Source: an uncultured delta proteobacterium
GTDB lineage: Bacteria; Desulfobacterota; Binatia; UBA9968
Assembly (NCBI GenBank): GCA_963847445.1
Contig: CAWJZV010000024.1
Location: 160,001 to 224,000 of the forward strand
Direction of reading: 5' to 3'
DNA: 64,000 bases
Below the pieces are notes generated by a model. The model ran no database searches and was not told the origin of the DNA. It saw nothing but the letters and a program-made list of their open reading frames with translations. The position numbers and the translations under genes are program-made. The number at the start of each line of letters is the position of its first letter. Positions within the stretch are counted from its first letter, which is position 1. This document shows positions 1 through 64,000 of the stretch, one piece after another.

Positions 1-13
1 TGCTCTGAACCTG

Positions 14-970
14 TTGTTGTTCGCTTCGAGCAACGGATACACCGGACAAGCGTCGAGCGCGCCGCTTTCCATGCGCTTCCTTTACCCGAGCCTGAGCGGC
101 ACCTTCGCCGCGGCTTGGATCGCCAAGGAAGCGGGATACTTTGCCGCGGAAAATCTCGACGTCGAACTGATTCGCGTCGGCGGCAGCACGCGCATCGTCG
201 CCTCCATGGTCGGCGGCAGCGCGCCGATCATCCACGCCGGCGCCTCCGCCAGCATGGCCGCCACCGTCGCCGGCAGCGATTCGGTGATCATCGGGTGCAT
301 GAGCACCAAGTCGCCGTTTCATCTGATCGCCCGTCCGGAGATCAAGCAGCCCAGCGATCTAAAAGGCAAGCGCGCCGGCATCAGCGCTTTCGGCGCGACT
401 TCTGATTTTCTCGTGCGGCTGGCGTTGCGCAGGTTCGGCTTGGAACCGGGCAAGGACGTGGCGATCTTGCCCACCGGCGGCGAGTCGGAAGCCTTCGCCG
501 CATTGCAGGCGGGCAGCGTGCAGGTCGCCGCCTTGGCCTATCCCGCCTACATCCACGCAATGAAGATGGACATGAAAGAGTTGGTCAACTTTTCCGAGCT
601 CGGTTTCGAAGCGGTAAACGCCGCCCTGGTCAGTACCCGCTCCTATCTGGCCAACAATCGCGATCAATCCACCCGCTTCGTCCGCGCCCTCATCCGCGGC
701 ATGCACCGTTACGCCAGCGATAAAGAGTTTAGCAAGAAAGTCTTGAGCAAGTACTTTCGCACCAGCGATAATGAAATACTCGAAGCGAGCTGGAAGGATG
801 TCGCGCCCCATCTGCTAAGAGTCCCGCGCCCATCGGCGAAAGCGATCCAGTTCATCATCGACGGCCAGTTCAAAGACAAAAACCCGCCGCTCAAACCGGA
901 AATGTTCGTCGACACCTCGATCATCGATCAGCTCGAACGCAGTGGTTTTATCGATTCGGTGTACCGGTGA
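14..970 (+). CDS. ABC transporter substrate-binding protein, NitT/TauT (SsuA/THI5-like); may start upstream of the window
   Basis: 318-aa ORF with typical motifs WIAKEAGYF..ENLDVELI and DLKGKRAGIS..GATSD. Confidence 0.85.
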   Translation: MLFASSNGYTGQASSAPLSMRFLYPSLSGTFAAAWIAKEAGYFAAENLDVELIRVGGSTRIVASMVGGSAPIIHAGASASMAATVAGSDSVIIGCMSTKSPFHLIARPEIKQPSDLKGKRAGISAFGATSDFLVRLALRRFGLEPGKDVAILPTGGESEAFAALQAGSVQVAALAYPAYIHAMKMDMKELVNFSELGFEAVNAALVSTRSYLANNRDQSTRFVRALIRGMHRYASDKEFSKKVLSKYFRTSDNEILEASWKDVAPHLLRVPRPSAKAIQFIIDGQFKDKNPPLKPEMFVDTSIIDQLERSGFIDSVYR

Positions 971-1051
971 TGATTTGCCGCGTTAACTTCGCAATAGATG
1001 GAAGGTGGTCGGGCAAGTTTTCGCGCCGAAGATGAGAAATGATTCGGGTGG

Positions 1052-1128
1052 TTCATCGCAGAGACGCCGAGGACGCCGAGGGGGAGAGGAAAATAAATTC
1101 TCTGCGAACTTCGCGCCTCTGCGGTGAA
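1052..1128. repeat. Intergenic imperfect palindrome built from ~9-nt units (ttcatcgcagagacgccgag...ttcgcgcctctgcggtgaa)
   Basis: Inverted arms read directly from the sequence, between convergent genes. Confidence 0.7.
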
Positions 1129-1153
1129 TCTTTTCTTTCTCTAGTAATTGGAT

Positions 1154-1588
1154 CTAATTCTTCTTCCCCGGCTCGGCCTGATAGCCCTGTTCCTTCCATT
1201 GATTAACCGGGCAAAACGTCGTGCTCTGGAAACCCATCTCTTCGGCTAGCTTCGCAGCCTGCGAGCTTTGACGTCCACTGCCTCAGGTGAAGATGATGTA
1301 CGTTTCCTTGGCCAGTTTCTTTAGATGGCCTTCGAGTATTTCGAGTGGAATATTGATCGCCCCGGGAATGGTTTCTTTCTGGAATTGTTCCGGGCCGCGC
1401 ACGTCGATGATCAATATTTTGCCGGCATCGAGTTCTTTCTTGAGCTCGTCGGCCAGTTTTGACTTGGCGCCCACCGCCCAGTTGGTCTTGGGATCCACCG
1501 GATAGCGCGGTTGCGCCTGGGCCGCGAACGAAAATGTTGTCCACAGGATGACCGCAAGCAAGCCAACAACAGCTACTTGTGGCTTCAT
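1154..1588 (-). CDS. Exported rhodanese-like protein with in-frame UGA (probable selenocysteine) at the active site
   Basis: The ORF track stops at TGA 1283-1285, but the frame continues 42 more sense codons to TAG at 1154: ..IIDVRGPEQF..TIPGAINIPL..YIIFT-UGA-GSGRQSSQAAKLAEEMGF..W. This matches the rhodanese loop (YCxxGxRS). N-terminal signal peptide; RBS AGGAG. Confidence 0.85.
1248..1267 (-). promoter_or_regulatory. Putative bacterial SECIS hairpin (AGCU-CGCA-GGC-UGCG-A-AGCU)
   Basis: The hairpin begins 15 nt after the in-frame UGA; its G-containing 3-nt loop lies 23 nt downstream. Confidence 0.65.
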
Positions 1589-1623
1589 ATCCGCTCCTAT
1601 TTGCGTCCTGCGAACTTATTTGT

Positions 1624-2146
1624 TCAACCCCGATCCGACAATTCGAACGCCAGCGTCGCGTAACGCATGAAAACACCGCCGCGCGGTTCCGCCAGCGGAC
1701 CGTTGGCGACCAGGCATGCGATCACATGCTTGGCGCCGGGCTGCGCTTTGGCGCTCACCTCGACGCGCTGCGACGCGTTGATGCCGACGATGGTTCCGGC
1801 CGGCCGCTCGATCTTGCCGTCGATCCAAATCTCGCCGTAGTTATCGACGTTGGTTTCGAAGAATACCCGGTAATCGCGCAACGCCACGCCGTTCAGTTGC
1901 TCGGGCAGCATCGACGGCGATGCGATACCAAGCAAACGTGAAACCCTTGGAGATACTGCTGCGAATATTGGTGCAAACTTCCCAGCCTGAATCATCGAAG
2001 TCCGCCAGCCGCGGTGGCGCGGCCAATAGCTGCGCCGTAAGCCCTTCATTCGGCTGGCCCGGCACCAGCCCGGGGCCAATGCGCCACTGGCCTTTGACCT
2101 TTCGACAATCCTCCGCACTATTCAAATCCAAAGCTATCCTCGGCAT
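1624..2146 (-). CDS. Hypothetical protein, glycosidase-like jelly-roll/sugar-binding fold (one frameshift near 1915)
   Basis: ORF 1841..2146 (..FDDSGWE..FAWYR) joins 1624..2118 (..NVDNYGEIWIDG..); RBS GGAGG. Confidence 0.6.
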
Positions 2147-2194
2147 GCTTACCTCCTAAAAATGAATCGTTACAGCAAATCAAAATTCTCTTTT

Positions 2195-2486
2195 CACCAC
2201 GAAGTTCCTAGCGCGGCAAGCCGCAACCGAAACTCGGAATATCTCTCGCAAAGACGCAAAGGCCGCAAAGGCCGGAAAATAACGGTGAATAAATGCTTCA
2301 AGATAATTCATCTCTCCCTCCGAACTTGGCGAGCTTTGCGTCTTTGCGAGAGTCAATCCCATGTTCCGACCGGCACCGGAAAATTTGCGCAGACGGAGAC
2401 AACTATTCAACATAGTAGTACGAAGGACACGAAGGTTTCGGAAAATTGACACTCCGAACTTCGTGCTCTTCGTGTCCTTCGTGGTG
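2195..2486. repeat. caccacgaag-type palindrome carrying a ~212-bp inserted cassette (2208-2419)
   Basis: The cassette is homologous to 8830-9050 and 39604-39821; the uninterrupted host palindrome is at 51584-51666. Confidence 0.85.
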
Positions 2487-2528
2487 AATACTATCCTTGC
2501 GTCTTTGCTCGCGGCATCGCCGCGCGCG

Positions 2529-3881
2529 TTAACCTCGGAGAATCTCCGTCAGCGATCTGACATTATCGACTTTTTCCAAACCCTCGATCAGCGCCAATGC
2601 GCGCTCAGCCGCGTCGGCGCTCAAGGTTTCGCGCGCGCACTCGGTAAACTTGCCTCTCAGCTCCGCTTCCGTCATGGGAAATTCCGGACTGCCTTTGGAG
2701 TGCTGTGCCTCGCGAATATAGGTCTGACCGCTTTTCGTGCGCAACGTCACCCGGCAGGGGCGGCCGCTCGGGTCGGTCTTTTTTAGATCATTGCCAAGAT
2801 GCATCTGCACTCTTTCCGCCAGTTTCAACACATTCGGTTCGCGCACGGCGGCGTCGGTGAATGCATGCAACGAAACCTTGCCGTCGATCAGCGCCCGCGC
2901 CACCAGATACGGCATGCAAAACTTGCCCTGGATGCTGGTTTGCGGCACTTTGAAAACGATGCGCTCGAAGGTGTGTTTGGCGACGTCGACATCGACGCTC
3001 TCGACCATCTCCGCAGTCAAGCCGTGTTTGGCTCTGAATTCCAATATCGAATCGATCGCCTGATGCGTAAGCCCGCCGCAAGGATAAGGCTTGATGCGAA
3101 TGCCGTCGCTGAGCAGCGCATAGGACCGGCCCAACTCTTCTATGGGCTTCTCGTCGATCGGCGCACCGGAATGAAGCACTTTGTAGAAGCCAAACCCCGA
3201 TTCGATCGCTTTACCGTTGGCGGTGAAGCCGGATTGCGCCAGCTTGGCCGCGAGCACGCCGTTGCGCGCGCCGAGGCCGACATGCAACGGCTTGGTCATG
3301 GTGCCAAAGTTGGCAACCACACCGCCGGCCATCGATGCCGACATGCCGAGCGCCATCTCAACTTGGCCGGCGTTGAGCCCGAGCAGCTTGCCGCATGCCG
3401 CCGCGGCGCCAAAGGAACCCAGCGTGCTCGGCGCGTGCCAACCGTCATGCTCGCTGTCGCGCAACGAGTGCACGAGCTTTGCCGTGACCTCATAGCCAAC
3501 CGCATAGGCTTCGATGATTTGCCGGCCGCTGGCGCCGAGCGCTTCTCCCAGCGCAAAGGTGGCGGGAATGATCGGCGCCGTCGGCTGGCCCATCAGGGTG
3601 AAGCTGTGATCGAAATCCATCGCGTGCGCCGCCGTGCCGTTCGCCAGCGCCGCGTTGAGCGCGGAAGATTTGAATCCTTGACCGATGACCGTGGTTTCTT
3701 CCTTGGCCTGTTCCTGGCGCGCGACCTCGGCGCAAATTTTCGCGTCCTCTTCCTTGCTGCCGGCAAGCGCCACACCGAGGCAATCGCGCACAGCGATCTT
3801 AGCGGTGGCAATCGCCGCCGCCGGTAGATTTTCATATTTCGCAGTCGCGACGAACTGCGCGATCTTTGCGGTTACGTCCAT
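2529..3881 (-). CDS. MmgE/PrpD family protein
   Basis: Motifs AALANGTAAHAMDFD, IKPYPCG..TH and KGSPEFPMT..KF. Confidence 0.9.
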   Translation of the reverse strand: MDVTAKIAQFVATAKYENLPAAAIATAKIAVRDCLGVALAGSKEEDAKICAEVARQEQAKEETTVIGQGFKSSALNAALANGTAAHAMDFDHSFTLMGQPTAPIIPATFALGEALGASGRQIIEAYAVGYEVTAKLVHSLRDSEHDGWHAPSTLGSFGAAAACGKLLGLNAGQVEMALGMSASMAGGVVANFGTMTKPLHVGLGARNGVLAAKLAQSGFTANGKAIESGFGFYKVLHSGAPIDEKPIEELGRSYALLSDGIRIKPYPCGGLTHQAIDSILEFRAKHGLTAEMVESVDVDVAKHTFERIVFKVPQTSIQGKFCMPYLVARALIDGKVSLHAFTDAAVREPNVLKLAERVQMHLGNDLKKTDPSGRPCRVTLRTKSGQTYIREAQHSKGSPEFPMTEAELRGKFTECARETLSADAAERALALIEGLEKVDNVRSLTEILRG

Positions 3882-3966
3882 ATATATCTCCTCGCTGCTA
3901 TGGTAATTTCAGATTGCAAATATACCAATTCCGAATCGGCCAACGATGTTAATAACCGCATCAGAA

Positions 3967-4112
3967 GGGCAGCCACAAGCGGTTGCCCCTACAATTCCGA
4001 TTCCCTTTTGCGTTCTTTGCGGCCAATTCTCCGATTCCGAATCTTCTTTCTATGTGATCTATGTGCCCTTTGTGGTTAAAGCTCTTTTCCTCGTTGATTG
4101 CCGCTGTGCGGT
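3967..4112. repeat. Composite repeat: GTAG-type REP hairpin (gggcagccacaagcggttgcccctac) followed by tttgcg and ctatgtg ~9-nt repeats
   Basis: The same module order recurs at 5220, 5349, 21386 and 56090. Confidence 0.75.
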
Positions 4113-4113
4113 A

Positions 4114-5169
4114 TTACCCCCCAAGTATCTTCTTCGCCTGCTCGACCACTTCCGGCGGCTGATTCAAAACTTCTTTGACCAACGCCTCCAAGTCTTCCCC
4201 CGCTGCATACTCCACCTCCATGCGCGCGCGTTTCGCTTCGGCCAACAGCTCGGAGTCCTTCAAGACGTTGCGAAAACTCTCGCGCAGCATTTTGACTCGA
4301 TCCGGAGGCGTTCCTGGCGTGACCAGCACCGGCCGGCCGAACTCGCCGCCGGATAACAGCGCCTGGGCGACGCGCCGCTTGGTGCTGGCAACTTTGAACT
4401 CATCCAAGATTTCGTAAATCGTCGGCGCCTCGGCGGCGCGCGGGTCGCGCTTGCGGCCGGATTGGAGCACATGGAAATCGAAACCTTTCTTATGCCAGGA
4501 ATTGAAAGGTTCCCGGCCAAAATGCGACGCCAGCGTGTGCGCCCGGCAAGCGATCTCGCCTTTTTCCACCGCCAAGTCGGCGTCGCTGCCACCTTGATAG
4601 CCTGACACCGAATTGATCTTCGCGCCCACGGTCAGCTCCAAGATCCGCGCGATGATGTAATCCGAGCTGGTGGTGCCGGAGCCGCCGCAACTGGGCGGCT
4701 GCTTAGCCCTGACGATATCGCCGACGGTTTTAAGTCCGGTATCGGCGCGCATGTAAAACATGATCGAATCCTGCGACGCCGAACCGAGCCAGTGAAACTT
4801 CCTGAGATCGAACTGCGCTTCCTTGCGGCCGATGAGCTGTTCGATGTAAATGCTGTTGTTCGGCAAGAGCACATGCAGGCCGTCCGGCTTGGCCACGCCG
4901 TAAACGTAGTTGGTCGCGCTGATCGAGCCGGCGCCGGGCATGTTGTGGACGATTACGTTGGGATTGCCCGGGATATACTTGCCCCAATAGCGGGCGATGA
5001 GCCGAGCCCAAGAATCGTAGAAATTTGCCGTCGCGGAGCCAACCACGAATCTGAGCGTCTTGCCTTTGTAAAATGACTCGCTCTGCGCTTCGGCAATCGC
5101 CAGCGGGAACAAGATCGCCGCAGCCAGCAACAAACAAATCTGAATGAGAGACAGTTTCGCTTTGGTCAT
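4114..5169 (-). CDS. Tripartite tricarboxylate transporter substrate-binding protein (Bug/TctC-like)
   Basis: Signal peptide, FYKGKTLRFVVG, IPGNPNVIVHNMPGAGS, AKPDGL. Confidence 0.9.
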   Translation of the reverse strand: MTKAKLSLIQICLLLAAAILFPLAIAEAQSESFYKGKTLRFVVGSATANFYDSWARLIARYWGKYIPGNPNVIVHNMPGAGSISATNYVYGVAKPDGLHVLLPNNSIYIEQLIGRKEAQFDLRKFHWLGSASQDSIMFYMRADTGLKTVGDIVRAKQPPSCGGSGTTSSDYIIARILELTVGAKINSVSGYQGGSDADLAVEKGEIACRAHTLASHFGREPFNSWHKKGFDFHVLQSGRKRDPRAAEAPTIYEILDEFKVASTKRRVAQALLSGGEFGRPVLVTPGTPPDRVKMLRESFRNVLKDSELLAEAKRARMEVEYAAGEDLEALVKEVLNQPPEVVEQAKKILGG

Positions 5170-5186
5170 GGTGACATTCACTCCTG

Positions 5187-5462
5187 TGGTCCTTGGGCAC
5201 TCGCCGCTCCGCCACCCCAGGGCGTATGCCATACGCCCCTACAATCGGATTTCTTCCTTGGAATTTTTTGCGCTTTTTGCGCCCTTTGCGGTTAATTATC
5301 CCATGCCGAACTTCGTGTCCTTCGTACTACTATCCGTGATAGCCAAGAGGGCGGGTTTCAAACCCGCCCCTACGACTCCCGATATTTTTTGCGCTTTTTG
5401 CGTTCTTTGCGGCCATTCTTCTTTTCGGTTGCGGCGCAGCCGCGTTGTGATCTTCGTGGTGA
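5187..5462. repeat. Composite repeat array: two GTAG-REP hairpins (5220-5242, 5349-5373), tttgcg repeats, and a cttcgtg arm interrupted by a 123-bp cassette (5326-5448)
   Basis: Direct reading; the first ~100 bp are homologous to the reverse complement of 56090-56185. Confidence 0.8.
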
Positions 5463-5604
5463 GATCAACGCTTCTCGTCCTGCCACGACTTGATCATTGT
5501 CTCGAAAGCGCGAGCCTAGTCGATGTCGAATCAATCTGTCAACTCGACTGCGTCGACGCGCAAGCTTTTTCATGCTACCGATGAGCGGACATCCGCCACC
5601 CATC

Positions 5605-7242
5605 ATGGAAAAAGCATCCGCTCAACAATCCCGCGCCAGCGTCGCGCGCAACGCCGGCATCGTCAGCCTCGCGGTGATGGCGAGCCGCGTGTTGGGTCTC
5701 GCGCGCGATCAGATCTTCGCCGCGCTGTTCGGCGCCGGCTTGCAATACGACGCCTTTCTCACCGCCTTTCGCGTGCCCAACCTGCTGCGCGACCTGCTCG
5801 CCGAAGGGGCGCTGTCATCGGCGTTCGTCACCACCTTCACGCAGACGCTGCAACAAAAAGGCAAAGACGAAGCGATTCGGCTGTCCAACCGCGTCGCCAC
5901 GCTGATCGTCGCGTGCATCACGGCGGTTTCCATTATCGCTTGGATTTATACGCCGGAGATTGTCCGACTGCTCGCGCCGGGATTCTACGCTGTGCCGGGG
6001 AAAGCCGAGCTCACCATTGAATTGACGCGGGTCATGATGCCGTTTCTCTTGCTGATCGCCCTGGCGGCGCAAGCGATGGGCATGCTCAACGCGTTCAATA
6101 TTTACGGCATGCCGGCGCTGGCTTCGGCGTTTTTCAATCTTGGCTCGATCATCGGCGGCTTGCTACTGGGTTATCTCATCGGACCGGCCATCGGCTTGAG
6201 CCCCATCGCCGGCATGGCTTATGGCACCGTGATCGGCGGCTTTTTGCAGTTCGCCGTGCAATGGCCGAGCCTGCGCCGTTGCGGTATCGGCTACCGGGCC
6301 GATTGGAATGTGAACGACTCGGGCGTGCGGCAGATTCTTCGGCTCATGGGACCGGCGATCATCGGCGCCGCCGCCGTGCAGATCAATGTTTTCGTCAACA
6401 CCAGTTTCGCTTCGGCGATCGTCGATCCGGCCACCGGCGCGGTCGCCAACGGACCGGTGTCCTGGCTCAACTTCGCTTTTCGCTTCATGCAGTTTCCCAT
6501 CGGCGTGTTCGGCGTCGCCATCGCCACCGCCACCTTGCCGACGCTGTCGCGCAGCACGGCGAATCCCGACTACGGCGAGTTTCGCCAAACCCTGGCGCAC
6601 TCGCTGGCGCTGGTGTTTCTCCTATGCATCCCGTCGGCGGTCGGCCTGGCGGTGCTGGCGCAACCGATCGTCGCCCTGGTCTTCGAGCATGGCAAGTTCA
6701 CCGCCTTCGACACCGTTCAGACGGCCAACGCCTTGGCAGCCTACGCCGTCGGTCTGGCCGGCTACGGCGCCATCAAAGTGTTGTCACCGGCGTTCTACGC
6801 GCTCAACGACGCGCGCACGCCGATGCTGATCAGCCTGGGATCGATCGCAGTGAATTATGTCATGAACTCCTTGTTGGTCGGCCCCTTCGGCCACGTCGGT
6901 TTGGCATTTTCCACCTCGGCCGTGGCGTTGGTGAATTTTCTCTTGCTGGCGTTGTTAATGCGCCGCCGCTTGGGCCACTTGGCCGGCCGCAAGCTCGCTG
7001 TCACCGCCGTGAAAATCGCCCTCGCTTCAGCAGCGCTCGCCGTCGTCGCATGGATCGCCAATCAAAGCGCCGGCGCCTTGCCGTTGCATGGTTTGGCACT
7101 GGAGTTCAGCCGCGTCATCATAGCGATCGTCCTGGCCGCCGCGACCTTTTACGGCGTCTGCCGACTGCTGCGAGTGGACGAGTTGCAGGAAGCCATCGAC
7201 GCCATCGGTGGCAAATTAATCCGCCGACTGCGGCGCAAATAG
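5605..7242 (+). CDS. murJ: Lipid II flippase MurJ (MviN)
   Basis: SRVLGLARD, AFRVPNLLRDLLAEGALSSAFV, FMQFPIGVFGVAIAT, FYALNDARTP. Confidence 0.95.
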   Translation: MEKASAQQSRASVARNAGIVSLAVMASRVLGLARDQIFAALFGAGLQYDAFLTAFRVPNLLRDLLAEGALSSAFVTTFTQTLQQKGKDEAIRLSNRVATLIVACITAVSIIAWIYTPEIVRLLAPGFYAVPGKAELTIELTRVMMPFLLLIALAAQAMGMLNAFNIYGMPALASAFFNLGSIIGGLLLGYLIGPAIGLSPIAGMAYGTVIGGFLQFAVQWPSLRRCGIGYRADWNVNDSGVRQILRLMGPAIIGAAAVQINVFVNTSFASAIVDPATGAVANGPVSWLNFAFRFMQFPIGVFGVAIATATLPTLSRSTANPDYGEFRQTLAHSLALVFLLCIPSAVGLAVLAQPIVALVFEHGKFTAFDTVQTANALAAYAVGLAGYGAIKVLSPAFYALNDARTPMLISLGSIAVNYVMNSLLVGPFGHVGLAFSTSAVALVNFLLLALLMRRRLGHLAGRKLAVTAVKIALASAALAVVAWIANQSAGALPLHGLALEFSRVIIAIVLAAATFYGVCRLLRVDELQEAIDAIGGKLIRRLRRK

Positions 7243-7369
7243 ATTCGCATCCTTTAATAACTCCTGACTAACCGCGGCAATGCGGTTCGAACACGAGCAC
7301 GTCGTCAAAGCCGACCATTGACATCGTCGGCACCGCCATTTAACAATCCGCGCGAACAAAGGAGAGCTT

Positions 7370-7858
7370 ATGCCTAAAGTCACATCCCTCGGACATCTGG
7401 GTTTTCATGTGCGCGATATGGAACGCTCGGTGGCGTTCTACCGCGACATTCTCGGTTTAACCGTCAGCGACCGCAGCCCGCGCGGCGCCGTGTTCATGAC
7501 CAGCCAGGATCGCAGCGTCGAGCACCACGAGCTCTACCTGGCGCCGGGGCGCGACGACGACGGCAAGGTCAACGTCTTGCAGCAGATTTCCTTCCGCTGT
7601 CCGACGTTGAAGGATGTCAAGGATTTCTATCAACTATTCGTCGACAAGCAGGTGCCGATCAACCGCTGCGTCAGTCATGGCAACACCGTCAGCATCTACG
7701 CCAGCGACCCCGACGGCAACTCGGTGGAAGTCTACTGGCCGAGCGGCGTCGACGTGCCGCAACCCTTCGGCAAACCGATGGACTTGACCAAGAGCGAAGT
7801 GGAAATCCGCGAACAGCTCAATCAGATCCTTAGAGAATGGCAGAGCCAGGCGTCATAA
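7370..7858 (+). CDS. VOC/glyoxalase family protein
   Basis: LGHLGFHVRDMERSVAFYRDILGL..SIYASDPDGNSVEVY; RBS AGGAG. Confidence 0.9.
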   Translation: MPKVTSLGHLGFHVRDMERSVAFYRDILGLTVSDRSPRGAVFMTSQDRSVEHHELYLAPGRDDDGKVNVLQQISFRCPTLKDVKDFYQLFVDKQVPINRCVSHGNTVSIYASDPDGNSVEVYWPSGVDVPQPFGKPMDLTKSEVEIREQLNQILREWQSQAS

Positions 7859-7915
7859 AAACCGTTTTCAATAATCATTGACCATCGGCGAGCCCAGGAG
7901 GCATTGGAGTTGTCT

Positions 7916-8485
7916 ATGCCACGTATTCCCTATGTCGACCCGGATAAAGTTACCGACCCAGAGATCAAAGGCTATCTGGAGCGCGCTCGCCGTGAAGGCA
8001 CGCCGCGCCCTGAAAGCCAGGCCGTGCGCGCCAACGTCCCCGAGGTCATCCGCGCGTTCTCGCAGGCGTGGGAACTCACGTTCCGCACCGGCGTCGTCGA
8101 CCACGCGCTCAAAGAGCTTTGCCGGGTTTACGTTTCGAAATCGATTGACTGTCAATATTGAGGCGTGCAGCGCTCCGTCCAGGCTGGACGGCAAGGACTT
8201 ATTGAAGCGAAGTACGATGAGTTGCTCAACTTTGCCGACTCGGACAAATTCACCGAGCGAGAAAAAGTCGCGCTAACCTACACCAGCGCGATCGCCTGGA
8301 ACTCAGACATCGCCGACGACGCGCTCTGGGCAAAATTGCACCGACATTTTTCGATCCCAGAGTTGGTCGAGCTCGGTTTTTTCATCGGCCTCACCCTCGG
8401 CCAACAGCGCTGGATCAAAACCCTCGGCATCGACCATGGCGCCGTGCTCGGCGATACCACAGCCGGTCTCGCGCCAACGAAATAA
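7916..8485 (+). CDS. AhpD/carboxymuconolactone decarboxylase-like protein with CxxU motif (in-frame UGA at 8159-8161, probable selenocysteine)
   Basis: ORFs 7904..8161 and 8165..8485 are in the same frame and interrupted only by one TGA: LKELCRVYVSKSIDCQY-UGA-GVQRS..FTEREKVALTY..LHRHFSIPELVEL. The TGA is the second Cys of the AhpD-like CxxC. Confidence 0.88.
8175..8191 (+). promoter_or_regulatory. Putative bacterial SECIS hairpin (CCGUCCA-GGC-UGGACGG)
   Basis: Perfect 7-bp stem starting 13 nt after the in-frame UGA; G-containing loop 20 nt downstream. Confidence 0.75.
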
Positions 8486-8588
8486 GCGGAGAAAACATTC
8501 ATCTCGCCACGAATTGTCCAAGAACTGGCGCTCGCCTATAGAGCATGAAATTGGTTCGCAGTCCCTGAACATGCTCCCCTCCTCGATT

Positions 8589-8724
8589 CGTCATTCCCGC
8601 GCATGCCTGTCCTGAGCAAAGCCGAAGGGCGGGAATCCAGGTGACGGACAGAGTCCGTCATACCGTTGAAAAACGGTATCCAGGGGGATGATGAGTCTGG
8701 ATACCCGCTTTCGCGGGTATGACG
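8589..8724. repeat. Cluster of three CGTC-type REP palindromes (8589-8640, 8656-8683, 8697-8724 inverted); the first carries a cctgtcctgagc..cgaaggg insert
   Basis: cgtcattcccgc..gcgggaatccag, cgtcataccgttgaaaaacggtatccag, ctggatacccgctttcgcgggtatgacg. Confidence 0.8.
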
Positions 8725-8774
8725 AAACCCGGGAGGCTCTTCGTTGTGCATATCATCCCCTCACATGTATTTTC

Positions 8775-9116
8775 GAAGGAGGACACGAAGGCGTCGGATA
8801 ACTAATATTTCGAACTTCGTGATCTTCGTACTACTATACTTGAAAGTTTGCGCGGCTCGCGCAAATTTTCGGTCATTGGGGATACTCGTACTGGGGAATT
8901 GACTCTCGCAAAGACGCAAACCTCGCCAAGTTCGGAAGGAAGATATGAATTAGCTTGAAGAATTTAGTCACCGTTATTTTTCGACCTTTGCGACCTTTTG
9001 CGTCTTTGCGAGAGATATTCCGAGTTTCGATTGCGGCTGTGCCGCGCTAGGCCCTTCGTGGTGAACACTTTATTTCTTATTTGGTTGCGGCTTCGCCACA
9101 CTGGGCTCGTCGTGGC
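8775..9116. repeat. cacgaag/cttcgtg palindrome carrying a 221-bp cassette (8830-9050) plus an extra cassette-end copy
   Basis: Homology to 2208-2419 and 39604-39821. Confidence 0.85.
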
Positions 9117-9138
9117 GCACAACACAATCTGTTTCTGA

Positions 9139-10803
9139 CTAATTCCCGCCAAGCGCCGCGACTTCTTCGACGGCAAAAACCGCCAGCGCTTCGCGCCGGT
9201 TGCGCACGGTGAGTTCGTGGCGCGGCAGGCTGGCCGTGTTCAACCCCGACTGCTTGGCGACTTCTGCCGAGATCACCAACTGACAGTGAAACTCCTTGGT
9301 CGCATCTTGCAGCCGGCTGGCGACGTTGACCGTATCACCGATAGCGGTGACGTGGATCGTGTCGCCGTAGCCCATGCGCCCTACCACCGCCGGCCCGCAG
9401 TGAATGCCGATGCCGATGCGCAGTGGCGCGCTGAGTTCTTCTGCGAGTGCTCCGCTGAGTTCGTCGACCCGCTCAATCATCGCCTGGGCAGCGGCAAGCG
9501 CTTGGCGGCAGCCTTCTTCGGGTCCGCTTTCGACGCCGAACAGCGCCATCACGCCGTCACCGACGAATTTGTCGATCATGCCGCCGCTCGAGACGATCGC
9601 CGCACCGACGGCGGCGAAATAGCTGTTCAAGAAAAATACTAAATCGTAGGGCAGCTTGGTTTCGGCGATGCCGGTGAACGAGCGGATATCGGCGAACATT
9701 ACCGCGATCATGCGTTCCTGGCCGGCGAGGTAAGCCGGTTGGCCATAACCCTCGCTCGCCTGAGCATGCGGCGGCAGGAGCGGCGTCACCGTGAGATTAT
9801 TCGTCGGCCGCAGCTGGCAGGCCAGTCTAACATCGGGCGCGGCGCCGACGCGCCGCAATACCTTCAACTCGCCGGCAGCCGGCGGCGGCAAATTCGCTGC
9901 GCCAAGAGTGACCCGCACTCGGCAGGTTGAGCAGCGCCCGCGGCCGCCGCAAACCGAAGCATGGGGAATCGCCGCTAAACGGCTCGCTTCGAGGACGGAG
10001 AAATTGCGCGGCGCCTGCACCTCCCGGCCATTGGGATACGTAATGCGGATGCGGCTGCGCCGCTCGACCAAACTTCGCGCATACCCGCGCTAGCAGCGCC
10101 AAGACAATCGCCGCGCCGAAAGTGATCAGCACGCCGTCATAGATCTGGTACAACACCGCTCGCTGGCTGCGCGGCGGCACTTTCGCAGCCACGAGGAAAC
10201 GCTCGAGCCATTCCGGCTGGCGCGCGATCAGGTTGGACACTTCCCGACCGGCACCGACGAAACCCAACAGCCCGCACACTGGGATAAGCAACGCCAGAGG
10301 CGAGCAGGTATGGCGCGATGCGCGGATACCATTTCTTCAATCGCAGCCAATAGTGGCAGCCGATACAGCCATGGGTCCAGGCGATGACAATCAGGATCGC
10401 CTGCTTCAATCCATCCATCGGCGCAGCATGCCAGAGGGTCAAAACCATCAAAGTGTAGGAATCGTCGACGCCAAAAAATTCATGGTTGAGCCGGGTGCCG
10501 ACGATATGGATCGTCAGCAACAGCGGAATGGTCAAACCGAATAACAGTTGCAGCATCTCGGCCACCGGCATGCGCCAATGGCGCCGCTGGTACAGCGCCC
10601 AGATCGCCAAACCCAAGTGGGTCAATAACGCGCTGTAAAGCATCGCCGTGCCGACCGGATTGCGCCACAAGCAGCAAAAACCACCACCGCCCCCACTCCA
10701 TCGCCGCCAGCGAAATCAAGCCGAGCGCATGATTGAGCAAGTGCGTCGACAAATAGGTGAGCAGAATTAGCCCCGTAACCAAACGTGTGCGCCGAACGTT
10801 CAT
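9139..10803 (-). CDS. Membrane-bound class III adenylate/guanylate cyclase with 2Fe-2S ferredoxin domain (CyaC-like); 2-3 frameshifts
   Basis: His-containing TM helices (THLLNHALGL, THLGL, HIVGTR, WTHGCIG), ferredoxin CGGRGRCSTC..RLACQ, cyclase FADIRSFT..DKFVGDG..IGDTVNVASRL. Confidence 0.85.
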
Positions 10804-11031
10804 GATTGCGCGCCAATCTACTACGACCGCGCCACCGCCGTCTATGCAACAACGCTGCAAGCCGAACAAGGTTATGATCCGAATTCCCGACGCCTCACCC
10901 CTTACCCCCCAGGCCTAGCTCCCATAGCCTTCCTCCTGTTGACTCCCTCCGCCAACTCGGCCTATTTATGGACGGTCAAGTTTTTCACCGCGTGCCGGAA
11001 CCGGCACGGGCTATTCGAAAGGAGCCAAATC

Positions 11032-12165
11032 ATGAGAGATGGATTTAAAATCATCGACGCCGACCGCCATGTGCTCGAGCCGTCGGATCTGTTCGCCAAA
11101 TATTTACCGGAAAAATTTCGCAGCCGGGTCGACATCCAGGGACCCAACCAGTCCTATCGTAGAGTAGACGGCGCGTTAATTTCCGACGCCGATCGGTTGC
11201 GCGACGCGACTAAACAAGAAGACTTCGGCTTTACCTTCGCCGCCTCGAAAAAATGGCGCGAGACCTTCGCCGATGCATTGGCGGCGAAATTCGACACCGC
11301 GTCCAACGTCCGCGACATGGACAAAGAAGGCGTCGACATCGGCGTCCTCTTCCCCACCGTCGGCCTGTACATCATGTGGCGTGACAATTTGGATCCCGAA
11401 CTCTCTGCCGCCATCTGCCGCGCCTATAACACCTGGATGTCGGACTATTGCAGCGCCAGCAACAAGCGCCTCTACGGCGTCGCCTTGATACCGCTACAAG
11501 ATCCGGTCCGCGCGGTGGAAGAATTGCAGCACGCCAAAAAGCTCGGCCTGGTCGGCATCTTCTGGCGGCCTAACAAAATCTGCGGCCGCACCCTATCGAG
11601 CCCCGACTACGATCCGATCTATGCGACCGCCGCCGACCTCGGCATGACCGTCTGCGTCCACGAAGGCGCGCGCACCGTGCTGGCGCAAGCCGGCTCGGAC
11701 CGCTACAGCGAGTTCGGCCGCCATGTCGCCTGCCATCCCTTGGAGCAGATGCTCGCCTGCTTGAATCTCTGCGCCGACGGCGTGCTGGAAAAATTTCCCA
11801 AGCTCAAGGTCGCCCATCTGGAATCGGGCTGCGGCTGGGTGCCGTTCTGGTTGGAGCGCATGGACGAGCATTGGGAACATGCCGGCCATGGCCAAGCCAA
11901 GACGACCAAAGAAAAACCGAGCTTCTACTTCAAGCGCCAATGCTGGACCAGCGCCGAAGCCGGCGAAGAGTTGGCGCCGGTTTTTGTCGAGCATGTCGGC
12001 GAGGATTACTTAATGGTCGCCACCGACTATCCGCACAGCGACTGCATCGGCAAATTCCCCGATCGCACCGTCGGCGATCTCACCACCAACAATCATCTCT
12101 CACAAGAAGCGCGCCGGAAAATTTTATGGGACAATCCGAAGCGCTTTTACGGACTGGAGGTTTGA
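11032..12165 (+). CDS. Amidohydrolase family protein (amidohydrolase_2)
   Basis: IIDADRHVLEP, VCVHEG, LESGCGWVPF, ATDYPHSD. Confidence 0.9.
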   Translation: MRDGFKIIDADRHVLEPSDLFAKYLPEKFRSRVDIQGPNQSYRRVDGALISDADRLRDATKQEDFGFTFAASKKWRETFADALAAKFDTASNVRDMDKEGVDIGVLFPTVGLYIMWRDNLDPELSAAICRAYNTWMSDYCSASNKRLYGVALIPLQDPVRAVEELQHAKKLGLVGIFWRPNKICGRTLSSPDYDPIYATAADLGMTVCVHEGARTVLAQAGSDRYSEFGRHVACHPLEQMLACLNLCADGVLEKFPKLKVAHLESGCGWVPFWLERMDEHWEHAGHGQAKTTKEKPSFYFKRQCWTSAEAGEELAPVFVEHVGEDYLMVATDYPHSDCIGKFPDRTVGDLTTNNHLSQEARRKILWDNPKRFYGLEV

Positions 12166-12170
12166 CTCAC

Positions 12171-13196
12171 ATGGGTAAGTTTCACGTAGTTTATTTTGGC
12201 AGCAACGATGTGCCGGTCGATCTGCTCAAGCCAATCCTGGCCGAGATCGACGCCGACATGACCATCCGCCGCCCGACCACCGACGCGGAAGTGATCGAAA
12301 TGGCCAAGGATGCCGACGGCATCATCATGCACGGCTCGGTGCCGCTGTCGCGCGAGATCATTTCGCAGTTAAAGCGCGTCAAAGTCGTCTGCCGCACCGG
12401 CGTCGGCGTCGACAGAATGGATCTCAAGGCCGCCGCCGATCACGGCCTGATCATCTGCAACGCCGCCGGCTGCAACTCCATCGAAGTCGCCGAGCAAGCG
12501 ATCGGCTTGATGATCGCGATCTCGCGCAAACTCGTGCGCATGAACCAATATGTCCACGACGGCAAGTGGAAACGCCACACCGCGGAACTGCACGCCTACC
12601 GCGGCCGGGTTTATCGAATCCAAGGCTGCACCATGGGCATCGTCGGCCTGGGCCATGTCGGCAAACAAGTCGCCCCGCGCGCCCAGGGCATGCGCTTGAA
12701 CGTGCAAACCTTCGATCCCTATCTCGATCCCAAAGTAGCCGAACAGATGAATGTGAAAATGGTCGCCTTCGATGAGTTGGTAAAGACTTCCGATTTCATC
12801 AGCGTCCACGCGCCGTTGACCAAACAGACCCGTCACATGTTCGGCATGCCGCAATTCAAGATGATGAAAAAGAGCGCCTATCTGATCAACTGCGCCCGCG
12901 GCGGCCTGGTCGACACCGACGCATTATATGACGCCCTGGTCGCCGGCGAACTCTCCGGCGCCGCCCTCGACGTCACCGACCCCGAACCCCTGCCCGCCGA
13001 TCACAAAATCTTGACGCTGCCCAACGTCATCGTCACCTGCCACACCTCGGCCAACTCCGACGAATCCTACGTCGATTGCCAGTCCCACGCCGCCAGGGAA
13101 GTCGTCGGCGTATTGAGCGGCCGAGGCCCAACGACGCAGATCAAGGATCCGTGGTTGTTGGCCGAAGCGCAGGATGAGGGATTTGGCGGAGTATAA
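12171..13196 (+). CDS. D-isomer-specific 2-hydroxyacid dehydrogenase (CtBP-like)
   Basis: RTGVGVD, GIVGLGHVG, INCARGGLVD, AALDVTDPEP. Confidence 0.92.
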   Translation: MGKFHVVYFGSNDVPVDLLKPILAEIDADMTIRRPTTDAEVIEMAKDADGIIMHGSVPLSREIISQLKRVKVVCRTGVGVDRMDLKAAADHGLIICNAAGCNSIEVAEQAIGLMIAISRKLVRMNQYVHDGKWKRHTAELHAYRGRVYRIQGCTMGIVGLGHVGKQVAPRAQGMRLNVQTFDPYLDPKVAEQMNVKMVAFDELVKTSDFISVHAPLTKQTRHMFGMPQFKMMKKSAYLINCARGGLVDTDALYDALVAGELSGAALDVTDPEPLPADHKILTLPNVIVTCHTSANSDESYVDCQSHAAREVVGVLSGRGPTTQIKDPWLLAEAQDEGFGGV

Positions 13197-13224
13197 TATT
13201 TGGGACGAAGCTTTCTTGCGATAA

Positions 13225-13257
13225 CAAAGGCCCGGGTCGTAATGACTCGGGCCTTTG
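13225..13257. terminator. Hairpin, probable bidirectional terminator
   Basis: caaaggcccgggtc-gtaat-gactcgggcctttg between convergent genes. Confidence 0.65.
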
Positions 13258-13361
13258 CTATTTGTAGTGGAGCACGCGCACTAATTTTCAACGCATCCTA
13301 AAGGTCGTTACCATGAAGAACGCGCGTCTTCCATTTCACTAATCAATTTCCAGAATGCTCT

Positions 13362-13823
13362 CTACCGAAACGTCCAACCTTTGTCTCGAATCAGCTGTAG
13401 CAGAGTTCGATGACTAATCCCGAAGTGGTCGCAGACGTTCGGTATCCGTGGACGATCCCCGGTTCCACTGCTCTTTTCTCCGGTCACAACGGTTGCGTTT
13501 TTTATTTTTGCAAGGGCGATCACAAACGGGTCCGCGCGGTTGCGGTCTTTCATCGCTCCGACGAGCCGTGGAAACTGATTCAAAATTTGCTGCGTTCCGA
13601 TTTGGACGTCTTCGTCAAGCGGTACGAACATCGCGCTGTTCACCTTAGCCCATTTATGAACTTCATCGTCTTTCTGACTTAACTCCAAAAGTACTTCATC
13701 AGGCGCTAGTAGTTCTTTAGCTTTGATCATTTCTTCAAGGTGTGACCAGAGCGATGGGAACACGTCCGGTGGATAATTTCTAACCCAGCCGTCGAGCAAC
13801 GCGCTCGTATCGATCACGTACAC
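13362..13823 (-). CDS. PIN-like domain protein (DUF4411-like)
   Basis: N-terminal YVIDTSALL, YPPDVFPSLW, ADPFVIALA..VVTGE..RIPNVCDHFGI. Confidence 0.85.
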   Translation of the reverse strand: MYVIDTSALLDGWVRNYPPDVFPSLWSHLEEMIKAKELLAPDEVLLELSQKDDEVHKWAKVNSAMFVPLDEDVQIGTQQILNQFPRLVGAMKDRNRADPFVIALAKIKNATVVTGEKSSGTGDRPRIPNVCDHFGISHRTLLQLIRDKGWTFR

Positions 13824-13837
13824 CAGTTAAGTCCGAT

Positions 13838-15022
13838 CTAAGCCGCGCGATCCGCAACATCCTGCTCAATAGTGGACAAATGCTTAAGTTTTACGCCCAA
13901 CATCTCGGCTACATCGGACGAATTGATTGCTTCAGTGTGGTAGGCCTCAAGGACCAGCCGAATAAAAGTCCTTCCCAAGTCACGGGTCTTGAGCACGTGG
14001 TGTGGCACAAACCCGCCTTGAGTTCGTTCCGCGTCTCTCCTGTAGGCGTCAACAATTTCTTGACGCCTCTGTTGGTAAAACGATTGCGATATCCGGCCTA
14101 GCGTAAGCAGACGACGCAGTACAACCTCCTGGCTGACGGAATACTTTTCAGCGAGCTGGCGTATCTCCGCCTCCGCCCAAGTTGCACGAGATGCTTTACC
14201 AGTCACAAGCGGCTCGCTGAGAAACTCTCTCGATGGTAAAAGAAAAACTCCAGCGACTTGGTTACAAAAGATTTCGGTCATTTCTTCTTGGCTTCCCCCT
14301 CGTGTTGTCGTGTGAAGATCGCATAGCCCTCCACGATTCAGCAGAACATGAGCAAACTCGTGGATAAGCGTAAATACTCTTCCGCGCGGAGAGTCTTTAG
14401 CGTTTACAACGATAACGGGATACATCGCGGCACTGATTGAAAACCCACGAACTTCGTCGAGAGTCACTGCACCAGTTTGAAAAACGAGAACACCGACCCT
14501 CTCCAAGGCAGAGATCCAACCGTGGAGGGCCTCATATCGGCCCCGCCAATCGTACTGTTCTTCCAATGTAACACCGAGAAGTTGTCGCGCTTCAGCAGCA
14601 ACATGATCCGCATCACGTAGATTAGACCTGACTATATGAGTTCGCGGAGGATCAACTCCAATGCTCGCTGCGAGTTCCAATGCCATTTCGCGACGCATTT
14701 GTGCGCGTCTGATTTCCAAGCTCAATTTTGGGCTTGCCGGCGCCTGTGTTAGGTCCGGCAACCGGCGAAAGTCTTTGAGTGCGTCAAAATCGCGAGGGGC
14801 TTCCGAAAGAAAAAAAACAGCCAACGGCCGTTTATAAACGTTTGCCGCCTTTCGCAATTGCCCAATGGTAGGACTGGAAATGCCAGACTCGGATTCCCAT
14901 TCGGACAGCTTAGACTCCTTGACGCCAATCTTCCTCGCCGCATCTGCTAGCGGAAGATTGAGGCTTTCACGAGCCCACTTGAGCACAGAAGGCCTAACTA
15001 ACGCCTTTATCTGTTTAGCCAT
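13838..15022 (-). CDS. XRE-HTH + ImmA/IrrE-family metallopeptidase
   Basis: N-terminal HTH (LKWARES..LSEWES..PTIGQLRKAA), RVFTLIHEFAH zinc motif, EIFCNQVAGVFLLP. Confidence 0.9.
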   Translation of the reverse strand: MAKQIKALVRPSVLKWARESLNLPLADAARKIGVKESKLSEWESESGISSPTIGQLRKAANVYKRPLAVFFLSEAPRDFDALKDFRRLPDLTQAPASPKLSLEIRRAQMRREMALELAASIGVDPPRTHIVRSNLRDADHVAAEARQLLGVTLEEQYDWRGRYEALHGWISALERVGVLVFQTGAVTLDEVRGFSISAAMYPVIVVNAKDSPRGRVFTLIHEFAHVLLNRGGLCDLHTTTRGGSQEEMTEIFCNQVAGVFLLPSREFLSEPLVTGKASRATWAEAEIRQLAEKYSVSQEVVLRRLLTLGRISQSFYQQRRQEIVDAYRRDAERTQGGFVPHHVLKTRDLGRTFIRLVLEAYHTEAINSSDVAEMLGVKLKHLSTIEQDVADRAA

Positions 15023-15302
15023 CGGTTTTTACTGCTAACAACGATCCATGGAGATTCGACTTTAGGCCAAGATTGAGACAAAACATAGGGTAGGCCTTAG
15101 CCACGAGTCAAGGATATTGTGGACTGGAAACAAAATTGTGAACTTTAAAAACGCCGGCCCGTAAGAAACACCATACTCGAGTGAGCTAAGGACAGCCCAA
15201 CTGAAGGTTCTGGAGTCTACGCAGGCAGATTGTTTCCCTTGAGTCGGAAGCTGGTTTCGCGCTAGGAACTAACAACAGTAAATTATTTGGGATAATTATC
15301 AC

Positions 15303-16517
15303 ATGGCCAATCCCCGCATCATCATCGCCGGAGCCGGACCGGTGGGAGTCGTTTCCGCACTTGCGCTGGCGCAGCAGGGCTACGCGGTCACGCTGCTCGA
15401 GGCCGACGCGGTGATTGACGATAATCCGCGGGCGGCGACGACCCATCCGTCGACGTTGGAGATGATCGCGCGGGTTGGCTTGATCGATCAGTTCATCAAG
15501 GAAGGCCTCGTGGCGCGCTATTTTCAGTTTTGGGATAAGCCGACGCGGATACGCATCGTTCAGTTCGATCATGAGCTTTTGCGCGAGGAGACGCCCTATC
15601 CGTTTGTCGTGCAGACCGAGCAGCATAAACTCGCACGCATGGGCATCGAGCGGCTTAAAACCTTTGCCGATGTCGAGGTGCGATTCTCCACTCGGGTTAC
15701 CGGCGTGACCCAGGACGCCGATGGAGCAACGGTAACGGCGGAAGGACCGAATGGTTTGGAGTCTTTTCGCGGCGATTGGATCATCGGCGCGGACGGCGGG
15801 CGCAGCACGATACGAAAATCACTAGACATCGACTTCGAAGGCTTTACCTGGCCGGAGAATTTTCTCGTGCTGACGACGACGGAAGACTTTCAGCAGCTGC
15901 TCGGCGGCTGTTGCTATCGCAACTATCTCGCCGATCCTGATGAATGGACGAATCTATTCAAGGTCGCCGGTGATGACGGCAAGGGGCGCTGGCGCGCTGT
16001 GTTTCCGACCAAAGTCGACGAGAGTGACGAGCAGGCGCTGGGCGACGAGTCGACCTACTCGCGTTTGCAGCGGGTCTATCCATTGAACCGGCGCTACAAC
16101 GTCGTCCATCGCAATCTCTACAAAGTGCATCAGCGTGTCGCCGCCACTTTCCGCAAAGGCCGCGTGATCCTTGCCGGCGATTCGGCTCATGTGAACAACT
16201 CCGTCGGCGGCCTGGGTCTCAACAGCGGCATTCACGACGCCATGGAACTGGTCGACACGCTGCATGAGATTATCGACAACAAAGCCGATCACGCCTTGCT
16301 CGACCGCTATACGCGCCGGCGCCGCGCCAGCAATATCGAATCGGTCCAAGAGCAAACCATCGCCAACAAAAAGCGCCTTGAAGAGCGCGACCCCACGGCG
16401 CGTCAAGCCCGCTTCGACGAGCTGCGCGCCACCGCCGAAGATCCGAAACAGCACAAGGAATTTCTCCTGCGCACATCGCTGATCGCCAGCGTGCGCAAAG
16501 CGCGGAGCATCGACTAA
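15303..16517 (+). CDS. FAD-dependent monooxygenase (aromatic hydroxylase type)
   Basis: GAGPVG, IGADGGRSTIRK, LAGDSAHVN..GGLGLNSGIHDA. Confidence 0.92.
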   Translation: MANPRIIIAGAGPVGVVSALALAQQGYAVTLLEADAVIDDNPRAATTHPSTLEMIARVGLIDQFIKEGLVARYFQFWDKPTRIRIVQFDHELLREETPYPFVVQTEQHKLARMGIERLKTFADVEVRFSTRVTGVTQDADGATVTAEGPNGLESFRGDWIIGADGGRSTIRKSLDIDFEGFTWPENFLVLTTTEDFQQLLGGCCYRNYLADPDEWTNLFKVAGDDGKGRWRAVFPTKVDESDEQALGDESTYSRLQRVYPLNRRYNVVHRNLYKVHQRVAATFRKGRVILAGDSAHVNNSVGGLGLNSGIHDAMELVDTLHEIIDNKADHALLDRYTRRRRASNIESVQEQTIANKKRLEERDPTARQARFDELRATAEDPKQHKEFLLRTSLIASVRKARSID

Positions 16518-16671
16518 CTGAGGTCACTTCGCGGATGCTGGCGAATCCGATTCGAACAGCGCCCCCTCGTCACGGCACAATCCTGTTCCGATTCCGCCGC
16601 AAACCGCCCACTTCACGGAAGGCTCTAGCCAATTAAACGAAATCCCTGGCAATCGAAGGAACCTATGCTCG

Positions 16672-16687
16672 GGGCATGGTAGTTGCT
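16672..16687 (+). promoter_or_regulatory. Putative sigma54 -24/-12 promoter
   Basis: gGGCATggtagTTGCT has the GG-N10-GC spacing and lies ~38 nt upstream of ATG 16725. Confidence 0.45.
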
Positions 16688-16724
16688 GCTCCAATTACTG
16701 GAACGAATGGGAGGGGCATACACT

Positions 16725-17297
16725 ATGAAGAACTATTTGACAGCCGGAATCCTGTTGGCACCATTAGCGACGGCGGCGGCCTTCGCCCAGAGCGGCGACG
16801 AGGATTTTTACCAGCAGTGGGTCAATATCAAAGACGGCGAAGTTTCCGTCGCCTTCAATCAGACACCCGTGCAATTCGCTCTCGATGCGTTTCACGCCAA
16901 GACCGGATTTAACATCGTCGTGCCAGCGTCGACGGAGTCGAAGACCGTCAATCTGCGTTTGCATCGTCAACCCTTCGAACCGGCGGTTCGTTCGCTCATC
17001 TCCACCATCGGTTACGACAATTTTGCCATGGTCTACGATCAGAAAGGCCGGCCCCATAGCGCAGTGGTTCTCGGCGCGCGGGCACCCGCCGGGGTCGAAG
17101 CATCGAACACCGCTGCACCGATCGCGCCTCTGACCATCGAAGAGCGCGACCGGCTCAAAAAAGAAATCGACCGCTGGAATGAACTGAAACAGGAAGAGCG
17201 CGGCCGCATCGAAGAGCGCTTGCGTAACGTGCCGGCGTCGGAAGACCGCGAGATTCTGGTCCGAGAGTATGGCCGCCAGGTCTTAGGCTTGAAGTAA
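16725..17297 (+). CDS. Exported hypothetical protein (STN-like N-terminal domain, helical C-terminus)
   Basis: Signal peptide (..AAFAQ), segment resembling secretin/TonB N-terminal (STN) domains, charged helical tail. Confidence 0.6.
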   Translation: MKNYLTAGILLAPLATAAAFAQSGDEDFYQQWVNIKDGEVSVAFNQTPVQFALDAFHAKTGFNIVVPASTESKTVNLRLHRQPFEPAVRSLISTIGYDNFAMVYDQKGRPHSAVVLGARAPAGVEASNTAAPIAPLTIEERDRLKKEIDRWNELKQEERGRIEERLRNVPASEDREILVREYGRQVLGLK

Positions 17298-17374
17298 GTC
17301 GATCGAACGTCGGAGGACGAAGCGGCGCAGCGATATGCGCGCTTCCTTCTTCCGCCTTCATCCCTCAGCCTTTA

Positions 17375-18529
17375 TTACTTTTCCCACAATTCTTTAGTCG
17401 CGATGCGCGCCCCTTCGGCCATCGCCTCAAACTTCGCCCAGCCCACCTGCGGATGGCCGACCCGCGAGCCGATGCCGCAATCGGTACCGGCGATGAGGTT
17501 TTCCTTGCCGACGATCTTGGCGTAACGCACCAAACGGTCGGCGATGGCCCGCGGATGCTCGATGAAATCGCTGTAGTGGCCGACGACCCCGGGCATGAGC
17601 ATCTTGCCATCCGGCAGCTTCACCTCTTCCCAGACGCGCCACTCATGATCGTGGCAGGGATTGGACGCCTCGATGGAGTAGGCGCTCGCTTTAACTTTAA
17701 GAATCAGATCCGCAATGTCCTTGAGCGGCACGTCGTATTTGTGCGGCCCATGGTAACTGCCCCAGCACATGTGGAAGCGAACGCGCTCTTCGGGCAAGCC
17801 GGCGAGCGCATGGTTCAGCGCAGCGATGCGCAGCTCCTGATACTTCCGGTAATCCGCCAGCGACATTTCCGGATGCATCTGCCAGGCATCGGCGAGATCG
17901 GGATCATCGATCTGCAAGACAAATCCGGCATCGACGATCGCTTGGTACTCTTCACGCATCGCGCCGGCGATGGCAAAGAGATACTCCTCGGTGGTTTTGT
18001 AATATTCGTTCTTCATCCAATGCTCCATCGTGCCGGGAGCGATGGCCGGGAGAAATGCCTCGGTGTACTGCTTGCCTTGGAGCGCCGCTTTAAGATTGGC
18101 GATGTCGGCATTAACTTCATCCTGGCCGATATACTTGAGCGGCTCGACGCAGTAGAACACCCGGGCGTGATGGCCGATGGCGGTTCTGCCGCCGCGGTTG
18201 AAATATTCGGTGAACTCCTTCATGTCACGGCCGAAGATCGATGTCGGTTTGAAATCCGCCCCGGCCTCGCGCTCGACGAATCCGCCGAGCCGCTCTTTGG
18301 TATAGCGGGAGAAATTCGACTTGCCCAGCTCGCCGTCGTTGACCACGTCGATGCCGCAGTCGATCTGCTTTTGCACGACTTCGGCCACCGACTCGCGGGT
18401 CCGCTTGGCCAGCGCCGCGCTGTCATAAGGCTTACCCTCATTGCGCGCCACCAACATCTCCATCAAATCCTTGGGCCGCGCCAAACTGCCGACATGCGAG
18501 ACTAAAATCCGATCCGTGCTATGTTTCAT
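17375..18529 (-). CDS. Cobalamin-independent methionine synthase II (MetE C-terminal-like) family protein
   Basis: SHVGSLARP, LQIDDPDL, HMCWGSYHGPH, AGTDCG; own RBS GGAGGAG. Confidence 0.9.
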   Translation of the reverse strand: MKHSTDRILVSHVGSLARPKDLMEMLVARNEGKPYDSAALAKRTRESVAEVVQKQIDCGIDVVNDGELGKSNFSRYTKERLGGFVEREAGADFKPTSIFGRDMKEFTEYFNRGGRTAIGHHARVFYCVEPLKYIGQDEVNADIANLKAALQGKQYTEAFLPAIAPGTMEHWMKNEYYKTTEEYLFAIAGAMREEYQAIVDAGFVLQIDDPDLADAWQMHPEMSLADYRKYQELRIAALNHALAGLPEERVRFHMCWGSYHGPHKYDVPLKDIADLILKVKASAYSIEASNPCHDHEWRVWEEVKLPDGKMLMPGVVGHYSDFIEHPRAIADRLVRYAKIVGKENLIAGTDCGIGSRVGHPQVGWAKFEAMAEGARIATKELWEK

Positions 18530-18594
18530 AATACTCCTCCGATAACTCTTATCAACGATTGAAACCTTTGGAACGACTGGAACGATTGGAACTA

Positions 18595-19738
18595 TCATTG
18601 CTTTCGCCGGCAGCGCCTTCTTGACCAAATCGCGAATTGTTTCAATATCATCGATCCATTCCGTCTTGATCCACAGGTAGCGCCCGCCTTTGCTTCGCTT
18701 GGCTATATCGAGAACCTTATCCTTGGGAATGTCTTCGCGCAGCGAATCATATTGGCCGAAGGTCTTGGCATTGTGCTCTAGCCAAGTGCTCTGTCCTTCT
18801 TTGGACAGCAGCCAATTGATCGCCACCTTGGCGGCGTTGGGATGGGGCGCGCGGTTGAAGAAACTCAGCGTGCCGTTGTAAGTCGCCAGCGACGCCCCTT
18901 CCTTCATATGGTTGGGAACGAATTGGTTGATCGGCAGTCCCTGCGCGATCGCTTTGTCGACATCACGGGCGCCGAAGCCGAGCGCATGGCGCCCGGTGCT
19001 GAGCCAGTCCATCAGCTGGTCGTCCGAGCGCACGATGGTCATGTTGGTTTCGGCGTAGAGCCGGCGCAGAAACTCCGGACCGAGCTCGGGATGCTTGTAG
19101 AAAAAAATCTGCGGCGTATTGATCGGCCCGGCCACCAGCGGATCGATGGTGACGATCTTACCCTTCCATTTGGGATCGAGCAGATTCCAGTAGGAGCGAA
19201 TCTCCGCGGCATTGACCAGCTTCGAATTAAACGTGATATCGCCCGCCCGCGGCGTGCCTTCGAAGACGAAAATATGGCGGTTCTCCGGATCGTTGTAATG
19301 ATGCTTGCCCTCGAACCAATTGGCTTCGTTAAGAATCTCGGGCAGCACCAACAGCGGCTTGATCGGCTCGAGGATCTTGGCTTTGTGAAACACCGTCAGC
19401 GGCGTGACGTTGCCGGTGATGCACAGGTCGGCGATGTATTTCTCGCCGCGCCGCTCGCTCATCACCCGCTGGCCCAGCTGAAACCCGCGGCCGACTACTG
19501 ATGTAACCTTGATCTTGGGATACTTCTTTTGAAACCCGTCGCGAAACACCGACTCGAACGCCGAGGTCATGTAAATGCTGACCGCGCCCTCTTCCTCCGC
19601 GGCTTTCACGGTCTTTTCCCAATCCGCTTGCCAGGCCGCCGGCTTAACTTCAGCGGCATGGCCCAACGATTCGACCATGACTGAGAACAGCGTCAACAGA
19701 ACCATTGCATAGACATCACGAATCGATTTTGCGGTCAT
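18595..19738 (-). CDS. Extracellular solute-binding protein (iron/thiamine/polyamine-type ABC SBP)
   Basis: Signal peptide, WEKTVKAAEEEG, LLDPKWKGKI, APHPNAAKVAINWLLS; true stop inferred at TGATAG 18592-18597 after a 1-nt indel. Confidence 0.8.
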
Positions 19739-19877
19739 GGGCAGGCTTCCTTTCGCACGCCGGGGAAATTAATCAATGGCCCGGTCAAAACGATACATGG
19801 AGGTAAATTTCTCAATTGATAATGTAAGCGGACCAGCCGATATGCCGCGGCGAAAATTTTATCGATGTCTCGGCGTC

Positions 19878-21350
19878 CTAGTCGCCCACTCGCCCCGACT
19901 GTTTCTCCATCACGTATTTCACCAAGAACGGCCACACCTGAGTCGCGTCGGCGAGCATCTCGGCGTAGATGCCGTTCTTGTCAGCCTTGCGCCACGACTC
20001 ATTCTCGGAATAGGTGCAGCCCGAGAGATGGCCGAAGTGGGGTTTGTCAGGGCAGATTCTCACGCCGTAGCAGAATTTGCGATTGGGGAAAGTTGGCCCT
20101 AAGCGTTCGTTGATGATCTCGATCAAAGGCGCGACGTTTTGCACGTTGTTACGCGGCACGCCGCCGCCGATGGAAAGTATGCCAAACCGCTTCGGCCCGG
20201 TGACCACGCGAATCAACTCCTTGCTGTCCAGTTCCAGGTTCATCAGGATCGGCTTCTTGCCGCGCCGGCGCCGTTTGATGTTGTGAATATAGATATCGTT
20301 GCCCAGCTCCGAATCGACGAACGCCGGCACGAACACCGGAACTCCATGCTGGTATGCCGACTTCAGCACGCCGCGATCGTTGGGATAGTTCTCGGCCAAG
20401 TGCTTACCGATCAATTTGTTGAACGCCGTCGGACTGAGCATCTCCTTGCCGTCGATCTTATCGATCACCTTGCCGATCACCTCTTCGACGGTGTCCAGAT
20501 TGGTTTCCGGCTCCAGCGTATCGGTCACGCGGTTGAGCTTGCGCCGCGCCAGCTCGGTGTCGTCGAACTTGGGATTGTATTTGTAATGCTTGAGACCGAT
20601 GGACGACACCAAGCCATGCGCCATCAGCGCGCCTGTGGACGAGATCGCGTGGATCAATCCCAACTCGATCATGTCGCAGATAACCAGATCCATCTTGCCG
20701 ACGGTCATGGCGCCGCTGACCGTGAGAAAGCGCACGCAGTCCTTATCGCCGGTCATCGCTTCAAGAGCTTTTGCGCCGCGCGCCACCTGCGCTGCCAGGC
20801 CGCCATTGGCAGCCAGCCCGTAGATGAAGGAACTGACCGAGCTGCGCTTGCCATTCAACCATTCGTCGAGAGCCGCGTAAATCACCGGCATGATGAAGCG
20901 CGGATCGGCGAACACCGCGTCGGGGAAAAACCCGTCGCGCACCTGGCCGGGCCGCGCCATGTCGAAGGGGTTAATAAAGATGGCGCGCTTGGGCTTCTTA
21001 TAAATCGGCTCGGCATCGCGCTCGGAGAATGCACCGACGACGATGACATTGCCGCCGCGAGTCTGCATCTTGGCGTAGGCCGATGGCGTCACGATCCGCC
21101 GGCACCAGCGGTTCTTGACGAATTTCTTGAGCAGCCGCCCCAGCGGTGTCTTCTCCAGACCGTCATAGATCAGCAGCGGCTGGTCTTGAGCCGTCGCCAT
21201 CTCGCAAATGGTCTTGGCCACTTCGCCGAGCATGCGCGCGCCGAAGGCGCAGTAGCGCATGGCGTCGACGATGTCGCCGACGCTGTCGCACTTTTGCAGA
21301 TCGAGGGATCGCAGTTCCTCGAAGGGTAGTGTCTTGGCGGAATGTTTCAT
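19878..21350 (-). CDS. Deoxyhypusine/homospermidine synthase-like protein with N-terminal extension
   Basis: FLTVSGAMT, STGALMAHG, VPAFVDSELG, GGGVPRN, HLSGCTYSENESWRK (catalytic Lys position). Confidence 0.88.
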   Translation of the reverse strand: MKHSAKTLPFEELRSLDLQKCDSVGDIVDAMRYCAFGARMLGEVAKTICEMATAQDQPLLIYDGLEKTPLGRLLKKFVKNRWCRRIVTPSAYAKMQTRGGNVIVVGAFSERDAEPIYKKPKRAIFINPFDMARPGQVRDGFFPDAVFADPRFIMPVIYAALDEWLNGKRSSVSSFIYGLAANGGLAAQVARGAKALEAMTGDKDCVRFLTVSGAMTVGKMDLVICDMIELGLIHAISSTGALMAHGLVSSIGLKHYKYNPKFDDTELARRKLNRVTDTLEPETNLDTVEEVIGKVIDKIDGKEMLSPTAFNKLIGKHLAENYPNDRGVLKSAYQHGVPVFVPAFVDSELGNDIYIHNIKRRRRGKKPILMNLELDSKELIRVVTGPKRFGILSIGGGVPRNNVQNVAPLIEIINERLGPTFPNRKFCYGVRICPDKPHFGHLSGCTYSENESWRKADKNGIYAEMLADATQVWPFLVKYVMEKQSGRVGD

Positions 21351-21385
21351 TGCAGCTTTCTTGTTCTTCAAATGTCCCTAGCAAA

Positions 21386-21444
21386 GAGGGCGGGTTTAAA
21401 CCCGCCCTCAACAAGAATTGAGTCTTTTTTGCGTTCTTTGCGGC
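21386..21444. repeat. REP-like hairpin gagggcgggtttaaacccgccctc followed by tttgcg repeats
   Basis: Near-identical to the module at 5349-5413. Confidence 0.75.
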
Positions 21445-21459
21445 TGACCTTCCGGGTTT

Positions 21460-22494
21460 CTAGCGCAGCGCCGGCAACACCGACTTGGCGCAGCGCTCCA
21501 TCGACCTCAGCACCTTGTCCTGGCTGAGCCCGCCGAAGTGAAACGTCAGACCGATATGCGTCGTGCCGACGGTCTCGACGATGCGTTTGAGAATGCGCAC
21601 GCAGCTTTCCGGCCCGCCGAACACGCCCCGACTGTCGCGCACCATGGCGTCGTAGGCGAGGTGCGGGAAGACCCGCTCATGGGCCGGCGTGCCGGGCGTG
21701 GCGCCAACCGCGTCCAGGGCAAAGCCGCGCCAACGGTGCCAGTGGTCGACGACATCGGCTTTGGCTTGTTCGTCGCTGTCGCCGACATAGACGGGATACA
21801 TGGTGAACACATCTTTATCGTCGACGGCATGGCCCGCCCCACGCAGCGCCGCCTTGTACGATTCCACCCGCGGCCCCTGCTCCTCGTTGGTGGCGATCCA
21901 CGGCAGCGTCATCAAATGATGGCCGCGCGAGCCGGCCAGATGGAAACTTTCCGGATCGCGGTTGGCGGTGATGTAGATCGGCGGATGAGGCCGCTGATAG
22001 GGCTGCGGATAGACTTTGAGCTTGGGGAAATTGTAATGCTCGCTCTGCCACTCGAACTCTTCGCCGCTCCACGCCCGCATGACGATATCGAGAGCTTCGG
22101 GCAAACGCTTCTGCGCGTTGCTCCAATCGGCGCCGAACACCGCGTATTCAGTCGGATGCATGCCGCGCCCGGCGCCGAAACAGAGCCGCCCTTCGGACAG
22201 CTGGTCGACCATGGCGAACTCTTCGGCGATGCGCAGCGGGTTGTGCATCGGCAGCAGCGACACCGCCGCGCCCACACGAATCTTCTTGGTGCGCTGCGCC
22301 GCCGCCGCAAGGATCACCGACGGACTCGGCATCTGCCCGCCGAAGTGGCGAAAGTGATGCTCGGTCACCCACAACGAATCGAAACCCAGCGCTTCCGCGG
22401 CGTCCATCTGCTCGAGCCACTTGGAATAAATCTCCCGGCTACCGCCATCCAGCTCGGGAACATAGGTATTGAGAATGTAATAACCGAATTTCAC
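21460..22494 (-). CDS. LLM-class flavin-dependent oxidoreductase
   Basis: GFDSLWVTEHHF, HNPLRIAEEFAMVDQLSEGRL..GAGRG, PYQRPHPPIY. Confidence 0.92.
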   Translation of the reverse strand: MKFGYYILNTYVPELDGGSREIYSKWLEQMDAAEALGFDSLWVTEHHFRHFGGQMPSPSVILAAAAQRTKKIRVGAAVSLLPMHNPLRIAEEFAMVDQLSEGRLCFGAGRGMHPTEYAVFGADWSNAQKRLPEALDIVMRAWSGEEFEWQSEHYNFPKLKVYPQPYQRPHPPIYITANRDPESFHLAGSRGHHLMTLPWIATNEEQGPRVESYKAALRGAGHAVDDKDVFTMYPVYVGDSDEQAKADVVDHWHRWRGFALDAVGATPGTPAHERVFPHLAYDAMVRDSRGVFGGPESCVRILKRIVETVGTTHIGLTFHFGGLSQDKVLRSMERCAKSVLPALR

Positions 22495-22670
22495 ATCGAC
22501 CTCGCTTTGTAACGTGCCACCGAAAATATGGGGAATTCGCCCGTGGGTCAAGCAAAGATCGCAGGTCATCATTTGGCAGCTTCCCGGCGATGGCTGGGCA
22601 TAGCCACTTCTATTTGCAATCGCGCGGTAAATTGGGATTATAGAGCGATAACGATCCCAAGGAGACTCGC

Positions 22671-23541
22671 ATGATTCGAATCACCACCGCCAGCCGTCTA
22701 TTGTTAACCGTTTTTTGGTATGGCGGCATCGGCCGCGGCCCAGGCTCAAGAGCTTGAGAGGCTGCCCTACGTGCCAACACCGCAGATTGTCGTCGACGAG
22801 ATGCTGAAAATGGCCGGCGTCACCGACAAAGACTTCGTCGTCGACTTGGGCTCCGGCGATGGCCGCATGATCATCACCGCGGCGCGCAGCTTCAAAGCCA
22901 ACGGTCTCGGCGTCGACATCGATGCCAAGCTCGTCGATCTCGCCACCAGACACGCGCGCAACGAAGCGGTCGGCGACCGCGCCAAGTTCATCGAACAAGA
23001 TATGTTCAAGGCCGACATCAGCAAAGCTACGGTGGTGACGCTCTATGTCCTGCCCGATTTCATGGAAAAGCTCCGGCCCAAACTGCTGCGCGAGTTGAAA
23101 CCCGGCGCGCGCATCGTCGCCCATGATTATTATATGAGCGAGTGGCCTCCCGACCGCTTCGCGGAAATGAACGTGCCGGAGAAAAAAGCCGCCAACGGCA
23201 CGGAGAAAGCCTATCTCTATCTGTGGACCGTCCCGGCAATCGTTCAAGGCGACTGGCGCATCAATTGGGATTTCGGCGATGGCAAACCGCGGTTGATCGT
23301 CCTGGCATTCAATCAAAGATACCAAACCATCAATGCTTCCGCCGCCAGCAAAGACGGCGAGATGAAGATCGCCAACGCCACGCTCAAAGGCGACGATATC
23401 GACTTTTTCCTCACCGTCGGCGCGGCGAATTACCGCTTCACCGGCAAAGTCCAGGGCGACCGCATGAGCGGCAACGCCGTCACCGGCGCCGGTGGCAAAT
23501 CGATCCCGTGGAGCGCCGCCAAGATGCCGCCGGAAAAGTGA
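22671..23541 (+). CDS. Class I SAM-dependent methyltransferase with signal peptide and C-terminal beta domain (indel in T-run ~22711-22716)
   Basis: PYVPTP, VDLGSGDGR, ATVVTLY, LKPGARIVAHD; RBS GGAG before ATG 22671. Confidence 0.85.
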
Positions 23542-23666
23542 GTTTGACATCTTGGCTTGGGTTTCGTAGGGAAAGGGAAGTTGTCGACAACCTTCGGGCC
23601 TTGATGTGGATCGACTTAATCAAAAGGAAGACAAATACAACCTAGATCGAAAGCGAGGGTAATCTC

Positions 23667-24725
23667 ATGAACGCACCCGTATCCGCATACACCCCTGAAG
23701 TGGTATTGGCCGGCGAGAAGATTATTTCCGCCGACTCCCATATCAAGGAGCCGGAAGATCTGTGGGTCAATCAACTGCCGGCGTCGATGAAAGATCGCTA
23801 TCCAAAATTTCCCAAGCGCAATTCGCCCGGCGAAAAACCCGGCGGCTGGGACCCCAAGGCGCGCATTAGCGAGATGGAAACCGACGGCGTGTCGGCCGAA
23901 GTGCTCTATCCGACGCTGGGGCTGCGTTTGTTCGCCATGGAAGACGCCGAATGTCAGGAAGCCTGCTTCCAGATCGCCAACGATTGGATGATCGACTACT
24001 GCAAAGTCACCCCGGGCCGATTGATCGGCATCCCGATGATTTCGCTCTACAACATCAAGAACGCGATCAAGGAGCTCGAGCGTTGCAAGAAGGCCGGCAT
24101 GGTCGGCTGCTTGATCTGGCAAGTACCGCCGGACCATCTGCCGTTCTCCAGCGACTACTACGATCCGTTCTGGGAAGCCGCAGGCGAGATGAATATGCCG
24201 GTGAACTTGCATATCCTCACCGGATTCAACTACAGCCGCTTCGAGCGCAAAGGACTCGACACCTACAAGACCGCCGTCAACGATAAGGTCAACGACGCGG
24301 CGAATACGTTATTCGATCTGATCTTCACCGGCGCGCTGTCGCGTTTCCCCAAACTCAAACTGGTCTACGTCGAAAATGAGTGCGCCTGGCTGCCCTTCTA
24401 CTCCCACGAGTGGGACAAATACTACACCCGCTTCAAAACCAAAGTGCCGCTGCCGTTCATGAAGAAACTCCCCGGCGAATATATCGACGAACAAGTGTAC
24501 GCGACCTTTTTTAGCGACCCTTGCGGCGGCCAGCTGATGAATCGTTTCGGCCAAGACACGTTCATGTGGTCCAACGACTACCCGCACGCCGCCTCGCCGT
24601 GGCCGCACTCACGCAAAGTGATCGCCGAAGAATTAGGCCACCTGCCTAAAGACGTGCTGCGCAAAGTCGTGCGCGAGAACGTCATCAAGCTCTACGACTT
24701 GAAGATCGACGGGATCAACAATTGA
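23667..24725 (+). CDS. Amidohydrolase family protein (amidohydrolase_2)
   Basis: ISADSHIKEPEDLW, NLHILTG, WSNDYPH. Confidence 0.9.
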   Translation: MNAPVSAYTPEVVLAGEKIISADSHIKEPEDLWVNQLPASMKDRYPKFPKRNSPGEKPGGWDPKARISEMETDGVSAEVLYPTLGLRLFAMEDAECQEACFQIANDWMIDYCKVTPGRLIGIPMISLYNIKNAIKELERCKKAGMVGCLIWQVPPDHLPFSSDYYDPFWEAAGEMNMPVNLHILTGFNYSRFERKGLDTYKTAVNDKVNDAANTLFDLIFTGALSRFPKLKLVYVENECAWLPFYSHEWDKYYTRFKTKVPLPFMKKLPGEYIDEQVYATFFSDPCGGQLMNRFGQDTFMWSNDYPHAASPWPHSRKVIAEELGHLPKDVLRKVVRENVIKLYDLKIDGINN

Positions 24726-24744
24726 CCATTGATGATCCATGTGG

Positions 24745-24822
24745 TGTCATCCCGAACGAATGTGAGGGATCTAGATTCCCGCGGAGTCTATCATGAGCGC
24801 TGCCGCTGCGCTCGAAATGACA
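24745..24822. repeat. TGTCAT...ATGACA palindromic repeat (REP-like)
   Basis: tgtcatcccgaacgaatgtgagggatct-agattcc...cgctcgaaatgaca with inverted ends. Confidence 0.7.
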
Positions 24823-24842
24823 AAATAACACGGAGAAACGCC

Positions 24843-25337
24843 ATGCAGAAAAGCGCCACCGCCGCGGTTTATAAGAACTACGATCAACCGAAAACCCAGC
24901 TCTTTTCGCTCAAGACGCCGTACATGGAACAAGGCCGAGTAACCCAGCTTGTCGCCGAGACACCGAACCTGTGGATTCACACCAAGGTCAACGCCGAAGG
25001 CGGCGAGAACGAAATCCACAAGCATTTGGGCGAAGACCACGCCTTCATCGTTCTGGAAGGACAGATGAGCGTCTTCGATGAACAGGGCGGCGAGATCGAA
25101 GTGAAGCAGTATCAGGGCGTGATGATTCCCAAAGGCGCTTACTATCGCTATTTGAACACCGGCGACGGCAACCTGGTGGTGATCCGCGTCGGCGCCGGCG
25201 TAAAGGGACAACAGCAGGCGGGTCAGGAAACGCGCCTCGGCGCCGACGGCAAACCACTGGTCAGCGGCACACCGGAGAACCGCAACAAACCGCCCATCGA
25301 GATGATCGGCAAGTTTTTCGCCGAAGCCGCGGGTTAA
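24843..25337 (+). CDS. Cupin domain protein
   Basis: ENEIHKHLGEDHAFIVLEG..IPKGAYYRYLN. Confidence 0.85.
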   Translation: MQKSATAAVYKNYDQPKTQLFSLKTPYMEQGRVTQLVAETPNLWIHTKVNAEGGENEIHKHLGEDHAFIVLEGQMSVFDEQGGEIEVKQYQGVMIPKGAYYRYLNTGDGNLVVIRVGAGVKGQQQAGQETRLGADGKPLVSGTPENRNKPPIEMIGKFFAEAAG

Positions 25338-25372
25338 GCGCACGAAGCGCGGCAAATGACTTATCGAAGGTC

Positions 25373-25404
25373 AAGGGCCGCTCGCAATGAGCGGCCCTTT
25401 TTTT
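25373..25404 (+). terminator. Rho-independent terminator
   Basis: aagggccgctc-gcaat-gagcggccc-ttttttt. Confidence 0.85.
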
Positions 25405-25618
25405 GGTCCGGAGTTTCCGAATTGCCTTGACTCAAAGGTCGCCAATAAATTTGGCGGTCGGGCTCTTACGCTCCACTCACTAACCGATCTCTTCGCTGGT
25501 CCGCCGAACTCCGATAACACCAATCCCCATTTTCATCCACTGTGGGCGTGCGTAAGACCTTGAACCACTCTGTGGTAAATTTTTCCGGTCTTCAGTGGGA
25601 TCACGACGCGGCGCGAAA

Positions 25619-27065
25619 TTAAGAACCGAAGGTTTCGCGGAGAATTTCTTTCACCGCGTCCGCCGAGATGTCGTCCAATCGCGCTGCGCCAGCAAGCGGC
25701 AGAGTTTGCGCAAACTGCCGCTGCCAGGCGACCGTGCCATTGTCGATGCGCACGACTCTCATTTCGACCACTGCGCGCAAGGGCGACCGGCCATCGGTAT
25801 GCCAACGGCGAATCTCCGATAGCCATAACCAGCCCGAGAGATTGGCGGTGCGAGCATTGGCCGCGGCGCTGGCGCCATCGAAGGGCAGGGATTGCAAGCG
25901 GCTATCCAGTTCCTCAGGGAAGGAAACGGTAATTTGCCGTTGTATCAGTTCGCTTCGGAGCGAGCCACGCAGCAAATCCATCACCGTGAGCCGGTAGTCG
26001 GGAGGAAGCTTGCCGGCGATCTCGGCCAAAGAGCGCAGTGGGTTGGTGCCGGGCAAACGCAGGTCAGAGTCCGTGCTGTTGCGCACCGGCGCCAGCCAGA
26101 TCGCGCCCTGGCCAAGTAGCGATAAATCCAGCGGCGCTTGCGCGCGTTGCGCGGCGCAGCCGGAGACCAGCACAAACAGCAGCGCTAATAGGCAGGTGAG
26201 TCCCCGGCCTCGGCGCAAAATCGCTTGCCCAGCATAGACAGCGAAAATAACCACGCAGCCAAACGCCACATCCGTCGGTCCCAGCGGCAGGTCCAGGCGC
26301 ACGGATAGATAGAAGCCTAGGACCGCGATGAAAATACCGATCAACGACGAGAGCGACAGAAACGAACTCATGCCGCGCGCCAAGGCGCGCGCCGCCAGGG
26401 GCGGTAAGACCATGAAACCGAAAACCAAGAGCGGCCCAGCCATGATGACGCCAATGGCAATGCTGAAGCCGCACAGAACGTACAACCAAAAACTCCACTG
26501 CGCGCTGCCGCCGGTGAGCAAGAAAGACAGATCGCGGTCGAAAGAGTTGAGTAAAAATTCCCGGCGAAACAAAACCAGACCGACATATATCACGCCGTAG
26601 ACGATCGCCAGCAGTTTCAATTCTTCCTTGGATAAGGAAATCACTTCGCCCTTGAGCAAATTGAGGATTTCCAGCTCACCGGCGGGGTTAAAGACAATGA
26701 ACAAAATCGTCACTGCCGACGCCAGGGCGTAAGCCGCCGCAAGCCGGCCTTCCGGCGATCCAGTCGCGTGGCGATCAAGATAGGCCAGCAGTCCCATGCC
26801 GGCCAACGTGAACATCAGTGAACCGGCCATCGCCAATAGCCGTTCGCCGCCGCGTGCCGTGAGCGAAACCGAAGGCATGATGCAGCCAAAATGTGCAGGC
26901 CACGCCGCAGGCGGCGATTTGCGGCAGCGTCAAGCCGAGGAATACCCGCCGGCGCAGCATCAAGTGCGCGCCGACCAACGGACAAACCAATGCCAGGATG
27001 ACGCTGCCGAGCAACGCCGGGAAAAGCAAGAACGACGGACTGAGAATTTCCCAAAAGCTCACCAT
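25619..27065 (-). CDS. Zn/Mn-type ABC transporter permease with C-terminal lipoprotein-like extension (one frameshift near 26865)
   Basis: [55 protein letters not shown]; then LVSGC and a ~150-aa soluble tail. Confidence 0.8.
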
Positions 27066-27741
27066 GGATGTTGCGCCACCGATCCTTCTTCCCACGCCAC
27101 TTTGCCGCCGTCGACGCGCAAGATCTTTGTCGGTCACGCTGCGCACCATGCGTAGATCGTGGCTCGAAAAGAAATATCGCTTTGCCTTCGTCGCGATTGA
27201 GTTTGATCAAAAGCTCGCTGATCGCTTTCTGCGACTCCGGGTCGACGCCGGACAGCGGTTCGTCGAGAATCAAAATCTTCGGGCCGACCATGAGTGCCCG
27301 GGCGATCAGCATGCGTTGACTCTGGCCGCCGGACAGCGAAAAGAAAGAGCGTCCCGCCAGATGACGATAACCCGACCTGCTCGATCACATCGTGCAAGCG
27401 CTGTTTTTCCCGTCCCGGCAGACCCAGATAGGGCTTTAGCCGTCCAAGCCGCCCATCGCCACCACTTCGCGCGCGGTGATCGGAAAGGTCGAATCGAGCG
27501 CAGAACTCTGCGGCACGTAGCCGAACTCGCTGAGCGCGCAGTTGCGCACGAGCAAGCCGCTGATCGACGGGAAGAAATCCCAGAATCGTTCGAAGATCGT
27601 GGTCTTGCCGGAACCGTTAGGACCGGCCATCGCAATGAGTTCGCCGGCATGGATATCCAGATCGACGGCTTGCAATACCGGCGACACCGTCGTAACCGAG
27701 CGTTGCAGCGCGAAGAGAAATCAACGGGAGAGCTTACTCAC
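27059..27741 (-). CDS. Metal ABC transporter ATP-binding protein (several frameshifts)
   Basis: [26 protein letters not shown] and [11 protein letters not shown] in different frames. Confidence 0.8.
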
Positions 27742-27790
27742 GCAAGCTCTCCCTCAAAATGATCGAGTTCAAGTTGCATTAGGATCTTTC

Positions 27791-28715
27791 CTAACTCTTT
27801 TTGAGCGCGCCTAGCAAACTCCTGAGGTTGTAATCGATAAATTTGATGTAGCTGTCGGTCTCCGCCGTTGCGCCGCCGGTGCTTTGCAGTCGCACCACTG
27901 CGGCGCCGGTCTGACCCGCGAGCTGCTTCGGATAGCGATCGCTTTGCGGCCCGTAGATGATCACCTGCACTTTTTCCTGCTGCATTTTCTGGACAAGACC
28001 CACCAAATGATTCGGCGTTGGTTCAATGCCGGGTTTTAGTTCGATGCTACCGATCTGCTGAAGGCCAAAGCGACTCGCGAAATAGGCCCAATCGCTATGA
28101 TAGGCGACGAACTTGGTTCCCTTCAGTGGCGCTGCCAGGGTTTGCCATCTTGCAATCGCTTTGTCCAACTCGGCCAAATAGGCGGTTAAGTTCTTCTCGA
28201 AGACCGCTTTATGTTGCGGAAAATTACGCGCCAAACCGTCGGCGATATTGCGCGCGATCACTTTACCGTTGAACGGATCGAGGTTGTAATGCGGATTGCC
28301 CTTGGGATGGACATCGTCCTTCGGCGCGGTCAACGCTTTTCGGCACGTCCAGCACGGTAATCCCCGCCGAACAATCGACATGGCCGGGCTGGCCCGGCAT
28401 GATTTTCGGGTTGCTCGCCGGCTCCAAAAGCGCCGGCAGCCAAGAAATTTCCAGATCCAACCCCATGGCGACGAGTATATTGGCGCGGTTGAGCCTGGGA
28501 ACAAAACTCGGCTTGACCGGCACCGCGTGCATGAACTCAACACCGCGGGTGAGACTCTCGACCTCGACCAACTCCTTGCCGATCTGTTTGGTGATATCCG
28601 CCAGGTCGGGAATCGTCGTGACGACGCGAATCGGCTGCGCATGAGTGACGGCGACAGCGCCCCAGAGCAGACTGAAAAATAATAAGCTGATAAAACTTCT
28701 TCGTTTCACTCGCAT
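27791..28715 (-). CDS. Zn/Mn ABC transporter substrate-binding protein (ZnuA/TroA family; one frameshift)
   Basis: VVTTIPDLADI, GLDLEISWL, HPKGNPHY, AYHSDWAYF, KPGIEPTPNHL. Confidence 0.88.
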
Positions 28716-28744
28716 GATTTTGTCTCCTTCCTTGAGCCCCGCCA

Positions 28745-29997
28745 TTAGCGGTTGGCGAAGCCGTGCGAATGGGCGCCCAACGTGGTCGTCCACTGCAGAA
28801 AAAATTGGTTACCGCCGTCGGCTCTTCGATTCGTTAACGTTGTCGTTGCCGTAGGTGTATTGGAAGCGCAGCCGGTTAAACTCGCTCAGCTTCCAGGTCA
28901 AGAAGGGTGAATAGCTCTGAGTCTTCTTACCCGGGCTGGCCAAACTCGGCGCATTGTCGTACAGAAACCCGGCCGACCACTCGACGGTTGAGCTTTGCCT
29001 CGACGTAGGCGTAGCCGCCAGGGGCAAACATGCGCCGGAACCCTGAGTCGCGCTCGACGCGCTCGCTGTTGCCAAACAGTTCGGCGCCAACCGTCACGCC
29101 TTGATGCAGGGTGCTGTCGAGCGGTTGGTAGCGATAGGTCAAGTCTAAGCCACTGAGTGTCCGGCTTCCGCCATGGGGATCGGACGGAATGCGAATCGAG
29201 GGCGTATAGGCCAAGCTCGTTCCCAGTTCGATGCTGTGATTATCGCTCAAATCGAAATAAGTATTGAGCCGCCCGAGATAGGTAAACCGGCTCCAGGCGC
29301 GTGACTTGGTATCGTCCAAGCGCTCGTTTTCCGCGCCGAGCTTATTGTAACCGCCAACGGTGCCGCGCAAGAAAAACGGCGTCGGGAAAAGATAGCTCAA
29401 CTCCGCGCCATCGGCTTTCGATTCGCCGCCGACGATGCGCTCCAGCGAGAGCGGCGTATTCACAAAGGCATATTCATGGGGATGGAACTTGGCCAGGCGG
29501 CCGAAGTCGGCGAAAAACCGCCCGCCGCGGGCTTGCAAATTCCACGGCAACGAGGTCGTCACCATCGCCGCCTCCTCGACCTCGACGCCGTCGCCGCTGC
29601 CGGTAAAAAACGCGTAGCCGCGCGCATAGGGATCGATGGAGGCCGCAATGCCGATCTCCGCCGAGCGGAAATTGAACGTCCCGCCGGCTTTGCTGCGTTG
29701 CTCGGCAGTGGCGTCGATCGCCATGCCGATGGCGGGATTGAGCGCCGACGGCGCGCTTTGGACAGCTCTGACTGACTTTTCGACTTGATCCACCCGTGTG
29801 GCCGTGGTGCCCTTCTCTTTTTCCAATTGGTCGATTCGCTGCAGCGCCTTTTGCAGCTGCTGCTCCATGCCCTTGACCAGAGAACGTAACGATTCGAGCT
29901 CGGAATTTTGTGCCAAGCCCCGCTCAGAAATGAATAATAAAACGGTAAATACGGCGGACGCCACCACTGATGGTGTCCGCGAAGCGGATGAAACCAT
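28745..29997 (-). CDS. Outer-membrane beta-barrel associated with metal uptake (frameshifts near the C-terminus)
   Basis: Signal peptide plus coiled coil, NPAIG..SIDPY..VEEA..GGRFFADFGRL..HPHE, SEFNRLRFQY, C-terminal LGAHSHGF. Confidence 0.75.
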
Positions 29998-30002
29998 GAT
30001 GA

Positions 30003-30106
30003 GCCTCCCTCACGAGACAACAAAATCCCCTCCGCTCGGGCAAACCCGACGGAGGGAAAACCAATATCGCTGTGGTTTGATGAACTAGACTGGGAGTGAG
30101 AGAGGC
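30003..30106 (-). promoter_or_regulatory. RBS-sequestering leader: anti-SD GCCUCUCUCAC (30096-30106) pairs with GUGAGGGAGGC (30003-30013); internal hairpin 30028-30056
   Basis: 11-bp pairing with one G-U read directly; the anti-SD overlaps the RGPP-L-S codons of the uORF. Confidence 0.65.
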
Positions 30107-30381
30107 GGTCCGCGGACAAATGGGCGCTGCGGCGCGGTGAAATTCCACTCGTCGCTCTGCGCTTCGAGCAAAATGGCAAATTGTGCGACTGGCAGGATGG
30201 CTGGCGCGGCATCGTGCACAACCAACTCCGTGCGCGCACCTTGCACGCAACTGCATTGGCTGCTCAGTTGCGACGACAGCGAAACATGAAAATGCAGCGG
30301 CAGGAAGAAAACAAACAGCAATGTCGCCGCACAGGCAAAACGGCCAAATGCGCGGGCTGTGCGAATTCGCAAAACCGGCAT
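30085..30381 (-). CDS. Upstream leader protein, DUF2946/CruR-like, with hydrophobic N-terminus, HFH and CSC motifs and C-terminal RGPP
   Basis: 98-aa ORF ..LLFVFFLPLHFH..QCSCVQG..PFVRGPPLSLPV directly upstream of the metal-uptake operon. Confidence 0.75.
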   Translation of the reverse strand: MPVLRIRTARAFGRFACAATLLFVFFLPLHFHVSLSSQLSSQCSCVQGARTELVVHDAAPAILPVAQFAILLEAQSDEWNFTAPQRPFVRGPPLSLPV

Positions 30382-30387
30382 GAAAAG

Positions 30388-30416
30388 AACCTACTCAAAG
30401 GCCATGGGCTTGTCAA
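30388..30416 (-). promoter_or_regulatory. sigma70-type promoter, probably giving a leaderless transcript
   Basis: TTGACA-N17-TAGGTT-N6-ATG(30381); no SD before the ATG. Confidence 0.65.
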
Positions 30417-30633
30417 TAAAAACTAAAAACGGTGCTCCATGCGGGCAGGCAACCAGGCACTCCAGGCCACCCGCTGTTAGTTTGTCCGCCTGGACCCTCC
30501 AGCGAACTCTGGCCATTCCACCAGGCTCCGGGTTTATCAGTAGTCCATAGCCAGTCCCGCCAACGCCCCCGGAGTCAGCTCCTAACTAGCTGGTTTTTGG
30601 ATTGTCTGTTACTCGGATTTTATTGATCAACCG

Positions 30634-30662
30634 GTAAACCGACCGCGGCTGGCGCCGTCTAA
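30634..30662 (+). promoter_or_regulatory. Putative ECF sigma promoter (autoregulatory)
   Basis: gtAAAC-N16-CGTCtaa upstream of the operon that encodes the ECF sigma factor. Confidence 0.6.
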
Positions 30663-30702
30663 CCGGTACAGAACGTAAAAACTGGCTTAGGAGGCATTCG
30701 AT

Positions 30703-31098
30703 ATGAATACTAAATCGGTCATGGGCACCGGATTGCTCGTGGCGACTTTGGCGCTGGCAGGTTCGCCAGTAATTGCCGCGGAAACCAAGGTCACCCCGGT
30801 GGAGAAAACCGAGTTGAGACAGGACCGCAAGGAAATCCGCCAAGACCGCCGGGAGATCAAGAGCGACCGCCGAGAGTTGCGCAAGGACCGCAAAGAGCTG
30901 CGCTCTGACCGCCGCGAGTTACGCCGCGATCTCAAGCACGGCGCTAGCAAAGAAGAAATCGCCCAAGACCGCGCAGAGATCGCCCAGGGCAAGGCAGAGA
31001 TTAAAGGCGACAGGAAGGAATTGAAACAGGACCGCGTAGAACGGCGCCAGGATCGCAAAGAGCTGCGAGCCGATCGCCGCGACGCCGTAAAGAACTAA
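30703..31098 (+). CDS. Exported heptad-repeat (DRxELRx) helical protein
   Basis: Signal peptide, then ~10 repeats of a 7-aa unit (21-nt periodicity); RBS AGGAGG. Confidence 0.8.
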   Translation: MNTKSVMGTGLLVATLALAGSPVIAAETKVTPVEKTELRQDRKEIRQDRREIKSDRRELRKDRKELRSDRRELRRDLKHGASKEEIAQDRAEIAQGKAEIKGDRKELKQDRVERRQDRKELRADRRDAVKN

Positions 31099-31111
31099 CC
31101 GGGAGCCGACC

Positions 31112-31777
31112 ATGGCATGCCTTCAAGCGGCGGCAGAACTTGAATTCTTCCGCCGCCCCCTCCACACTGATGCGAGCGCGCGTGAATCGACGAAAGGCAG
31201 GACCAGCCAATTGGCGAACTCTGGGGATGAGGAGTTGGTGGCGTTGGCCCAACAGGGCGACCGCCGGGCGTTCGAAGAACTGATCGAGCGCCACAAGCAG
31301 AAGGCCTACCATATCGCCTTTGGCTTCGCCCGCGATCGCGAGGAGGCCAAGGATCTGTCGCAAGACGCCTTCTTGAAGGCGTTTATTTATTTGAAGAACT
31401 TTGACGGCCGTTCGAGTTTTTACACTTGGTTTTATCGCATCGTCGTCAACGTCTGTCTCGACTACAAGCGGCGCGCCAAGCGCACCTCCGCCGGCGAGTT
31501 TGACGAGACCATCGAGAGTCAAATGGAACCGTCCCATAATCCGGCTCGGCCGCTGGCGCCGGAGCAGCATGTGCAGGCCAGGCAGCTCTCGCGAAAAGTC
31601 GACGCCGCCCTGCAAAAACTGCCGGCGAAACAGCGCATGGCATTTATTTTGAAGAACAATCAAGGACTATCGATTAAAGAAATCGCCGCGACCATGGAAA
31701 CCGCCGAGGGCACCGTGAAAGTGCATTTGCACCGCGCGGTCACCACGCTACGGCAAAGCTTGGCGGAATTGGTCTAG
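31112..31777 (+). CDS. ECF sigma-70 family RNA polymerase sigma factor
   Basis: DEELVALAQQGDRRAFEEL, DLSQDAFLKA, SSFYTWFYRIVVN, EIAATMETAEGTVKVHLHRA. Confidence 0.95.
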   Translation: MACLQAAAELEFFRRPLHTDASARESTKGRTSQLANSGDEELVALAQQGDRRAFEELIERHKQKAYHIAFGFARDREEAKDLSQDAFLKAFIYLKNFDGRSSFYTWFYRIVVNVCLDYKRRAKRTSAGEFDETIESQMEPSHNPARPLAPEQHVQARQLSRKVDAALQKLPAKQRMAFILKNNQGLSIKEIAATMETAEGTVKVHLHRAVTTLRQSLAELV

Positions 31778-31785
31778 GAGGAATT

Positions 31786-32304
31786 ATGACGGAGCGACTC
31801 AACCCGGCAGCAAGCGCCTGCGCAGACTTGGAAGCGGACCTCGTGCTGCTTCATTACGGCGACTTGGACGGCGCCGAGCGCGCGCGGCTCCAAGCCCATG
31901 CCGCCAATTGCGCCGGCTGCTCGAGCTATTTGACCGAACTCGCAACCCTGCTGCCGCTGGCGGACACAACCGACACGCCGCCGCAAGAGTTCTGGATGAA
32001 CTATAACCGTGAGTTGCGCCACAAGATCGACGCCGCGGTTGAAAACAAATCTTGGTGGCAGAATTTCACGGCGATTTTCAGACCTGGCTACCTGCCCGCT
32101 CTGGCCACCGCCGCGGTGGTGGTCTTGGCGCTGACCTTCACTCTCGGTGGCGGCCTGTGGTCCGCCAAGAACGGCACGCCGGACGTTGAGTTGACTGAAG
32201 CGCTCCCGGTGGCGGAGAACTTGGAATTCTTCCGCGCCATGGATGTATTGGATGAATTGGATCTGCTCGAAGTCATGGACAGCCAAGGCAACAACGCTGC
32301 CTAG
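31786..32304 (+). CDS. Zinc-binding (zf-HC2/ZAS) transmembrane anti-sigma factor
   Basis: HxxxCxxC (HAANCAGC), one TM helix, immediately after the sigma gene. Confidence 0.88.
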   Translation: MTERLNPAASACADLEADLVLLHYGDLDGAERARLQAHAANCAGCSSYLTELATLLPLADTTDTPPQEFWMNYNRELRHKIDAAVENKSWWQNFTAIFRPGYLPALATAAVVVLALTFTLGGGLWSAKNGTPDVELTEALPVAENLEFFRAMDVLDELDLLEVMDSQGNNAA

Positions 32305-32316
32305 GGAAACCGGCCC

Positions 32317-32568
32317 ATGAATCACCGCAACTGGTTGCCTCTGACGCTATTGCTGGCGACCGCGCAGCCGGCACTGGGGGCGACCAAGGAAGCCCAGCTG
32401 CCGGACAAGGAGATGCTCCAGATCATGGAGTTTTTGCGCGAAATGGAAATGGTCAAGCAGATGGAAATGATGCGCGACTTAGACCATGTCGAGTCGGTCG
32501 GCGAACAGGCGAAAAATAGCGTGCCGCCAAAACCATCGCCGGTGAAAAAGAAGGAGACCCCCAAGTGA
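32317..32568 (+). CDS. Small exported hypothetical protein
   Basis: Signal peptide; acidic Met-rich helix resembling the anti-sigma C-terminus; GTGA overlap with the next gene. Confidence 0.65.
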   Translation: MNHRNWLPLTLLLATAQPALGATKEAQLPDKEMLQIMEFLREMEMVKQMEMMRDLDHVESVGEQAKNSVPPKPSPVKKKETPK

Positions 32569-33203
32569 AGCTCATTGGCAAAGCAGCGATCGCACTTGGG
32601 CTTGCGGCATACCTGCTAACTCCGCGGGCATCGAGCCAAGCGGCTCAACCCAGTGCGATGGCCGCGCAAAGCGAACAGGAAGCCGGCGAGCGCTGGGAGA
32701 AACTGTCGCCGCAGGAAAAATCGGAAATGCGCGAGCGCTACCAGCGCTGGAAAAATCTTGATCCAAAGGAAAAAGCCGACCTGCAGGACAAGTTCGACAA
32801 CTGGCGCAAACTCCCGTCGGACGAGCGGGCTGCCGCACGGAGAAATTTCGAGCGCTTTCAGAAACTCCCGCCGGAGGATCGCGAGCGCTTGCAAAAACGC
32901 TGGGAAGAGTATCGCAAGCTGTCGCCCGAACGGCGTGAAGAGATCAAACGGCGCATGCAGGCGTTGCGCGACATGTCACCAGAGAAGCGCCAGGAACTGC
33001 GCCAAAAGCTGTTGGAGCGGCGCCAGCAGCGCGTCGAAGAGAAGCTAGAGCGGCGCGAGCAGAGGCGCGAGCATTTCGACAAGATGCCGCTCCAAGAAAA
33101 GCAGGAGCTAAGGGAAAAACTTCGCGAGCGCAAAGAACAGAGCAGGTTTGAAGAAAAGCGGCGCTTCCGCGACAAGTCGCAAGGCGGCAGAGACAAGGAG
33201 TAG
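32565..33203 (+). CDS. DUF3106-like exported helical repeat protein
   Basis: Signal peptide, repeated W/F-x-x-L-[SP]-P-[EQ]-E-[KR] units. Confidence 0.8.
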   Translation: MKLIGKAAIALGLAAYLLTPRASSQAAQPSAMAAQSEQEAGERWEKLSPQEKSEMRERYQRWKNLDPKEKADLQDKFDNWRKLPSDERAAARRNFERFQKLPPEDRERLQKRWEEYRKLSPERREEIKRRMQALRDMSPEKRQELRQKLLERRQQRVEEKLERREQRREHFDKMPLQEKQELREKLRERKEQSRFEEKRRFRDKSQGGRDKE

Positions 33204-33206
33204 CCT

Positions 33207-34638
33207 TTGAACACGCCCCTCAGCCAAGAGCAAAAGATTATCCACTTTCTAAACCGCACGAGCTTCGGGCCAACTCAAGTGGAAATCCAAAGAGCCGGCC
33301 GCATCGGCACCCGCGCCTATCTTGACGAACAGCTCACGCCGGAACGGATTGCGGACAATGGCGTCGACGAAAAAATCGCGGGGTTGAAAACCATGCGGCT
33401 TAACAGCCGCGAGCTGATCGAACTCTATCCACCGCCAAGACTACAAAGACAGCAAGCCAACCAGCAGGGCGGCATGGCCATGGAGTCCATGGACGGCCCG
33501 CGCGTCGTCATCCTCGAACTGCAACAGGCCAAGCTTTTGCGCGCGCTCTACAGCAACCGTCAGCTCTACGAAGTCATGGTGGATTTCTGGGGCAATCATT
33601 TCAACATCAATATCGCCAAGGGCGCCAACCGCTGGCTGACCACTGCCTACGATCGCGACACGATCAGGCCGTTGGCTCTAGGCAAATTTAAGGATTTGTT
33701 GATGGCGACGGCAAAAAGCCCGGCGATGCTTTTTTATTTGGACAACTGGATGAGCGCCAGCCCGGATTCGCCCGGCGCCAAAATGGGCGGGCCGAACAAT
33801 CGGCGCCGCGGCTTGAACGAAAACTACGCCCGCGAGCTCATGGAATTGCATACTCTCGGCGTCGACGGCGGTTACACGCCAAAAAGATGTTCAGGAGGTC
33901 GCCCGCTGCTTCACCGGCTGGACGATCGTCCAGCCGCAGGGCCAGGGCGTGTTTCGTTTCGAGCCGCGCATTCATGACAACGGCGAAAAGACCGTCCTCG
34001 GCCAGCGCATTCCGCGCGGCGGCGGCATGGACGATGGTCTGCGCGTCATTGATATACTAGTCAAGCATCCGTCAACGGCGCACGTTCATCGCGACCAAGT
34101 TGGTCCGCCGCTTCATCGCCGACGACCCGCCGCGCGGCGATGGTCAACAAAGCCGCCGAAGCGTTTCGCCAGAGCGACGGCGATATTCCGACGGTAATGC
34201 GCGCCATCGTCGACGCGCCGGAGTTTTTCGCCGGCGAGCTCTATCAGGCCAAGATTAAAAATCCCTTCGAGTTCGTCGCCAGCGCCCTGCGGGTCACCGG
34301 CAGCGACGCCCAGGTGACGCACCAACTGTTGCGTTACTTGGGTCGCATGGGCGAACCGCTATTCCTGGCCCAAGCGCCCACCGGCTATCCCGACATCGCG
34401 GCTTCTTGGATCAGCGCCGATATGTTGCTGACGCGGATGAACTTCGTCGCCGATCTGGTCGCCAACCGTTTGCCGGGAGCCAAAGTGCCGGTAGAAACGT
34501 TGAAGAATCGCGACGGGCTCGATCCGCCGCATCGCGCCGGACTCGCTATCGCCGGCAACCCAAGCCGCCCTGGCGGAAACCGAGGGCAATCAAGCCATCG
34601 CGCTGCTGTTAGCGGCGCCGGAATTTCAAAGGAGATAG
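33207..34638 (+). CDS. DUF1800 family protein (about three frameshifts)
   Basis: HFLNRTSFGP, QLYEVMVDFWGNHFN, SPAMLFYLDN, NENYARELMELHTLGV, C-terminal APEFQRR*. Confidence 0.88.
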
Positions 34639-34640
34639 AA

Positions 34641-35858
34641 ATGAACTCCTCGCGCCGCCGATTTTTACAGTCCACCGGTTTGGGATTTCTCGCCCTGGGC
34701 TTGCCGCCAGCGTTTCTCGTGCGCATTGCGCAAGCACAAGCGGCAAAGAACAAATCTCTCGTCGTGGTGTTTCAACGCGGCGCCATGGATGGCTTGAACG
34801 TGGTCATTCCGTTCAAGGATCCGGCCTATTACCAACTGCGCCCGAACATCGCTGTGGCTGAGCCGGGAATGGGCGAAGAACGGGCCATCGATCTCGATGG
34901 CTTTTACGCGCTCCATCCGGCGTTGGCGCCGCTCAAGAGCATCTACGACAAAGGTCATCTGGGTTTTATTCAGGCAACCGGTTCGCCCGATAACACGCGT
35001 TCCCATTTCGACGCCCAGGACTACATGGAAATCGGCACGCCGGGCATTAAAAGCACGCCGGACGGCTGGCTCAACCGCTGTTTGCTGGAAAACAAGAAAA
35101 GTGAATCGCACTTTCGCGGCGTCGCCGTCACCGCGCAACTGCCGCGCATGTTGGCCGGCCGCGCACCGGCGCTTACGCTGTCGTCCATTGAGGAGTTTCG
35201 CTTCCGCAATCAAGCCTTGGGCACGGCTTTGCAGAAGCTCTACGCCAACACCCGGGACAGCGAACTCCGCTTCGGCGCCGAGAGTCTCTTTGGCGCGATG
35301 ACCGAGCTCAAACGACTCGATGCCAAAATCCCGCTCTCGGCGGAACGTTACCCGGCGGGTCGATTTGGCACAGGTCTGGCGCAGATCGCCCGCTTGATCA
35401 AAGCCGATGTCGGTTTGGAACTCGCTTTCACCGAAATCGGCGGCTGGGACACCCACGCCAACGAAGGTGGCGCCACCGGCCAGCTGGCCAACCGGCTGAA
35501 AGAATTGGGTGAAGCACTTGCGGCGTTTTACCGCGACCTCGGCGACCGGATGGACGATGTCGTCCTGCTGACGATGTCCGAGTTCGGCCGCACCGCGCGG
35601 GAAAATGGCAATCGCGGCACCGACCACGGCCACGCCAACGTCATGTTCGCCATCGGTGGCAAAGTGCGCGGCGGCAAAGTCTACGGCCGTTGGCCCGGCC
35701 TGGCGCCGGAAATGCTTAATGAAGGCAGAGACCTCGCTCTAACCACGGACTTCCGCACGGTCTGCGGCGAAGTGCTGACACGCCATCTTGGCCAGAAAGA
35801 CATGAGCAAAATCTTCCCAGGTTTTAGCGCGAGCGCAAAATTGGGACTACTAACTTAG
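34641..35858 (+). CDS. DUF1501 family protein (Tat signal)
   Basis: SRRRFLQ, VVFQRGAMDGLN, RSHFDAQ, GGWDTH, SEFGRT..N..GTDHG. Confidence 0.92.
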   Translation: MNSSRRRFLQSTGLGFLALGLPPAFLVRIAQAQAAKNKSLVVVFQRGAMDGLNVVIPFKDPAYYQLRPNIAVAEPGMGEERAIDLDGFYALHPALAPLKSIYDKGHLGFIQATGSPDNTRSHFDAQDYMEIGTPGIKSTPDGWLNRCLLENKKSESHFRGVAVTAQLPRMLAGRAPALTLSSIEEFRFRNQALGTALQKLYANTRDSELRFGAESLFGAMTELKRLDAKIPLSAERYPAGRFGTGLAQIARLIKADVGLELAFTEIGGWDTHANEGGATGQLANRLKELGEALAAFYRDLGDRMDDVVLLTMSEFGRTARENGNRGTDHGHANVMFAIGGKVRGGKVYGRWPGLAPEMLNEGRDLALTTDFRTVCGEVLTRHLGQKDMSKIFPGFSASAKLGLLT

Positions 35859-35883
35859 GAGCGCAAGATCTTGCGCCCTTTCG

Positions 35884-37701
35884 TCACTCCTGTGCGACCG
35901 TGGCAGCCGTAACCGCCGCGTCGCGTTCCTGAAAACGATACTGCAAATCGTATAAGCGCGCGTACAAGCCGCCGCGCGCCAACAATTCCTCGTGATTGCC
36001 CTCTTCCCTGATCTCACCGTTGTGAATGACGAGAATCCGGTCGGCGTGTTTGATCGTCGACAAGCGGTGCGCGACGATCAGTGCCGTGCGATTTTTCAGC
36101 AGTTCATTGAGCGCTGCTTGGATCAACCCTTCAGTGTGAGTATCCACCGAGCTGGTCGCCTCATCGAGAATGAGAATTTTCGGGTCGAAGGCGAGCGCTC
36201 TGGCGAAAGACAATAACTGGCGCTGCCCCTGCGACAAAGTCGAACCGCGCTCTTGGACTTCTTCATGGAAACGCTTGGGCAGCTTGTCGATGAACCGGGT
36301 GATCTGCGCCCGTGCCGCCGCTTCGACCATGGTCTGTTCGCTAATCCGCGGGTCACCCAAGGTAATGTTGGTCGCGATGTCGCCGGAAAAGAGAAACACA
36401 TCCTGCAACACCAGACCTAAATGGCGGCGCAGCACCTGCTTGTTCCACTCCCGGACATCGATGCCGTCGACGAGAATCTGCCCGCTGTCGACATCGTAGA
36501 AGCGGCAGAGGGCGGAGATGATCGAAGTCTTGCCGCCGCCGGTGGCGCCCACCAGTGCGATTTTTTCGCCCGGCCGCACGCGAAAAGAAATATTTCTTAG
36601 CACCGGATCGCCCGGCTGGTAGGAGAGCTGGACGTTTTTGAATTCGACCGCACCGGCGAACTTTTCAGCGCGCTTGGGTTGTCCTGGGTTCTTGACCGTC
36701 TCCGGTTGATCGAGCAAGAGAAAAATCCGTTCCGACGAGGCCATGGCGGCTTGCATGATGTTGTATTTCTCCGCCAGGTCGCGGATCGGTTGGTACATCC
36801 GCTGAATGTACTGGAGGAACGCCACCAGCACGCCGGCTTCGACGGCATGGTCCAAAACCTGAAATCCGCCGTACCAGAGCAGCAAACCGACGGAAATCGC
36901 GCTGAACACTTCGATGACCGGAAAGAATACGGCGTTGTTGCGAATGCTCTGCAACAAGACATCGCGATAGTTGAGATTGATCTGTTGAAAGCGCCGATAC
37001 ATCCGCTCCTCCTGGCCAAAGGCTTGCACCGTCGCCACGCCGGCGATGTTTTCCTGCAAGCCGGCGTTGAGCCGGCCAAGAATCAGCCGGCTCTGGCGGT
37101 AGACCTCGCGGGCGCGCCGGCGATAGAAGCGGCTGAGAAAAATAATCACCGGAAACGCCGCCAGGCAGACCAGCGCCAGTTGCCAGTTGAGCCAAAGCAT
37201 CACCGCCGCGATCCCGAAAACGATCGAGACGTCGCCGAGAAGACCGACGACGCCGGTGCTGAATAGTTCGTTCAGCGTCTCGACATCGTTGATCGTCCGG
37301 GTCATCAGCCGGCCGACGGCGTTGCGATCGAAATAGGCCAGGTCCTGCTTTTGTAAATGGCTGAAGATCTCCAGACGCAGATCATGCATCGCGCGCTGGC
37401 CGATATACTCGGTGGTGTAGGTCTGGATAAACAACACGACAAAGCCGCACACGACGACCCCGAGATAGGCCAACGCCATCAAATCGAGGCCGGGAATATC
37501 TCCGGTGGCGACATACCGGTCGATGGCAATCTTGGTGATATAGGGACCGAGTAGCTGCGTGCCGGTCTGCAGCAACAAAAAGACAAACGCCACCGCGAGC
37601 AGCTTCCAATAGGGCCGCAGGTAGCGCAGGATGCGCGCCATCAAGCGCGCGTCGTAGGCCTTGCCGAGAATCTCCTCATCGGGAAGCTGCGCGCCGATCA
37701 T
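35884..37701 (-). CDS. ABC exporter ATP-binding/permease subunit (MdlB/YheH-like)
   Basis: TM domain plus GATGGGKT, LSQGQRQL, ILILDEATSSVD. Confidence 0.93.
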   Translation of the reverse strand: MIGAQLPDEEILGKAYDARLMARILRYLRPYWKLLAVAFVFLLLQTGTQLLGPYITKIAIDRYVATGDIPGLDLMALAYLGVVVCGFVVLFIQTYTTEYIGQRAMHDLRLEIFSHLQKQDLAYFDRNAVGRLMTRTINDVETLNELFSTGVVGLLGDVSIVFGIAAVMLWLNWQLALVCLAAFPVIIFLSRFYRRRAREVYRQSRLILGRLNAGLQENIAGVATVQAFGQEERMYRRFQQINLNYRDVLLQSIRNNAVFFPVIEVFSAISVGLLLWYGGFQVLDHAVEAGVLVAFLQYIQRMYQPIRDLAEKYNIMQAAMASSERIFLLLDQPETVKNPGQPKRAEKFAGAVEFKNVQLSYQPGDPVLRNISFRVRPGEKIALVGATGGGKTSIISALCRFYDVDSGQILVDGIDVREWNKQVLRRHLGLVLQDVFLFSGDIATNITLGDPRISEQTMVEAAARAQITRFIDKLPKRFHEEVQERGSTLSQGQRQLLSFARALAFDPKILILDEATSSVDTHTEGLIQAALNELLKNRTALIVAHRLSTIKHADRILVIHNGEIREEGNHEELLARGGLYARLYDLQYRFQERDAAVTAATVAQE

Positions 37702-39509
37702 CGCTGCCCATCCTCAAGCATCAAGCTGGCGACTTCCCGTTCCAAGCTCTGGCGCCGGTACAAGCTGAAATAAGCGCCGCGCTGCGCCAGGAGTTCGTCA
37801 TGAGTACCCTGCTCGATGATCTCACCGCCGCGCAGGTAGATGATGATGTCGGCGTCGCGCACGGTCGAGATCCGGTGGGAAATCAAAAGTGTCGTCCGGC
37901 CGCGCATGAACTGTTTGAGCTCGCGCAGAATCTCTTCTTCGGTCTCGACATCGACGCTGGAAAAAGCGTCGTCAAGAATCAGAATCGGCGGATTTTTTAT
38001 CAACGCCCGCGCCAGCGCGGTGCGCTGCTTCTGTCCGCCCGACAGGCGCACGCCGCGCTCGCCGATGATGGTGTCGAAGCCGGCGCCAAAAGACTCGATG
38101 GCCGGCAGCAATTGGGCGATGCGCGACGCCTCTTCGACGCGCGCCAACGCGCCATTCTCGACGCCCAGTAAAATATTTTCTCGCACCGATCCCGAGAAAA
38201 GAAAAATATCCTGCGAGACGTAGCCGACGGCGTCCTCCAGCTGGCGTAACGGCATCCGGCGAATATCGATACCATCGATGAGAATCGAATTCTCCGCCGG
38301 CTCATAAAGCCGCAGCATAAGATTGACCAGCGTGCTCTTGCCCGATCCGGTCTCGCCGATGATGCCGCAGACCTTGCCGGCGGCAACATGCAAATTAATA
38401 TTGCGCAGCTCCGGCGCTTGGCCGGCGCCGTAGGAGAAAGTCAAATTGCGCAACTCAATATCGCCACGCACGGCCTGTGCCGTCGCCAAACTCGCAGGAC
38501 TGGCATAGCGCGCGCCGACCGGCGTATCCAGAACTTCGGCAATCCGCGTCAACGCCGCTGTGCCGCGCTGATATTGATTGGCGGTATAGCCGATCGCCAT
38601 GAGCGGCCAGGTAAGCATCGCCAGATAGCCGTTGAAAGCGACGTATTCGCCCAGGCTCATGGTTCCCGCCAATACTTGGCGCCCGCCGAGCCAGAGCACG
38701 ATGGTTGCGGCGATGCCGGCGTGGACCTGCATGAGCGGCCAGAATATCCCCCACAGCGTCGCCAGCCACATGGTCTTCTTCCGGTACTCGGAGCTGATGC
38801 GATCAAAGCCGCGGATTTGATTTTCTTCCTGAGCGTAAGCTTGAACGACCCGGATGCCGGAAAAGTTCTCCAGCGTATAGGCGCTCATCTCGCTCAGTTG
38901 ATCCTGGGTCGCGCGCGACCAGCGGAAAATATGCCGGCCGAAGAAGCGCACGACGATCGGAATGAACGGCATCGCCATCATCGACCACAAGGCCAACCAA
39001 GGATCGATAGCGATCATCAGCGTCAAACTGAAAAGAATCACCACCAGCGCATCGACGATCGCCAGCGAGCCGAATCCCATGAGCTCGCGCACCGCATGGA
39101 TGTCGTTGGTCAGGCGCGACATCAGGTCGCCGATCTTGTTGTACTGAAAATAACTGAGCGGCAGCTTCTGCAGATGGGCAAACACCACGTCGCGCAAATC
39201 GGCCTCGCAGCGGCGCGAGAAGCCATGAATATTGATGCGCCAACAGTAGCGGAAAAACCCTTGCAGCGACGCCGCGCCAAGTATCAGCAGCGGGTAACTC
39301 AGCAGCGACACGTTGCCATCCTTGGCGCGCAACGCCGTGTCGATGCCGCCCTTGATCAACCACGGCAAGGCGATGCCGGCGAGATCGGTGGCGATCAGGG
39401 AAACAACGCCGAGCAGGAGCAGCCGGCGGTAGCGGTCAATGAGAAACTTGACCCGGTGGTAGTAGCGAAGAATCTCTCTATCCTTTGGTTCGCGGTCGGT
39501 ATGCGCCAA
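37698..39509 (-). CDS. ABC exporter ATP-binding/permease subunit (MdlA/YheI-like)
   Basis: TM domain plus GETGSGKST, LSGGQKQR, degenerate ILILDDAFS. Confidence 0.93.
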   Translation of the reverse strand: MAHTDREPKDREILRYYHRVKFLIDRYRRLLLLGVVSLIATDLAGIALPWLIKGGIDTALRAKDGNVSLLSYPLLILGAASLQGFFRYCWRINIHGFSRRCEADLRDVVFAHLQKLPLSYFQYNKIGDLMSRLTNDIHAVRELMGFGSLAIVDALVVILFSLTLMIAIDPWLALWSMMAMPFIPIVVRFFGRHIFRWSRATQDQLSEMSAYTLENFSGIRVVQAYAQEENQIRGFDRISSEYRKKTMWLATLWGIFWPLMQVHAGIAATIVLWLGGRQVLAGTMSLGEYVAFNGYLAMLTWPLMAIGYTANQYQRGTAALTRIAEVLDTPVGARYASPASLATAQAVRGDIELRNLTFSYGAGQAPELRNINLHVAAGKVCGIIGETGSGKSTLVNLMLRLYEPAENSILIDGIDIRRMPLRQLEDAVGYVSQDIFLFSGSVRENILLGVENGALARVEEASRIAQLLPAIESFGAGFDTIIGERGVRLSGGQKQRTALARALIKNPPILILDDAFSSVDVETEEEILRELKQFMRGRTTLLISHRISTVRDADIIIYLRGGEIIEQGTHDELLAQRGAYFSLYRRQSLEREVASLMLEDGQR

Positions 39510-39527
39510 CGATGAAAAATTTTGATC

Positions 39528-39835
39528 TCACCACGAAGGCACGAAGGACACGAAGGGTTCAGAGAATTCGGACAATTTAAACTCCGACCTTCGTGATCTT
39601 CGTACTCCTATGCTGAATAGTTGTCTCCGTCTGCGCAAATTTTCCGGTGCCAGGAATACTAGAACGTGGGATGGACTCTCGCAAAGGCGCAAAGCTCGCG
39701 AAGTTCGGAGGGAAGAGATGAATTATCTTGAAGAATTTATTCACCGTTATTTTCCGACCTTTGCGGCCTTTGCGTCTTTGCGAGAGATATTCCGAGTTTC
39801 GGTTGCGGCTTGCCGCGCTAGGTCCTTCGTGGTGA
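39528..39835. repeat. caccacgaag palindrome carrying a 218-bp cassette (39604-39821)
   Basis: Near-identical to the reverse complement of 2208-2419. Confidence 0.88.
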
Positions 39836-39878
39836 ATGTTTTTCACCCAATTTAGCTGCAGCTCTTCCGCACTAGGGT

Positions 39879-41264
39879 CTAGTCTCGTGTCACCGCATGC
39901 TGGCTATGAATCTCCGCCCACGCGCCGTCCATGAGCTTTTCCATGACTGCGGTCAGTGACGCAAGCGGCACGCGAATCTGCTGCATGTTGTCGCGGTCGC
40001 GAATCGTTACTTTGCCATCGGCGGCGGCCTTGTCATCGCCGACGGTTTGGACGTCCACGGTGACGCAGAACGGCGTGCCGACTTCGTCTTGGCGGCGGTA
40101 GAGTCTGCCGATGGACGCCGTGTCGTCGTACACCGAATGCCAGCGCTTGCGCAGATCGGCGCACAGCTTATGCGCGGTCTCGACGATCTGAGCATTTTTC
40201 TTCAACAGCGGTAGCACCGCGATTTTGATCGGCGCCAGCTCGGGATGAAAGTTCAGCACCACGCGCTTCTCTCCCTTCACCTCGTCCTCGCGATAAGCAT
40301 CGACGAGAAACGCCAAGGTGCCGCGGTCGGCGCCGGCCGACGGCTCGATGACGAAGGGAACTATTTTTTGTTTGCTCTCTTCGTCGAAGTATTCCAGCGT
40401 CTTGCCGCTGAACTGGGCATGCTGCTTCAGATCGAAGTCGGTGCGGTTGGCGACTCCCTCCAGTTCGCTCCAACCCATCGGAAAAAGATACTCGATGTCG
40501 GCGGTGCGTTTGGCGTAATGCGCCAGTTCGTCTTTCTCATGCTCGCGCAGCCGCAGGTTCTCCTTGCGAATGCCGTATTTCGGATACCAGGCGAAGCGCT
40601 CGTCGAGCCAGCGCTGGTGCCAAGCTTCATCGGTCCCCGGCATTACGAAAAATTCAATTTCCATCTGCTCGAATTCGCGGGTGCGAAAAGTGAAATTTCC
40701 CGGCGTGATCTCGTTGCGGAAGGACTTGCCGATCTGGGCGATGCCGAAGGGCAGCTTCAAGCGCATCGATTGCTGGACATTTTCAAAATTGACGAAAATC
40801 CCCTGGGCCGTCTCCGGGCGCAGATAGGCGACCGCGGCATCGTCTTCCACCGGCCCCATGAAAGTCTTGAACATCAGATTGAACATGCGCGGTTCGGTGA
40901 GCTGGCAAGCGTCGTGCTGCCCAGGCTGTTTCGACGGCTTTTGCGGGCAACGCGCGTCCTCCAGTTTGTCGGCGCGAAAACGCCCCTTGCACAGCTTGCA
41001 ATCGACCATCGGGTCGGTGAAGTGGTCCAAATGACCGCTCGCCTGCCAGACTCGCGGATGCATCAGAATCGACGCATCGAGCCCGACCATATCGCCGCGG
41101 CTCTGCACGCAGTCGCGCCACCAAGCGCGCTTGACGTTGTTCTTGAGCTCGACCCCGAGCGGCCCATAATCCCAACAAGAGCCGGTGCCGCCATAAATCT
41201 CACTCGACTGAAAAATAAACCCGCGCCGCTTGCACAGCGACACGATCTTGTCCATTTCGACCAT
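39879..41264 (-). CDS. glyQS: Glycine--tRNA ligase, alpha2 (homodimeric) type
   Basis: [47 protein letters not shown]. Confidence 0.96.
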
Positions 41265-41389
41265 TAAGAAATCCTATCTAGCGATGAATGGCATTACTTT
41301 AAGGGATGCAACAAAGAGAGTCAAAAAGCGCCAAAAACCGGTTCGTGGCGGTTAATACTGCGCAATCGTGATGCCGCGGCCGCTGCGAA

Positions 41390-42195
41390 CTACCAGCCCA
41401 GCATGTCCTGCATCCCGTACAATCCGGGCTTTTGCCGCGCCAACCATTGCGCCGCGCGGATGGCGCCGTGGGCGAAGGTGTCGCGGCTGTGGGCGCGATG
41501 GATAAATTCAAGCCGCTCGCCAATGCCGCCAAAAATAACCGTGTGCTCACCGACGATATCACCGGCGCGAACCGACAAGAGAGCTATTTCTTTTTTGCTG
41601 CGCGCGCCGACCATGCCCTTGCGGCCGTTGATGCCGACTTTGTTTAGATCGCGATTGAGCGCAGTGGCGACCGAGCGGCCCAGCGCCAAAGCCGTGCCGC
41701 TGGGCGCGTCTTTCTTGAAGCGGTGATGCGCTTCGACGATCTCGACGTCATAGTCGTCGCCAAGCATCTTGGCGGCTTTGCCTAAAAGCGCAACCAAGAC
41801 ATTCACACCCAAACTGGTGTTCGCCGACAATAATGTCGGAGTTCGCCGGGCCAGCCGCTTGACGGCGCTCAACTGTTTGGTATCGAAGCCGGTGGTCGCA
41901 ATGACGATGGGGATGCGCAGCTTCGCCGCGGCTGTTAGAAAACCGAGGGAAGCTTCCGGGTTGGTAAAATCGATGATCACTGAGTTGGTTTTGAGCGCGG
42001 GTGCGATCCGTTCGCTGACGGTAACGCCAAGCTTGCCGAATACCGGAGATTTCGCCGGCATCCTTGCCGATGCGCTTGCTTCCTGGCTCTATCGATGGCG
42101 GCAACGACTTCGATACCAGCGGACTGCTGCACCGCGCGGATCACCGCGCCGCCCATGCGCCCGCCGACACCGCAAACGATAATTCCCAGTGCCAT
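41390..42195 (-). CDS. dapB: 4-hydroxy-tetrahydrodipicolinate reductase (frameshift near 42085)
   Basis: GVGGRMG, IDFT, EAHHRFKKDAPSGTA. Confidence 0.93.
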
Positions 42196-43081
42196 CTAGT
42201 TTTGCAGCAGCCCAAAATCGCCGAGGGCTACTTTTAGGCGCTGCAAATTGCCCTCAGCCATCGGCGTCATCGGCAAACGCAGTTCGCCGCTGCACTTGCC
42301 CATCAGCGCCAGCGCGGTTTTCACCGGGATCGGGTTGGTTTCGATGAACAGGCTGCGGATCAGCGGAATCAGTTGGAATTGCAAGTCTTGCGCGGCCTCG
42401 TCCCATCTGCCTGCCAGACAAGCTGCGGCAAGTTGCGCGGTCTGCTTCGGCGCGACGTTGGCGCAACCGTCGAGATCACGCCCTTTGCCGCCGAGAGACA
42501 TGAGCGAATAAATCAACGAATCTTCGCCGGAGTAGACCGCCAGACGGTCGCCGCACAGGCGAATCACGTCGATGGCTTGGTCCACCGAACCGGTGGCTTC
42601 CTTGACGCCGGCGACGTTCTTGATTTCGGCAAGTCGCGCCAATGTCTCGGGTTCGATCTTCGAACCGGTGCGGCCCGGGATGTTGTAGACGATCAGCGGG
42701 ATGCCGACTTCCGAGGCGACTTTCTTGTAATGTTGATAGATGCCTTCCTGGGTCGGCCGGTTGTAGTACGGCGAGATCATCAGCGCGCCGTCGGCGCCGG
42801 ATCTTTCCGCTTCCTGGGTTAAGCGCACCGCCTCGTCGGTGGAATTCGATCCCGTGCCGGCGATGACGGGCACGCGTTTGTTGACGGTTTTAATGACCGG
42901 TGCGAATGACCTCGTCGTGCTCGGCGTGACTGAGGGTTGCCGACTCGCCGGTGGTGCCGCAAGGAACAATGCCGTTGGTGCCGTTTTCCAGATGAAACTC
43001 GACCAGCGCCTCAAGACTCGGCCAGTCGACTTGGCCGTTTTTGAATGGCGTCACCAACGCGACCATCGAACCGCTAAACAT
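42196..43081 (-). CDS. dapA: 4-hydroxy-tetrahydrodipicolinate synthase (frameshift near 42900)
   Basis: [43 protein letters not shown]. Confidence 0.95.
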
Positions 43082-43094
43082 AATTTAACTACTC

Positions 43095-43918
43095 CTACCC
43101 GAGCAGAACCGTGCCGTGAAACACTTCCGTCGCCCCGCCGGTCATATAGACGCGATTGTTGTCGCGCCACTCAATCACCAGATCGCCGCCCTTGAGATGG
43201 ACCGTGACTTTCCGTTCGGTGCGGCCGGTGATGACGCCGGCAACGCCGACGGCGCTGGCGCCGGTGCCGCAGGCCCAGGTTTCGTCCGGCACCGCGCTCC
43301 CAGGTCCGCATGGCGCACTTCCGTCGGACTGAGGATCTTGATGAACTCGGTGTTCACCCGTTTGGGGAAAAACCGATGATGCTCGAAATCGGGGCCGATC
43401 TTTTGCAGATCCAAGGAATCGATATCGTCGAGATAAATCACCGAGTGGGGATTGCCCATCGACACGCAGGTGATTTCGTAAGTTTTACCCTGCACCGTGA
43501 GCGGACGATTTTTGATCTCGCCGTCGGCATCGACAGGAATTTTGCGTCCTTCGAGAATCGGTTCGCCCATGTCGACCTCGACCAGATCGCCGACGATCTT
43601 CGGCCGGATGATGCCGGCTAAAGTCTCCACTTCGAGAGCGCGTTTCTGCGTGATGCCATGATCATAGACATACTTGGCGAAGCAGCGGATGCCGTTGCCG
43701 CACATCTCCACCTGGCTGCCGTCGGCGTTGTAGATCTCCATTTTGAAGTCGGCGACTGTCGAGGGATGAACCGTCAGCAACTGATCCGCGCCGATGCCAA
43801 AGCGGCGGTCGCAGAGCTGCGTGGCCACGGCTTCGAGGTTCTCGATGTTGTTCTTCAAACAATCGAGAAAGACGAAATCGTTGCCCGCCCCATGCATCTT
43901 GGTAAATTGCAGTTCCAT
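43095..43918 (-). CDS. dapF: Diaminopimelate epimerase (frameshift)
   Basis: [32 protein letters not shown]. Confidence 0.95.
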
Positions 43919-43939
43919 GTTTGCTTTGAACCTTCGGAC

Positions 43940-43962
43940 GGGCGTATGCAATACGCCCCTAC
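43940..43962 (-). repeat. GTAG-type REP hairpin
   Basis: gggcgtatgcaatacgcccctac between lysA and dapF. Confidence 0.75.
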
Positions 43963-43974
43963 CAGCCATTTCTC

Positions 43975-45254
43975 TTATTGCAGCGCCGGCGGTATCACTT
44001 CGCCGTTGATCAGATCGTCGAGGCTCTCGCGCTTGCGCACGACGTAATACTTGATCGCCGTCGACCAGGATCTCGGGCGGCTTGGGATGCGAATTGTAGT
44101 TCGACGCCATGGTAAAGCCGTAGGCGCCGGCGCTCATCACCGCCAGTAAATCGCCGCGTTTGGGCCGGGCAATCTCGCGATCCTTGGCGAAGAAATCGCC
44201 GCTTTCGCAAATCGGCCCGACGACGTCGGCGTTGATCGTTTCCGCCTTGCGTCTCGAACCACCGGCCGAATCGCCTGATAGGAACCGTAGAGCGCCGGCC
44301 GGATCAAATCGTTCATGCCGCCGTCGACGATGACGAACTTCTTCGTGTCGGTTTCTTTGATGTACTGCACTTCGGTCAGAAGAATGCCGGCGTTGCCGAC
44401 GATCACCCGGCCCGGTTCGAGGATCAGCGTGACGTCCGAGCCCTTCCAAGCCTTGGATGATCGCCTTGGCATAGTCATTCGGGCAGCGGCGGATTCTCGT
44501 CGTTATAGTTGATACCCAAACCGCCGCCCAAGATCGAGATAGCGAATTTGCGCGCCTTCTTTTCTCATCTCACCGAGCAGCACCCGGTCGAGATACTCGC
44601 GCAACTTGGCGAGAGCATCGACGAACGGCGTCAAGCGACGTCAGCTGGGAGCCAATATGGCAGTCGACACCGACGACTTCGAGGTTTTTAAGCGATACCG
44701 CCTTTTTATAGGTTTCGACCGAGCGCTTGATGTCGACGCCGAACTTGGCCTTTTTCATGCCGGTGGAAATATAGGGATGGGTCTGCGGATCGACATCGGG
44801 ATTGACGCGCAGACTGATCGGCGCTTTCTTGCCGATGCCGGCGGCGATCTCGTTTAACGCGGTCAACTCCTCTTCGGACTCGACGTTGAACATCAAGATG
44901 CCGGAGTTGAGCGCGTACTCGACTTCGTCCTTCTTTTTGCCGACGCCGGAAAAAACGATCCGCTTGGGATCGGCGCCGACTTTCAGGGCGCGAAAGAGTT
45001 CGCCGCCCGAGACGATATCGAAACCGCTGCCCTGCTTGGCGAAGCGGCGCAGCAGCGCCAGATTGGAATTGGCTTTCACCGAAAAGCAAACGATATGCGG
45101 CACCTTGGCAAAGGCTTGGTCGAAGACGCTGTAGTGGCGCTGTCAACGTCGCCAGACTATAAACATAGGCCGGCGTGCCGACTTCCTGAGCGATGCGCTT
45201 GAGCGCAACGTCCTCCGCAAACATTTCACCGTTGCGATATTCAAAATGATTCAT
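43975..45254 (-). CDS. lysA: Diaminopimelate decarboxylase (several frameshifts)
   Basis: [49 protein letters not shown]. Confidence 0.93.
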
Positions 45255-45701
45255 GGCTGACCTCTTAGCGGGTAATTTCTACTTCGTTGGACGGCCCGCT
45301 CAACGAGCCGTCGAACAAGTTGCGACGCCACACGGTAGCGATAGATCGTATTGGCGCGCACTTCACGATCGTCGAAACGATACTGTTTCAGGCGCACGAA
45401 TTTCTCCCGGTCCTCGACGTTGACCGTGGTCAACTGCCGGTACGGCACCGGGCAATCGAGGCAGCTCTGGGAGATTTCCTTGCGGAAAATCACAAAGCTG
45501 GCCAGGTCCTTGAGCTCGCTGCCGTCGACATACTCGGTCGGCCGGTTCCAGGTCAGCGCGACACCATCGGCCGATCGGTCTCGCCGCGAAATTGGTAATC
45601 AACTTCGGCGTCACCAGCTCGGGCGCGCGCGGATCGCCTTTCTTGCCACAGGCGCTTCCCGCGAGCAGCAACAGCAATACCAGCAGCCATGCGTGTTTCA
45701 T
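45251..45701 (-). CDS. Lipoprotein with LptM/LppL-like N-terminus and fibronectin-III-like domain (frameshifts)
   Basis: Lipobox [10 protein letters not shown]; located between argH and lysA. Confidence 0.7.
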
Positions 45702-47086
45702 CTAAACTCCCAATTCTTTCAGCCGGCGCACGCACATTGCTTCTCGACGTGCCGCCCAGGGCACGCCGGCGCTCGACCACCGATTCGGCGGAAAGATAGT
45801 TGTAGATGTCTTTTTCGATCTTGTCGGAAAATGCTCTCGGAGCTCCGCCAGCGACAACTCTTCGATGCGCTTGCCGACGCCAATACAATGCTGCACAATT
45901 TTGCCCGCCACCTCATGGGCCTGGCGGAACGGCATACCGCGCTCGACCAGATAGTCGGCCAAATCCGTCGCGTTCATATAGCCATCTTGGGCCGCTGCCA
46001 ACATGCGCTCGCGCCGGACTTTCAAACCGCGGACGATCTCGCCGATCATTTTCACGCTCGCTTTGACCGTGTCGGCGCTGTCGAACAGCGGCACTTTATC
46101 CTCTTGCAGATCGCGGTTATAGGCAAGCGGCAATCCCTTCATGATCGTCAACAGCGCCATGCAGATGGCCGAACACCCGGCCGGTCTTGCCGCGGATCAA
46201 CTCCGGCACATCGGGATTTTTTTTCTGCGGCATCATCGAGCTGCCGGTGCAGTAACCGTCCGGCAATTCGACGAAAGCGAACTCTTGGCTCGACCACAAA
46301 ACCAATTCGTCGGCCAACCGGCTCAGATGGACAAACAGGATCGCACGAGGCCGCGAGGAACTCTAGCAGAAAATCGCGATCGCTCACCGCGTCGATGCTA
46401 TTTTTTGAAATCCGCGGAAAACCCAAGAGCTTGGCGACGTAAACTCGATCGATGGGAAAAGTCGTGCCGGCGATGGCGCCGGAGCCCAAGTGGCAGGACG
46501 TTGATCCGCTCCAAGCAGCCGGCATAACGCTCGCGGTCGCGCTCGAACATGTCGTAGTAGGCCAGCAAATGATGCGATAGCAGCACCGGCTGCGCCCGTT
46601 GCAAATGGGTGTAGCCAGGCATGATGACGTCGAGATGTTTCTTGGCCGCCTTGGCAAGCTCCCGTTGCAGAGTTTCGAGCAGGAGAAGGATCGCCGCCAC
46701 CTCGTCGCGCAAATAGAGCCGCATGTCCAGAGCGACCTGATCGTTGCGGCTGCGCGCCGTGTGCAGCTTGCCGCCGGCGCTGCCGATCTTCTCGGTCAGC
46801 CGGCGCTCGATGTTCATGTGAATGTCTTCATCCGCCGGCGAGAACTCGAACTTGCCGTTTTCGATCTCGCGCTCGATCGCCGCCAGGCCGCGGACAATTT
46901 TCTGCGCATCGCGCAGCGGGAATAATCCGCTGCTTGCCGAGCATCTTGGCATGGGCGATGCTGCCCATGATGTCATGGCGGTACAGCCGCGAATCGACGG
47001 CGATGGACGCGGTAAACGCCTCGACGGAATCGGCGGTGCCACCGCTGAACCGGCCGCCCCAGAGCTTTTCTGTTCGATTTCTTCAC
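45702..47086 (-). CDS. argH: Argininosuccinate lyase (several frameshifts)
   Basis: [56 protein letters not shown]. Confidence 0.95.
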
Positions 47087-47104
47087 AGTACTCTGACTGC
47101 GACA

Positions 47105-47177
47105 ATGGCAATGCAAATTGATAATTGAAAACGATCGGATCCGGACATTATCAATTTTCCATTTTGCATTTTCAATT
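47105..47177. repeat. AT-rich inverted ~7-nt repeat (aattgataattgaaa...ttttgcattttcaatt)
   Basis: Direct reading, between argG and argH. Confidence 0.55.
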
Positions 47178-48377
47178 TATTTTGCCTTCGCTAGTTTACG
47201 CAGCCGCAGCCGCAACGCATTCAATCGAATAAACCCCTCGGCGTCGGCTTGGCGGTAAACCTGATCGGCCTCGAACGTCGCCACGTTGGTATCGTAGAGC
47301 GAGGCGTCGGACTTGCGGCCGACCACCATGACGTTGCCTTTGTATAATTTCACGCGCACCCGGCCGGTGACGTTGGCCTGGGCGGCGTCGATGGTTTTTT
47401 GCAGCACTTCGCGCTCCGGCGCGAACCAGTAGCCGTAGTAGATCATCTCGGCGTAGCGCGGGATCAGCGAATCGCGCAAGCGCAGCACCTCGCGGTCCAT
47501 GGTAATCGACTCGATGCCGCGATGCGCTCCATGGAGAATCGTGCCGCCGGGAGTTTCATAAACACCGCGCGACTTCATGCCGACATAGCGGTTCTCGACC
47601 ACGTCGACCCGGCCGATGCCATGCTTGGCGCCGATGTCGTTCAAGCGCGCCAACAGATTCGCCGGCGAGAGCTTTTTGCCGTTCACTGCCACCGGATCGC
47701 CGCGCAGATAATCGATCTCGATGTATTCGGCGCGGTTGGGCGCCTTCTCCACCGGCCGGCACCAGACGAACATATCCGCCGGCGGCTTCTTTCCACGGAT
47801 CCTCGAGAACGCCGCCTTCATAACTGATGTGAAACAAGTTGCGATCGGTGCTGTAAGGTTTGGCCTTGGTGACCGGCACCGGGATGCCATGCTTGCGCGC
47901 ATAGTCGATCAAGGTCGAGCGCGCATTTAAATTCCACTCGCGCCAGGGAGCGATGACTTTGATGCCCGGCTTGAGCGCATAGTAAGTGAGCTCGAAGCGC
48001 ACCTGATCGTTGCCCTTGCCGGTGGCGCCATGGGAAACCGCGTCGGCTTTTTCACGCACGGCGACGTCGATCTGCCCTTTGGCAATCAACGGCCGGGCGA
48101 TGGAGGTGCCGAGCAAATAGGAACCTTCGTAAACCGCGTTGGCGCGCAGCATCGGGAAGACGTAATTTTTAACGAACTCTTCGCGCAGATCGCCGATCAC
48201 GACTTTGCTCGCGCCGGTCTGCATCGCCTTTTTCTTGACCGCCTGGAGATCTTCGCCCTGGCCCAGGTCGGCGCAGAAGGCGATGACTTCGCAGCCGTAT
48301 TCTTCTTTGAGCCAGCGTAAAATAACCGACGTATCCAAACCGCCGGAATAAGCCAACACCACTTTCTTAACGTTCAT
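47177..48377 (-). CDS. argG: Argininosuccinate synthase (one frameshift near 47790)
   Basis: [34 protein letters not shown]. Confidence 0.96.
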
Positions 48378-48411
48378 TTGGATTTCTTCGAACCTCTGCT
48401 TCCGGTTGTCT

Positions 48412-49387
48412 TCATTGAACCTTGAACCTTGCTTCGATAAACTCAGGCCCTGAGCTGTCGAAGGAACCTTTGAACCCTTTTAGCAGCCAGACCATCACCG
48501 CTTTTTGCGCATGCAGGCGATTCTCCGCTTGATCGAAGGCGACGCACTGTGGGCTTTCCAGCACTTCGTGGGTGATCTCCTCGCCGCGGTGCGCCGGCAG
48601 GCAATGCATGACCACCGCATCCGGTTTCGCCATCGCGACCACCTGGCTATTGACCTGGTAGGCGCGAAACGCTCGCAGGCGGTTTTGCACCTCTTTTTCC
48701 TGGCCCATGCTGGTCCAGACATCGGTATAGATGGCGTCGGCACCCGCCACCGCCTCTTTGACCGATTGAGTGATCGTGATCTTCGCCCCTTGGTCTGCGC
48801 GCCTTCTGCAAAATCGCGGCGTCAGGCTCGTAACCCTTGGGACAGGCCAGGGCGAACGCAAACGGTAAGATGGCGGCGGCTTCCAACCAGGAATGAACCA
48901 TGTTGTTGCCGTCGCCGACGAAAGCGATCTTCAGACCGTCGAGCGTGCCCTTATGCTCGATCAACGTTTGGCAGTCGGCGAGCACCTGGCACGGATGGTA
49001 ACCATCGGTGAGCGCGTTGATCACCGGCACCGCGGCATATTCGGCCAACTCTTCGATGATCTTGTGGCCAAACGTGCGCACCGTGATCAGATCGAACCAG
49101 CGGTCGAGATTGCGCGCGCAGTCCGCCGGGGTTTCCCGCGTGCCTAAGCCAACCTCGGCGGGTCCCAAGTAAACCGCGCTGCCGCCCAACTGGATCATGC
49201 CGACGTCAAAGGTCGCGCGCGTGCGCAGACTCGGCTTCTCAAACACCATTGCCAGCTGCTTGCCGGCCAACAGTCGATGCGGGATACCGCGCTGCTGTTT
49301 GCGCTTGAGCTCAGCAGCAAGTCGCAATATGCCGTCGAACTCCCGGCGGCTCATGCCGGCGAAATTGAGCAGATCGCGTTTGTTCAT
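48412..49387 (-). CDS. argF: Ornithine carbamoyltransferase (frameshift near 48795)
   Basis: [41 protein letters not shown]. Confidence 0.95.
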
Positions 49388-49407
49388 CGAATTAGTGATG
49401 CTAAACG

Positions 49408-50595
49408 CTATTGGCGGGCCAGCACTTTTTCCAGGATCGCCAGACCTCGGTCGATTTCGTTCTTCTTGATCGTCAGCGGCGGCACGAAGCGCAGCACTTT
49501 AGCCGCCGTGCAATTCATCAGCAAGCCTTCGAGCATGCACGCTTCGGCGATCTTGCTGCCTTCGATCTCAAGCTCGACGCCGATGAGCAGTCCCTTGCCG
49601 CGAATATCGCGGATAAACGAAAACCGTTTTTTCAAAGCCTCGAGCCCTTTGACGAAGTATTTGCCCATCTGCACGCAATTTTTGAGGGCGCCGGTTTTGA
49701 GCAGCTGCATCACCGCCAAACCGGCGGCGCAAGCGACTGGATTGCCGCCGAATGTCGACGCATGGCTGCCCGGACCGAAACTGTTGGCGACATCTTCGCG
49801 CGCCAGCATGGCGCCGAGCGGCAAGCCGCCGCCGAGCGCCTTGGCCAGCGTCATGATATCGGGTTTGACACCGAAGTTTTCATATCCGAATAGCTTGCCG
49901 GTGCGGCCCATGCCGGTCTGCACTTCGTCGAAGATCAGGAGTATCCGCCGTTGATCGCAGATCTCGCGCAGGCCCAACATATAAGTCTCATGGGGCACGA
50001 TGACGCCGCCCTCGGCCTGGATCGGTTCGATCAAGATCGCCACGGTTTTTTTCTCGTCGATGGCCGCTTCCATGGCGTCGAGCTTGTTGTACGGCACCTG
50101 GCGAAAGCCGGCGGGCAACGGATCGTAGCCGGCGCGGACTTTTTCCTGCCCCGTCGCCGTCAGGGTCGCCAGGGTGCGGCCGTGAAACGAGTTGTGCGTC
50201 GAGATGATTTCATACTTGCCGCCGAGCTTTTCCAAGCCGTAGCGGCGCGCCAGTTTGATCGCCGCTTCGTTGGCCTCGGCGCCGCTGTTGCAAAAAAACA
50301 CCCGGTCGGCAAACGAGTTGCGGCACAGTTCGCGAGCGAGCTCCGATTGCGGCTGCATGTGGTAGAGATTCGACACATGCATCAAGGTTTGCGCCTGCTG
50401 CTTGATCGCCTTGACGATCGCCGGATGACAATGGCCGAAACTATTGACCGCGATGCCGGCGAGAAAATCGAGATACTCCTTGCCGTCGGCGTCCCAGACC
50501 TTGACGCCCCGGCCTTTGACCAGCGCCAGCGGCGTGCGCGCGTAGGTCTTGGCGACAAACTTATCGGTCAGCGCCGCGACATCTTTGTTTTTCAT
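49408..50595 (-). CDS. argD: Acetylornithine aminotransferase
   Basis: NSGAEANEAAIK, FHGRT, DEVQTGMGRTG, AKALGGG; arg operon context. Confidence 0.93.
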   Translation of the reverse strand: MKNKDVAALTDKFVAKTYARTPLALVKGRGVKVWDADGKEYLDFLAGIAVNSFGHCHPAIVKAIKQQAQTLMHVSNLYHMQPQSELARELCRNSFADRVFFCNSGAEANEAAIKLARRYGLEKLGGKYEIISTHNSFHGRTLATLTATGQEKVRAGYDPLPAGFRQVPYNKLDAMEAAIDEKKTVAILIEPIQAEGGVIVPHETYMLGLREICDQRRILLIFDEVQTGMGRTGKLFGYENFGVKPDIMTLAKALGGGLPLGAMLAREDVANSFGPGSHASTFGGNPVACAAGLAVMQLLKTGALKNCVQMGKYFVKGLEALKKRFSFIRDIRGKGLLIGVELEIEGSKIAEACMLEGLLMNCTAAKVLRFVPPLTIKKNEIDRGLAILEKVLARQ

Positions 50596-51489
<894 letters not shown>

Positions 51490-51526
51490 TTAATTTACGG
51501 GTTATTCCGGGTTTGCCGTGAAAAGG

Positions 51527-51666
51527 GTGTCACCCCGGAGGTCCTAGCACGACATAACCGCAACCAAAATAAGAAAAGTCGGATTCACCACGAAGGCACG
51601 AAGGACACGAAGGCTTCGGATGTCTAATGTTCCGAACTTCGTGCTCTTCGTGTCCTTCGTGGTGAA
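51527..51666. repeat. Uninterrupted caccacgaag...cttcgtggtg palindrome (51584-51666) preceded by a solitary cassette end (ctagcacgacataaccgcaacc)
   Basis: Serves as the empty-site reference for the cassette insertions. Confidence 0.8.
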
Positions 51667-51706
51667 ATACTCTTTCCCGATCTACACAAAAGCCTGAAGA
51701 ACCAAT

Positions 51707-53059
51707 TTACAAGATATAGCGCGACAAATCTTCGCTCTTCAAGATCGGCGCCAGCCGCTCGCGCACATAGGCCGCGTCGATGGCGACCTCCTGGCCATGC
51801 ATCTCCGGCGCGGCAAAAGAAACCTCGTCCAGCAGTCTTTCCAAGATCGTGTGCAGCCGGCGCGCGCCGATATTTTCCATGCGCTCGTTGACGTCGGCGG
51901 CGATGGCGGCGATCTCCTGCACCGCGTCGTCGGCAAATTTCAGATGCACGCCTTCGGTTTCGAGCAACGCTTCATACTGTTTGATCAGCGCGTTCTTCGG
52001 TTCGGTGAGAATGCGCACGAAGTCGTCTTTGCCGAGGGAGCTCAGCTCAACGCGAATCGGAAAGCGCCCCTGGAACTCGGGGATCAAGTCCGACGGCTTG
52101 GCCGTGTGAAACGCCCCGGACGCGACGAATAGAATATGATCGGTGCGCACCATGCCGTACTTGGTATTGACGGTGCAGCCCTCGACGATCGGCAAGAGAT
52201 CGCGCTGCACCCCCTGGCGTGAAACATCCGGCCCATGCGCAGACTCGCGGCCGGCGATCTTGTCGATTTCGTCGAGAAAGACGATACCCGACTGCTCGAC
52301 ACGCCGAGTGGCCTCGCCGGTGACTTTGTCCATGTCGACCAGCTTCCCCGCTTCTTCCTGGGTGAGAATCTCCAGCGCTTCGGGAATCTTGACGGTCTTC
52401 TTTTTGGTTTTCTTGGGCATCATGTTGGAAAACATATCTTTGAGATTGAACTCCATGCCTTCCATGCCCTGGGGCGTCAGCACTTCGATCATCGGCATCA
52501 TCGACTGCGACATCTCGATCTCGACGAAGCGGTCGTCCATCTTGCCGTCGCGCAGCATTTTCTTGAGCTTATCGCGGGTCCCCTGCAGCCGCTCCGCGTC
52601 GATCGCTTCGGCATCAACCACCTCACCGGCAGGCAGCAACAAATCGAGCACCCGCTCCTCGGCCACTTCGCGCGCCCGGATCTCGACCTTCTGCTTTTCT
52701 TCCTCTTTGACCATGTTGACCGCGAGATCGGTCAGATCGCGGATGATCGATTCGACATCGCGGCCGACATAACCGACCTCGGTGAACTTCGAAGCTTCGA
52801 CCTTGATAAACGGCGCCTGGGCGAGCTTGGCCAAGCGCCGGGAAATTTCGGTCTTGCCCACGCCGGTGGGGCCGATCATGATGATATTTTTCGGCGCGAT
52901 CTCGTCGCGCAGATCGTCCGGCACCAACTGGCGCCGCCAGCGGTTGCGCAGCGCGATGGCCACCGCCCGTTTGGCGTCCTTTTGTCCGACGATATAGCGG
53001 TCGAGTTCCGAGACGATCTCACGCGGAGTCATCACCGGCGCCGGCGAAGTCACCGGCAT
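51707..53059 (-). CDS. hslU: ATP-dependent protease ATPase subunit HslU
   Basis: [41 protein letters not shown]. Confidence 0.97.
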
Positions 53060-53226
53060 CCGTGAGACGATTTTGTAACGTCGTTCATAGGAATTAACAG
53101 TCCTAACAATTTCGCCAGGAAATGCAATGATTTCCCCGCGAGTAGCCAGGCGAGCGATGCACCGTGGCCCGAGTCCCCGCTCTGGAATCTGGAATTTGTA
53201 GTCGGAATCGCGCGCGCAGCGCGCCG

Positions 53227-53757
53227 CTACGGAAGCTCTTCAAAGGTCAGCTGCTCGTTGGTGTAAACGCAGATGCCGGCGGCCACCCGCATGGCTTCTT
53301 CGGCGATCACGCGGGCGTCGAGCTGGGTGTGTTTGACTAGCACCCGCGCCGCCGCCAGGGCATAGTTGCCGCCCGAGCCGATGGCGATGACGCCGTCGTC
53401 CGGTTCGATGACATCGCCGGCGCCGGAAATGACCAAAAGATCGGTCACGTCGGCGATGATCAGCAACGCCTCCAACCGCCGCAGGATACGATCGGTGCGC
53501 CAATCCTTGGCCAGCTCCACCGCCGCGCGCTTGAGATTGCCGTTGAATTGTTCGAGCTTGGCTTCGAATTTCTCGAACAGCGTAAAGGCATCCGCCGTCG
53601 CGCCGGCGAAACCGGCGATCACTTTGTCATGATGCAGCTTGCGCACCTTGCGCGCGCTATGCTTCATCACGGTCTGCCCCAAACTCACCTGACCATCGCC
53701 GACCATGACCACTTTGCCGCCATGGCGTATCGCTAAGATTGTCGTTCCTTCAAACAT
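53227..53757 (-). CDS. hslV: ATP-dependent protease subunit HslV
   Basis: [36 protein letters not shown]. Confidence 0.97.
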
Positions 53758-53849
53758 AACTAATTTCCTGGCGTCGACGCATGAGGCACGAGATATCTGA
53801 GAATCGCAGATCTTCATCCTCTCACGCTTCCATCCTCGACTATTCTCTT

Positions 53850-54758
53850 TCAGGCTCGCGGATGCGCCTTGTCGTACACCGCGGTCAATTGATCCAAGTT
53901 CAAATGGGTATAGCGCTGGGTCGTCGATAGGCTGACATGGCCGAGCAGCTCCTGAATCACCCTCAGGTCGGCGCCGCCGTTGAGCAAGTGAGTGGCAAAG
54001 CTATGGCGCAAACCATGGGGCCCCATTTTGATCTGAATGCCCGCCAGCTTCAAATGTTTTTCGACGATGCGCGCGACACTGCGCGTGGTGATGCGCCGGC
54101 CGCGATGGTTGAGAAACACCGGCGTTGCGCCGCGGCAAGCGACCTGCCACTGCAATCGGACCGAGTCGGCGTAGGACTCTAGCGCCTTCAGCGCCACCGC
54201 GCCGATCGGCACGATGCGTTCCTTGGCACCCTTGCCGACCACGCGAATGATGCCCAATTGGACGTCAATATCGGACCAGTCAAGCCCCACCAACTCGCTG
54301 ACGCGAATCCCAGTGGAATAGAACACTTCCAACACCGCGCGATCGCGCTGGTCGAGGCCGCTTTCAAGCTTGATCGTATCCAACAAATGAAACGCATCGT
54401 CGACGGTAAGAAACTTGGGTAGCGGCTTTTCCTGCTTGGGCGAGTTGATCAACAGCAGCGGATCTTTGCCGAGCCGCTTGGTCGTGACCAGATAGCGAAA
54501 GAACCCTTTCAACGCCGCCAGCTTGCGGCCCATCGAACTCTTCTTGCGATCCGGCGCCAAGGACGCGAGATAAGCCCGCACCACATGAATGTCGATTTTG
54601 CCGGCATCCACCGCGCCGTCGGTATCCAGCGCCAGCTCCCGCTCGATGAGAAAATTTTGAAACTGCGCCAAATCGCTCAGGTAGTTGCGCAGCGTGTGCG
54701 GCGACATGTTGCGCTCATTGCGCAGATGGCCGGCGTATTGTTGGATTAGCGATTCCAC
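53850..54758 (-). CDS. xerC: Tyrosine recombinase XerC
   Basis: [42 protein letters not shown]; xerC-hslVU synteny. Confidence 0.9.
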
Positions 54759-54868
54759 GGTCGGTCTTTCAACACGGCTCAGAATAACACCAACCTGCGT
54801 TGAACTCTACCGAAGGGTTAGCGACGCCCCGGTTCACGTCCCTTTCAATCCATGTTATTCGTACCCCT

Positions 54869-55625
54869 GTGACGACTGAAGAAGACCTGTCATTTCGCAC
54901 TGCCAACGGCGATACACTCAGCGCAGTTTTGCACCATCCAGCGCGTTCGCCCCATGGCGGAGCGATCCTTTGCCATGGCATGGAGTCGGCGAAAAACAGC
55001 GAGAAATTGATCTTCCTGGCGAAATCGCTGGCGGAGCGCGGGCTGCTAGCGCTGCGCTTCGACTTCCGTTACGTCGGCGCGTCAAGCGGTAAGTTCGCCG
55101 ACATTACTTATAGCGGCGAGGTGGAAGATTTGAAGGCAGCCTATGAATTAATTCAGAGCCGCCAGCCCGGTAGGACCGCCATCTTTGGTTCCAGCATGGG
55201 CGGCACCGTGGCCTTGCTCTTCGCCGCGCAGGAACCGCAAGTCGCCGCAATCGTCACCCTCGCTGCGCCGGTCCATCCGGAGAATTTCCCCAAACGTGTG
55301 CTGACACCCGAGCAGCTCCAGCGTTGGCGCGAGCGCGGCCACACCATCTACAACGGCCAGCGCTTGAATGTTTCCTTGCTCGACGACGTAGAGACAACTC
55401 AACGTGCCGGAGGCCGCGCGGCGGATTCACTGCCCGGTGCTGATCATCCACGGCGATGCCGATAAAGTCGTGCCGGTTGCCGAAGCCTATGAACTGCACG
55501 AAAGTTTGACTGCCCAAAAGCGGCTGTCGATCTTCAAAGATACCGACCATCGGTTTTCGAATCCGTTAGCCATGCGCCAGGCGATGACCGAAGCGCTGGA
55601 TTGGCTGAGCGAACATGTTAGATAA
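54869..55625 (+). CDS. Alpha/beta hydrolase (one frameshift near 55395)
   Basis: LCHG, LRFDF, GSSMGG nucleophile elbow, IIHGDADKVVP, DHRF. Confidence 0.88.
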
Positions 55626-55634
55626 AGTGCACCG

Positions 55635-56046
55635 ATGAAAACAAAACTACCGATTGTCGTTCGAGTCGCCGCTACTGGCGTTGTTCCTGACCGCCGCCTG
55701 CGGCCATGATTTGAACACCGCGCAGGGCGTCGCCCAAGAGTTTGTCGATCATCACTATGTCAAGATCGACTTGCAGAAGGCCAAGCAGTACACGGTGAGC
55801 GTCGCCCAGGCCAAGATCGACGAAGAGATCCGCTTGACCAGCGGGCAGACGATCGACGCCTCGACGCAAAAACCGCGGGTAAATTACACGCTGTTGGATA
55901 AGCACGAAGGCGAGCAGCGGTCGACCTATCTATTCGAAGGCAAGATTCAATCCGACGACGGCACGTCGTTTACCCGCAAGTGGTCCATCGCCACGCGCAA
56001 GGAAGGCAATGGCTGGCGGGTTTCAAACTTCACGGAATCGGACTAA
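55635..56046 (+). CDS. Putative lipoprotein (frameshift in the signal region)
   Basis: Lipobox LTAAC; alpha/beta body ending WRVSNF. Confidence 0.6.
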
Positions 56047-56089
56047 CCGGAGAATTCAGCCGCACCTCTTGACGGTGCTTAGGACGATC

Positions 56090-56250
56090 GGGCCGCAAAA
56101 AACGCAAAAATTCAAAGAAGCAATCCGAACGTAGGGGCGTATGGCATACGCCCGGCGTGGTGGAGTGGCAATCGCGTGGCCACAAAATTGGCGCAGGCGG
56201 CCGAAATGACAGCAAATCCGAACTTGGCGTCTTCGCGCCTTGGCGGGAGA
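56090..56250. repeat. Composite repeat: cgcaaa repeats, GTAG REP (56131-56153) and cttggcg repeats
   Basis: gtaggggcgtatggcatacgccc; homologous to 5187-5290. Confidence 0.78.
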
Positions 56251-56292
56251 AACTTTTTTTCTCCCACACGAAACCACGGGCTACCGCCGCAT

Positions 56293-57617
56293 CTACGCTC
56301 CGGCCGGCTGCGCGCCCACCGGTGGCGGCGCAGCTTACAGTGGGCTTGGATTTGATCTGCAGTGCCAATCCGGCGGCGATCATTGCGATAAACCCGCCCG
56401 CCATGAATGCCACGTTATACTCGCCGAGATAGTCGCGCACCGCGCCGGCCGCCGACGCCATGATCGCGGCGCCGATCTGATGGGACATAAAAATCCAGCC
56501 GTATACTTTGCCGACATTTTGCCGGCCGAAGGTATCGGCGGTGATCGCCATCGACGGCGGCACGGTGGCGAACCAGTCCAGTCCGTAAATAATCGCGAAG
56601 ATGACCAAGCCGGTAAAGCTCGTGACGAAGGGCAAAATCAATAGCGACAGGCCGCGCAAGCGCGTAAACCAGCGCCAACCATTTATGCGGCGATACCTTA
56701 TCGACCATCCAGCCGGAAAAGGTCGTGCCGACGATGTTGAGCGTGCCCATGATGCCGACCAAAGACGCGGCGGCGATCTGCGGGATGCCGATCTCGATTT
56801 CATGAGGGATCAAATGCGTGCCGATCAATCCATTGGCCGTGCCGCCGCAAACAAAGAAAGTGCCGCACAGCAGCCAAAAGGTCGGGTGGGTGACGACTTC
56901 GCGCGCCGTGATCGTGGCATTCTTCGAGGACATGCCGCGCAGCGAGGCCGCGCCACCGCCGACATTGGTCTGTCCGGCGCCGTAGGGCTCCAAGCCGACA
57001 TCGGCCGGATCGTCGCGCATGAAGAGATACAGCAGCGGCAACAAAAGGATCGCGAGAATGATCAAAACCGTCGAACCGATGCGCCATCCGGAGTTGGCGA
57101 TCATCCACATGAAGAACGGCAGAAATATCAGTTGACCCGTCGAACTGGCGCTGCCGAGAATTCCCAGCGCCAGTCCGCGCCGCGCGACAAACCAGCGATT
57201 TCCCACGGTGGCGGTCAACACCGAGCCGACGCCGCCCGCGCCCAGACCTACGATGACGCCCCAAACCAAGAAAAAATGCCAGAACTCGGTCATGCCAACC
57301 GTGCCGCTGACCCCGGTGATCAACAGAATCAGGCTGCCAAGCATGACCTTGCGCGGCCCGAAGCGGTCGATCAGCCAGCCACTGATCGGCGCGGCCACGC
57401 CGAAGAGCAGCAGATTCATGCTGATCCCCGAAGCGATCAGCGCCCGGCTCCAGCCGAACTCCAGCTGCAATGGAAGAATCAAGACTTGCGGCGACGAGCG
57501 CACGCCAGCGCTCGTTAGCGTGGTCAAAAAACACAACGAGACAATGAACCAACCATAGTAAAAAGGCAGAGAGATCGGCGGACGCTTCTTGGGAGTGCCA
57601 GGGCTGTCGTGTTCCAT
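56293..57617 (-). CDS. MFS transporter (frameshifts near the C-terminus)
   Basis: FYYGWFIV, GWLIDRFGPRKV, NRWFVARRGLALG, ATVPP. Confidence 0.9.
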
Positions 57618-57776
57618 CCCTTCATATAGACTGAATTCGGCGCCAATCACAAACAGGATTGTCCCAGCTAGGCGAGAAGCCAAAGCGAGTGAATTGACAG
57701 CCCGGAGCGCGATCAGATAGTTATTGCCAATGCGCCCGGTTATTCAATCGCGCTATGAAAGGAACCAAGTAGCTGA

Positions 57777-58361
57777 ATGAGATTCCCCCGACAAAACCTT
57801 GCCGCCATTCTTGCCGCGCTCGCTCTGTCGCTGATAGCGATTACCGACACGACCGCCGACTTTCCCGAAGAAATCCCCTTCGTGCCGACGCCGACGGACG
57901 TCGTCGACAAAATGCTCGAGCTGGCAGAAGTCAAAAAAGGCGACGTGGTCTACGATCTCGGCAGCGGCGACGGCCGCATCGTCATCCGCGCCGCGCAAAA
58001 ATATGGCGTCCGCGCGGTGGGCATCGAAATGGACCGGCTGCTGCTCGACAAAGCTCGTAAAGACGCCAAAGCCGCCGGCGTCAGCCACCTGGTCGAATTC
58101 CGCGCCGAAGACGCCATGAAAGTCGATCTCACCAAAGCCACCGTGGTCACGCTTTACATGCTGCCCTGGTTCAACGAAGCGATGAAACCGAGCTTCAAAA
58201 AATATTTGCAACCCGGCGCCCGCATCGTCGCCCACGATTTTGCCATTGAAGGCTGGGAACCGGACAAGACCGTTAAGCTGCCGGACCCGGAGAAAAAGGT
58301 CGGCGGGTTGATCCATTATCACACGTTGTTTTTGTGGCGTATTGGCAAGGGTGGGAAGTAA
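57777..58361 (+). CDS. Class I SAM-dependent methyltransferase with signal peptide (paralog of 22671-23541)
   Basis: PFVPTP, YDLGSGDGRIVI, ATVVTLY, LQPGARIVAHDF. Confidence 0.88.
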   Translation: MRFPRQNLAAILAALALSLIAITDTTADFPEEIPFVPTPTDVVDKMLELAEVKKGDVVYDLGSGDGRIVIRAAQKYGVRAVGIEMDRLLLDKARKDAKAAGVSHLVEFRAEDAMKVDLTKATVVTLYMLPWFNEAMKPSFKKYLQPGARIVAHDFAIEGWEPDKTVKLPDPEKKVGGLIHYHTLFLWRIGKGGK

Positions 58362-58664
58362 CCGCGCAGCTGCCCTGGTTACCGACTTAGGGCTGGCCGC
58401 CATTGGCCTCACGACGCCGGCATTGCGTCTCGCCTCGGACGCCAAGTAAACCGCGGCATACCGGATCACTCAGCACACGACCTTGACCGGCTCGTCGCGC
58501 AATATGGCATGGGCGGCGCGCCTTCTTGGCGCGCTTTTGAAAATCGACCAGGGCCGCTCGGAACGTAAGTTAGGTTGAAAGCTGATTTCGCGGACCGCTC
58601 CGACGACCGTCGACTTCGGCGCTTTAAGGTTCTTATCTAGAAGCCTCCCGACGCCAGGAATTCA

Positions 58665-59111
58665 TTATTCCGCGATCTTGACGAATTCACCCCGCAGGGC
58701 GACGCCGGCGATTATGTTACCGGCATGGCACTCGAACTCCGTCGGGCTCGACATGACATTTTTCTGATAGTAGCTGACGATATTGACGACGGCATTGGCG
58801 CCCAATTGTTTGGCGCGCTTGTCGAGTTGAATCATCGCCGACAGAAACACCCAGTTGCACGCCCTTTCGTCGGATTTACCAAAGTTATTGGTCTTTTGAT
58901 TGGTCACATCGGTGCCAAGCTTGGTGAGAATTTTTGGCGTCTGCTGGTCGCCGAAATAAAACTTCACCGAGCCGTCAAGCTTCTCTTTGGCATCTTTGGC
59001 TTCCAAGGCGGGTGCGATCGGAAACATCAGTTTGTCATCGCGCGCGTGCGCCGGCCAAGCAGCGCTCAAGGTTACAACGGCGACAATCGTTAATTGAGAA
59101 ATTTTTTTCAT
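58665..59111 (-). CDS. Exported protein typical of aryl-polyene clusters (often mis-annotated as excinuclease ATPase subunit)
   Basis: Signal peptide AHARDD, KTNNFGKSDERACNW, GANAVVNIVSYY..FECHAG. Confidence 0.8.
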   Translation of the reverse strand: MKKISQLTIVAVVTLSAAWPAHARDDKLMFPIAPALEAKDAKEKLDGSVKFYFGDQQTPKILTKLGTDVTNQKTNNFGKSDERACNWVFLSAMIQLDKRAKQLGANAVVNIVSYYQKNVMSSPTEFECHAGNIIAGVALRGEFVKIAE

Positions 59112-59171
59112 CGATCTACTCCTTCCTGAGTGAATTATGGAAACTATAGATCTACTCAACGGCAATATCCT

Positions 59172-59500
59172 TTATCCGAGATCTTCACCAAGTCGCCCTT
59201 TGCAACTGACAGTGAGTCCAACATCTTCGAATCGACTGTGCTCGCCATTTCCTCTTCCGATAATGCTGACGATGTTCACCACGGTATTGGCGCCGGCTCA
59301 TGCGCGAATTCGAAATGCCGGAACGCGGTCAGGCCCGCGGCACCGGTTTCGGCGCGGCAGTAGCTGCCGAGGTTCTTCAAGATCGCCGGTGATTTTCGTC
59401 GCAACGAAAAACTTGACCCGCCTGGGCCGTCGCTGACATCTGTGGCGCCATGGCGTCGGCGATTGGCACTAGCACTCGACATTACGTCCATAGCCCGCTC
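59172..59500 (-). pseudogene. Degraded tandem paralog of the 58665-59111 gene
   Basis: Frame-broken pieces VLVPIADAM, VKFF, SPAILKNLGS, GANTVVNIVS and KGDLVKIS match the neighbour in order. Confidence 0.65.
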
Positions 59501-59567
59501 CGCCATGGAAACAGCGAAACTAACGCATCATGAGCAGACCAACGATTTCAGACACCTAAAAATTTCC

Positions 59568-60797
59568 CTAAGCCATTCTCCGAAAGATCAACGAGGTGTT
59601 GATGCCGCCGAAGGCGAAGTTGTTGGACATGACATACTCGCACTCGAGCGCGCGGCCTTCGTTGACGATGTAATCCAGCTCGGCGCAGGCGGGATCCACG
59701 CTGGCCAGATTGATCGTCGGCGCGAACCAACCGCTGCGCATCATTTCGATCGTCATCCACGCTTCCAGCGCGCCGCAAGCACCGAGCGTATGTCCCATGT
59801 AACTCTTGAGCGAGCTCACCGGCACCTGGTTGCCGAACACGTTGCGCGTCGCCAGCGATTCGGCGACATCGCCATGTTGCGTGCCCGTGCCGTGGGCATT
59901 GATGTAACCGATCGCCGAGGGCGGCAAATTGGCGTCGGCCAGCGCCAGCTCCATCGCCACCTGCATGGTTTTGGCGCTGGGCTGCGTGACATGACAGCCG
60001 TCGCTGTTGGTGCCGAAACCGACGATCTCGGCATAGATCGGCGCGCCGCGCGCTTGCGCATGGTCGAACTCTTCGAGAATCAGCGTGCCGGCGCCCTCGC
60101 CAAGGACCAAACCATCGCGATCGATGTCGAAGGGGCGCGGCGTGGTATCGGCGGCATCGTTGCGCACGCTGGTAGCGAACAGGGTATCGAAGACCGCCAC
60201 CTCGGTGACGCATAACTCTTCGGCGCCGCCGGCGATCATCGCCCGCTGCCGGCCGGCGCGGATCGTTTCATAGGCATAGCCAATGCCCTGGCTGCCGGAG
60301 GTGCAGGCGCTCGAAGTCGTAATGATCCGCCCGGTGACGCCGAGAAATACCCCGAGATTGACCGGCGCGGTATGGCCCATCATTTTGATGTAAGTGGTGG
60401 CATTGATGCCCTTGGTGCTTTTCTCGCTGATCATCAAGCCGAAATCGCAAATCGCTTTCGGCGTGCCGGCGGAAGAACCATAAGCGATGCCAAGCTGGCC
60501 GCTCGTCACCAACGGATCGCCGGCGAGCCCGGCGTCAACGAGCGCCAGCTCGCTGGCGCGGGTCGCCAGCAAAGCGACCCGCCCCATGCTGCGCATCGAC
60601 TTGGTGGTGTAGCGCTCCGACAGGGCAAACTCCGCCGCCGGCGCGCCCAACAGGGTATGCAGCCCGTCGTAATCGCTCCATTCGTCCATGCGCTTGACCG
60701 CGTTGCGATACTCGCCCAAGCGCGCGCGCACACTCGGCCAATCGTTGCCGAGCGGACTGATGCCGGCCATGCCGGTAACGGCGACGCGGCGCTTCAT
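59568..60797 (-). CDS. Beta-ketoacyl-ACP synthase (FabF-like, aryl-polyene cluster)
   Basis: TSSACTSGSQ, INAHGTGT, KSYMGHTLGACG, SNNFAFGG. Confidence 0.92.
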   Translation of the reverse strand: MKRRVAVTGMAGISPLGNDWPSVRARLGEYRNAVKRMDEWSDYDGLHTLLGAPAAEFALSERYTTKSMRSMGRVALLATRASELALVDAGLAGDPLVTSGQLGIAYGSSAGTPKAICDFGLMISEKSTKGINATTYIKMMGHTAPVNLGVFLGVTGRIITTSSACTSGSQGIGYAYETIRAGRQRAMIAGGAEELCVTEVAVFDTLFATSVRNDAADTTPRPFDIDRDGLVLGEGAGTLILEEFDHAQARGAPIYAEIVGFGTNSDGCHVTQPSAKTMQVAMELALADANLPPSAIGYINAHGTGTQHGDVAESLATRNVFGNQVPVSSLKSYMGHTLGACGALEAWMTIEMMRSGWFAPTINLASVDPACAELDYIVNEGRALECEYVMSNNFAFGGINTSLIFRRMA

Positions 60798-61524
60798 GCC
60801 AGACCTCCGTTGACCGAAATCACTTGGCGGGTGATATATGCCGGCGTCGGCGCTCAAGAGAAAGCTCACCAGCGCGGCGACTTCTTCCGGCCGGCCGAGC
60901 CGCCGCGCCGGAATCAGCTTGAGCGCTTCGTCGAGCGGCACGCTCGGCGCGTCATGTCGGTTTCGATCAAGCCGGGAGCGACGCAATTGACGGTGATGTC
61001 GCGCTTGGCCAGCTCCAAGGCCAACGCCTTGGTGGCGCCGATGATGCCCGCCTTGGCCGCGCTGTAATTGACTTGGCCGCGGTTGCCGATCACACCGGCA
61101 ACCGACGATAAGGTGACGATGCGGCCCGGCGCACGCCGCCGCACCAGCGGCATGATCAGCGGATTAAGGACATTGTAAAATCCGTCGAGATTGGTTTTCA
61201 GCACGATGTCCCAATCCTCCCCGCTGATCGCCGGAAAAACATTGTCGCGAACCACGCCGGCGTTACAAACCACGCCGTAGTAACAACCATGCTGGGCGAT
61301 GTCGGCTGCGAGCGCGGCGGCGACCGCGGCGCGGGCGGCGATATCGAACTGCAAGACGCGCGCTTGCCGTCCCATGGCGGTGATCAATTCGAGCGACATC
61401 GTCGGCCTCGGCGCGCCGGCTCTGACAGTGCACGATGATATCGAAACCATCGCCCGCCAAGCGCAGGGCGATGGCTTTGCCGATGCCCCGGCTCGAGCCG
61501 GTCACTAACACGCTCAGCACTCAT
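60794..61524 (-). CDS. 3-oxoacyl-ACP reductase (FabG-like; frameshifts)
   Basis: VTGSSRGIG, CNAGV, GQVNYSAAKAG, VAPGLIET. Confidence 0.9.
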
Positions 61525-61974
61525 GTCAACGATCCGTTGCATGGGTTTGTCGCCGTCGGCGGACTGGAACACGGTAACGTTAGCGCTGGCCACCATGCCA
61601 GTCTCGTCTTCGATGCGGCAATCGAAGGCGCCAAGCCCTCTTGGCTCTGCAAGACGCGTTTGACGTAAATTTCTAACCGGCTGCCCAAGGCGAAGCTTGG
61701 CTGCTTGCACTCGTAGTGCCGGGTGCCAAGCAAATAACCGATGCGCACCGGCTCACCGCGCAGGCGGGATCGATAGCCGGCGAAGGCGCCGATCGCCTGC
61801 GCCATATATTCTAATCCGACCCAGCCACCAATGGCACCGTCGACGAAAAACAAACTGTTCGCGCGCACCCGCACTTCGGCGCACAGACTCTCGTCATCGG
61901 CGGCGATCGACCCGGTCAAGCAAAACCATCGGTCCCGAGTGCGGCATTAAATCGCGAATGTCCGGTAGAGTCAT
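61521..61974 (-). CDS. Hotdog-fold dehydratase (ApeP-like; frameshifts)
   Basis: DLMPHSG, GLEYMAQAIGA, IGYLLGTR. Confidence 0.85.
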
Positions 61975-61975
61975 G

Positions 61976-63171
61976 TCAATCTCTTGCCAGTACCAGCGTC
62001 ACGTTGGCGCCGCCAAAAGCGAACGAGTTGCTCACCGCCCAGCGCGGCGGATGTCCTAGTCTGGTCGTCGGCGTGGCCAATTGCAACACCGGTAATTTGG
62101 GATCGTCGATGCCATCCCATAAATGTGCCGGCAGCTTGCCGGTCGGATTGTCGTCCTGCATCGCCAGCCAGCACAGTCCCGCTTCGATCGCCCCCGCCGC
62201 CCCCAGGGCATGGCCGGTAAAGGGTTTGGTCGAGCTGACGAAAACATGATGACCGCCGAACACCCGATGGATTAACTCAGCTTCCATGGCATCGTTCTGC
62301 ACCGTGGCGGTGCCATGTAAATTGACATATTCGATCTCCGCCGACGTTACCGCGGCGCGCGCCAAAGCCTGTTCTAGCGCCAAGCGCCCGCCGACGCCAG
62401 CGGGATCTGGCGCCGACATATGGTAGCCGTCGGACGACTCGCCCCAACCGCGCAGGCTCACCGTTGCCGGTTCGCGGCTGACGAGAAATAACGCCGCGCC
62501 CTCGCCGATGTTGATGCCGTCGCGATTGCGGCTGAGCGGATTACAGCGCGTCAGTGCTGAGCGATTCAAGGGCGGCGAAGCCGGCCACCGTGAAGCGGCA
62601 CAAAGTGTCAACGCCGCCGGCCAGCACGGCGTCGCAAAGCGTTCATGCGGATCAGCCGCGCCGCGCTGGCCAGCGCCTTGGCGCTCGACGCGCAGGCGCT
62701 GGAGTGGACATAGGCCGGTCCGCAAATACCCAGCTCCCTCGCCAAGACCGTAGCCGGTGAAGCCAACTCTTGCTGGCCATAGTGAAATCCTTCCGGCAAC
62801 GCCCCCGTCGAGACATAATCACGCAGCGCGGCTTCCGCTTCGGCGACGCCGGAGGTGCTGGTGCCGATGACGACACCGACGCGTGCGTCGCCATAGCGTT
62901 CGATCGCACTTTCCACGGCCGGACGGATTTGCTCCAAAGCGGCGAGAGCGATCTGATTATTGCGGCTACGGTCAGGCAAGGGCCATTCATCCATCGGCGG
63001 CAATGGCAAATTGCCATCGATCCGGCCAAGCGGCAATGGCCGTCCCGGTGAATAGCCATCGGACAACGCCACGCCACTCCGCGCCAGTTCCAACAGCGCG
63101 CGCTTGGTTGCGTCGAGGCTATTGCCGAGCGGGCTAATCATGCCCAGCTGGTTGAGATAAATCATGCTCAT
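61976..63171 (-). CDS. Beta-ketoacyl-ACP synthase (ApeO-like; frameshifts)
   Basis: SRNNQ, GTSTSG, SSACASSAKAL, NLHGTAT..ND, TGHALGAAG, SNSFAFGG. Confidence 0.9.
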
Positions 63172-63728
63172 GGAGTACTCGAAATCGACTGTATCGTCAG
63201 GCGATACCGATAGCGCAGATTGGTCAATTCAATCTTGCCGCTCCAACGCGGCTCGCCGCTGTAATCGATCACCAGCACCGGTTGATCGAGCAGTCGTAGA
63301 GTCCGCCGACGGCCATCCTCGGCGATGCTCCAGCCGGCCGGCAAGGCTTTCTCAATAACCTCGATGGGCCACAACGTCAGTTGCAAATCTTCTAAGACAT
63401 CCTCGCCGCGCAACTGCTCCGGCACGAGCGGATGGCGCCAGGATTGGAGCGAGCGGCCATCGTAGTGCAGCGCGAGAATCCGTTGGCCGAGCGCGAGACC
63501 GACCATGTCGAGCCGCTCCGGGTCAATTTCGAGGGCGGCATCGAGCTCGTCGACACGGCCTTGTCTTTCGATGCTGAGATGCTGCTGCAAACTGAGCGTT
63601 ACTCCCAACGTCGCCGGTGCGAGTCTAAGTCCCAAACGCGCCGGTTGTGCTGGCGCATCGGCGCAGCCGAGCGAATGAAGCGCGATCGCCGCGAGCAGCA
63701 CCCAGACCCAGCTCAGCCCTGGTAGCAT
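63168..63728 (-). CDS. DUF3261-like lipoprotein (aryl-polyene cluster)
   Basis: Lipobox SLGC, DLQLTLWP, cluster context. Confidence 0.75.
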   Translation of the reverse strand: MLPGLSWVWVLLAAIALHSLGCADAPAQPARLGLRLAPATLGVTLSLQQHLSIERQGRVDELDAALEIDPERLDMVGLALGQRILALHYDGRSLQSWRHPLVPEQLRGEDVLEDLQLTLWPIEVIEKALPAGWSIAEDGRRRTLRLLDQPVLVIDYSGEPRWSGKIELTNLRYRYRLTIQSISSTP

Positions 63729-64000
63729 AGTTCCTCCAGCGCCGCCAAGCGCCGCCGGGTTTGGCTAACATAGGGATTACTGCGGTCCCAAGCGTAACCC
63801 GCCAGGATCGCCGCGATCATGCGGCGGATATCGGCGCGCTGCACCGGATCGAAAATAATTCGCTGCAAGCCGCCGCGATACCAGGACTCGACGAAGGCGC
63901 GGAAGGTGTCGACGCCTTGCTGAAGGGGTAGGGCAAATTCCTGCTCCCAGTCGACCGTAGCGCCGGCGAGCTGGCGCGGTACCAACGCCGCCGCCAGGCT
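63713..64000 (-). CDS. FAD-dependent oxidoreductase/halogenase-like protein, C-terminal part (continues beyond the window)
   Basis: VDWEQEFALPL..GVDTFRAFVESWY..ILAGYAWD..NPYV, typical of the FAD enzyme in aryl-polyene clusters. Confidence 0.7.
   Translation of the reverse strand, partial: SLAAALVPRQLAGATVDWEQEFALPLQQGVDTFRAFVESWYRGGLQRIIFDPVQRADIRRMIAAILAGYAWDRSNPYVSQTRRRLAALEELCYQG

Follow-up and report, generated by a model that had tools for sequence, protein, structure and literature searches.

The window, the whole 64,000-nucleotide stretch of DNA analysed, contains two genes that each carry one in-frame UGA directly followed by GGC, with a short hairpin tipped by CA-GGC-UG a little further 3'. 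The proteins belong to unrelated families. Both the UGA-GGC context and the CAGGCUG word had been described in the original prediction, and all were found in the sequence at the positions given there. The features are:

1154-1588, minus strand: gene (ORF) for a rhodanese-like selenoprotein, 144 codons including the UGA, plus stop
1285-1283, minus strand: in-frame UGA of the rhodanese-like gene (predicted Sec codon), followed by GGC; the single in-frame TGA within the Rhodanese match in a whole-genome scan
1267-1248, minus strand: putative SECIS hairpin of the rhodanese-like gene, the 20-mer AGCUCGCAGGCUGCGAAGCU, with the GGC loop at 1257-1259
7916-8485, plus strand: gene (ORF) for an AhpD/CMD-like selenoprotein, 189 codons including the UGA, plus stop
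8159-8161, plus strand: in-frame UGA of the AhpD-like gene (predicted Sec codon), followed by GGC; the single in-frame TGA in the ortholog search
8175-8191, plus strand: putative SECIS hairpin of the AhpD-like gene, CCGUCCAGGCUGGACGG, with the GGC loop at 8182-8184

The first gene matches the Pfam family Rhodanese (PF00581, E 1.6e-17), and the UGA-encoded residue (U) lies inside the matched span. The local motif, IIFT-U-GSGRQS, is of the UxxG form (U-G-S-G) and places Sec at the catalytic Cys position. A signal-like hydrophobic segment is present at the N terminus, and the product is probably an exported rhodanese-like sulfurtransferase. The UGA is kept in 44 ortholog rows with the frames open downstream, while Cys (TGC) takes its place in orthologs L084, L222 and L223; a paralog also aligns Cys there. 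The hairpin, AGCU-CGCA-GGC-UGCG-A-AGCU, consists of 8 bp (4+4), interrupted on the 3' side by a single bulged A, and the distance from the UGA is 21 nt to CAGGCUG and 23 nt to the GGC loop. The 20-mer is unchanged at +18 in 42 of the 44 UGA-bearing rows, and stands at +19 in the other two. Among 34 distinct 60-mers none of the 20 hairpin columns varies, while the two flanks vary at 12/15 and 14/22 columns (26/37 together), a pattern indicative of selection at the RNA level. Third codon positions show the same (0/6 varying in the hairpin versus 5/5 and 8/8 in the flanks), and the first loop G is invariant in all orthologs. The Cys orthologs encode the same peptide, SSQAAKL, from other codons and form no stem. 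As drawn, the hairpin has an energy of -7.7 kcal/mol and is not the minimum free energy (MFE) structure of its 33-nt stretch, for which a competing fold reaches -10.9.

The match of the second gene to Pfam CMD (PF02627) has an E value of 4.7e-5 and, at 23.7 bits, barely exceeds the cut-off of 23. The redox motif is C-Q-Y-U (CxxU), with the UGA at the catalytic Cys position. UGA-bearing orthologs account for 30 of 30 loci of the order and for 80 of 80 from genome contigs, again with open frames downstream, and a clade of Cys paralogs carries CEYC in all eight fetched stop-free homologs, where the SECIS stem is absent. The hairpin, CCGUCCA-GGC-UGGACGG, has 7 bp and no bulge, and begins its CAGGCUG 18 nt and its GGC loop 20 nt after the UGA. 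None of the 30 orthologs from the order departs from it. Across 78 distinct sequences the stem pairs in 97.6% of cells, and both sides are changed in five of the seven pairs; the covariation score was reached by none of 500 shuffles, and slid controls pair in only 16–42% of cells. These compensatory changes, which extend across phyla, likewise point to selection on the RNA and make the gene a useful natural case of SECIS stem covariation. The first loop G (column 24) is invariant (78/78), position three of the loop holds C or G, and 12 of the 78 have A.C in place of the closing A-U pair. At -10.3 kcal/mol (z -0.62), the hairpin is the MFE fold of its 29-nt stretch. Folding energy by itself does not mark out either the rhodanese or the AhpD hairpin.

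The hairpins are taken as SECIS elements because of their invariance at synonymous sites, the stem covariation and the Cys homologs that lack the hairpin. Both UGAs are accordingly read, from sequence, as Sec codons with functional-looking SECIS elements, for which SelB binding and Sec insertion are predicted. The assembly does have frameshifts and in-frame TGAs unrelated to Sec, and the two UGAs could in principle be true stops or pseudogene lesions, with hairpins formed by chance or serving another role. However, both fall at a catalytic Cys position, 44 rows for rhodanese and 110 loci for AhpD retain the UGA and stay open downstream of it, and the hairpins do not vary at synonymous sites, so that the probability of this reading is practically negligible.

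The genome also encodes a complete set of Sec machinery. There is a tRNA-Sec with the anticodon UCA, and selA, selB and selD are all present, selD itself being UGA-bearing. An alternative, raised earlier for Cys, is that a SECIS-dependent but selenium-free system decodes UGA as this or some other residue; nothing was found in its favour, and with the tRNA, the three sel genes and the UGA in selD standing against it, it is extremely unlikely. The frame of selB is broken in this assembly, with domain II and the winged helices in different frames, presumably an assembly error. The original prediction proposed inspecting the C-terminal domain of SelB. Its winged-helix domains align with the C-terminus of Moorella SelB (1LVA/1WSU; E 3e-24), the last winged helix being closely similar, and the SelB winged helix is conventional. 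By analogy with the E. coli and Moorella model, the hairpin would still be folded on arrival of the UGA in the A site of the ribosome, and SelB, through its C-terminal winged-helix domain, would bind the exposed G and the next base of the small apical loop. SelB-GTP would then bring Sec-tRNA(Sec) to the UGA, for which release factor 2 would compete.

In the whole genome, 45 UGA positions representing 40 distinct genes were assigned to Sec, which bears out the earlier expectation of a large selenoproteome missed by ordinary reading of stops. The set was partly picked by eye and 60 of 275 screen candidates were taken to Pfam, so the count is a lower bound. As controls, 1025 true TGA stops and 6932 Cys codons were used. 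Between +16 and +28 after the UGA, a G[G/U]N triloop on a stem of 5 bp or more is found in 28 of 40 Sec genes (70%), versus 1.9% of TGA stops and 1.2% of Cys codons. The wider consensus-type loop, (N)G[G/U]N at 16–28 nt, is found in 35 of 40 (5.4% of stops, 6.0% of Cys codons), and a GGC loop in 10 of 40 (0.5% and 0.3%). The word CAGGCUG occurs in two of 40, versus 0% of both controls. In the subset chosen blind to hairpins (26 distinct genes from Pfam scans) the corresponding numbers are 18 triloops, 23 consensus-type loops, five GGC loops and one CAGGCUG. At least 40 genes of the lineage rely on the general bacterial SECIS (bSECIS) consensus, for which the G[G/U]N triloop is the prevailing form here. 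Thiol-redox proteins in the set include Prx, AhpD, OsmC, GrdA/B, UGSC, GST and Grx, and many UGA-bearing peroxiredoxin genes are found across all 31 of 31 genomes of the genus. A Sec-type formate dehydrogenase could not be established in the genome, where one molybdopterin match contains three TGAs.

It had been proposed that CA-GGC-UG defines the recognition motif of SelB in this lineage. In its favour are the identical tip in two unrelated genes, the invariance of tip and whole hairpin in all orthologs within the order, and the distant AhpD ortholog L233, which holds CA-GGC-UG on a stem different from that of the window gene. However, 38 of 40 Sec genes are without CAGGCUG, the two exceptions being those of the window; absence of the motif from other Sec genes had been named beforehand as a refuting outcome. 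The SECIS of selD, named for comparison in the original prediction, has a GUC triloop at +16, and tips other than CA-GGC-UG are also found in grdA, grdB, the Prx genes, OsmC, UGSC, GST and Grx. Nor is the tip confined to the lineage. The AhpD tip, or a near variant, is present in MAGs labelled Rokubacteria, ANGP1, Actinomycetota, Chloroflexota, Burkholderiales and Armatimonadota, labels that may be unreliable, and E. coli fdhF has CA-GGUC-UG. The UGA-GGC context does not hold as a signature either. In orthologs the codon after the UGA is GGC, GGG, GGT, GGA or AGC, and Gly is found in the Cys homologs too; from these alignments it is a conserved Gly codon with a variable third base. Together with the permutation result below (P ~0.12) and the conventional SelB winged helix, this makes a lineage-specific motif very improbable.

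The identity of the two tips lies within chance and carries no special information. The window holds eight copies of CAGGCTG where 6.97 are expected, and 34 of 100 shuffles have eight or more. When closing base pairs were shuffled among the 27 triloop SECIS elements of the genome (5000 trials), the rhodanese and AhpD tips came out identical in 12–13% of permutations; five identical tips between families were observed versus ~6 expected. A second unrelated pair, AhpD and Grx, has the common tip GAGUUUC. Coincidence is understandable because few tips are workable, these being G[G/U]N loops with strong closing pairs, and because both proteins read the tip as Gln-Ala (CAG GCU) in one and the same frame. 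The Gln-Ala reading, by which some of the identity might be chance, was an explicit caveat of the original prediction.

It is also conceivable that CA-GG(U)C-UG represents a generally favoured, high-efficiency class of SECIS tip on which these genes and E. coli fdhF converged, the identity being then only partly chance. The loop of fdhF starts at +21, and GGC is the commonest loop in the genome. The recurrence on a different stem in L233 and the near match in fdhF therefore leave room for a preference beyond chance. However, of the 10 GGC loops, six are closed by C-G and four, the two of the window among them, by A-U, and the A-U pair is gone in the 12 AhpD orthologs noted above. Tip positions can also change freely between orthologs: in the sister genomes L233 and L234 an identical lower stem carries CA-GGC-UG and CG-GUC-CG, respectively. 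A favoured tip is thus improbable as the main explanation. The data very probably reflect two ordinary selenoprotein genes with standard bacterial SECIS elements inside the coding sequence, whose common tip is a coincidence in a lineage that relies on the general bSECIS consensus.

Comparison with known elements agrees with this reading. The E. coli fdhF sequence was taken from NC_000913. Like the window hairpins, its SECIS lies within the ORF, has the same two closing pairs (C-G, A-U), and carries a loop starting with GG at a similar distance (+21, versus +23 and +26 here). As described in PMC8659212, its features are U17, G23 and U24; in the fdhF type a U bulges from the 5' arm, and the 4-nt loop contains a G-U dinucleotide. 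The fdhF loop is GGUC, and the GGC triloop differs from it, as originally noted; it has no U after the second G. The 5' bulged U is also absent here: in the rhodanese hairpin the bulged base is an A of the 3' arm, and the AhpD stem has no bulge. By these features neither hairpin is of the fdhF type. The bSECISearch model of Zhang and Gladyshev, in the form given by PMC13188914, specifies an apical loop of 3–9 nt, an upper stem of 4–16 bp, a G at loop position 1 or 2 with G or U as the usual next base, 16–37 nt from UGA to loop, and an MFE of -7.5 kcal/mol or lower. Loop, stem, G position and spacing of both hairpins fall within these limits. The AhpD energy is inside as well, while that of the rhodanese hairpin is borderline, with a more stable competing fold in isolation. 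The general form fits 35 of 40 Sec genes here; triloops predominate (28/40), and nothing essential differs from the model.

Both gene families are also known. Rhodanese-like UxxG and AhpD-like/CMD-like CxxU selenoproteins are already described in PMC13188914 and PMC1088965 (Sargasso Sea). The former share with the window gene the PF00581 domain, Sec at the catalytic Cys and U-x-x-G, and the latter share PF02627, CxxU and the existence of Cys paralogs. Within the rhodanese-related sulfurtransferases tabulated in PMC13188914 the window gene may be of form 2 or form 4, and its AhpD/CMD-like neighbour may fall in the AhpD-like, CMD-like or 'AhpD-related' subfamily. Neither the families nor the SECIS type is of a new kind, and the result is mostly corrective: known selenoprotein families with textbook SECIS elements. 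Selenoprotein counts given in PMC12013277 are 39 for Syntrophobacter fumaroxidans and 43–46 for Desulfosediminicola, and those in PMC13188914 are at least 57 for the Olavius Delta-1 symbiont and 63 for a Methylomirabilota MAG. Set against these figures, at least 40 genes places the present genome in the top range, in a different lineage (Binatia). A paper linking Binatia with selenoproteins was not found in the literature searched. Tentatively, and with considerable doubt as to the whole, this Binatia genus may rank among the bacteria with the largest selenoproteomes, with at least 40 genes in the present genome. This is apparently unreported. Its SelB may likewise have narrowed the consensus to G[G/U]N triloops ~20–26 nt after the UGA (70% of SECIS elements), with CA-GGC-UG as one favoured tip convergent with E. 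coli fdhF.

Standard annotation will cut short at least 40 genes here and many more in relatives, so the redox proteome is under-read. The 40 SECIS elements form a clean set on which selenoprotein finders for a poorly known soil lineage could be trained or tested. The signal is both strong and simple, since 70% of Sec genes have a G[G/U]N triloop at +16 to +28, versus 1–2% of controls.

The two hairpins of the window each follow an in-frame UGA, and their sequences and distances from it agree in full with the original prediction. The genes and hairpins are as follows.

1154–1588, minus strand: rhodanese ORF, reading through one UGA at 1285–1283
1267–1248, minus strand: rhodanese hairpin AGCUCGCAGGCUGCGAAGCU, with CGCA/UGCG and AGCU/AGCU pairing, one bulged A and a GGC loop
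7916–8485, plus strand: AhpD-like ORF, reading through the UGA at 8159–8161
8175–8191, plus strand: AhpD hairpin CCGUCCAGGCUGGACGG, with a perfect 7-bp stem and a GGC loop

The Pfam Rhodanese model matches the first product across the UGA (E 1.6e-17). The UGA takes the catalytic Cys position of rhodaneses (IIFT-U-GSGRQS, U being Sec), and the N-terminus resembles a signal peptide. Relatives occur in 23 of 123 genomes of the same order, counting the window's own genome and the unpublished G052, which carries no weight in the conclusions, and a metagenome scan contributed 25 further loci; protein identity across the set ranges from 99% down to 53%. An identical 20-mer lies at +18 (nucleotides after the UGA) in 42 of the 44 UGA-bearing rows (37 distinct sequences), and the remaining two, which are one place listed twice, have it at +19. 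Across 34 distinct 60-mers none of the 20 hairpin columns varies, whereas 12 of the 15 columns upstream and 14 of the 22 columns downstream do; for third codon positions the figures are 0 of 6 in the hairpin, against 5 of 5 and 8 of 8 in the flanks. Three orthologs with Cys (TGC) at this position (L084, L222 and L223) encode the same peptide, S-S-Q-A-A-(K-L), in other codons, and the stem is destroyed. One ortholog (L071, contig C68 of genome G040) has CGA (Arg) in place of TGA with the 20-mer intact, which is either a recent substitution or a sequencing error.

The AhpD-like product matches the Pfam CMD (AhpD family) model at 23.7 bits (cut-off 23) and has the redox motif C-Q-Y-U. Relatives are found in 62 of the 123 genomes of the order, including the window's own genome and the unpublished G074, none of whose loci was used. 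In all 30 loci fetched from the order the UGA is present and the hairpin is invariant, while flanking synonymous sites vary, and the UGA is also present in all 80 loci of a wider genome-contig search. The tip takes four forms in 82 distinct 60-mers: CAGGCUG (67), CAGGCCG (11), CAGGGUG (3) and CAGGGCG (1). In an alignment of 78 distinct 48-mers that includes three distant orthologs, the 7-bp stem pairs in 97.6% of cells, compared with 16–42% for slid controls. Both sides change in five of the seven pairs (e.g. C-G to U-A in nine sequences and U-A to C-G in five), and the covariation score was reached by none of 500 shuffles. The closing A-U pair is the least constrained, being unpaired in 12 of 78 sequences. 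The eight stop-free homologs fetched all read CEYC-GNQRS and lack the hairpin.

The nearest named records of the AhpD-like gene (98–85% identity) are metagenome-assembled genomes (MAGs) titled Candidatus Binatia, uncultured delta proteobacterium or Thermodesulfobacteriota, and orthologs at 74–84% identity are in MAGs titled Rokubacteria, ANGP1, Actinomycetota, Chloroflexota, Burkholderiales and Armatimonadota. At 74–98% identity the gene (L120–L199) appears under labels of at least eight different phyla or classes, always with the UGA. This suggests wide distribution or horizontal spread of the gene and its SECIS, or mis-binning, as MAG labels can be wrong.

No Rfam family, including the bacterial SECIS families, matched the window at gathering thresholds. 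Folding energies and z-scores of the isolated stretches did not tell the hairpins apart from shuffles, and the rhodanese stretch has a competing fold of –10.9 kcal/mol, versus –7.7 kcal/mol for the proposed hairpin. Because the z-scores are not significant and this competitor is more stable, energy alone proves nothing. The competing fold requires the next two codons (CUA GCC), and it is not conserved, since these vary freely among orthologs (CUAGCU, CUAGCA, CUGGCC and CUCGCC). Only the comparative data distinguish both hairpins from shuffles. Judged from these alignments, both are real RNA elements under selection and predicted SECIS. The assignment of SECIS elements to both genes is thereby upheld, on ortholog conservation, covariation in AhpD and the absence of the stem from Cys homologs.

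A single tRNA-Sec (anticodon UCA) is present in the genome (G000; 7.19 Mb, 48 contigs, 57% G+C, 91.8% complete, 6.9% contaminated). On contig C14 selA and selB adjoin, with selD directly next in the row carrying its own UGA (SAG-U-AAKLGPGDL). The C-terminal winged helices of SelB match the Moorella thermoacetica SelB fragments 1LVA (E 3e-24) and 1WSU (E 2e-15), the last winged-helix region is closely similar to that of Moorella, and the comparison gave no sign of an unusual RNA-binding domain. In locus L001 of this assembly (C14:193150–196287), selB is split over reading frames at positions of about 260–1000, with EF-Tu domain 2 in frame 2 (290–919) and the winged helices in frame 1 (1000–1677). 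The break is taken for an assembly error because other genes in the assembly show similar frameshifts.

Sec genes were sought throughout the genome in two ways. A codon-usage screen for frames that stay open and coding across a TGA gave 275 candidates, and comparison with paralogs among the genome's ORFs bore out Cys opposite the UGA in only eight. Sixty candidates, chosen by peptide context, strong folding or odd paralog alignments, were translated with U for TGA and compared with Pfam. In 27 of them a domain covers or borders the U: AhpC-TSA/Redoxin (8), GrdB (5), CMD (4), OsmC (3), UGSC (3), GrdA, Rhodanese, GST and SelD (1 each). Two are probable, a family-less UPFC protein and an adenylate cyclase (C-T-L-U) with Cys in its paralogs. 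The other 31 were rejected as junctions between genes, as genes broken by frameshifts (M48 peptidase, carbamoyl-phosphate synthase) or because the in-frame TGA aligned to a residue other than Cys.

Whole-genome scans with Pfam models, blind to hairpins and reporting stops inside matches, showed that the codon screen had missed about a third of the Sec genes, for example four Prx and four CMD genes. One TGA was present in 8 of 19 CMD, 3 of 17 Rhodanese, 12 of 27 AhpC-TSA, 3 of 5 OsmC and 3 of 9 Glutaredoxin matches. A TGA directly abuts the single ArsC match, none of the seven Thioredoxin matches has one, and one of 15 Molybdopterin matches has three. The third TGA-bearing rhodanese match (C11:36682–36852) was rejected, being frameshifted with its TGA away from the active site. 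Searches by tblastn with Sec proteins added three more copies. The total is 45 UGA positions or, less five near-identical second copies on other contigs, 40 distinct genes (37 with family support, three probable). This is a lower bound, and the large selenoproteome that had been expected is therefore borne out at no fewer than 40 genes.

Several loci met in the census deserve mention. The second copies are on C32/C42 and C17/C25 (grdB), C14/C34 and C29/C8 (CMD) and C22/C36 (GST), which suggests redundancy or a strain mixture in the MAG. Six selenoprotein genes, each with its own UGA and hairpin, form a dense redox cluster within about 5.7 kb (C16:39106–44766) in the order OsmC, AhpD, AhpD, Prx, Prx, AhpD (L004, L024, L006, L027 and L005, plus a Prx gene with its UGA at C16:42864–42866). 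The best molybdopterin-oxidoreductase match, C48:73638–74894, is the one with three in-frame TGAs, and may represent a pseudogene or an error-containing Sec formate dehydrogenase. In L016 (C27:94608–95339) the open frame of a Sec peroxiredoxin (T-P-T-U) continues into a glutaredoxin-like domain carrying C-G-F-C, possibly a fusion or a neighbouring gene in frame. In-frame TGAs also interrupt otherwise intact domains (TctC C-terminus, Usp, amidohydrolase, MFS and an EF-G paralog). The TGA-bearing or frameshift-broken loci L046, L047, L048, L049, L062, L040 and L041 (contigs C16, C28, C30, C45, C18, C3 and C2) were rejected as Sec genes and regarded as pseudogenes or assembly errors; such TGAs align to non-Cys residues in paralogs, e.g. 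E or Q in 38 of 48.

Hairpins were scored with loops of 3–6 nt, at least five contiguous closing pairs and a start 16–28 nt after the U of the UGA.

Loop types after the UGA of Sec genes and after control codons (set; G[G/U]N triloop; GGC; (N)G[G/U]N(1-3); CAGGCUG)
Distinct Sec genes, n = 40; 28 (70%); 10 (25%); 35 (87.5%); 2 (the window pair)
Hairpin-blind subset, n = 26; 18; 5; 23; 1
TGA stops of long ORFs, n = 1025; 1.9%; 0.5%; 5.4%; 0
Cys codons inside long ORFs, n = 6932; 1.2%; 0.3%; 6.0%; 0

Since it was not among the matches listed by the CMD scan, the AhpD gene of the window is not counted in the hairpin-blind subset. Five genes depart from the pattern: grdA, with its long stem and 9-nt loop, a Prx/Trx gene (only 4 bp), two Prx paralogs and a UGSC gene. 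The loop pattern is that of the bSECIS model as given in PMC13188914, with a loop of 3–9 nt, G then G/U in the first positions and a spacing of 16–37 nt. Other tips include GC-GGC-GC (grdB), GA-GUU-UC (AhpD, Grx), GA-GUG-UC (UGSC), CG-GUA-CG (OsmC), UC-GGC-GA (two Prx-type genes), AA-GGA-UU (GST) and AGUU, AGUG and GGAC tetraloops.

The proposal that CA-GGC-UG is a lineage-specific SelB recognition motif fails on these counts. The tip of selD is CG-GUC-CG at +16, 38 of the 40 genes lack CAGGCUG, and the identity within the window pair lies within what permutation yields by chance. When each loop was kept and the two closing base pairs were shuffled among 27 triloop SECIS (5000 trials), about six cross-family identical 7-mers arose, versus five observed (GAGUUUC, for instance, is common to AhpD and glutaredoxin genes), and the rhodanese and AhpD tips were identical in 12–13% of trials. 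With 8 occurrences against 6.97 expected, CAGGCTG shows no enrichment in the window. As had already been seen, both tips are CAG GCU (Gln-Ala) in the same frame; the rhodanese Cys ortholog L223 still has CAGGCUG without any stem, so protein coding accounts for some of the identity. Some small scope for a favoured tip remains in view of two observations. L233, a distant ortholog of AhpD, retains CA-GGC-UG on another stem, but its sister L234 has CG-GUC-CG on that same stem. The Escherichia coli fdhF tip, CA-GGUC-UG, is near that of the window, differing in one loop base and also in a bulged U17 required by the E. coli element (PMC8659212).

The shared UGA-GGC context proves to be a protein feature instead of an RNA signal. 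Of the 40 Sec genes, 10 have GGC and 11 a Gly codon directly after the UGA, compared with 7.7% and 9.4% after Cys codons genome-wide. The excess stems from grdB, UGSC, rhodanese and AhpD, families in which a conserved Gly comes next to the active residue. The codon varies among orthologs (GGC, GGG, GGU, GGA, even AGC/AGU), and Cys homologs have Gly at this place as well.

UGA-bearing peroxiredoxin genes are a trait of the whole genus. AhpC-TSA matches occur in all 31 of its genomes, and 92 of the 150 best matches listed, including rows of the unpublished G074, have one in-frame TGA (counted by hand). A full-text search of a limited collection found no literature linking Binatia or Binatota with selenoproteins. 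Selenoproteome sizes of 39 (S. fumaroxidans) and 43–46 (Desulfosediminicola) are given in PMC12013277, while PMC13188914 gives 63 for a Methylomirabilota MAG and at least 57 for the Olavius Delta-1 symbiont. Descriptions of both gene families and of this SECIS type already exist; the finding is ordinary, and its modest added value is the size of the selenoproteome of this lineage.

Short related intergenic repeat families recur in the first 10 kb of the window (2243–2490, 3994–4075, 5254–5462 and 8780–9118). Their units, for example of the types TTTGCG(N)CTTTGCGG and CGAACTTCGTG...CTTCGT, look REP- or MITE-like.

Follow-up and report, generated by a model that had tools for sequence, protein, structure and literature searches.

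A gene on the minus strand of the window (the whole 64-kb stretch of DNA analysed here) is, with a probability that we put at roughly 80%, a genuine selenoprotein gene, coding for an exported PspE-like rhodanese with selenocysteine (Sec) at the position of the nucleophile. It occupies positions 1154..1588 and comprises 144 codons and a TAG stop: from an ATG at 1588..1586 the frame passes through an in-frame TGA at 1285..1283 (codon 102) and continues to the TAG at 1156..1154. We place more confidence still in the narrower statement that the gene encodes a Sec-containing rhodanese, and somewhat less in the statement that its product is soluble and periplasmic.

When the TGA is translated as U, the active-site loop reads YIIFT-U-GSGRQS, followed by SSQAAKLAEEMGF...FCPVNQWKEQGYQAEPGKKN; the stretch running directly on from the loop is YIIFT-U-GSGRQS-SQAAKLAEEMGFQSTTFCPVNQWKEQGYQAEPGKKN. 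The 101-residue open reading frame that ends at the TGA already matches the Pfam Rhodanese model PF00581 at 42.2 bits (profile positions 2-66). On read-through the score rises to 64.3 bits (cut-off 22.2), with residues 46-122 aligned to positions 2-88 of the 102 in the profile, and this rise shows that the post-UGA segment continues the Rhodanese domain. An AlphaFold2 model, for which the input was 21 sequences, has a mean pLDDT of 85.6 and exceeds 90 across the mature domain. It places U102 right after the strand 97-101 and ahead of the helix 106-117, with the loop U-G-S-G-R-Q between the two, which is the geometry of a rhodanese active site. A Foldseek comparison of the model with the PDB recovered rhodanese domains only, among the matches listed. 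By Pfam, AlphaFold2 and Foldseek alike, the product is a small single-domain protein with the rhodanese fold. The translation and the PF00581 match thus bear out a prior sequence-only reading of this DNA, which had recognized a rhodanese with a UGA in its active-site loop and a frame running on to the TAG.

The same reading had proposed that homologs be aligned to look for Cys or Sec at this position. A protein search covering 5.8 billion sequences returned 398 candidates, of which 282 are relatives at E <= 0.001, and 120 listed cluster representatives were sorted by script according to their state at the UGA site. Those ending just before the catalytic site number 101 by script, 92 of them having exactly 101 residues, and one more (P0045, 101 residues, ending IVFK) was seen by eye to end there likewise, bringing the count to 102 of the 120. 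A further 15 are full-length Cys forms with FTCGTG at the site (FTCGTGRTSSQAAKLAEE...), and W occupies the site in two full-length representatives; the one left over is a shorter fragment. The Cys forms match the codons downstream of the UGA residue for residue.

At the DNA level, a scan of genome contigs recovered eight loci. Six of these (L001-L006), from metagenome-assembled genomes (MAGs) labelled as delta proteobacterium, Thermodesulfobacteriota and Syntrophobacter sp., are full-length with 73-94% protein identity; the other two (L007 and L008, with 45% identity over 52 residues) are distant and were left out of the alignment. Across the seven genomic copies, namely the window and the six full-length loci, the TGA is invariant and the 42 codons 3' of it contain neither a stop nor a gap. 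Variable columns at codon positions 1/2/3 number 9/5/20 after the TGA versus 21/21/55 upstream of it. As the frame is open and the variable columns are mostly at third positions, selection appears to act on the reading frame beyond the TGA. Together with the gain in Pfam score, this agrees with the expectation of the sequence-only reading that the segment would be conserved as protein. The Arg of the loop (R106) varies across the seven Sec forms, being R, R, P, R, R, A and Q. A Shine-Dalgarno sequence, AGGAG (1594..1598, minus strand), stands 5 nt before the ATG and is retained in four of the seven copies (the window, L001, L002 and L005); it is GGGAG in L003, and L004 and L006 differ. Two copies are defective: L002 has a TAA at codon 97, five codons before the TGA, and L004 has a 1-nt deletion among the signal-peptide codons.

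These data bear on the simplest alternative, according to which the TGA is a true stop and the rhodanese gene, in decay or cut short, gives an exported fragment of 101 residues devoid of the catalytic residue. Gene callers did end 102 of the 120 listed clusters at this point, the additional upstream TAA of L002 would fit a gene in decay, and no Sec machinery was seen within the 64-kb window. However, decay would not produce always TGA, never TAA or TAG, and always at the site of the catalytic Cys; nor would it keep 42 further codons open in all seven genomes, with mostly third-position change and with residues that correspond one for one to those of the Cys homologs. In the same genomes the ordinary stops of two neighbouring genes, those for a jelly-roll protein and an NMT1-like protein, switch among TGA, TAA and TAG, and because these alternate, the invariance of the TGA in the rhodanese is more than chance. 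We therefore regard a true stop as highly improbable.

An error of assembly or sequencing, with TGC or TGT as the real codon, deserves mention on account of the many indel errors in the window. Frameshifted genes include, in addition to the jelly-roll gene, ArgG, LysA/DapF, a DUF1800 gene and a ketosynthase, and from these frameshifts we judge the assembly to be indel-rich and of low base-level quality. Yet the errors observed are indels and not substitutions, an identical TGA is present in six independent assemblies, and about 100 independent metagenomic protein clusters end there. Since the TGA is a substitution-level feature that is confirmed in other assemblies, the indels leave it untouched, and the chance that the codon is an artefact is negligible.

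If the UGA is decoded as selenocysteine, a signal for its recoding is expected in the message. A bSECIS takes the form of a stem-loop shortly after the UGA with a G in its apical loop. The transcript of the rhodanese gene contains a candidate SECIS-like hairpin at 1248..1267 (minus strand), AGCUCGCA-GGC-UGCG(A)AGCU, with 8 bp and one bulged A. It spans 19-38 nt downstream of the TGA, beyond a variable spacer; set beside the bSECIS criteria, it offers a spacer of 15 nt, a stem of 8 bp and a GGC loop with its first G at position +27 relative to the U of the UGA. The block holding the hairpin (1268..1238) is invariant in 29 of its 31 columns across the seven genomes. We counted synonymous changes in these genomes using only codons with an invariant, degenerate amino acid: such changes are present in 28 of 40 codons in the range 27-101 versus 2 of 10 in codons 108-117 (Fisher p = 0.009), and in none of the six within the stem-loop proper, codons 108-113, set against the same upstream 28 of 40 (Fisher p = 0.002). 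This depletion of synonymous change in the hairpin codons indicates that the RNA is constrained in addition to the protein.

Folded alone, the hairpin has an energy of -8.7 kcal/mol, and 17 of 200 shuffled sequences fold as well (z = -1.47). The folding energies do not set the region apart: when 45 nt or 66 nt following the UGA are folded, 130 and 174 of 200 shuffles respectively do at least as well, and the minimum free energy (MFE) structures of the longer post-UGA stretches prefer pairings other than the proposed hairpin. Covariation is absent because the hairpin is invariant in all seven genomes. Rfam returned zero families at the gathering score for the whole window, and only chance-level matches at E up to 10 around this hairpin and a second one described below. 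Two other structures were considered and rejected. A long stem, in which a GGC right after the UGA would pair with a GCC at +40, is lost in other genomes when these are compared by eye, and for this reason only the invariant upper hairpin is relied on here. A second hairpin in the MFE structure (CUG...CAG, around 1256..1225) is broken by G-to-A changes in L003 and L006.

A mechanical screen of the window for TGA-interrupted frames gave 116 candidates, and the 15 that lie outside the shadow of larger genes were submitted to Pfam. The sole further credible case among these 15 is a CMD/AhpD-like candidate selenoprotein with the motif C-Q-Y-U (7904..8485, plus strand), 6.6 kb from the rhodanese. 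It has a likely start at ATG 7916 and its TGA at 8159-8161, and PF02627 covers residues 46-127 of the read-through product, spanning the TGA. The apparent in-frame TGAs of ArgG and LysA were discarded as out-of-frame junk following indels. Among 120 listed homologs of the CMD-like protein, 82 have CxxC and 10 have CxxW at the corresponding site; the remaining 28 were missed by the search pattern, and several of them are visibly CxxC. The accessible text of a 2026 review includes CxxU forms of AhpD/CMD among the listed selenoprotein families (PMC13188914).

The message of the CMD-like gene also contains a hairpin, CCGUCCA-GGC-UGGACGG (8175-8191), which is a perfect stem of 7 bp that begins 13 nt past the TGA and closes on a loop at +24. 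In L004 this TGA and this hairpin are likewise present. The rhodanese and CMD hairpins have an identical apex, CA-GGC-UG. The heptamer CAGGCTG occurs at eight sites on the two strands of the 64 kb, only two of which lie within stems of at least 5 bp, and these two are the ones located 27 nt (rhodanese) and 24 nt (CMD) after an in-frame TGA. A second TGA-containing gene with the same apical motif argues indirectly for selenocysteine decoding in the organism, by a SelB that reads hairpins of this kind, and is the strongest sign of it in these data. No selA, selB, selC or selD was detected in the window (57 ORFs scanned, with zero tRNA genes found), and no Sec machinery among the 20 flanking ORFs scanned at the related loci.

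The two hairpins also help to weigh a further alternative, in which the UGA is read through but not as selenocysteine: a near-cognate or suppressor tRNA might, for example, insert Trp, Cys or Gly, or the codon might have been reassigned throughout the lineage. Two database entries with W at the site could be taken in its favour, as could the lack of Sec-machinery genes among the ORFs scanned. The W entries, though, most simply represent TGA translated by gene calling under code 4 or 25. Moreover, TGA ends ordinary genes in these genomes and swaps with TAA and TAG among orthologs; it is thus an ordinary stop, and the code is not a reassigned one. The codon also stands at the nucleophile position, which is workable only with Cys or Sec, and the apical motif of the conserved hairpin is common to the second, CxxU-encoding gene. 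Read-through of this kind appears very unlikely, and the UGA-encoded catalytic residue is almost certainly selenocysteine.

The first 25 codons (1514..1588, minus strand) have the layout of a signal peptide, as judged from sequence and hydropathy. The N-terminus, MKPQVAVVGLLAVILWTTFSFAAQA followed by QPRYP, begins M-K-P-Q and has a single Lys (K2); the n-region M-K precedes a 17-residue hydrophobic core (h-region V5-F21, with a maximum Kyte-Doolittle mean of 3.26 over 11 residues) and a c-region A-A-Q-A. On inspection, Ala is found at both -3 and -1 (A23-Q24-A25 before Q26), with neither a lipobox Cys nor a twin arginine. This layout is common to all 40 homolog N-termini listed; ...AAQAQPRYP recurs in every Sec-form N-terminus among them, and the Cys forms are similar, with FAQQQP. 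We accordingly predict a classical Sec/SPase I signal, cut between A25 and Q26 to leave a mature protein of 119 residues. The Sec-pathway signal peptide ending AAQA-Q that the sequence-only reading had noted is therefore upheld by both inspection and hydropathy. The mature N-terminus would then bear a conserved extension of about 20 residues, PRYPVDPxTxWAVGAK, in which Y29, D32, T35, A38 and G40 are invariant.

The hydrophobic core is nevertheless longish for a cleaved signal, and membrane-bound rhodaneses exist, with YgaP among the PDB matches, so that the Sec-rhodanese could instead retain an uncleaved signal anchor that tethers it to the inner membrane on its outer side. Against this, the A-x-A followed by Q-P (AAQA before QP) is invariant in the Sec forms; it is a typical cleavage pattern for which an anchor would have no need. 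The nearest characterised relative, PspE, is soluble and periplasmic according to the accessible text of its description (PMC2593051). Retention as a membrane anchor thus seems improbable, and we favour a soluble, cleaved product.

E. coli PspE (PDB 2jtq) is the best solved-structure match by sequence (E 1.9e-9), and the source just cited describes it, in its accessible part, as a periplasmic single-domain rhodanese with thiosulfate sulfurtransferase activity (PMC2593051). Like PspE, the protein described here is small, single-domain and exported, and has a six-residue loop of the form x-G-R-Q-S followed by the same type of helix (CNAGRQS in PspE, U-GSGRQS here). Unlike PspE, it has Sec in place of Cys, the mature N-terminal extension of about 20 residues and an invariant Cys126, and its gene has no psp operon context. 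The best NCBIfam match is likewise PspE, with scores below the curated cut-offs (NF007627 / TIGR02981: 50.0 bits versus 102 and 46.1 versus 126.3), and hence we regard the protein as PspE-like and not as a PspE equivalog. The NCBIfam models for Sec-rhodaneses also score below their cut-offs (NF041203, rhodanese_LYCAU, 30.4 versus 115; NF045694, TsoB, 16.4 versus 805).

Selenoproteins of this general kind have been catalogued for some time. In the accessible portions of the respective sources, rhodanese-related sulfurtransferase selenoproteins already appear in a 2005 table of Sargasso Sea selenoproteins; the rhodanese family is among the most abundant selenoproteins in a deltaproteobacterial symbiont of Olavius (2007), with eight genes and zero Cys homologs in that data set; a 2022 review lists a Sec-rhodanese as 'COG0607 (PspE) form 1'; and the 2026 review distinguishes five Sec-rhodanese forms, two of which (forms 2 and 4) have UxxG (PMC13188914). 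With the COG0607 (PspE) Sec-rhodaneses our protein has in common the single PF00581 domain, Sec in place of the catalytic Cys, the UxxG motif and the existence of Cys homologs, and these too come, as far as the accessible accounts go, from deltaproteobacteria-like lineages. UxxG is present here as U-G-S-G, and a match to any one 'form' of the review is by motif only. We found no mention of a signal peptide or of a second conserved Cys in the accessible descriptions of the catalogued COG0607 Sec-rhodaneses, and, subscription papers and supplements aside, no description in the literature of an exported Sec-rhodanese or of selenocysteine in connection with Binatia.

Export of a selenoprotein acting on sulfur has a precedent in MccSep (ExtKL) of Geobacter sulfurreducens, described in the accessible text as a periplasmic multihaem selenoprotein with polysulfide reductase activity, with a signal peptide that is removed at residue 25 and with both cleavage and periplasmic location proven experimentally (PMC13510729). 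It resembles our protein in having a UGA-encoded Sec and an N-terminal signal peptide and in acting on sulfane sulfur; it differs in its unrelated cytochrome c fold and in its gene cluster, a different one that encodes a Cys-type rhodanese-like protein, ExtH. With COG0607/PspE Sec-rhodaneses catalogued, PspE periplasmic and MccSep exported, the sequence-only reading overstated the case in calling a periplasmic seleno-sulfurtransferase unusual. Another small exported sulfur carrier with a rhodanese fold and one catalytic Cys is Sud of Wolinella succinogenes, a periplasmic polysulfide-sulfur transferase. Sud differs in having Cys and not Sec, and is absent from the PDB sequence and Foldseek matches listed.

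The Cys at position 126 (codon at 1211..1213, minus strand), which lies in an F-C-P motif (residues 125-127), is invariant in 21 of 21 sequences and common to the Sec and Cys forms. In the AlphaFold2 model it follows the strand 121-125 just as U102 follows the strand 97-101. The corresponding strands are neighbours in the sheet of rhodanese folds generally, and if these two strands adjoin here as well, a selenenylsulfide between U102 and Cys126 would be sterically plausible. The model thus makes Cys126 a plausible candidate for the resolving partner of U102. We found no description of such a U...C selenenylsulfide pair in rhodanese selenoproteins in the literature, subscription papers and supplements aside.

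From the anatomy and conservation of the gene, the following course of events may be envisaged. A ribosome would reach the UGA at codon 102, where the hairpin starting 15 nt further on, with its GGC loop at +27, would recruit SelB and Sec-tRNA; selenocysteine would then be inserted at the catalytic position and translation would continue for 42 codons. Judging by their sequence, the 25 N-terminal residues would guide the chain through the Sec translocon, with cleavage after AQA, to give a 119-residue enzyme in the periplasm or otherwise outside the cytoplasm. There, the U102 selenolate, in a six-residue loop of the sulfurtransferase type (U-G-S/T-G-x-x), could accept sulfane sulfur, with thiosulfate or polysulfide as possible donors, and hand it to an acceptor by the usual double-displacement of rhodaneses. 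Cys126, at the end of the probably neighbouring strand 121-125, might serve in this cycle as a resolving partner.

The rhodanese gene is part of a conserved neighbourhood. Its upstream neighbour on the same strand (1624..2146, minus strand) codes for a stand-alone jelly-roll protein resembling the N-terminal domains of GH2 enzymes, 173 aa long in relatives and broken in the window by a 1-nt insertion near 1910. Its stop (TGA, 1626..1624) is separated by 35 nt from the start of the rhodanese; the adjacency noted in the sequence-only reading holds, and the gap is one nucleotide shorter than the 36 bp that it gave. The two genes are probably co-transcribed. The jelly-roll protein has neither a Pfam match nor a PDB sequence match, and its AlphaFold2 model has a pLDDT of 75.4. 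In Foldseek this model matches GH2 N-terminal domains with TMq of 0.57-0.61, and an Atlas search agrees in finding a resemblance to the sugar-binding N-terminal domains of GH2, in keeping with the jelly-roll fold first assigned to it from sequence. The names attached to its matches are those of Candidatus Binatia and deltaproteobacteria-like MAGs. The suggestion that the rhodanese works with this protein finds no support: the partner has no signal peptide and no hydrophobic N-terminus, and should therefore stay in the cytoplasm, and its family is far larger than that of the rhodanese (1760 versus 282 matches).

The gene order is kept in six of six loci: MurJ (on the opposite strand), a TctC-type binding protein, PrpD/MmgE, the 173-residue protein, the rhodanese and the NMT1-like binding protein, the gene of which is convergent with the rhodanese. 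Genes lying farther out at these loci include an HpaB-like protein, a 2-hydroxyacid dehydrogenase and an M24 peptidase. Neither the window nor the scanned flanking genes indicate a sulfur or selenium pathway.

A more far-reaching reading, which we offer tentatively and consider unlikely when all of its parts are taken jointly, is that the clade constitutes a dedicated periplasmic selenium-based enzyme of redox or sulfur transfer, and more than PspE with its Cys exchanged for Sec. In this reading Sec102 would be coupled through a selenenylsulfide to the invariant Cys126, each of the two lying where one of two adjacent strands ends; Sec would be the dominant state of the clade, as in the 102 of 120 listed clusters; export of the Cys forms may depend on another signal, one that is twin-arginine-like; and there would be a functional tie to the conserved upstream jelly-roll gene. 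If this were true, the protein could act outside the cytoplasm on polysulfide or selenium species, either reducing or shuttling them.

Returning to the main reading of an exported PspE-like Sec-rhodanese, the protein is of a kind already known, having been catalogued since 2005, and the gain is therefore incremental. The gene nonetheless adds to the catalogue of rhodanese selenoproteins a well-supported and widespread environmental clade, which comprises over 100 clusters at 90% identity. Standard gene callers end nearly all of these proteins after 101 residues and label them SseA-like, and because of this annotation pipelines systematically lose the catalytic half. With its size of 12 kDa and its natural Cys counterparts, the protein is experimentally convenient, and the clade provides a compact natural test case both for what selenium buys a sulfurtransferase and for how the Sec pathway exports a selenocysteine-containing protein.

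The last six codons of the rhodanese gene (E-P-G-K-K-N; window 1157-1174) are nearly invariant, with only one of the 18 nucleotide columns varying across seven genomes, a degree of conservation at the nucleotide level that exceeds what the protein alone needs. Elsewhere in the gene, the codon for Tyr97 is replaced by TAA in the related locus L002, and a single nucleotide is deleted from the signal-peptide region in L004; each of these could reflect either an error or decay in the respective genome.

We also found a second TGA-containing gene on the forward strand of the window (7904-8485), a candidate selenoprotein of the CMD/AhpD-like type with a C-Q-Y-U motif. Its TGA lies at 8159-8161 and is followed by a SECIS-like hairpin at 8175-8191, which has the apical CA-GGC-UG in common with the hairpin of the rhodanese gene. 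Directly upstream lies a gene of the glyoxalase family (7370-7858).

Many genes in the window are frameshifted. The jelly-roll neighbour gene of the rhodanese carries a 1-nt insertion around 1910 when compared with its counterparts in L001, L003 and L004, ArgG (47196-48377) loses its frame beyond residue ~200, and in LysA/DapF (43175-45103) LysA exits and regains frame before running into DapF. The DUF1800/DUF1501 (33207-35858) and ketosynthase (61976-63077) genes are similarly affected. Such a pattern suggests an assembly with many indels more than a biological cause.

An intergenic repeat element, itself containing inverted repeats, is dispersed over the window at 2193-2490, 5220-5460, 8794-9118, 39528-39880 and 51567-51668, its copies matching at 96% over up to 126 nt (2193-2318 against 39711-39836). 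The copy between the PrpD gene and the neighbour gene accompanies a long spacer, of 380 nt in the window and 546 nt in L001; the corresponding spacer measures 134-175 nt in L003, L004 and L006. A different repeat, direct and with a 21-nt period (53-nt unit, seven registers; 30802-31082), lies inside an ORF (30703-31098) that closely precedes a gene for an ECF sigma factor, and the repeat encodes a heptad-like repeat rich in Arg, Asp and Lys. On the reverse strand at 13362-15022, a DUF4411 protein adjoins a regulator of the HTH/IrrE-type M78 peptidase kind; this combination is characteristic of modules that are mobile or associated with defence.

In the L006 genome only, a fusion of a persulfide-dioxygenase-like metallo-beta-lactamase, a rhodanese and a YgaP-type transmembrane region (9919-11253 of that locus, reverse strand) is encoded ~3.5 kb from the Sec-rhodanese. 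Among the protein homologs, the Cys forms P0015-P0019, P0024, P0028 and P0030 have an n-region with Arg-Arg followed by hydrophobic residues (e.g. YRRTILT), whereas that of the Sec forms has a single Lys. The Arg-Arg n-region is reminiscent of a twin-arginine signal, and the export routes of the Sec-form and Cys-form rhodaneses may differ.

Follow-up and report, generated by a model that had tools for sequence, protein, structure and literature searches.

Is the TGA that interrupts an AhpD-like gene in this stretch of DNA the end of a protein, or is it read as selenocysteine (Sec)? The question arises at one locus of the 64-kb stretch that was analyzed (termed the window), where a single frame of 189 codons runs from an ATG at 7916 to a TAA at 8483-8485 and holds one internal stop, a TGA at 8159-8161 that takes the place of residue 82. 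The codons around it read S-I-D-C79-Q-Y-[TGA]-G-V-Q-R-S. The initial annotation had described this frame, with its single TGA in IDCQY-TGA-GVQR and a hairpin 13 nt later, and had stated that ORF calling splits the gene in two. We found the coordinates to be exact and reproduced the splitting with calls under translation table 11, which gave one piece at 7904..8161 (85 aa) and another at 8165..8485 (106 aa, with a GTG start). The gene comprises the following elements.

7896 to 7909, forward strand: putative ribosome-binding region, purine rich, with AGGAGG at 7896-7901 and GGAG at 7906-7909.
7916 to 8485, forward strand: coding sequence of the candidate AhpD-like/CMD selenoprotein, 189 codons, with TGA-82 read through and a TAA stop.
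8150 to 8152, forward strand: codon of Cys79, with which the proposed C-x-Y-U redox motif begins.
8159 to 8161, forward strand: in-frame TGA, residue 82, probably read as selenocysteine and invariant in a 66-row DNA alignment.

The AGGAGG/GGAG stretch ahead of ATG 7916 is seen directly in the sequence, and the N terminus, MPRIPYVDP, agrees with that of full-length homologues in a 43-row alignment. We propose that the gene encodes a 189-residue AhpD-like selenoprotein with a SECIS-dependent Sec at residue 82 (C79-Q-Y-U82), and we put the probability of this reading at about 0.88.

The window comes from an error-rich assembly. The genes argG and argF, a DUF1800 gene, an MFS gene and a ketoacyl synthase gene are each broken into overlapping ORFs, and a lysA fragment is joined in frame to dapF; the view that the errors elsewhere in the window are indels fits these split genes. 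A search of the window for further selenoprotein genes yielded 43 frames bounded by TAA or TAG that contain one or two internal TGA codons. Apart from the AhpD-like gene, those that lie in the frames of real genes were rejected as adjacent genes in the same frame (23646-25337), as frameshift artefacts, including argG at 47196-48479, or as upstream extensions.

We analyzed the sequence of the read-through protein. It passes the cut-off of the Pfam CMD domain (PF02627) only marginally, with 23.7 bits against 23, and PF02627 is the precomputed assignment of most of the listed homologues. A word-indexed search returned 5033 relatives, the best of them 81% identical over the full length of ∼190 aa, and many homologues bear in one source the name "alkylhydroperoxidase family enzyme," which we take to be COG2128's own name. 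The best NCBIfam match is NF053654 ("GroundWater_YciW"; E = 6e-15), which covers residues 1 to 158 of the protein and positions 1 to 157 of the 179-position profile. This family, also described as "YciW-related (seleno)protein," resembles the window protein in being of the YciW type and in bearing a name that allows for Sec in some members. At 55.5 bits against a cut-off of 310, the window protein falls outside it; NF053654 is a sister family, and the family of the window protein is without a model of its own in NCBIfam release 20.0. The match to TIGR01926 ("peroxidase-related enzyme") likewise stays at 24.9 bits, with a cut-off of 81.8.

A PDB search with a profile of 43 sequences matched PA0269/AhpD, Atu0492 and the debrominase Bmp8. 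In the profile alignment, C79-x-Y-[C/U]82 lies over the CAYC of PA0269, residue 82 corresponding to the second Cys, for which the window protein would have Sec. The His that comes after the CxxC of PA0269 is replaced by Arg86, and the protein thus lacks the His of the CxxCxxxH pattern. This His acts as a proton relay in AhpD, and AhpD-type chemistry is not assured for the window protein because Arg86 stands in its place. C79 is invariant in a 19-row alignment and nearly invariant in the 43-row alignment, where Q85-R86-S87 is also nearly invariant within the clade; a glutamate, Glu67, stands 11 residues ahead of Cys79 (E67...C79). The 43-row alignment further revealed an N-terminal block, G-T-P-R-P-E-S-Q, whose invariance in the window clade sets this clade against the Cys-type AhpD proteins. 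The Arg-for-His replacement, together with the scores below threshold for TIGR01926 and NF053654, appears to set the protein apart as a separate family among AhpD-like proteins.

The AlphaFold model of the protein (pLDDT 89.4, pTM 0.85) was matched by Foldseek to 2prr, 6k40, 2oyo, 7xw1 and 6ohi with a probability of 1.00 and TM scores of 0.61 to 0.77, with matches to AhpD-core and peroxidase-related proteins at TM 0.71 to 0.77. The Cys-type AhpD structures of PA0269 (2ijc, 2o4d, and 7xw1) and Atu0492 (2gmy) have the same all-helical fold, as do further Cys-type relatives, namely, the "peroxidase-related" proteins 2prr, 2pfx and 2oyo and the AhpD of D. radiodurans (6k40) (TM 0.61 to 0.77). Taken together, these matches identify the protein as AhpD-like and all-helical, with its redox pair at residues 79 and 82. 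The tetrabromopyrrole debrominase Bmp8 (6ohi and 6ohj) is also of the CMD family and of similar length, and it was matched by the profile with E = 4.8e-10 and by fold with TM scores of 0.71 to 0.74 over ∼180 residues, at an identity of only 17 to 18%. This likeness is one of fold only, and the gene neighborhood contained no hint of a halogenated substrate.

We then looked into codon 82 in other genomes. A scan of 185,579 species genomes yielded 565 relatives, and in the best 80 of these 565, which were analyzed, codon 82 is TGA in 65 cases, TGC in 15 and TGG in none. The alternation of Cys and UGA that the initial annotation had suggested looking for in homologues is therefore present. The window protein shares 96 to 97% identity with the products of loci L001 and L002 in the best tblastn segment (98% with L002 in the alignment used for the tree), and these nearest relatives among the best 80 of 565 belong to MAGs labelled "uncultured delta proteobacterium" and Candidatus Binatia. 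The TGA loci of the same set come from MAGs whose submitters' labels cover at least nine phyla, with Binatota, Rokuibacteriota, Pseudomonadota, Chloroflexota, Actinomycetota and Dormiibacterota among them; further labels given by submitters to genomes with the TGA form are Burkholderiales, Ktedonobacterales, Acidimicrobiia, Thermoleophilaceae, Dormibacteraceae, Omnitrophota and Sysuimicrobiota. The MAGs of the clade were obtained from soil, groundwater and sediment. On a maximum-likelihood tree built with a quick method and SH-aLRT support only, we counted at least three changes between Sec and Cys, a figure that is rough because the tree kept the residues encoded by the hairpin and the Sec/Cys column was a gap in the Sec rows.

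That the TGA is a true stop, whether in a pseudogene, through a sequencing or assembly error, or as the end of an 81-residue truncated peptide that would be the only product, would fit the many indel-broken genes of the window and the use of TGA as a stop in this organism. We nevertheless consider it very unlikely indeed, since the same TGA occupies the same codon in 65 independent assemblies (among the best 80 of 565) and the other errors in the window are indels, not substitutions. Since it recurs in independent assemblies, the TGA cannot be put down to noise, in line with the judgment of the initial annotation. A true stop is also at odds with the 107 codons that follow, which keep coding periodicity and are conserved as much as the upstream part. 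In 65 genes, diversity at codon positions 1, 2 and 3 was 0.204, 0.124 and 0.510 upstream of the TGA and 0.193, 0.159 and 0.462 downstream, and the mean protein identity to the window sequence was 75.6% upstream and 77.1% downstream (65 genes with an intact 3' half). By these measures, the 107 downstream codons evolve as coding sequence and are translated in the same frame.

Translation of the 3' half could also be explained if residues 1 to 81 and residues 84 to 189, the latter from the GTG at 8165, were made separately and assembled after translation. In the window, codon 84 is indeed GTG, and the second half is among the predictions of ORF callers. However, only 27 of the 66 TGA sequences have at codon 84 a triplet that could serve as a start, the first 40 codons downstream of the TGA are devoid of in-frame ATG, GTG and TTG in 19 of the 66, and direct reading of the window sequence revealed no ribosome-binding motif ahead of 8165. 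With so few start codons after the TGA, the two-polypeptide reading fails; it would moreover leave the conserved hairpin described below unexplained, and we regard it as extremely unlikely.

Public gene calls bear the trace of the same codon. In an exhaustive search of 1.84 billion representatives, 16 of the listed relatives break off precisely at query residue 81, and all 16 of these fragments, once fetched, terminate in C-x-Y or C-x-F; 5 other listed relatives begin at query residue 84. ORF callers therefore split the gene in many data sets. Of 42 aligned database homologues, most have C at column 82 and 8 have W (P0002, P0004, P0005, P0007, P0008, P0012, P0024, and P0026), all 8 being on short contigs from one source. 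Those W residues would be expected if TGA were reassigned genome-wide to Trp or Gly (codes 4 and 25). The taxa concerned use the standard genetic code, and TGA is the terminal stop in 43 of the 65 Sec-type genes whose 3' half is intact and in 12 of the 40 Pfam-supported ORFs of the window, from which it follows that the codon is not reassigned genome-wide. Given also that TGG occurs at codon 82 in none of the best 80 of 565 loci, reassignment has a negligible probability, and the W calls probably arose where a gene caller applied code 4 to TGA.

We also examined the hairpin downstream of the TGA.

8175 to 8191, forward strand: putative bacterial SECIS-type hairpin, with a 7-bp stem (8175-8181 and 8185-8191) and the loop GGC (8182-8184).

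The arms CCGTCCA (8175-8181) and TGGACGG (8185-8191) pair perfectly around the 3-nt loop; 13 nt (8162-8174) separate the TGA from the stem, and 20 nt separate it from the loop. Alone, the hairpin folds at -9.8 to -10.3 kcal/mol. A 66-nt stretch folds at -19 kcal/mol, with a z-score of -0.83 relative to shuffled sequences, which for this single sequence is not significant, and a perfect 7-bp hairpin lies 8 to 23 nt downstream of 17 of the 1806 TGA triplets (0.9%) on both strands of the window. The hairpin of a single sequence thus stands only weakly above chance.

The hairpin is nonetheless not due to chance, because of the comparative data across genomes. We aligned 59 nt around the codon in 66 rows, namely, the window and 65 TGA loci, and the alignment required no gaps. 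The first base of the loop is G in 66 of 66 sequences and the second is G or U. The RNAalifold consensus of the 66 sequences consists of exactly the seven pairs, with compensatory changes at four of the seven. Pair 24-38 (numbered by alignment column) varies (CG 46, UA 11, and GC 9), and double changes are also found at pair 25-37 (GC 54, GU 8, CG 3, and AU 1), pair 26-36 (UA 62, CG 2, and UG 2) and pair 29-33 (AU 47, GC 8, GU 6, and unpaired 5). On the tree, sequences with UA at pair 24-38 are scattered over several separate branches, and the UA state therefore does not trace back to one inherited event. Overall, 98.9% of the cells are paired in the 66 TGA sequences versus 90.8% after column shuffling, and 34 cells are changed on both sides versus 6.2 in the shuffles; neither value was reached by any of 500 shuffles, which ignore kinship. 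When the partners were slid by 1 to 3 columns, only 17.6 to 44.2% of the cells remained paired, and in the same columns of the 15 TGC genes, the value was 27.6%, no better than that of shuffles. Substitutions in the 3' arm replace an amino acid (Arg to Gln, Ser or Glu), and the matching changes in the 5' arm are silent in Ser codons, a pattern that looks like constraint at the RNA level.

The hairpin also agrees with the consensus bSECIS model as given in the legend of Fig. 2 of PMC13188914, which has a loop of 3 to 9 nt, an upper stem of 4 to 16 bp, a G within the first two loop positions, 16 to 37 nt between the UGA and the loop, and a free energy of -7.5 kcal/mol or lower. With a 3-nt loop, a 7-bp stem, G as the first loop base, 20 nt of spacing and -9.8 kcal/mol, it falls within all four constraints of that legend. 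It differs from the model described there in that its loop is at the lower size limit and in having no predicted bulge or lower stem. A scan of positions 7300-9200 against Rfam with E values up to 10 found no SECIS family, and the sole match that overlapped the hairpin, a ribozyme at chance level on the other strand, was rejected. The SECIS-like character that the initial annotation had ascribed to the hairpin is upheld by its agreement with the constraints in the legend, by the compensatory changes and by its absence from the Cys forms. The comparative sequence data therefore show an RNA structure that is maintained by selection and goes with the UGA form of the gene.

The evidence at the RNA level fits equally well with the decoding of UGA as Cys through the SECIS/SelB route, by a noncanonical UGA-reading tRNA-Cys that would act constitutively or under selenium scarcity. 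Cys insertion at UGA through a noncanonical tRNA-Cys and SelB has reportedly been observed in one study, and Cys serves at codon 82 in 15 of the best 80 of 565 relatives. The window contains no tRNA gene of any kind and nothing that points to a UGA-reading tRNA-Cys, and the maintenance of the UGA and the hairpin in 65 genomes would be hard to explain with TGC one mutation away, which makes the insertion of Cys very unlikely. We searched for the Sec machinery as well: selA, selB, selD and tRNA-Sec were not found within the 64-kb window, ARAGORN detected no tRNA-Sec in the whole flanks of 60 + 20 loci (the best 80 of 565), and Sec machinery was absent among the 45 of 111 flanking-ORF cluster representatives that were scanned with Pfam, which are the codirectional nearest-neighbor ORFs of the TGA loci.

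The recoded selenoenzyme that the initial annotation had proposed is supported directly by the in-frame UGA, the Cys/UGA alternation, the covariation of a hairpin under selection, the coding character of the sequence downstream and the fold. We propose that a ribosome arriving at UGA 8159-8161 would have the mRNA hairpin 8175-8191, with its 3-nt loop that begins with G, 20 nt downstream, that Sec would be inserted at residue 82 via the SECIS, with SelB and tRNA(Sec) as the presumed readers, and that translation would then continue to the TAA at 8483-8485. The selenium-containing product would be a thiol/selenol oxidoreductase in which Sec replaces the second active-site Cys. The attacking nucleophile in the AhpD of M. 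tuberculosis is the second Cys of the CxxC, which would fit the position of Sec at residue 82. The protein most likely cycles between a selenol/thiol state and a Cys79-Sec82 selenenylsulfide, and it could reduce a peroxide, a sulfenic acid or the disulfide of a partner protein.

The initial annotation had also proposed cotranscription with the gene upstream.

7370 to 7858, forward strand: VOC/glyoxalase-fold gene (Pfam PF00903, 61 bits), which may be an operon partner, though in this lineage alone.

The VOC gene ends 57 nt ahead of ATG 7916. Cotranscription is plausible here, because of this short gap, the lack of a terminator-like site between the two genes and the presence of a promoter-like site at 7318-7347. 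The proposal holds as a plausible arrangement for the window but does not extend to the family, since a VOC gene lies directly upstream in only 5 of the best 80 of 565 loci (L001, L002, L004, L007, and L008); in four others (L003, L005, L006, and L045), an amidohydrolase gene is located between the VOC and the AhpD-like genes. Clustering of the 154 ORFs that flank the gene in the best 80 of 565 loci gave 111 clusters, and the neighbors are not conserved. The Pfam scan of 45 of the 111 cluster representatives disclosed no shared partner, and the Amidohydro_2 and MmgE/PrpD genes that recur do so in Binatia-like loci alone. The AhpD-like gene behaves as a stand-alone unit, and its linkage to the VOC gene is local to close relatives.

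AhpD-like selenoproteins have been in print since 2005. The accessible text of PMC1088965 presents the AhpD-like protein (COG2128, CxxU) as a selenoprotein family new at the time, with 27 sequences among the Sargasso Sea data. The accessible part of PMC2398784 ranks AhpD-like as the fourth most numerous selenoprotein family of the GOS data (299 Sec and 902 Cys sequences) and lists a second family, "AhpD-like 2," under pfam02627. Later reviews, in the portions available, equate AhpD-like with COG2128 (YciW)/TIGR01926 and CxxU (PMC9312934; PMC13188914), and a 2026 database paper, in the part available, uses the family as a browsing example (PMC13326102). The statement of the initial annotation that Sec-containing AhpD/CMD-like proteins have been reported is thus backed by PMC1088965, PMC2398784 and PMC9312934, as far as their accessible text goes.

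As described in those texts, the published AhpD-like selenoproteins share with the window protein the CxxU motif, Sec in place of the second Cys, widespread Cys homologues and the AhpD/CMD fold, and also, downstream, a SECIS-like hairpin whose small apical loop contains a G. They differ in that the review text ties the published family to TIGR01926, below whose cut-off the window protein falls (24.9 versus 81.8 bits), and in their origin, since the published members are described as marine metagenome reads and the window clade consists of MAGs from soil, groundwater and sediment, a comparison made by description only. The MAG labels of the window clade (Binatia, Rokuibacteriota, Ktedonobacterales, Acidimicrobiia, and others) stand against the marine members in these sources.

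The kind of protein is already known, because AhpD-like CxxU selenoproteins have long been in print in the sources above, and the window gene is an unmodelled addition to it from a Binatia-like genome. We tentatively suggest, at somewhat less than even odds, a distinct, Sec-dominant AhpD-like subfamily with Arg for His and the GTPRPESQ block, which reaches the cut-off of no curated model and which, with its SECIS, has travelled across at least nine labelled phyla of soil and groundwater. The clade may already be catalogued in a selenoprotein database. In the papers examined, our literature search found no printed mention of Sec use in Binatia/Binatota, one Binatota match being an entry in a reference list. 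If this reading holds, it would be the first printed sign of Sec decoding in Binatia/Binatota, and perhaps also in Dormiibacterota and Ktedonobacterales.

A practical gain is in annotation, as public gene calls are cut at residue 81 or 84 or carry a false Trp. With such calls, and with no NCBIfam model reaching its cut-off, most records therefore lack the catalytic residue. SECIS predictors could be tested on the compact SECIS and its natural compensatory variants. In biological terms, the gain is modest. The result corrects annotation and opens neither a new mechanism nor a new kind of system. For the Binatia-like organism of the window, the gene, if decoded as we propose, would imply the Sec trait, and a selenoprotein family known mainly from marine reads, in the sources available, would gain a Sec-dominant clade from soil and groundwater.

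Many housekeeping genes in the window are affected by frame errors, being split into overlapping ORFs or fused (DUF1800, lysA/dapF, argG, argF, an MFS transporter, and a ketoacyl synthase). The broken or fused gene regions are as follows:

33207-35858
43175-44449
47177-48377
48412-49387
56030-57683
61976-63171

This pattern is typical of indel errors in long-read assemblies. The selenoprotein gene (7916-8485) is free of such frame breaks.

One Acidimicrobiia MAG (genomic relative L058) holds together a TGA-type copy, at position 6241, and a TGC-type paralogue (CGYCAAQRS), found ∼4 kb downstream at position ∼10260. A close database homologue of 175 aa, P0036, is devoid of a segment that starts at the CxYU motif and takes in the residues encoded by the hairpin, with SKSID joined directly to ELLDF at the junction; this gap may be a natural deletion or a gene-model artefact.

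Compared with L001, a near-identical relative locus, the window has ∼180 nt more in the spacer separating the selenoprotein gene from the next gene. This low-GC spacer contains two inverted repeats. One, imperfect, spans positions 8656-8724, with 28-nt arms that are 79% complementary and 13 nt between them, and Rfam matches at these positions were at chance level only. The other belongs to a palindromic intergenic element of ∼110 nt, present in three copies in the window:

8903-8920 and 8997-9014, arms of copy 1, 18-nt perfect inverted repeats (CTCTCGCAAAGACGCAAA)
2245-2260 and 2335-2350, arms of copy 2
39678-39693 and 39769-39784, arms of copy 3

Copies 2 and 3 were located with a 16-nt sub-pattern of the copy 1 arm, which gave 7 matches versus 0.12 expected by chance. 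The element resembles a repeat of the REP or MITE type.

Genes of the window near the selenoprotein gene include:

2529-3881, PrpD-like gene
9139-10071, minus strand, fusion of a 2Fe-2S ferredoxin domain and an adenylate/guanylate cyclase domain, convergent and 3' of the selenoprotein gene
10939-12165, Amidohydro_2 gene

The closest relatives likewise carry the ferredoxin-cyclase fusion gene beside the selenoprotein gene. Among Binatia-like loci, an Amidohydro_2 gene is often found immediately 5' of the selenoprotein gene (L003, L005, L006, L009, L045, and L017), and a gene of the MmgE/PrpD family adjoins it in others (L010, L012, L015, and L059). It is possible that the Amidohydro_2 or MmgE/PrpD genes are functionally linked to the selenoprotein gene.
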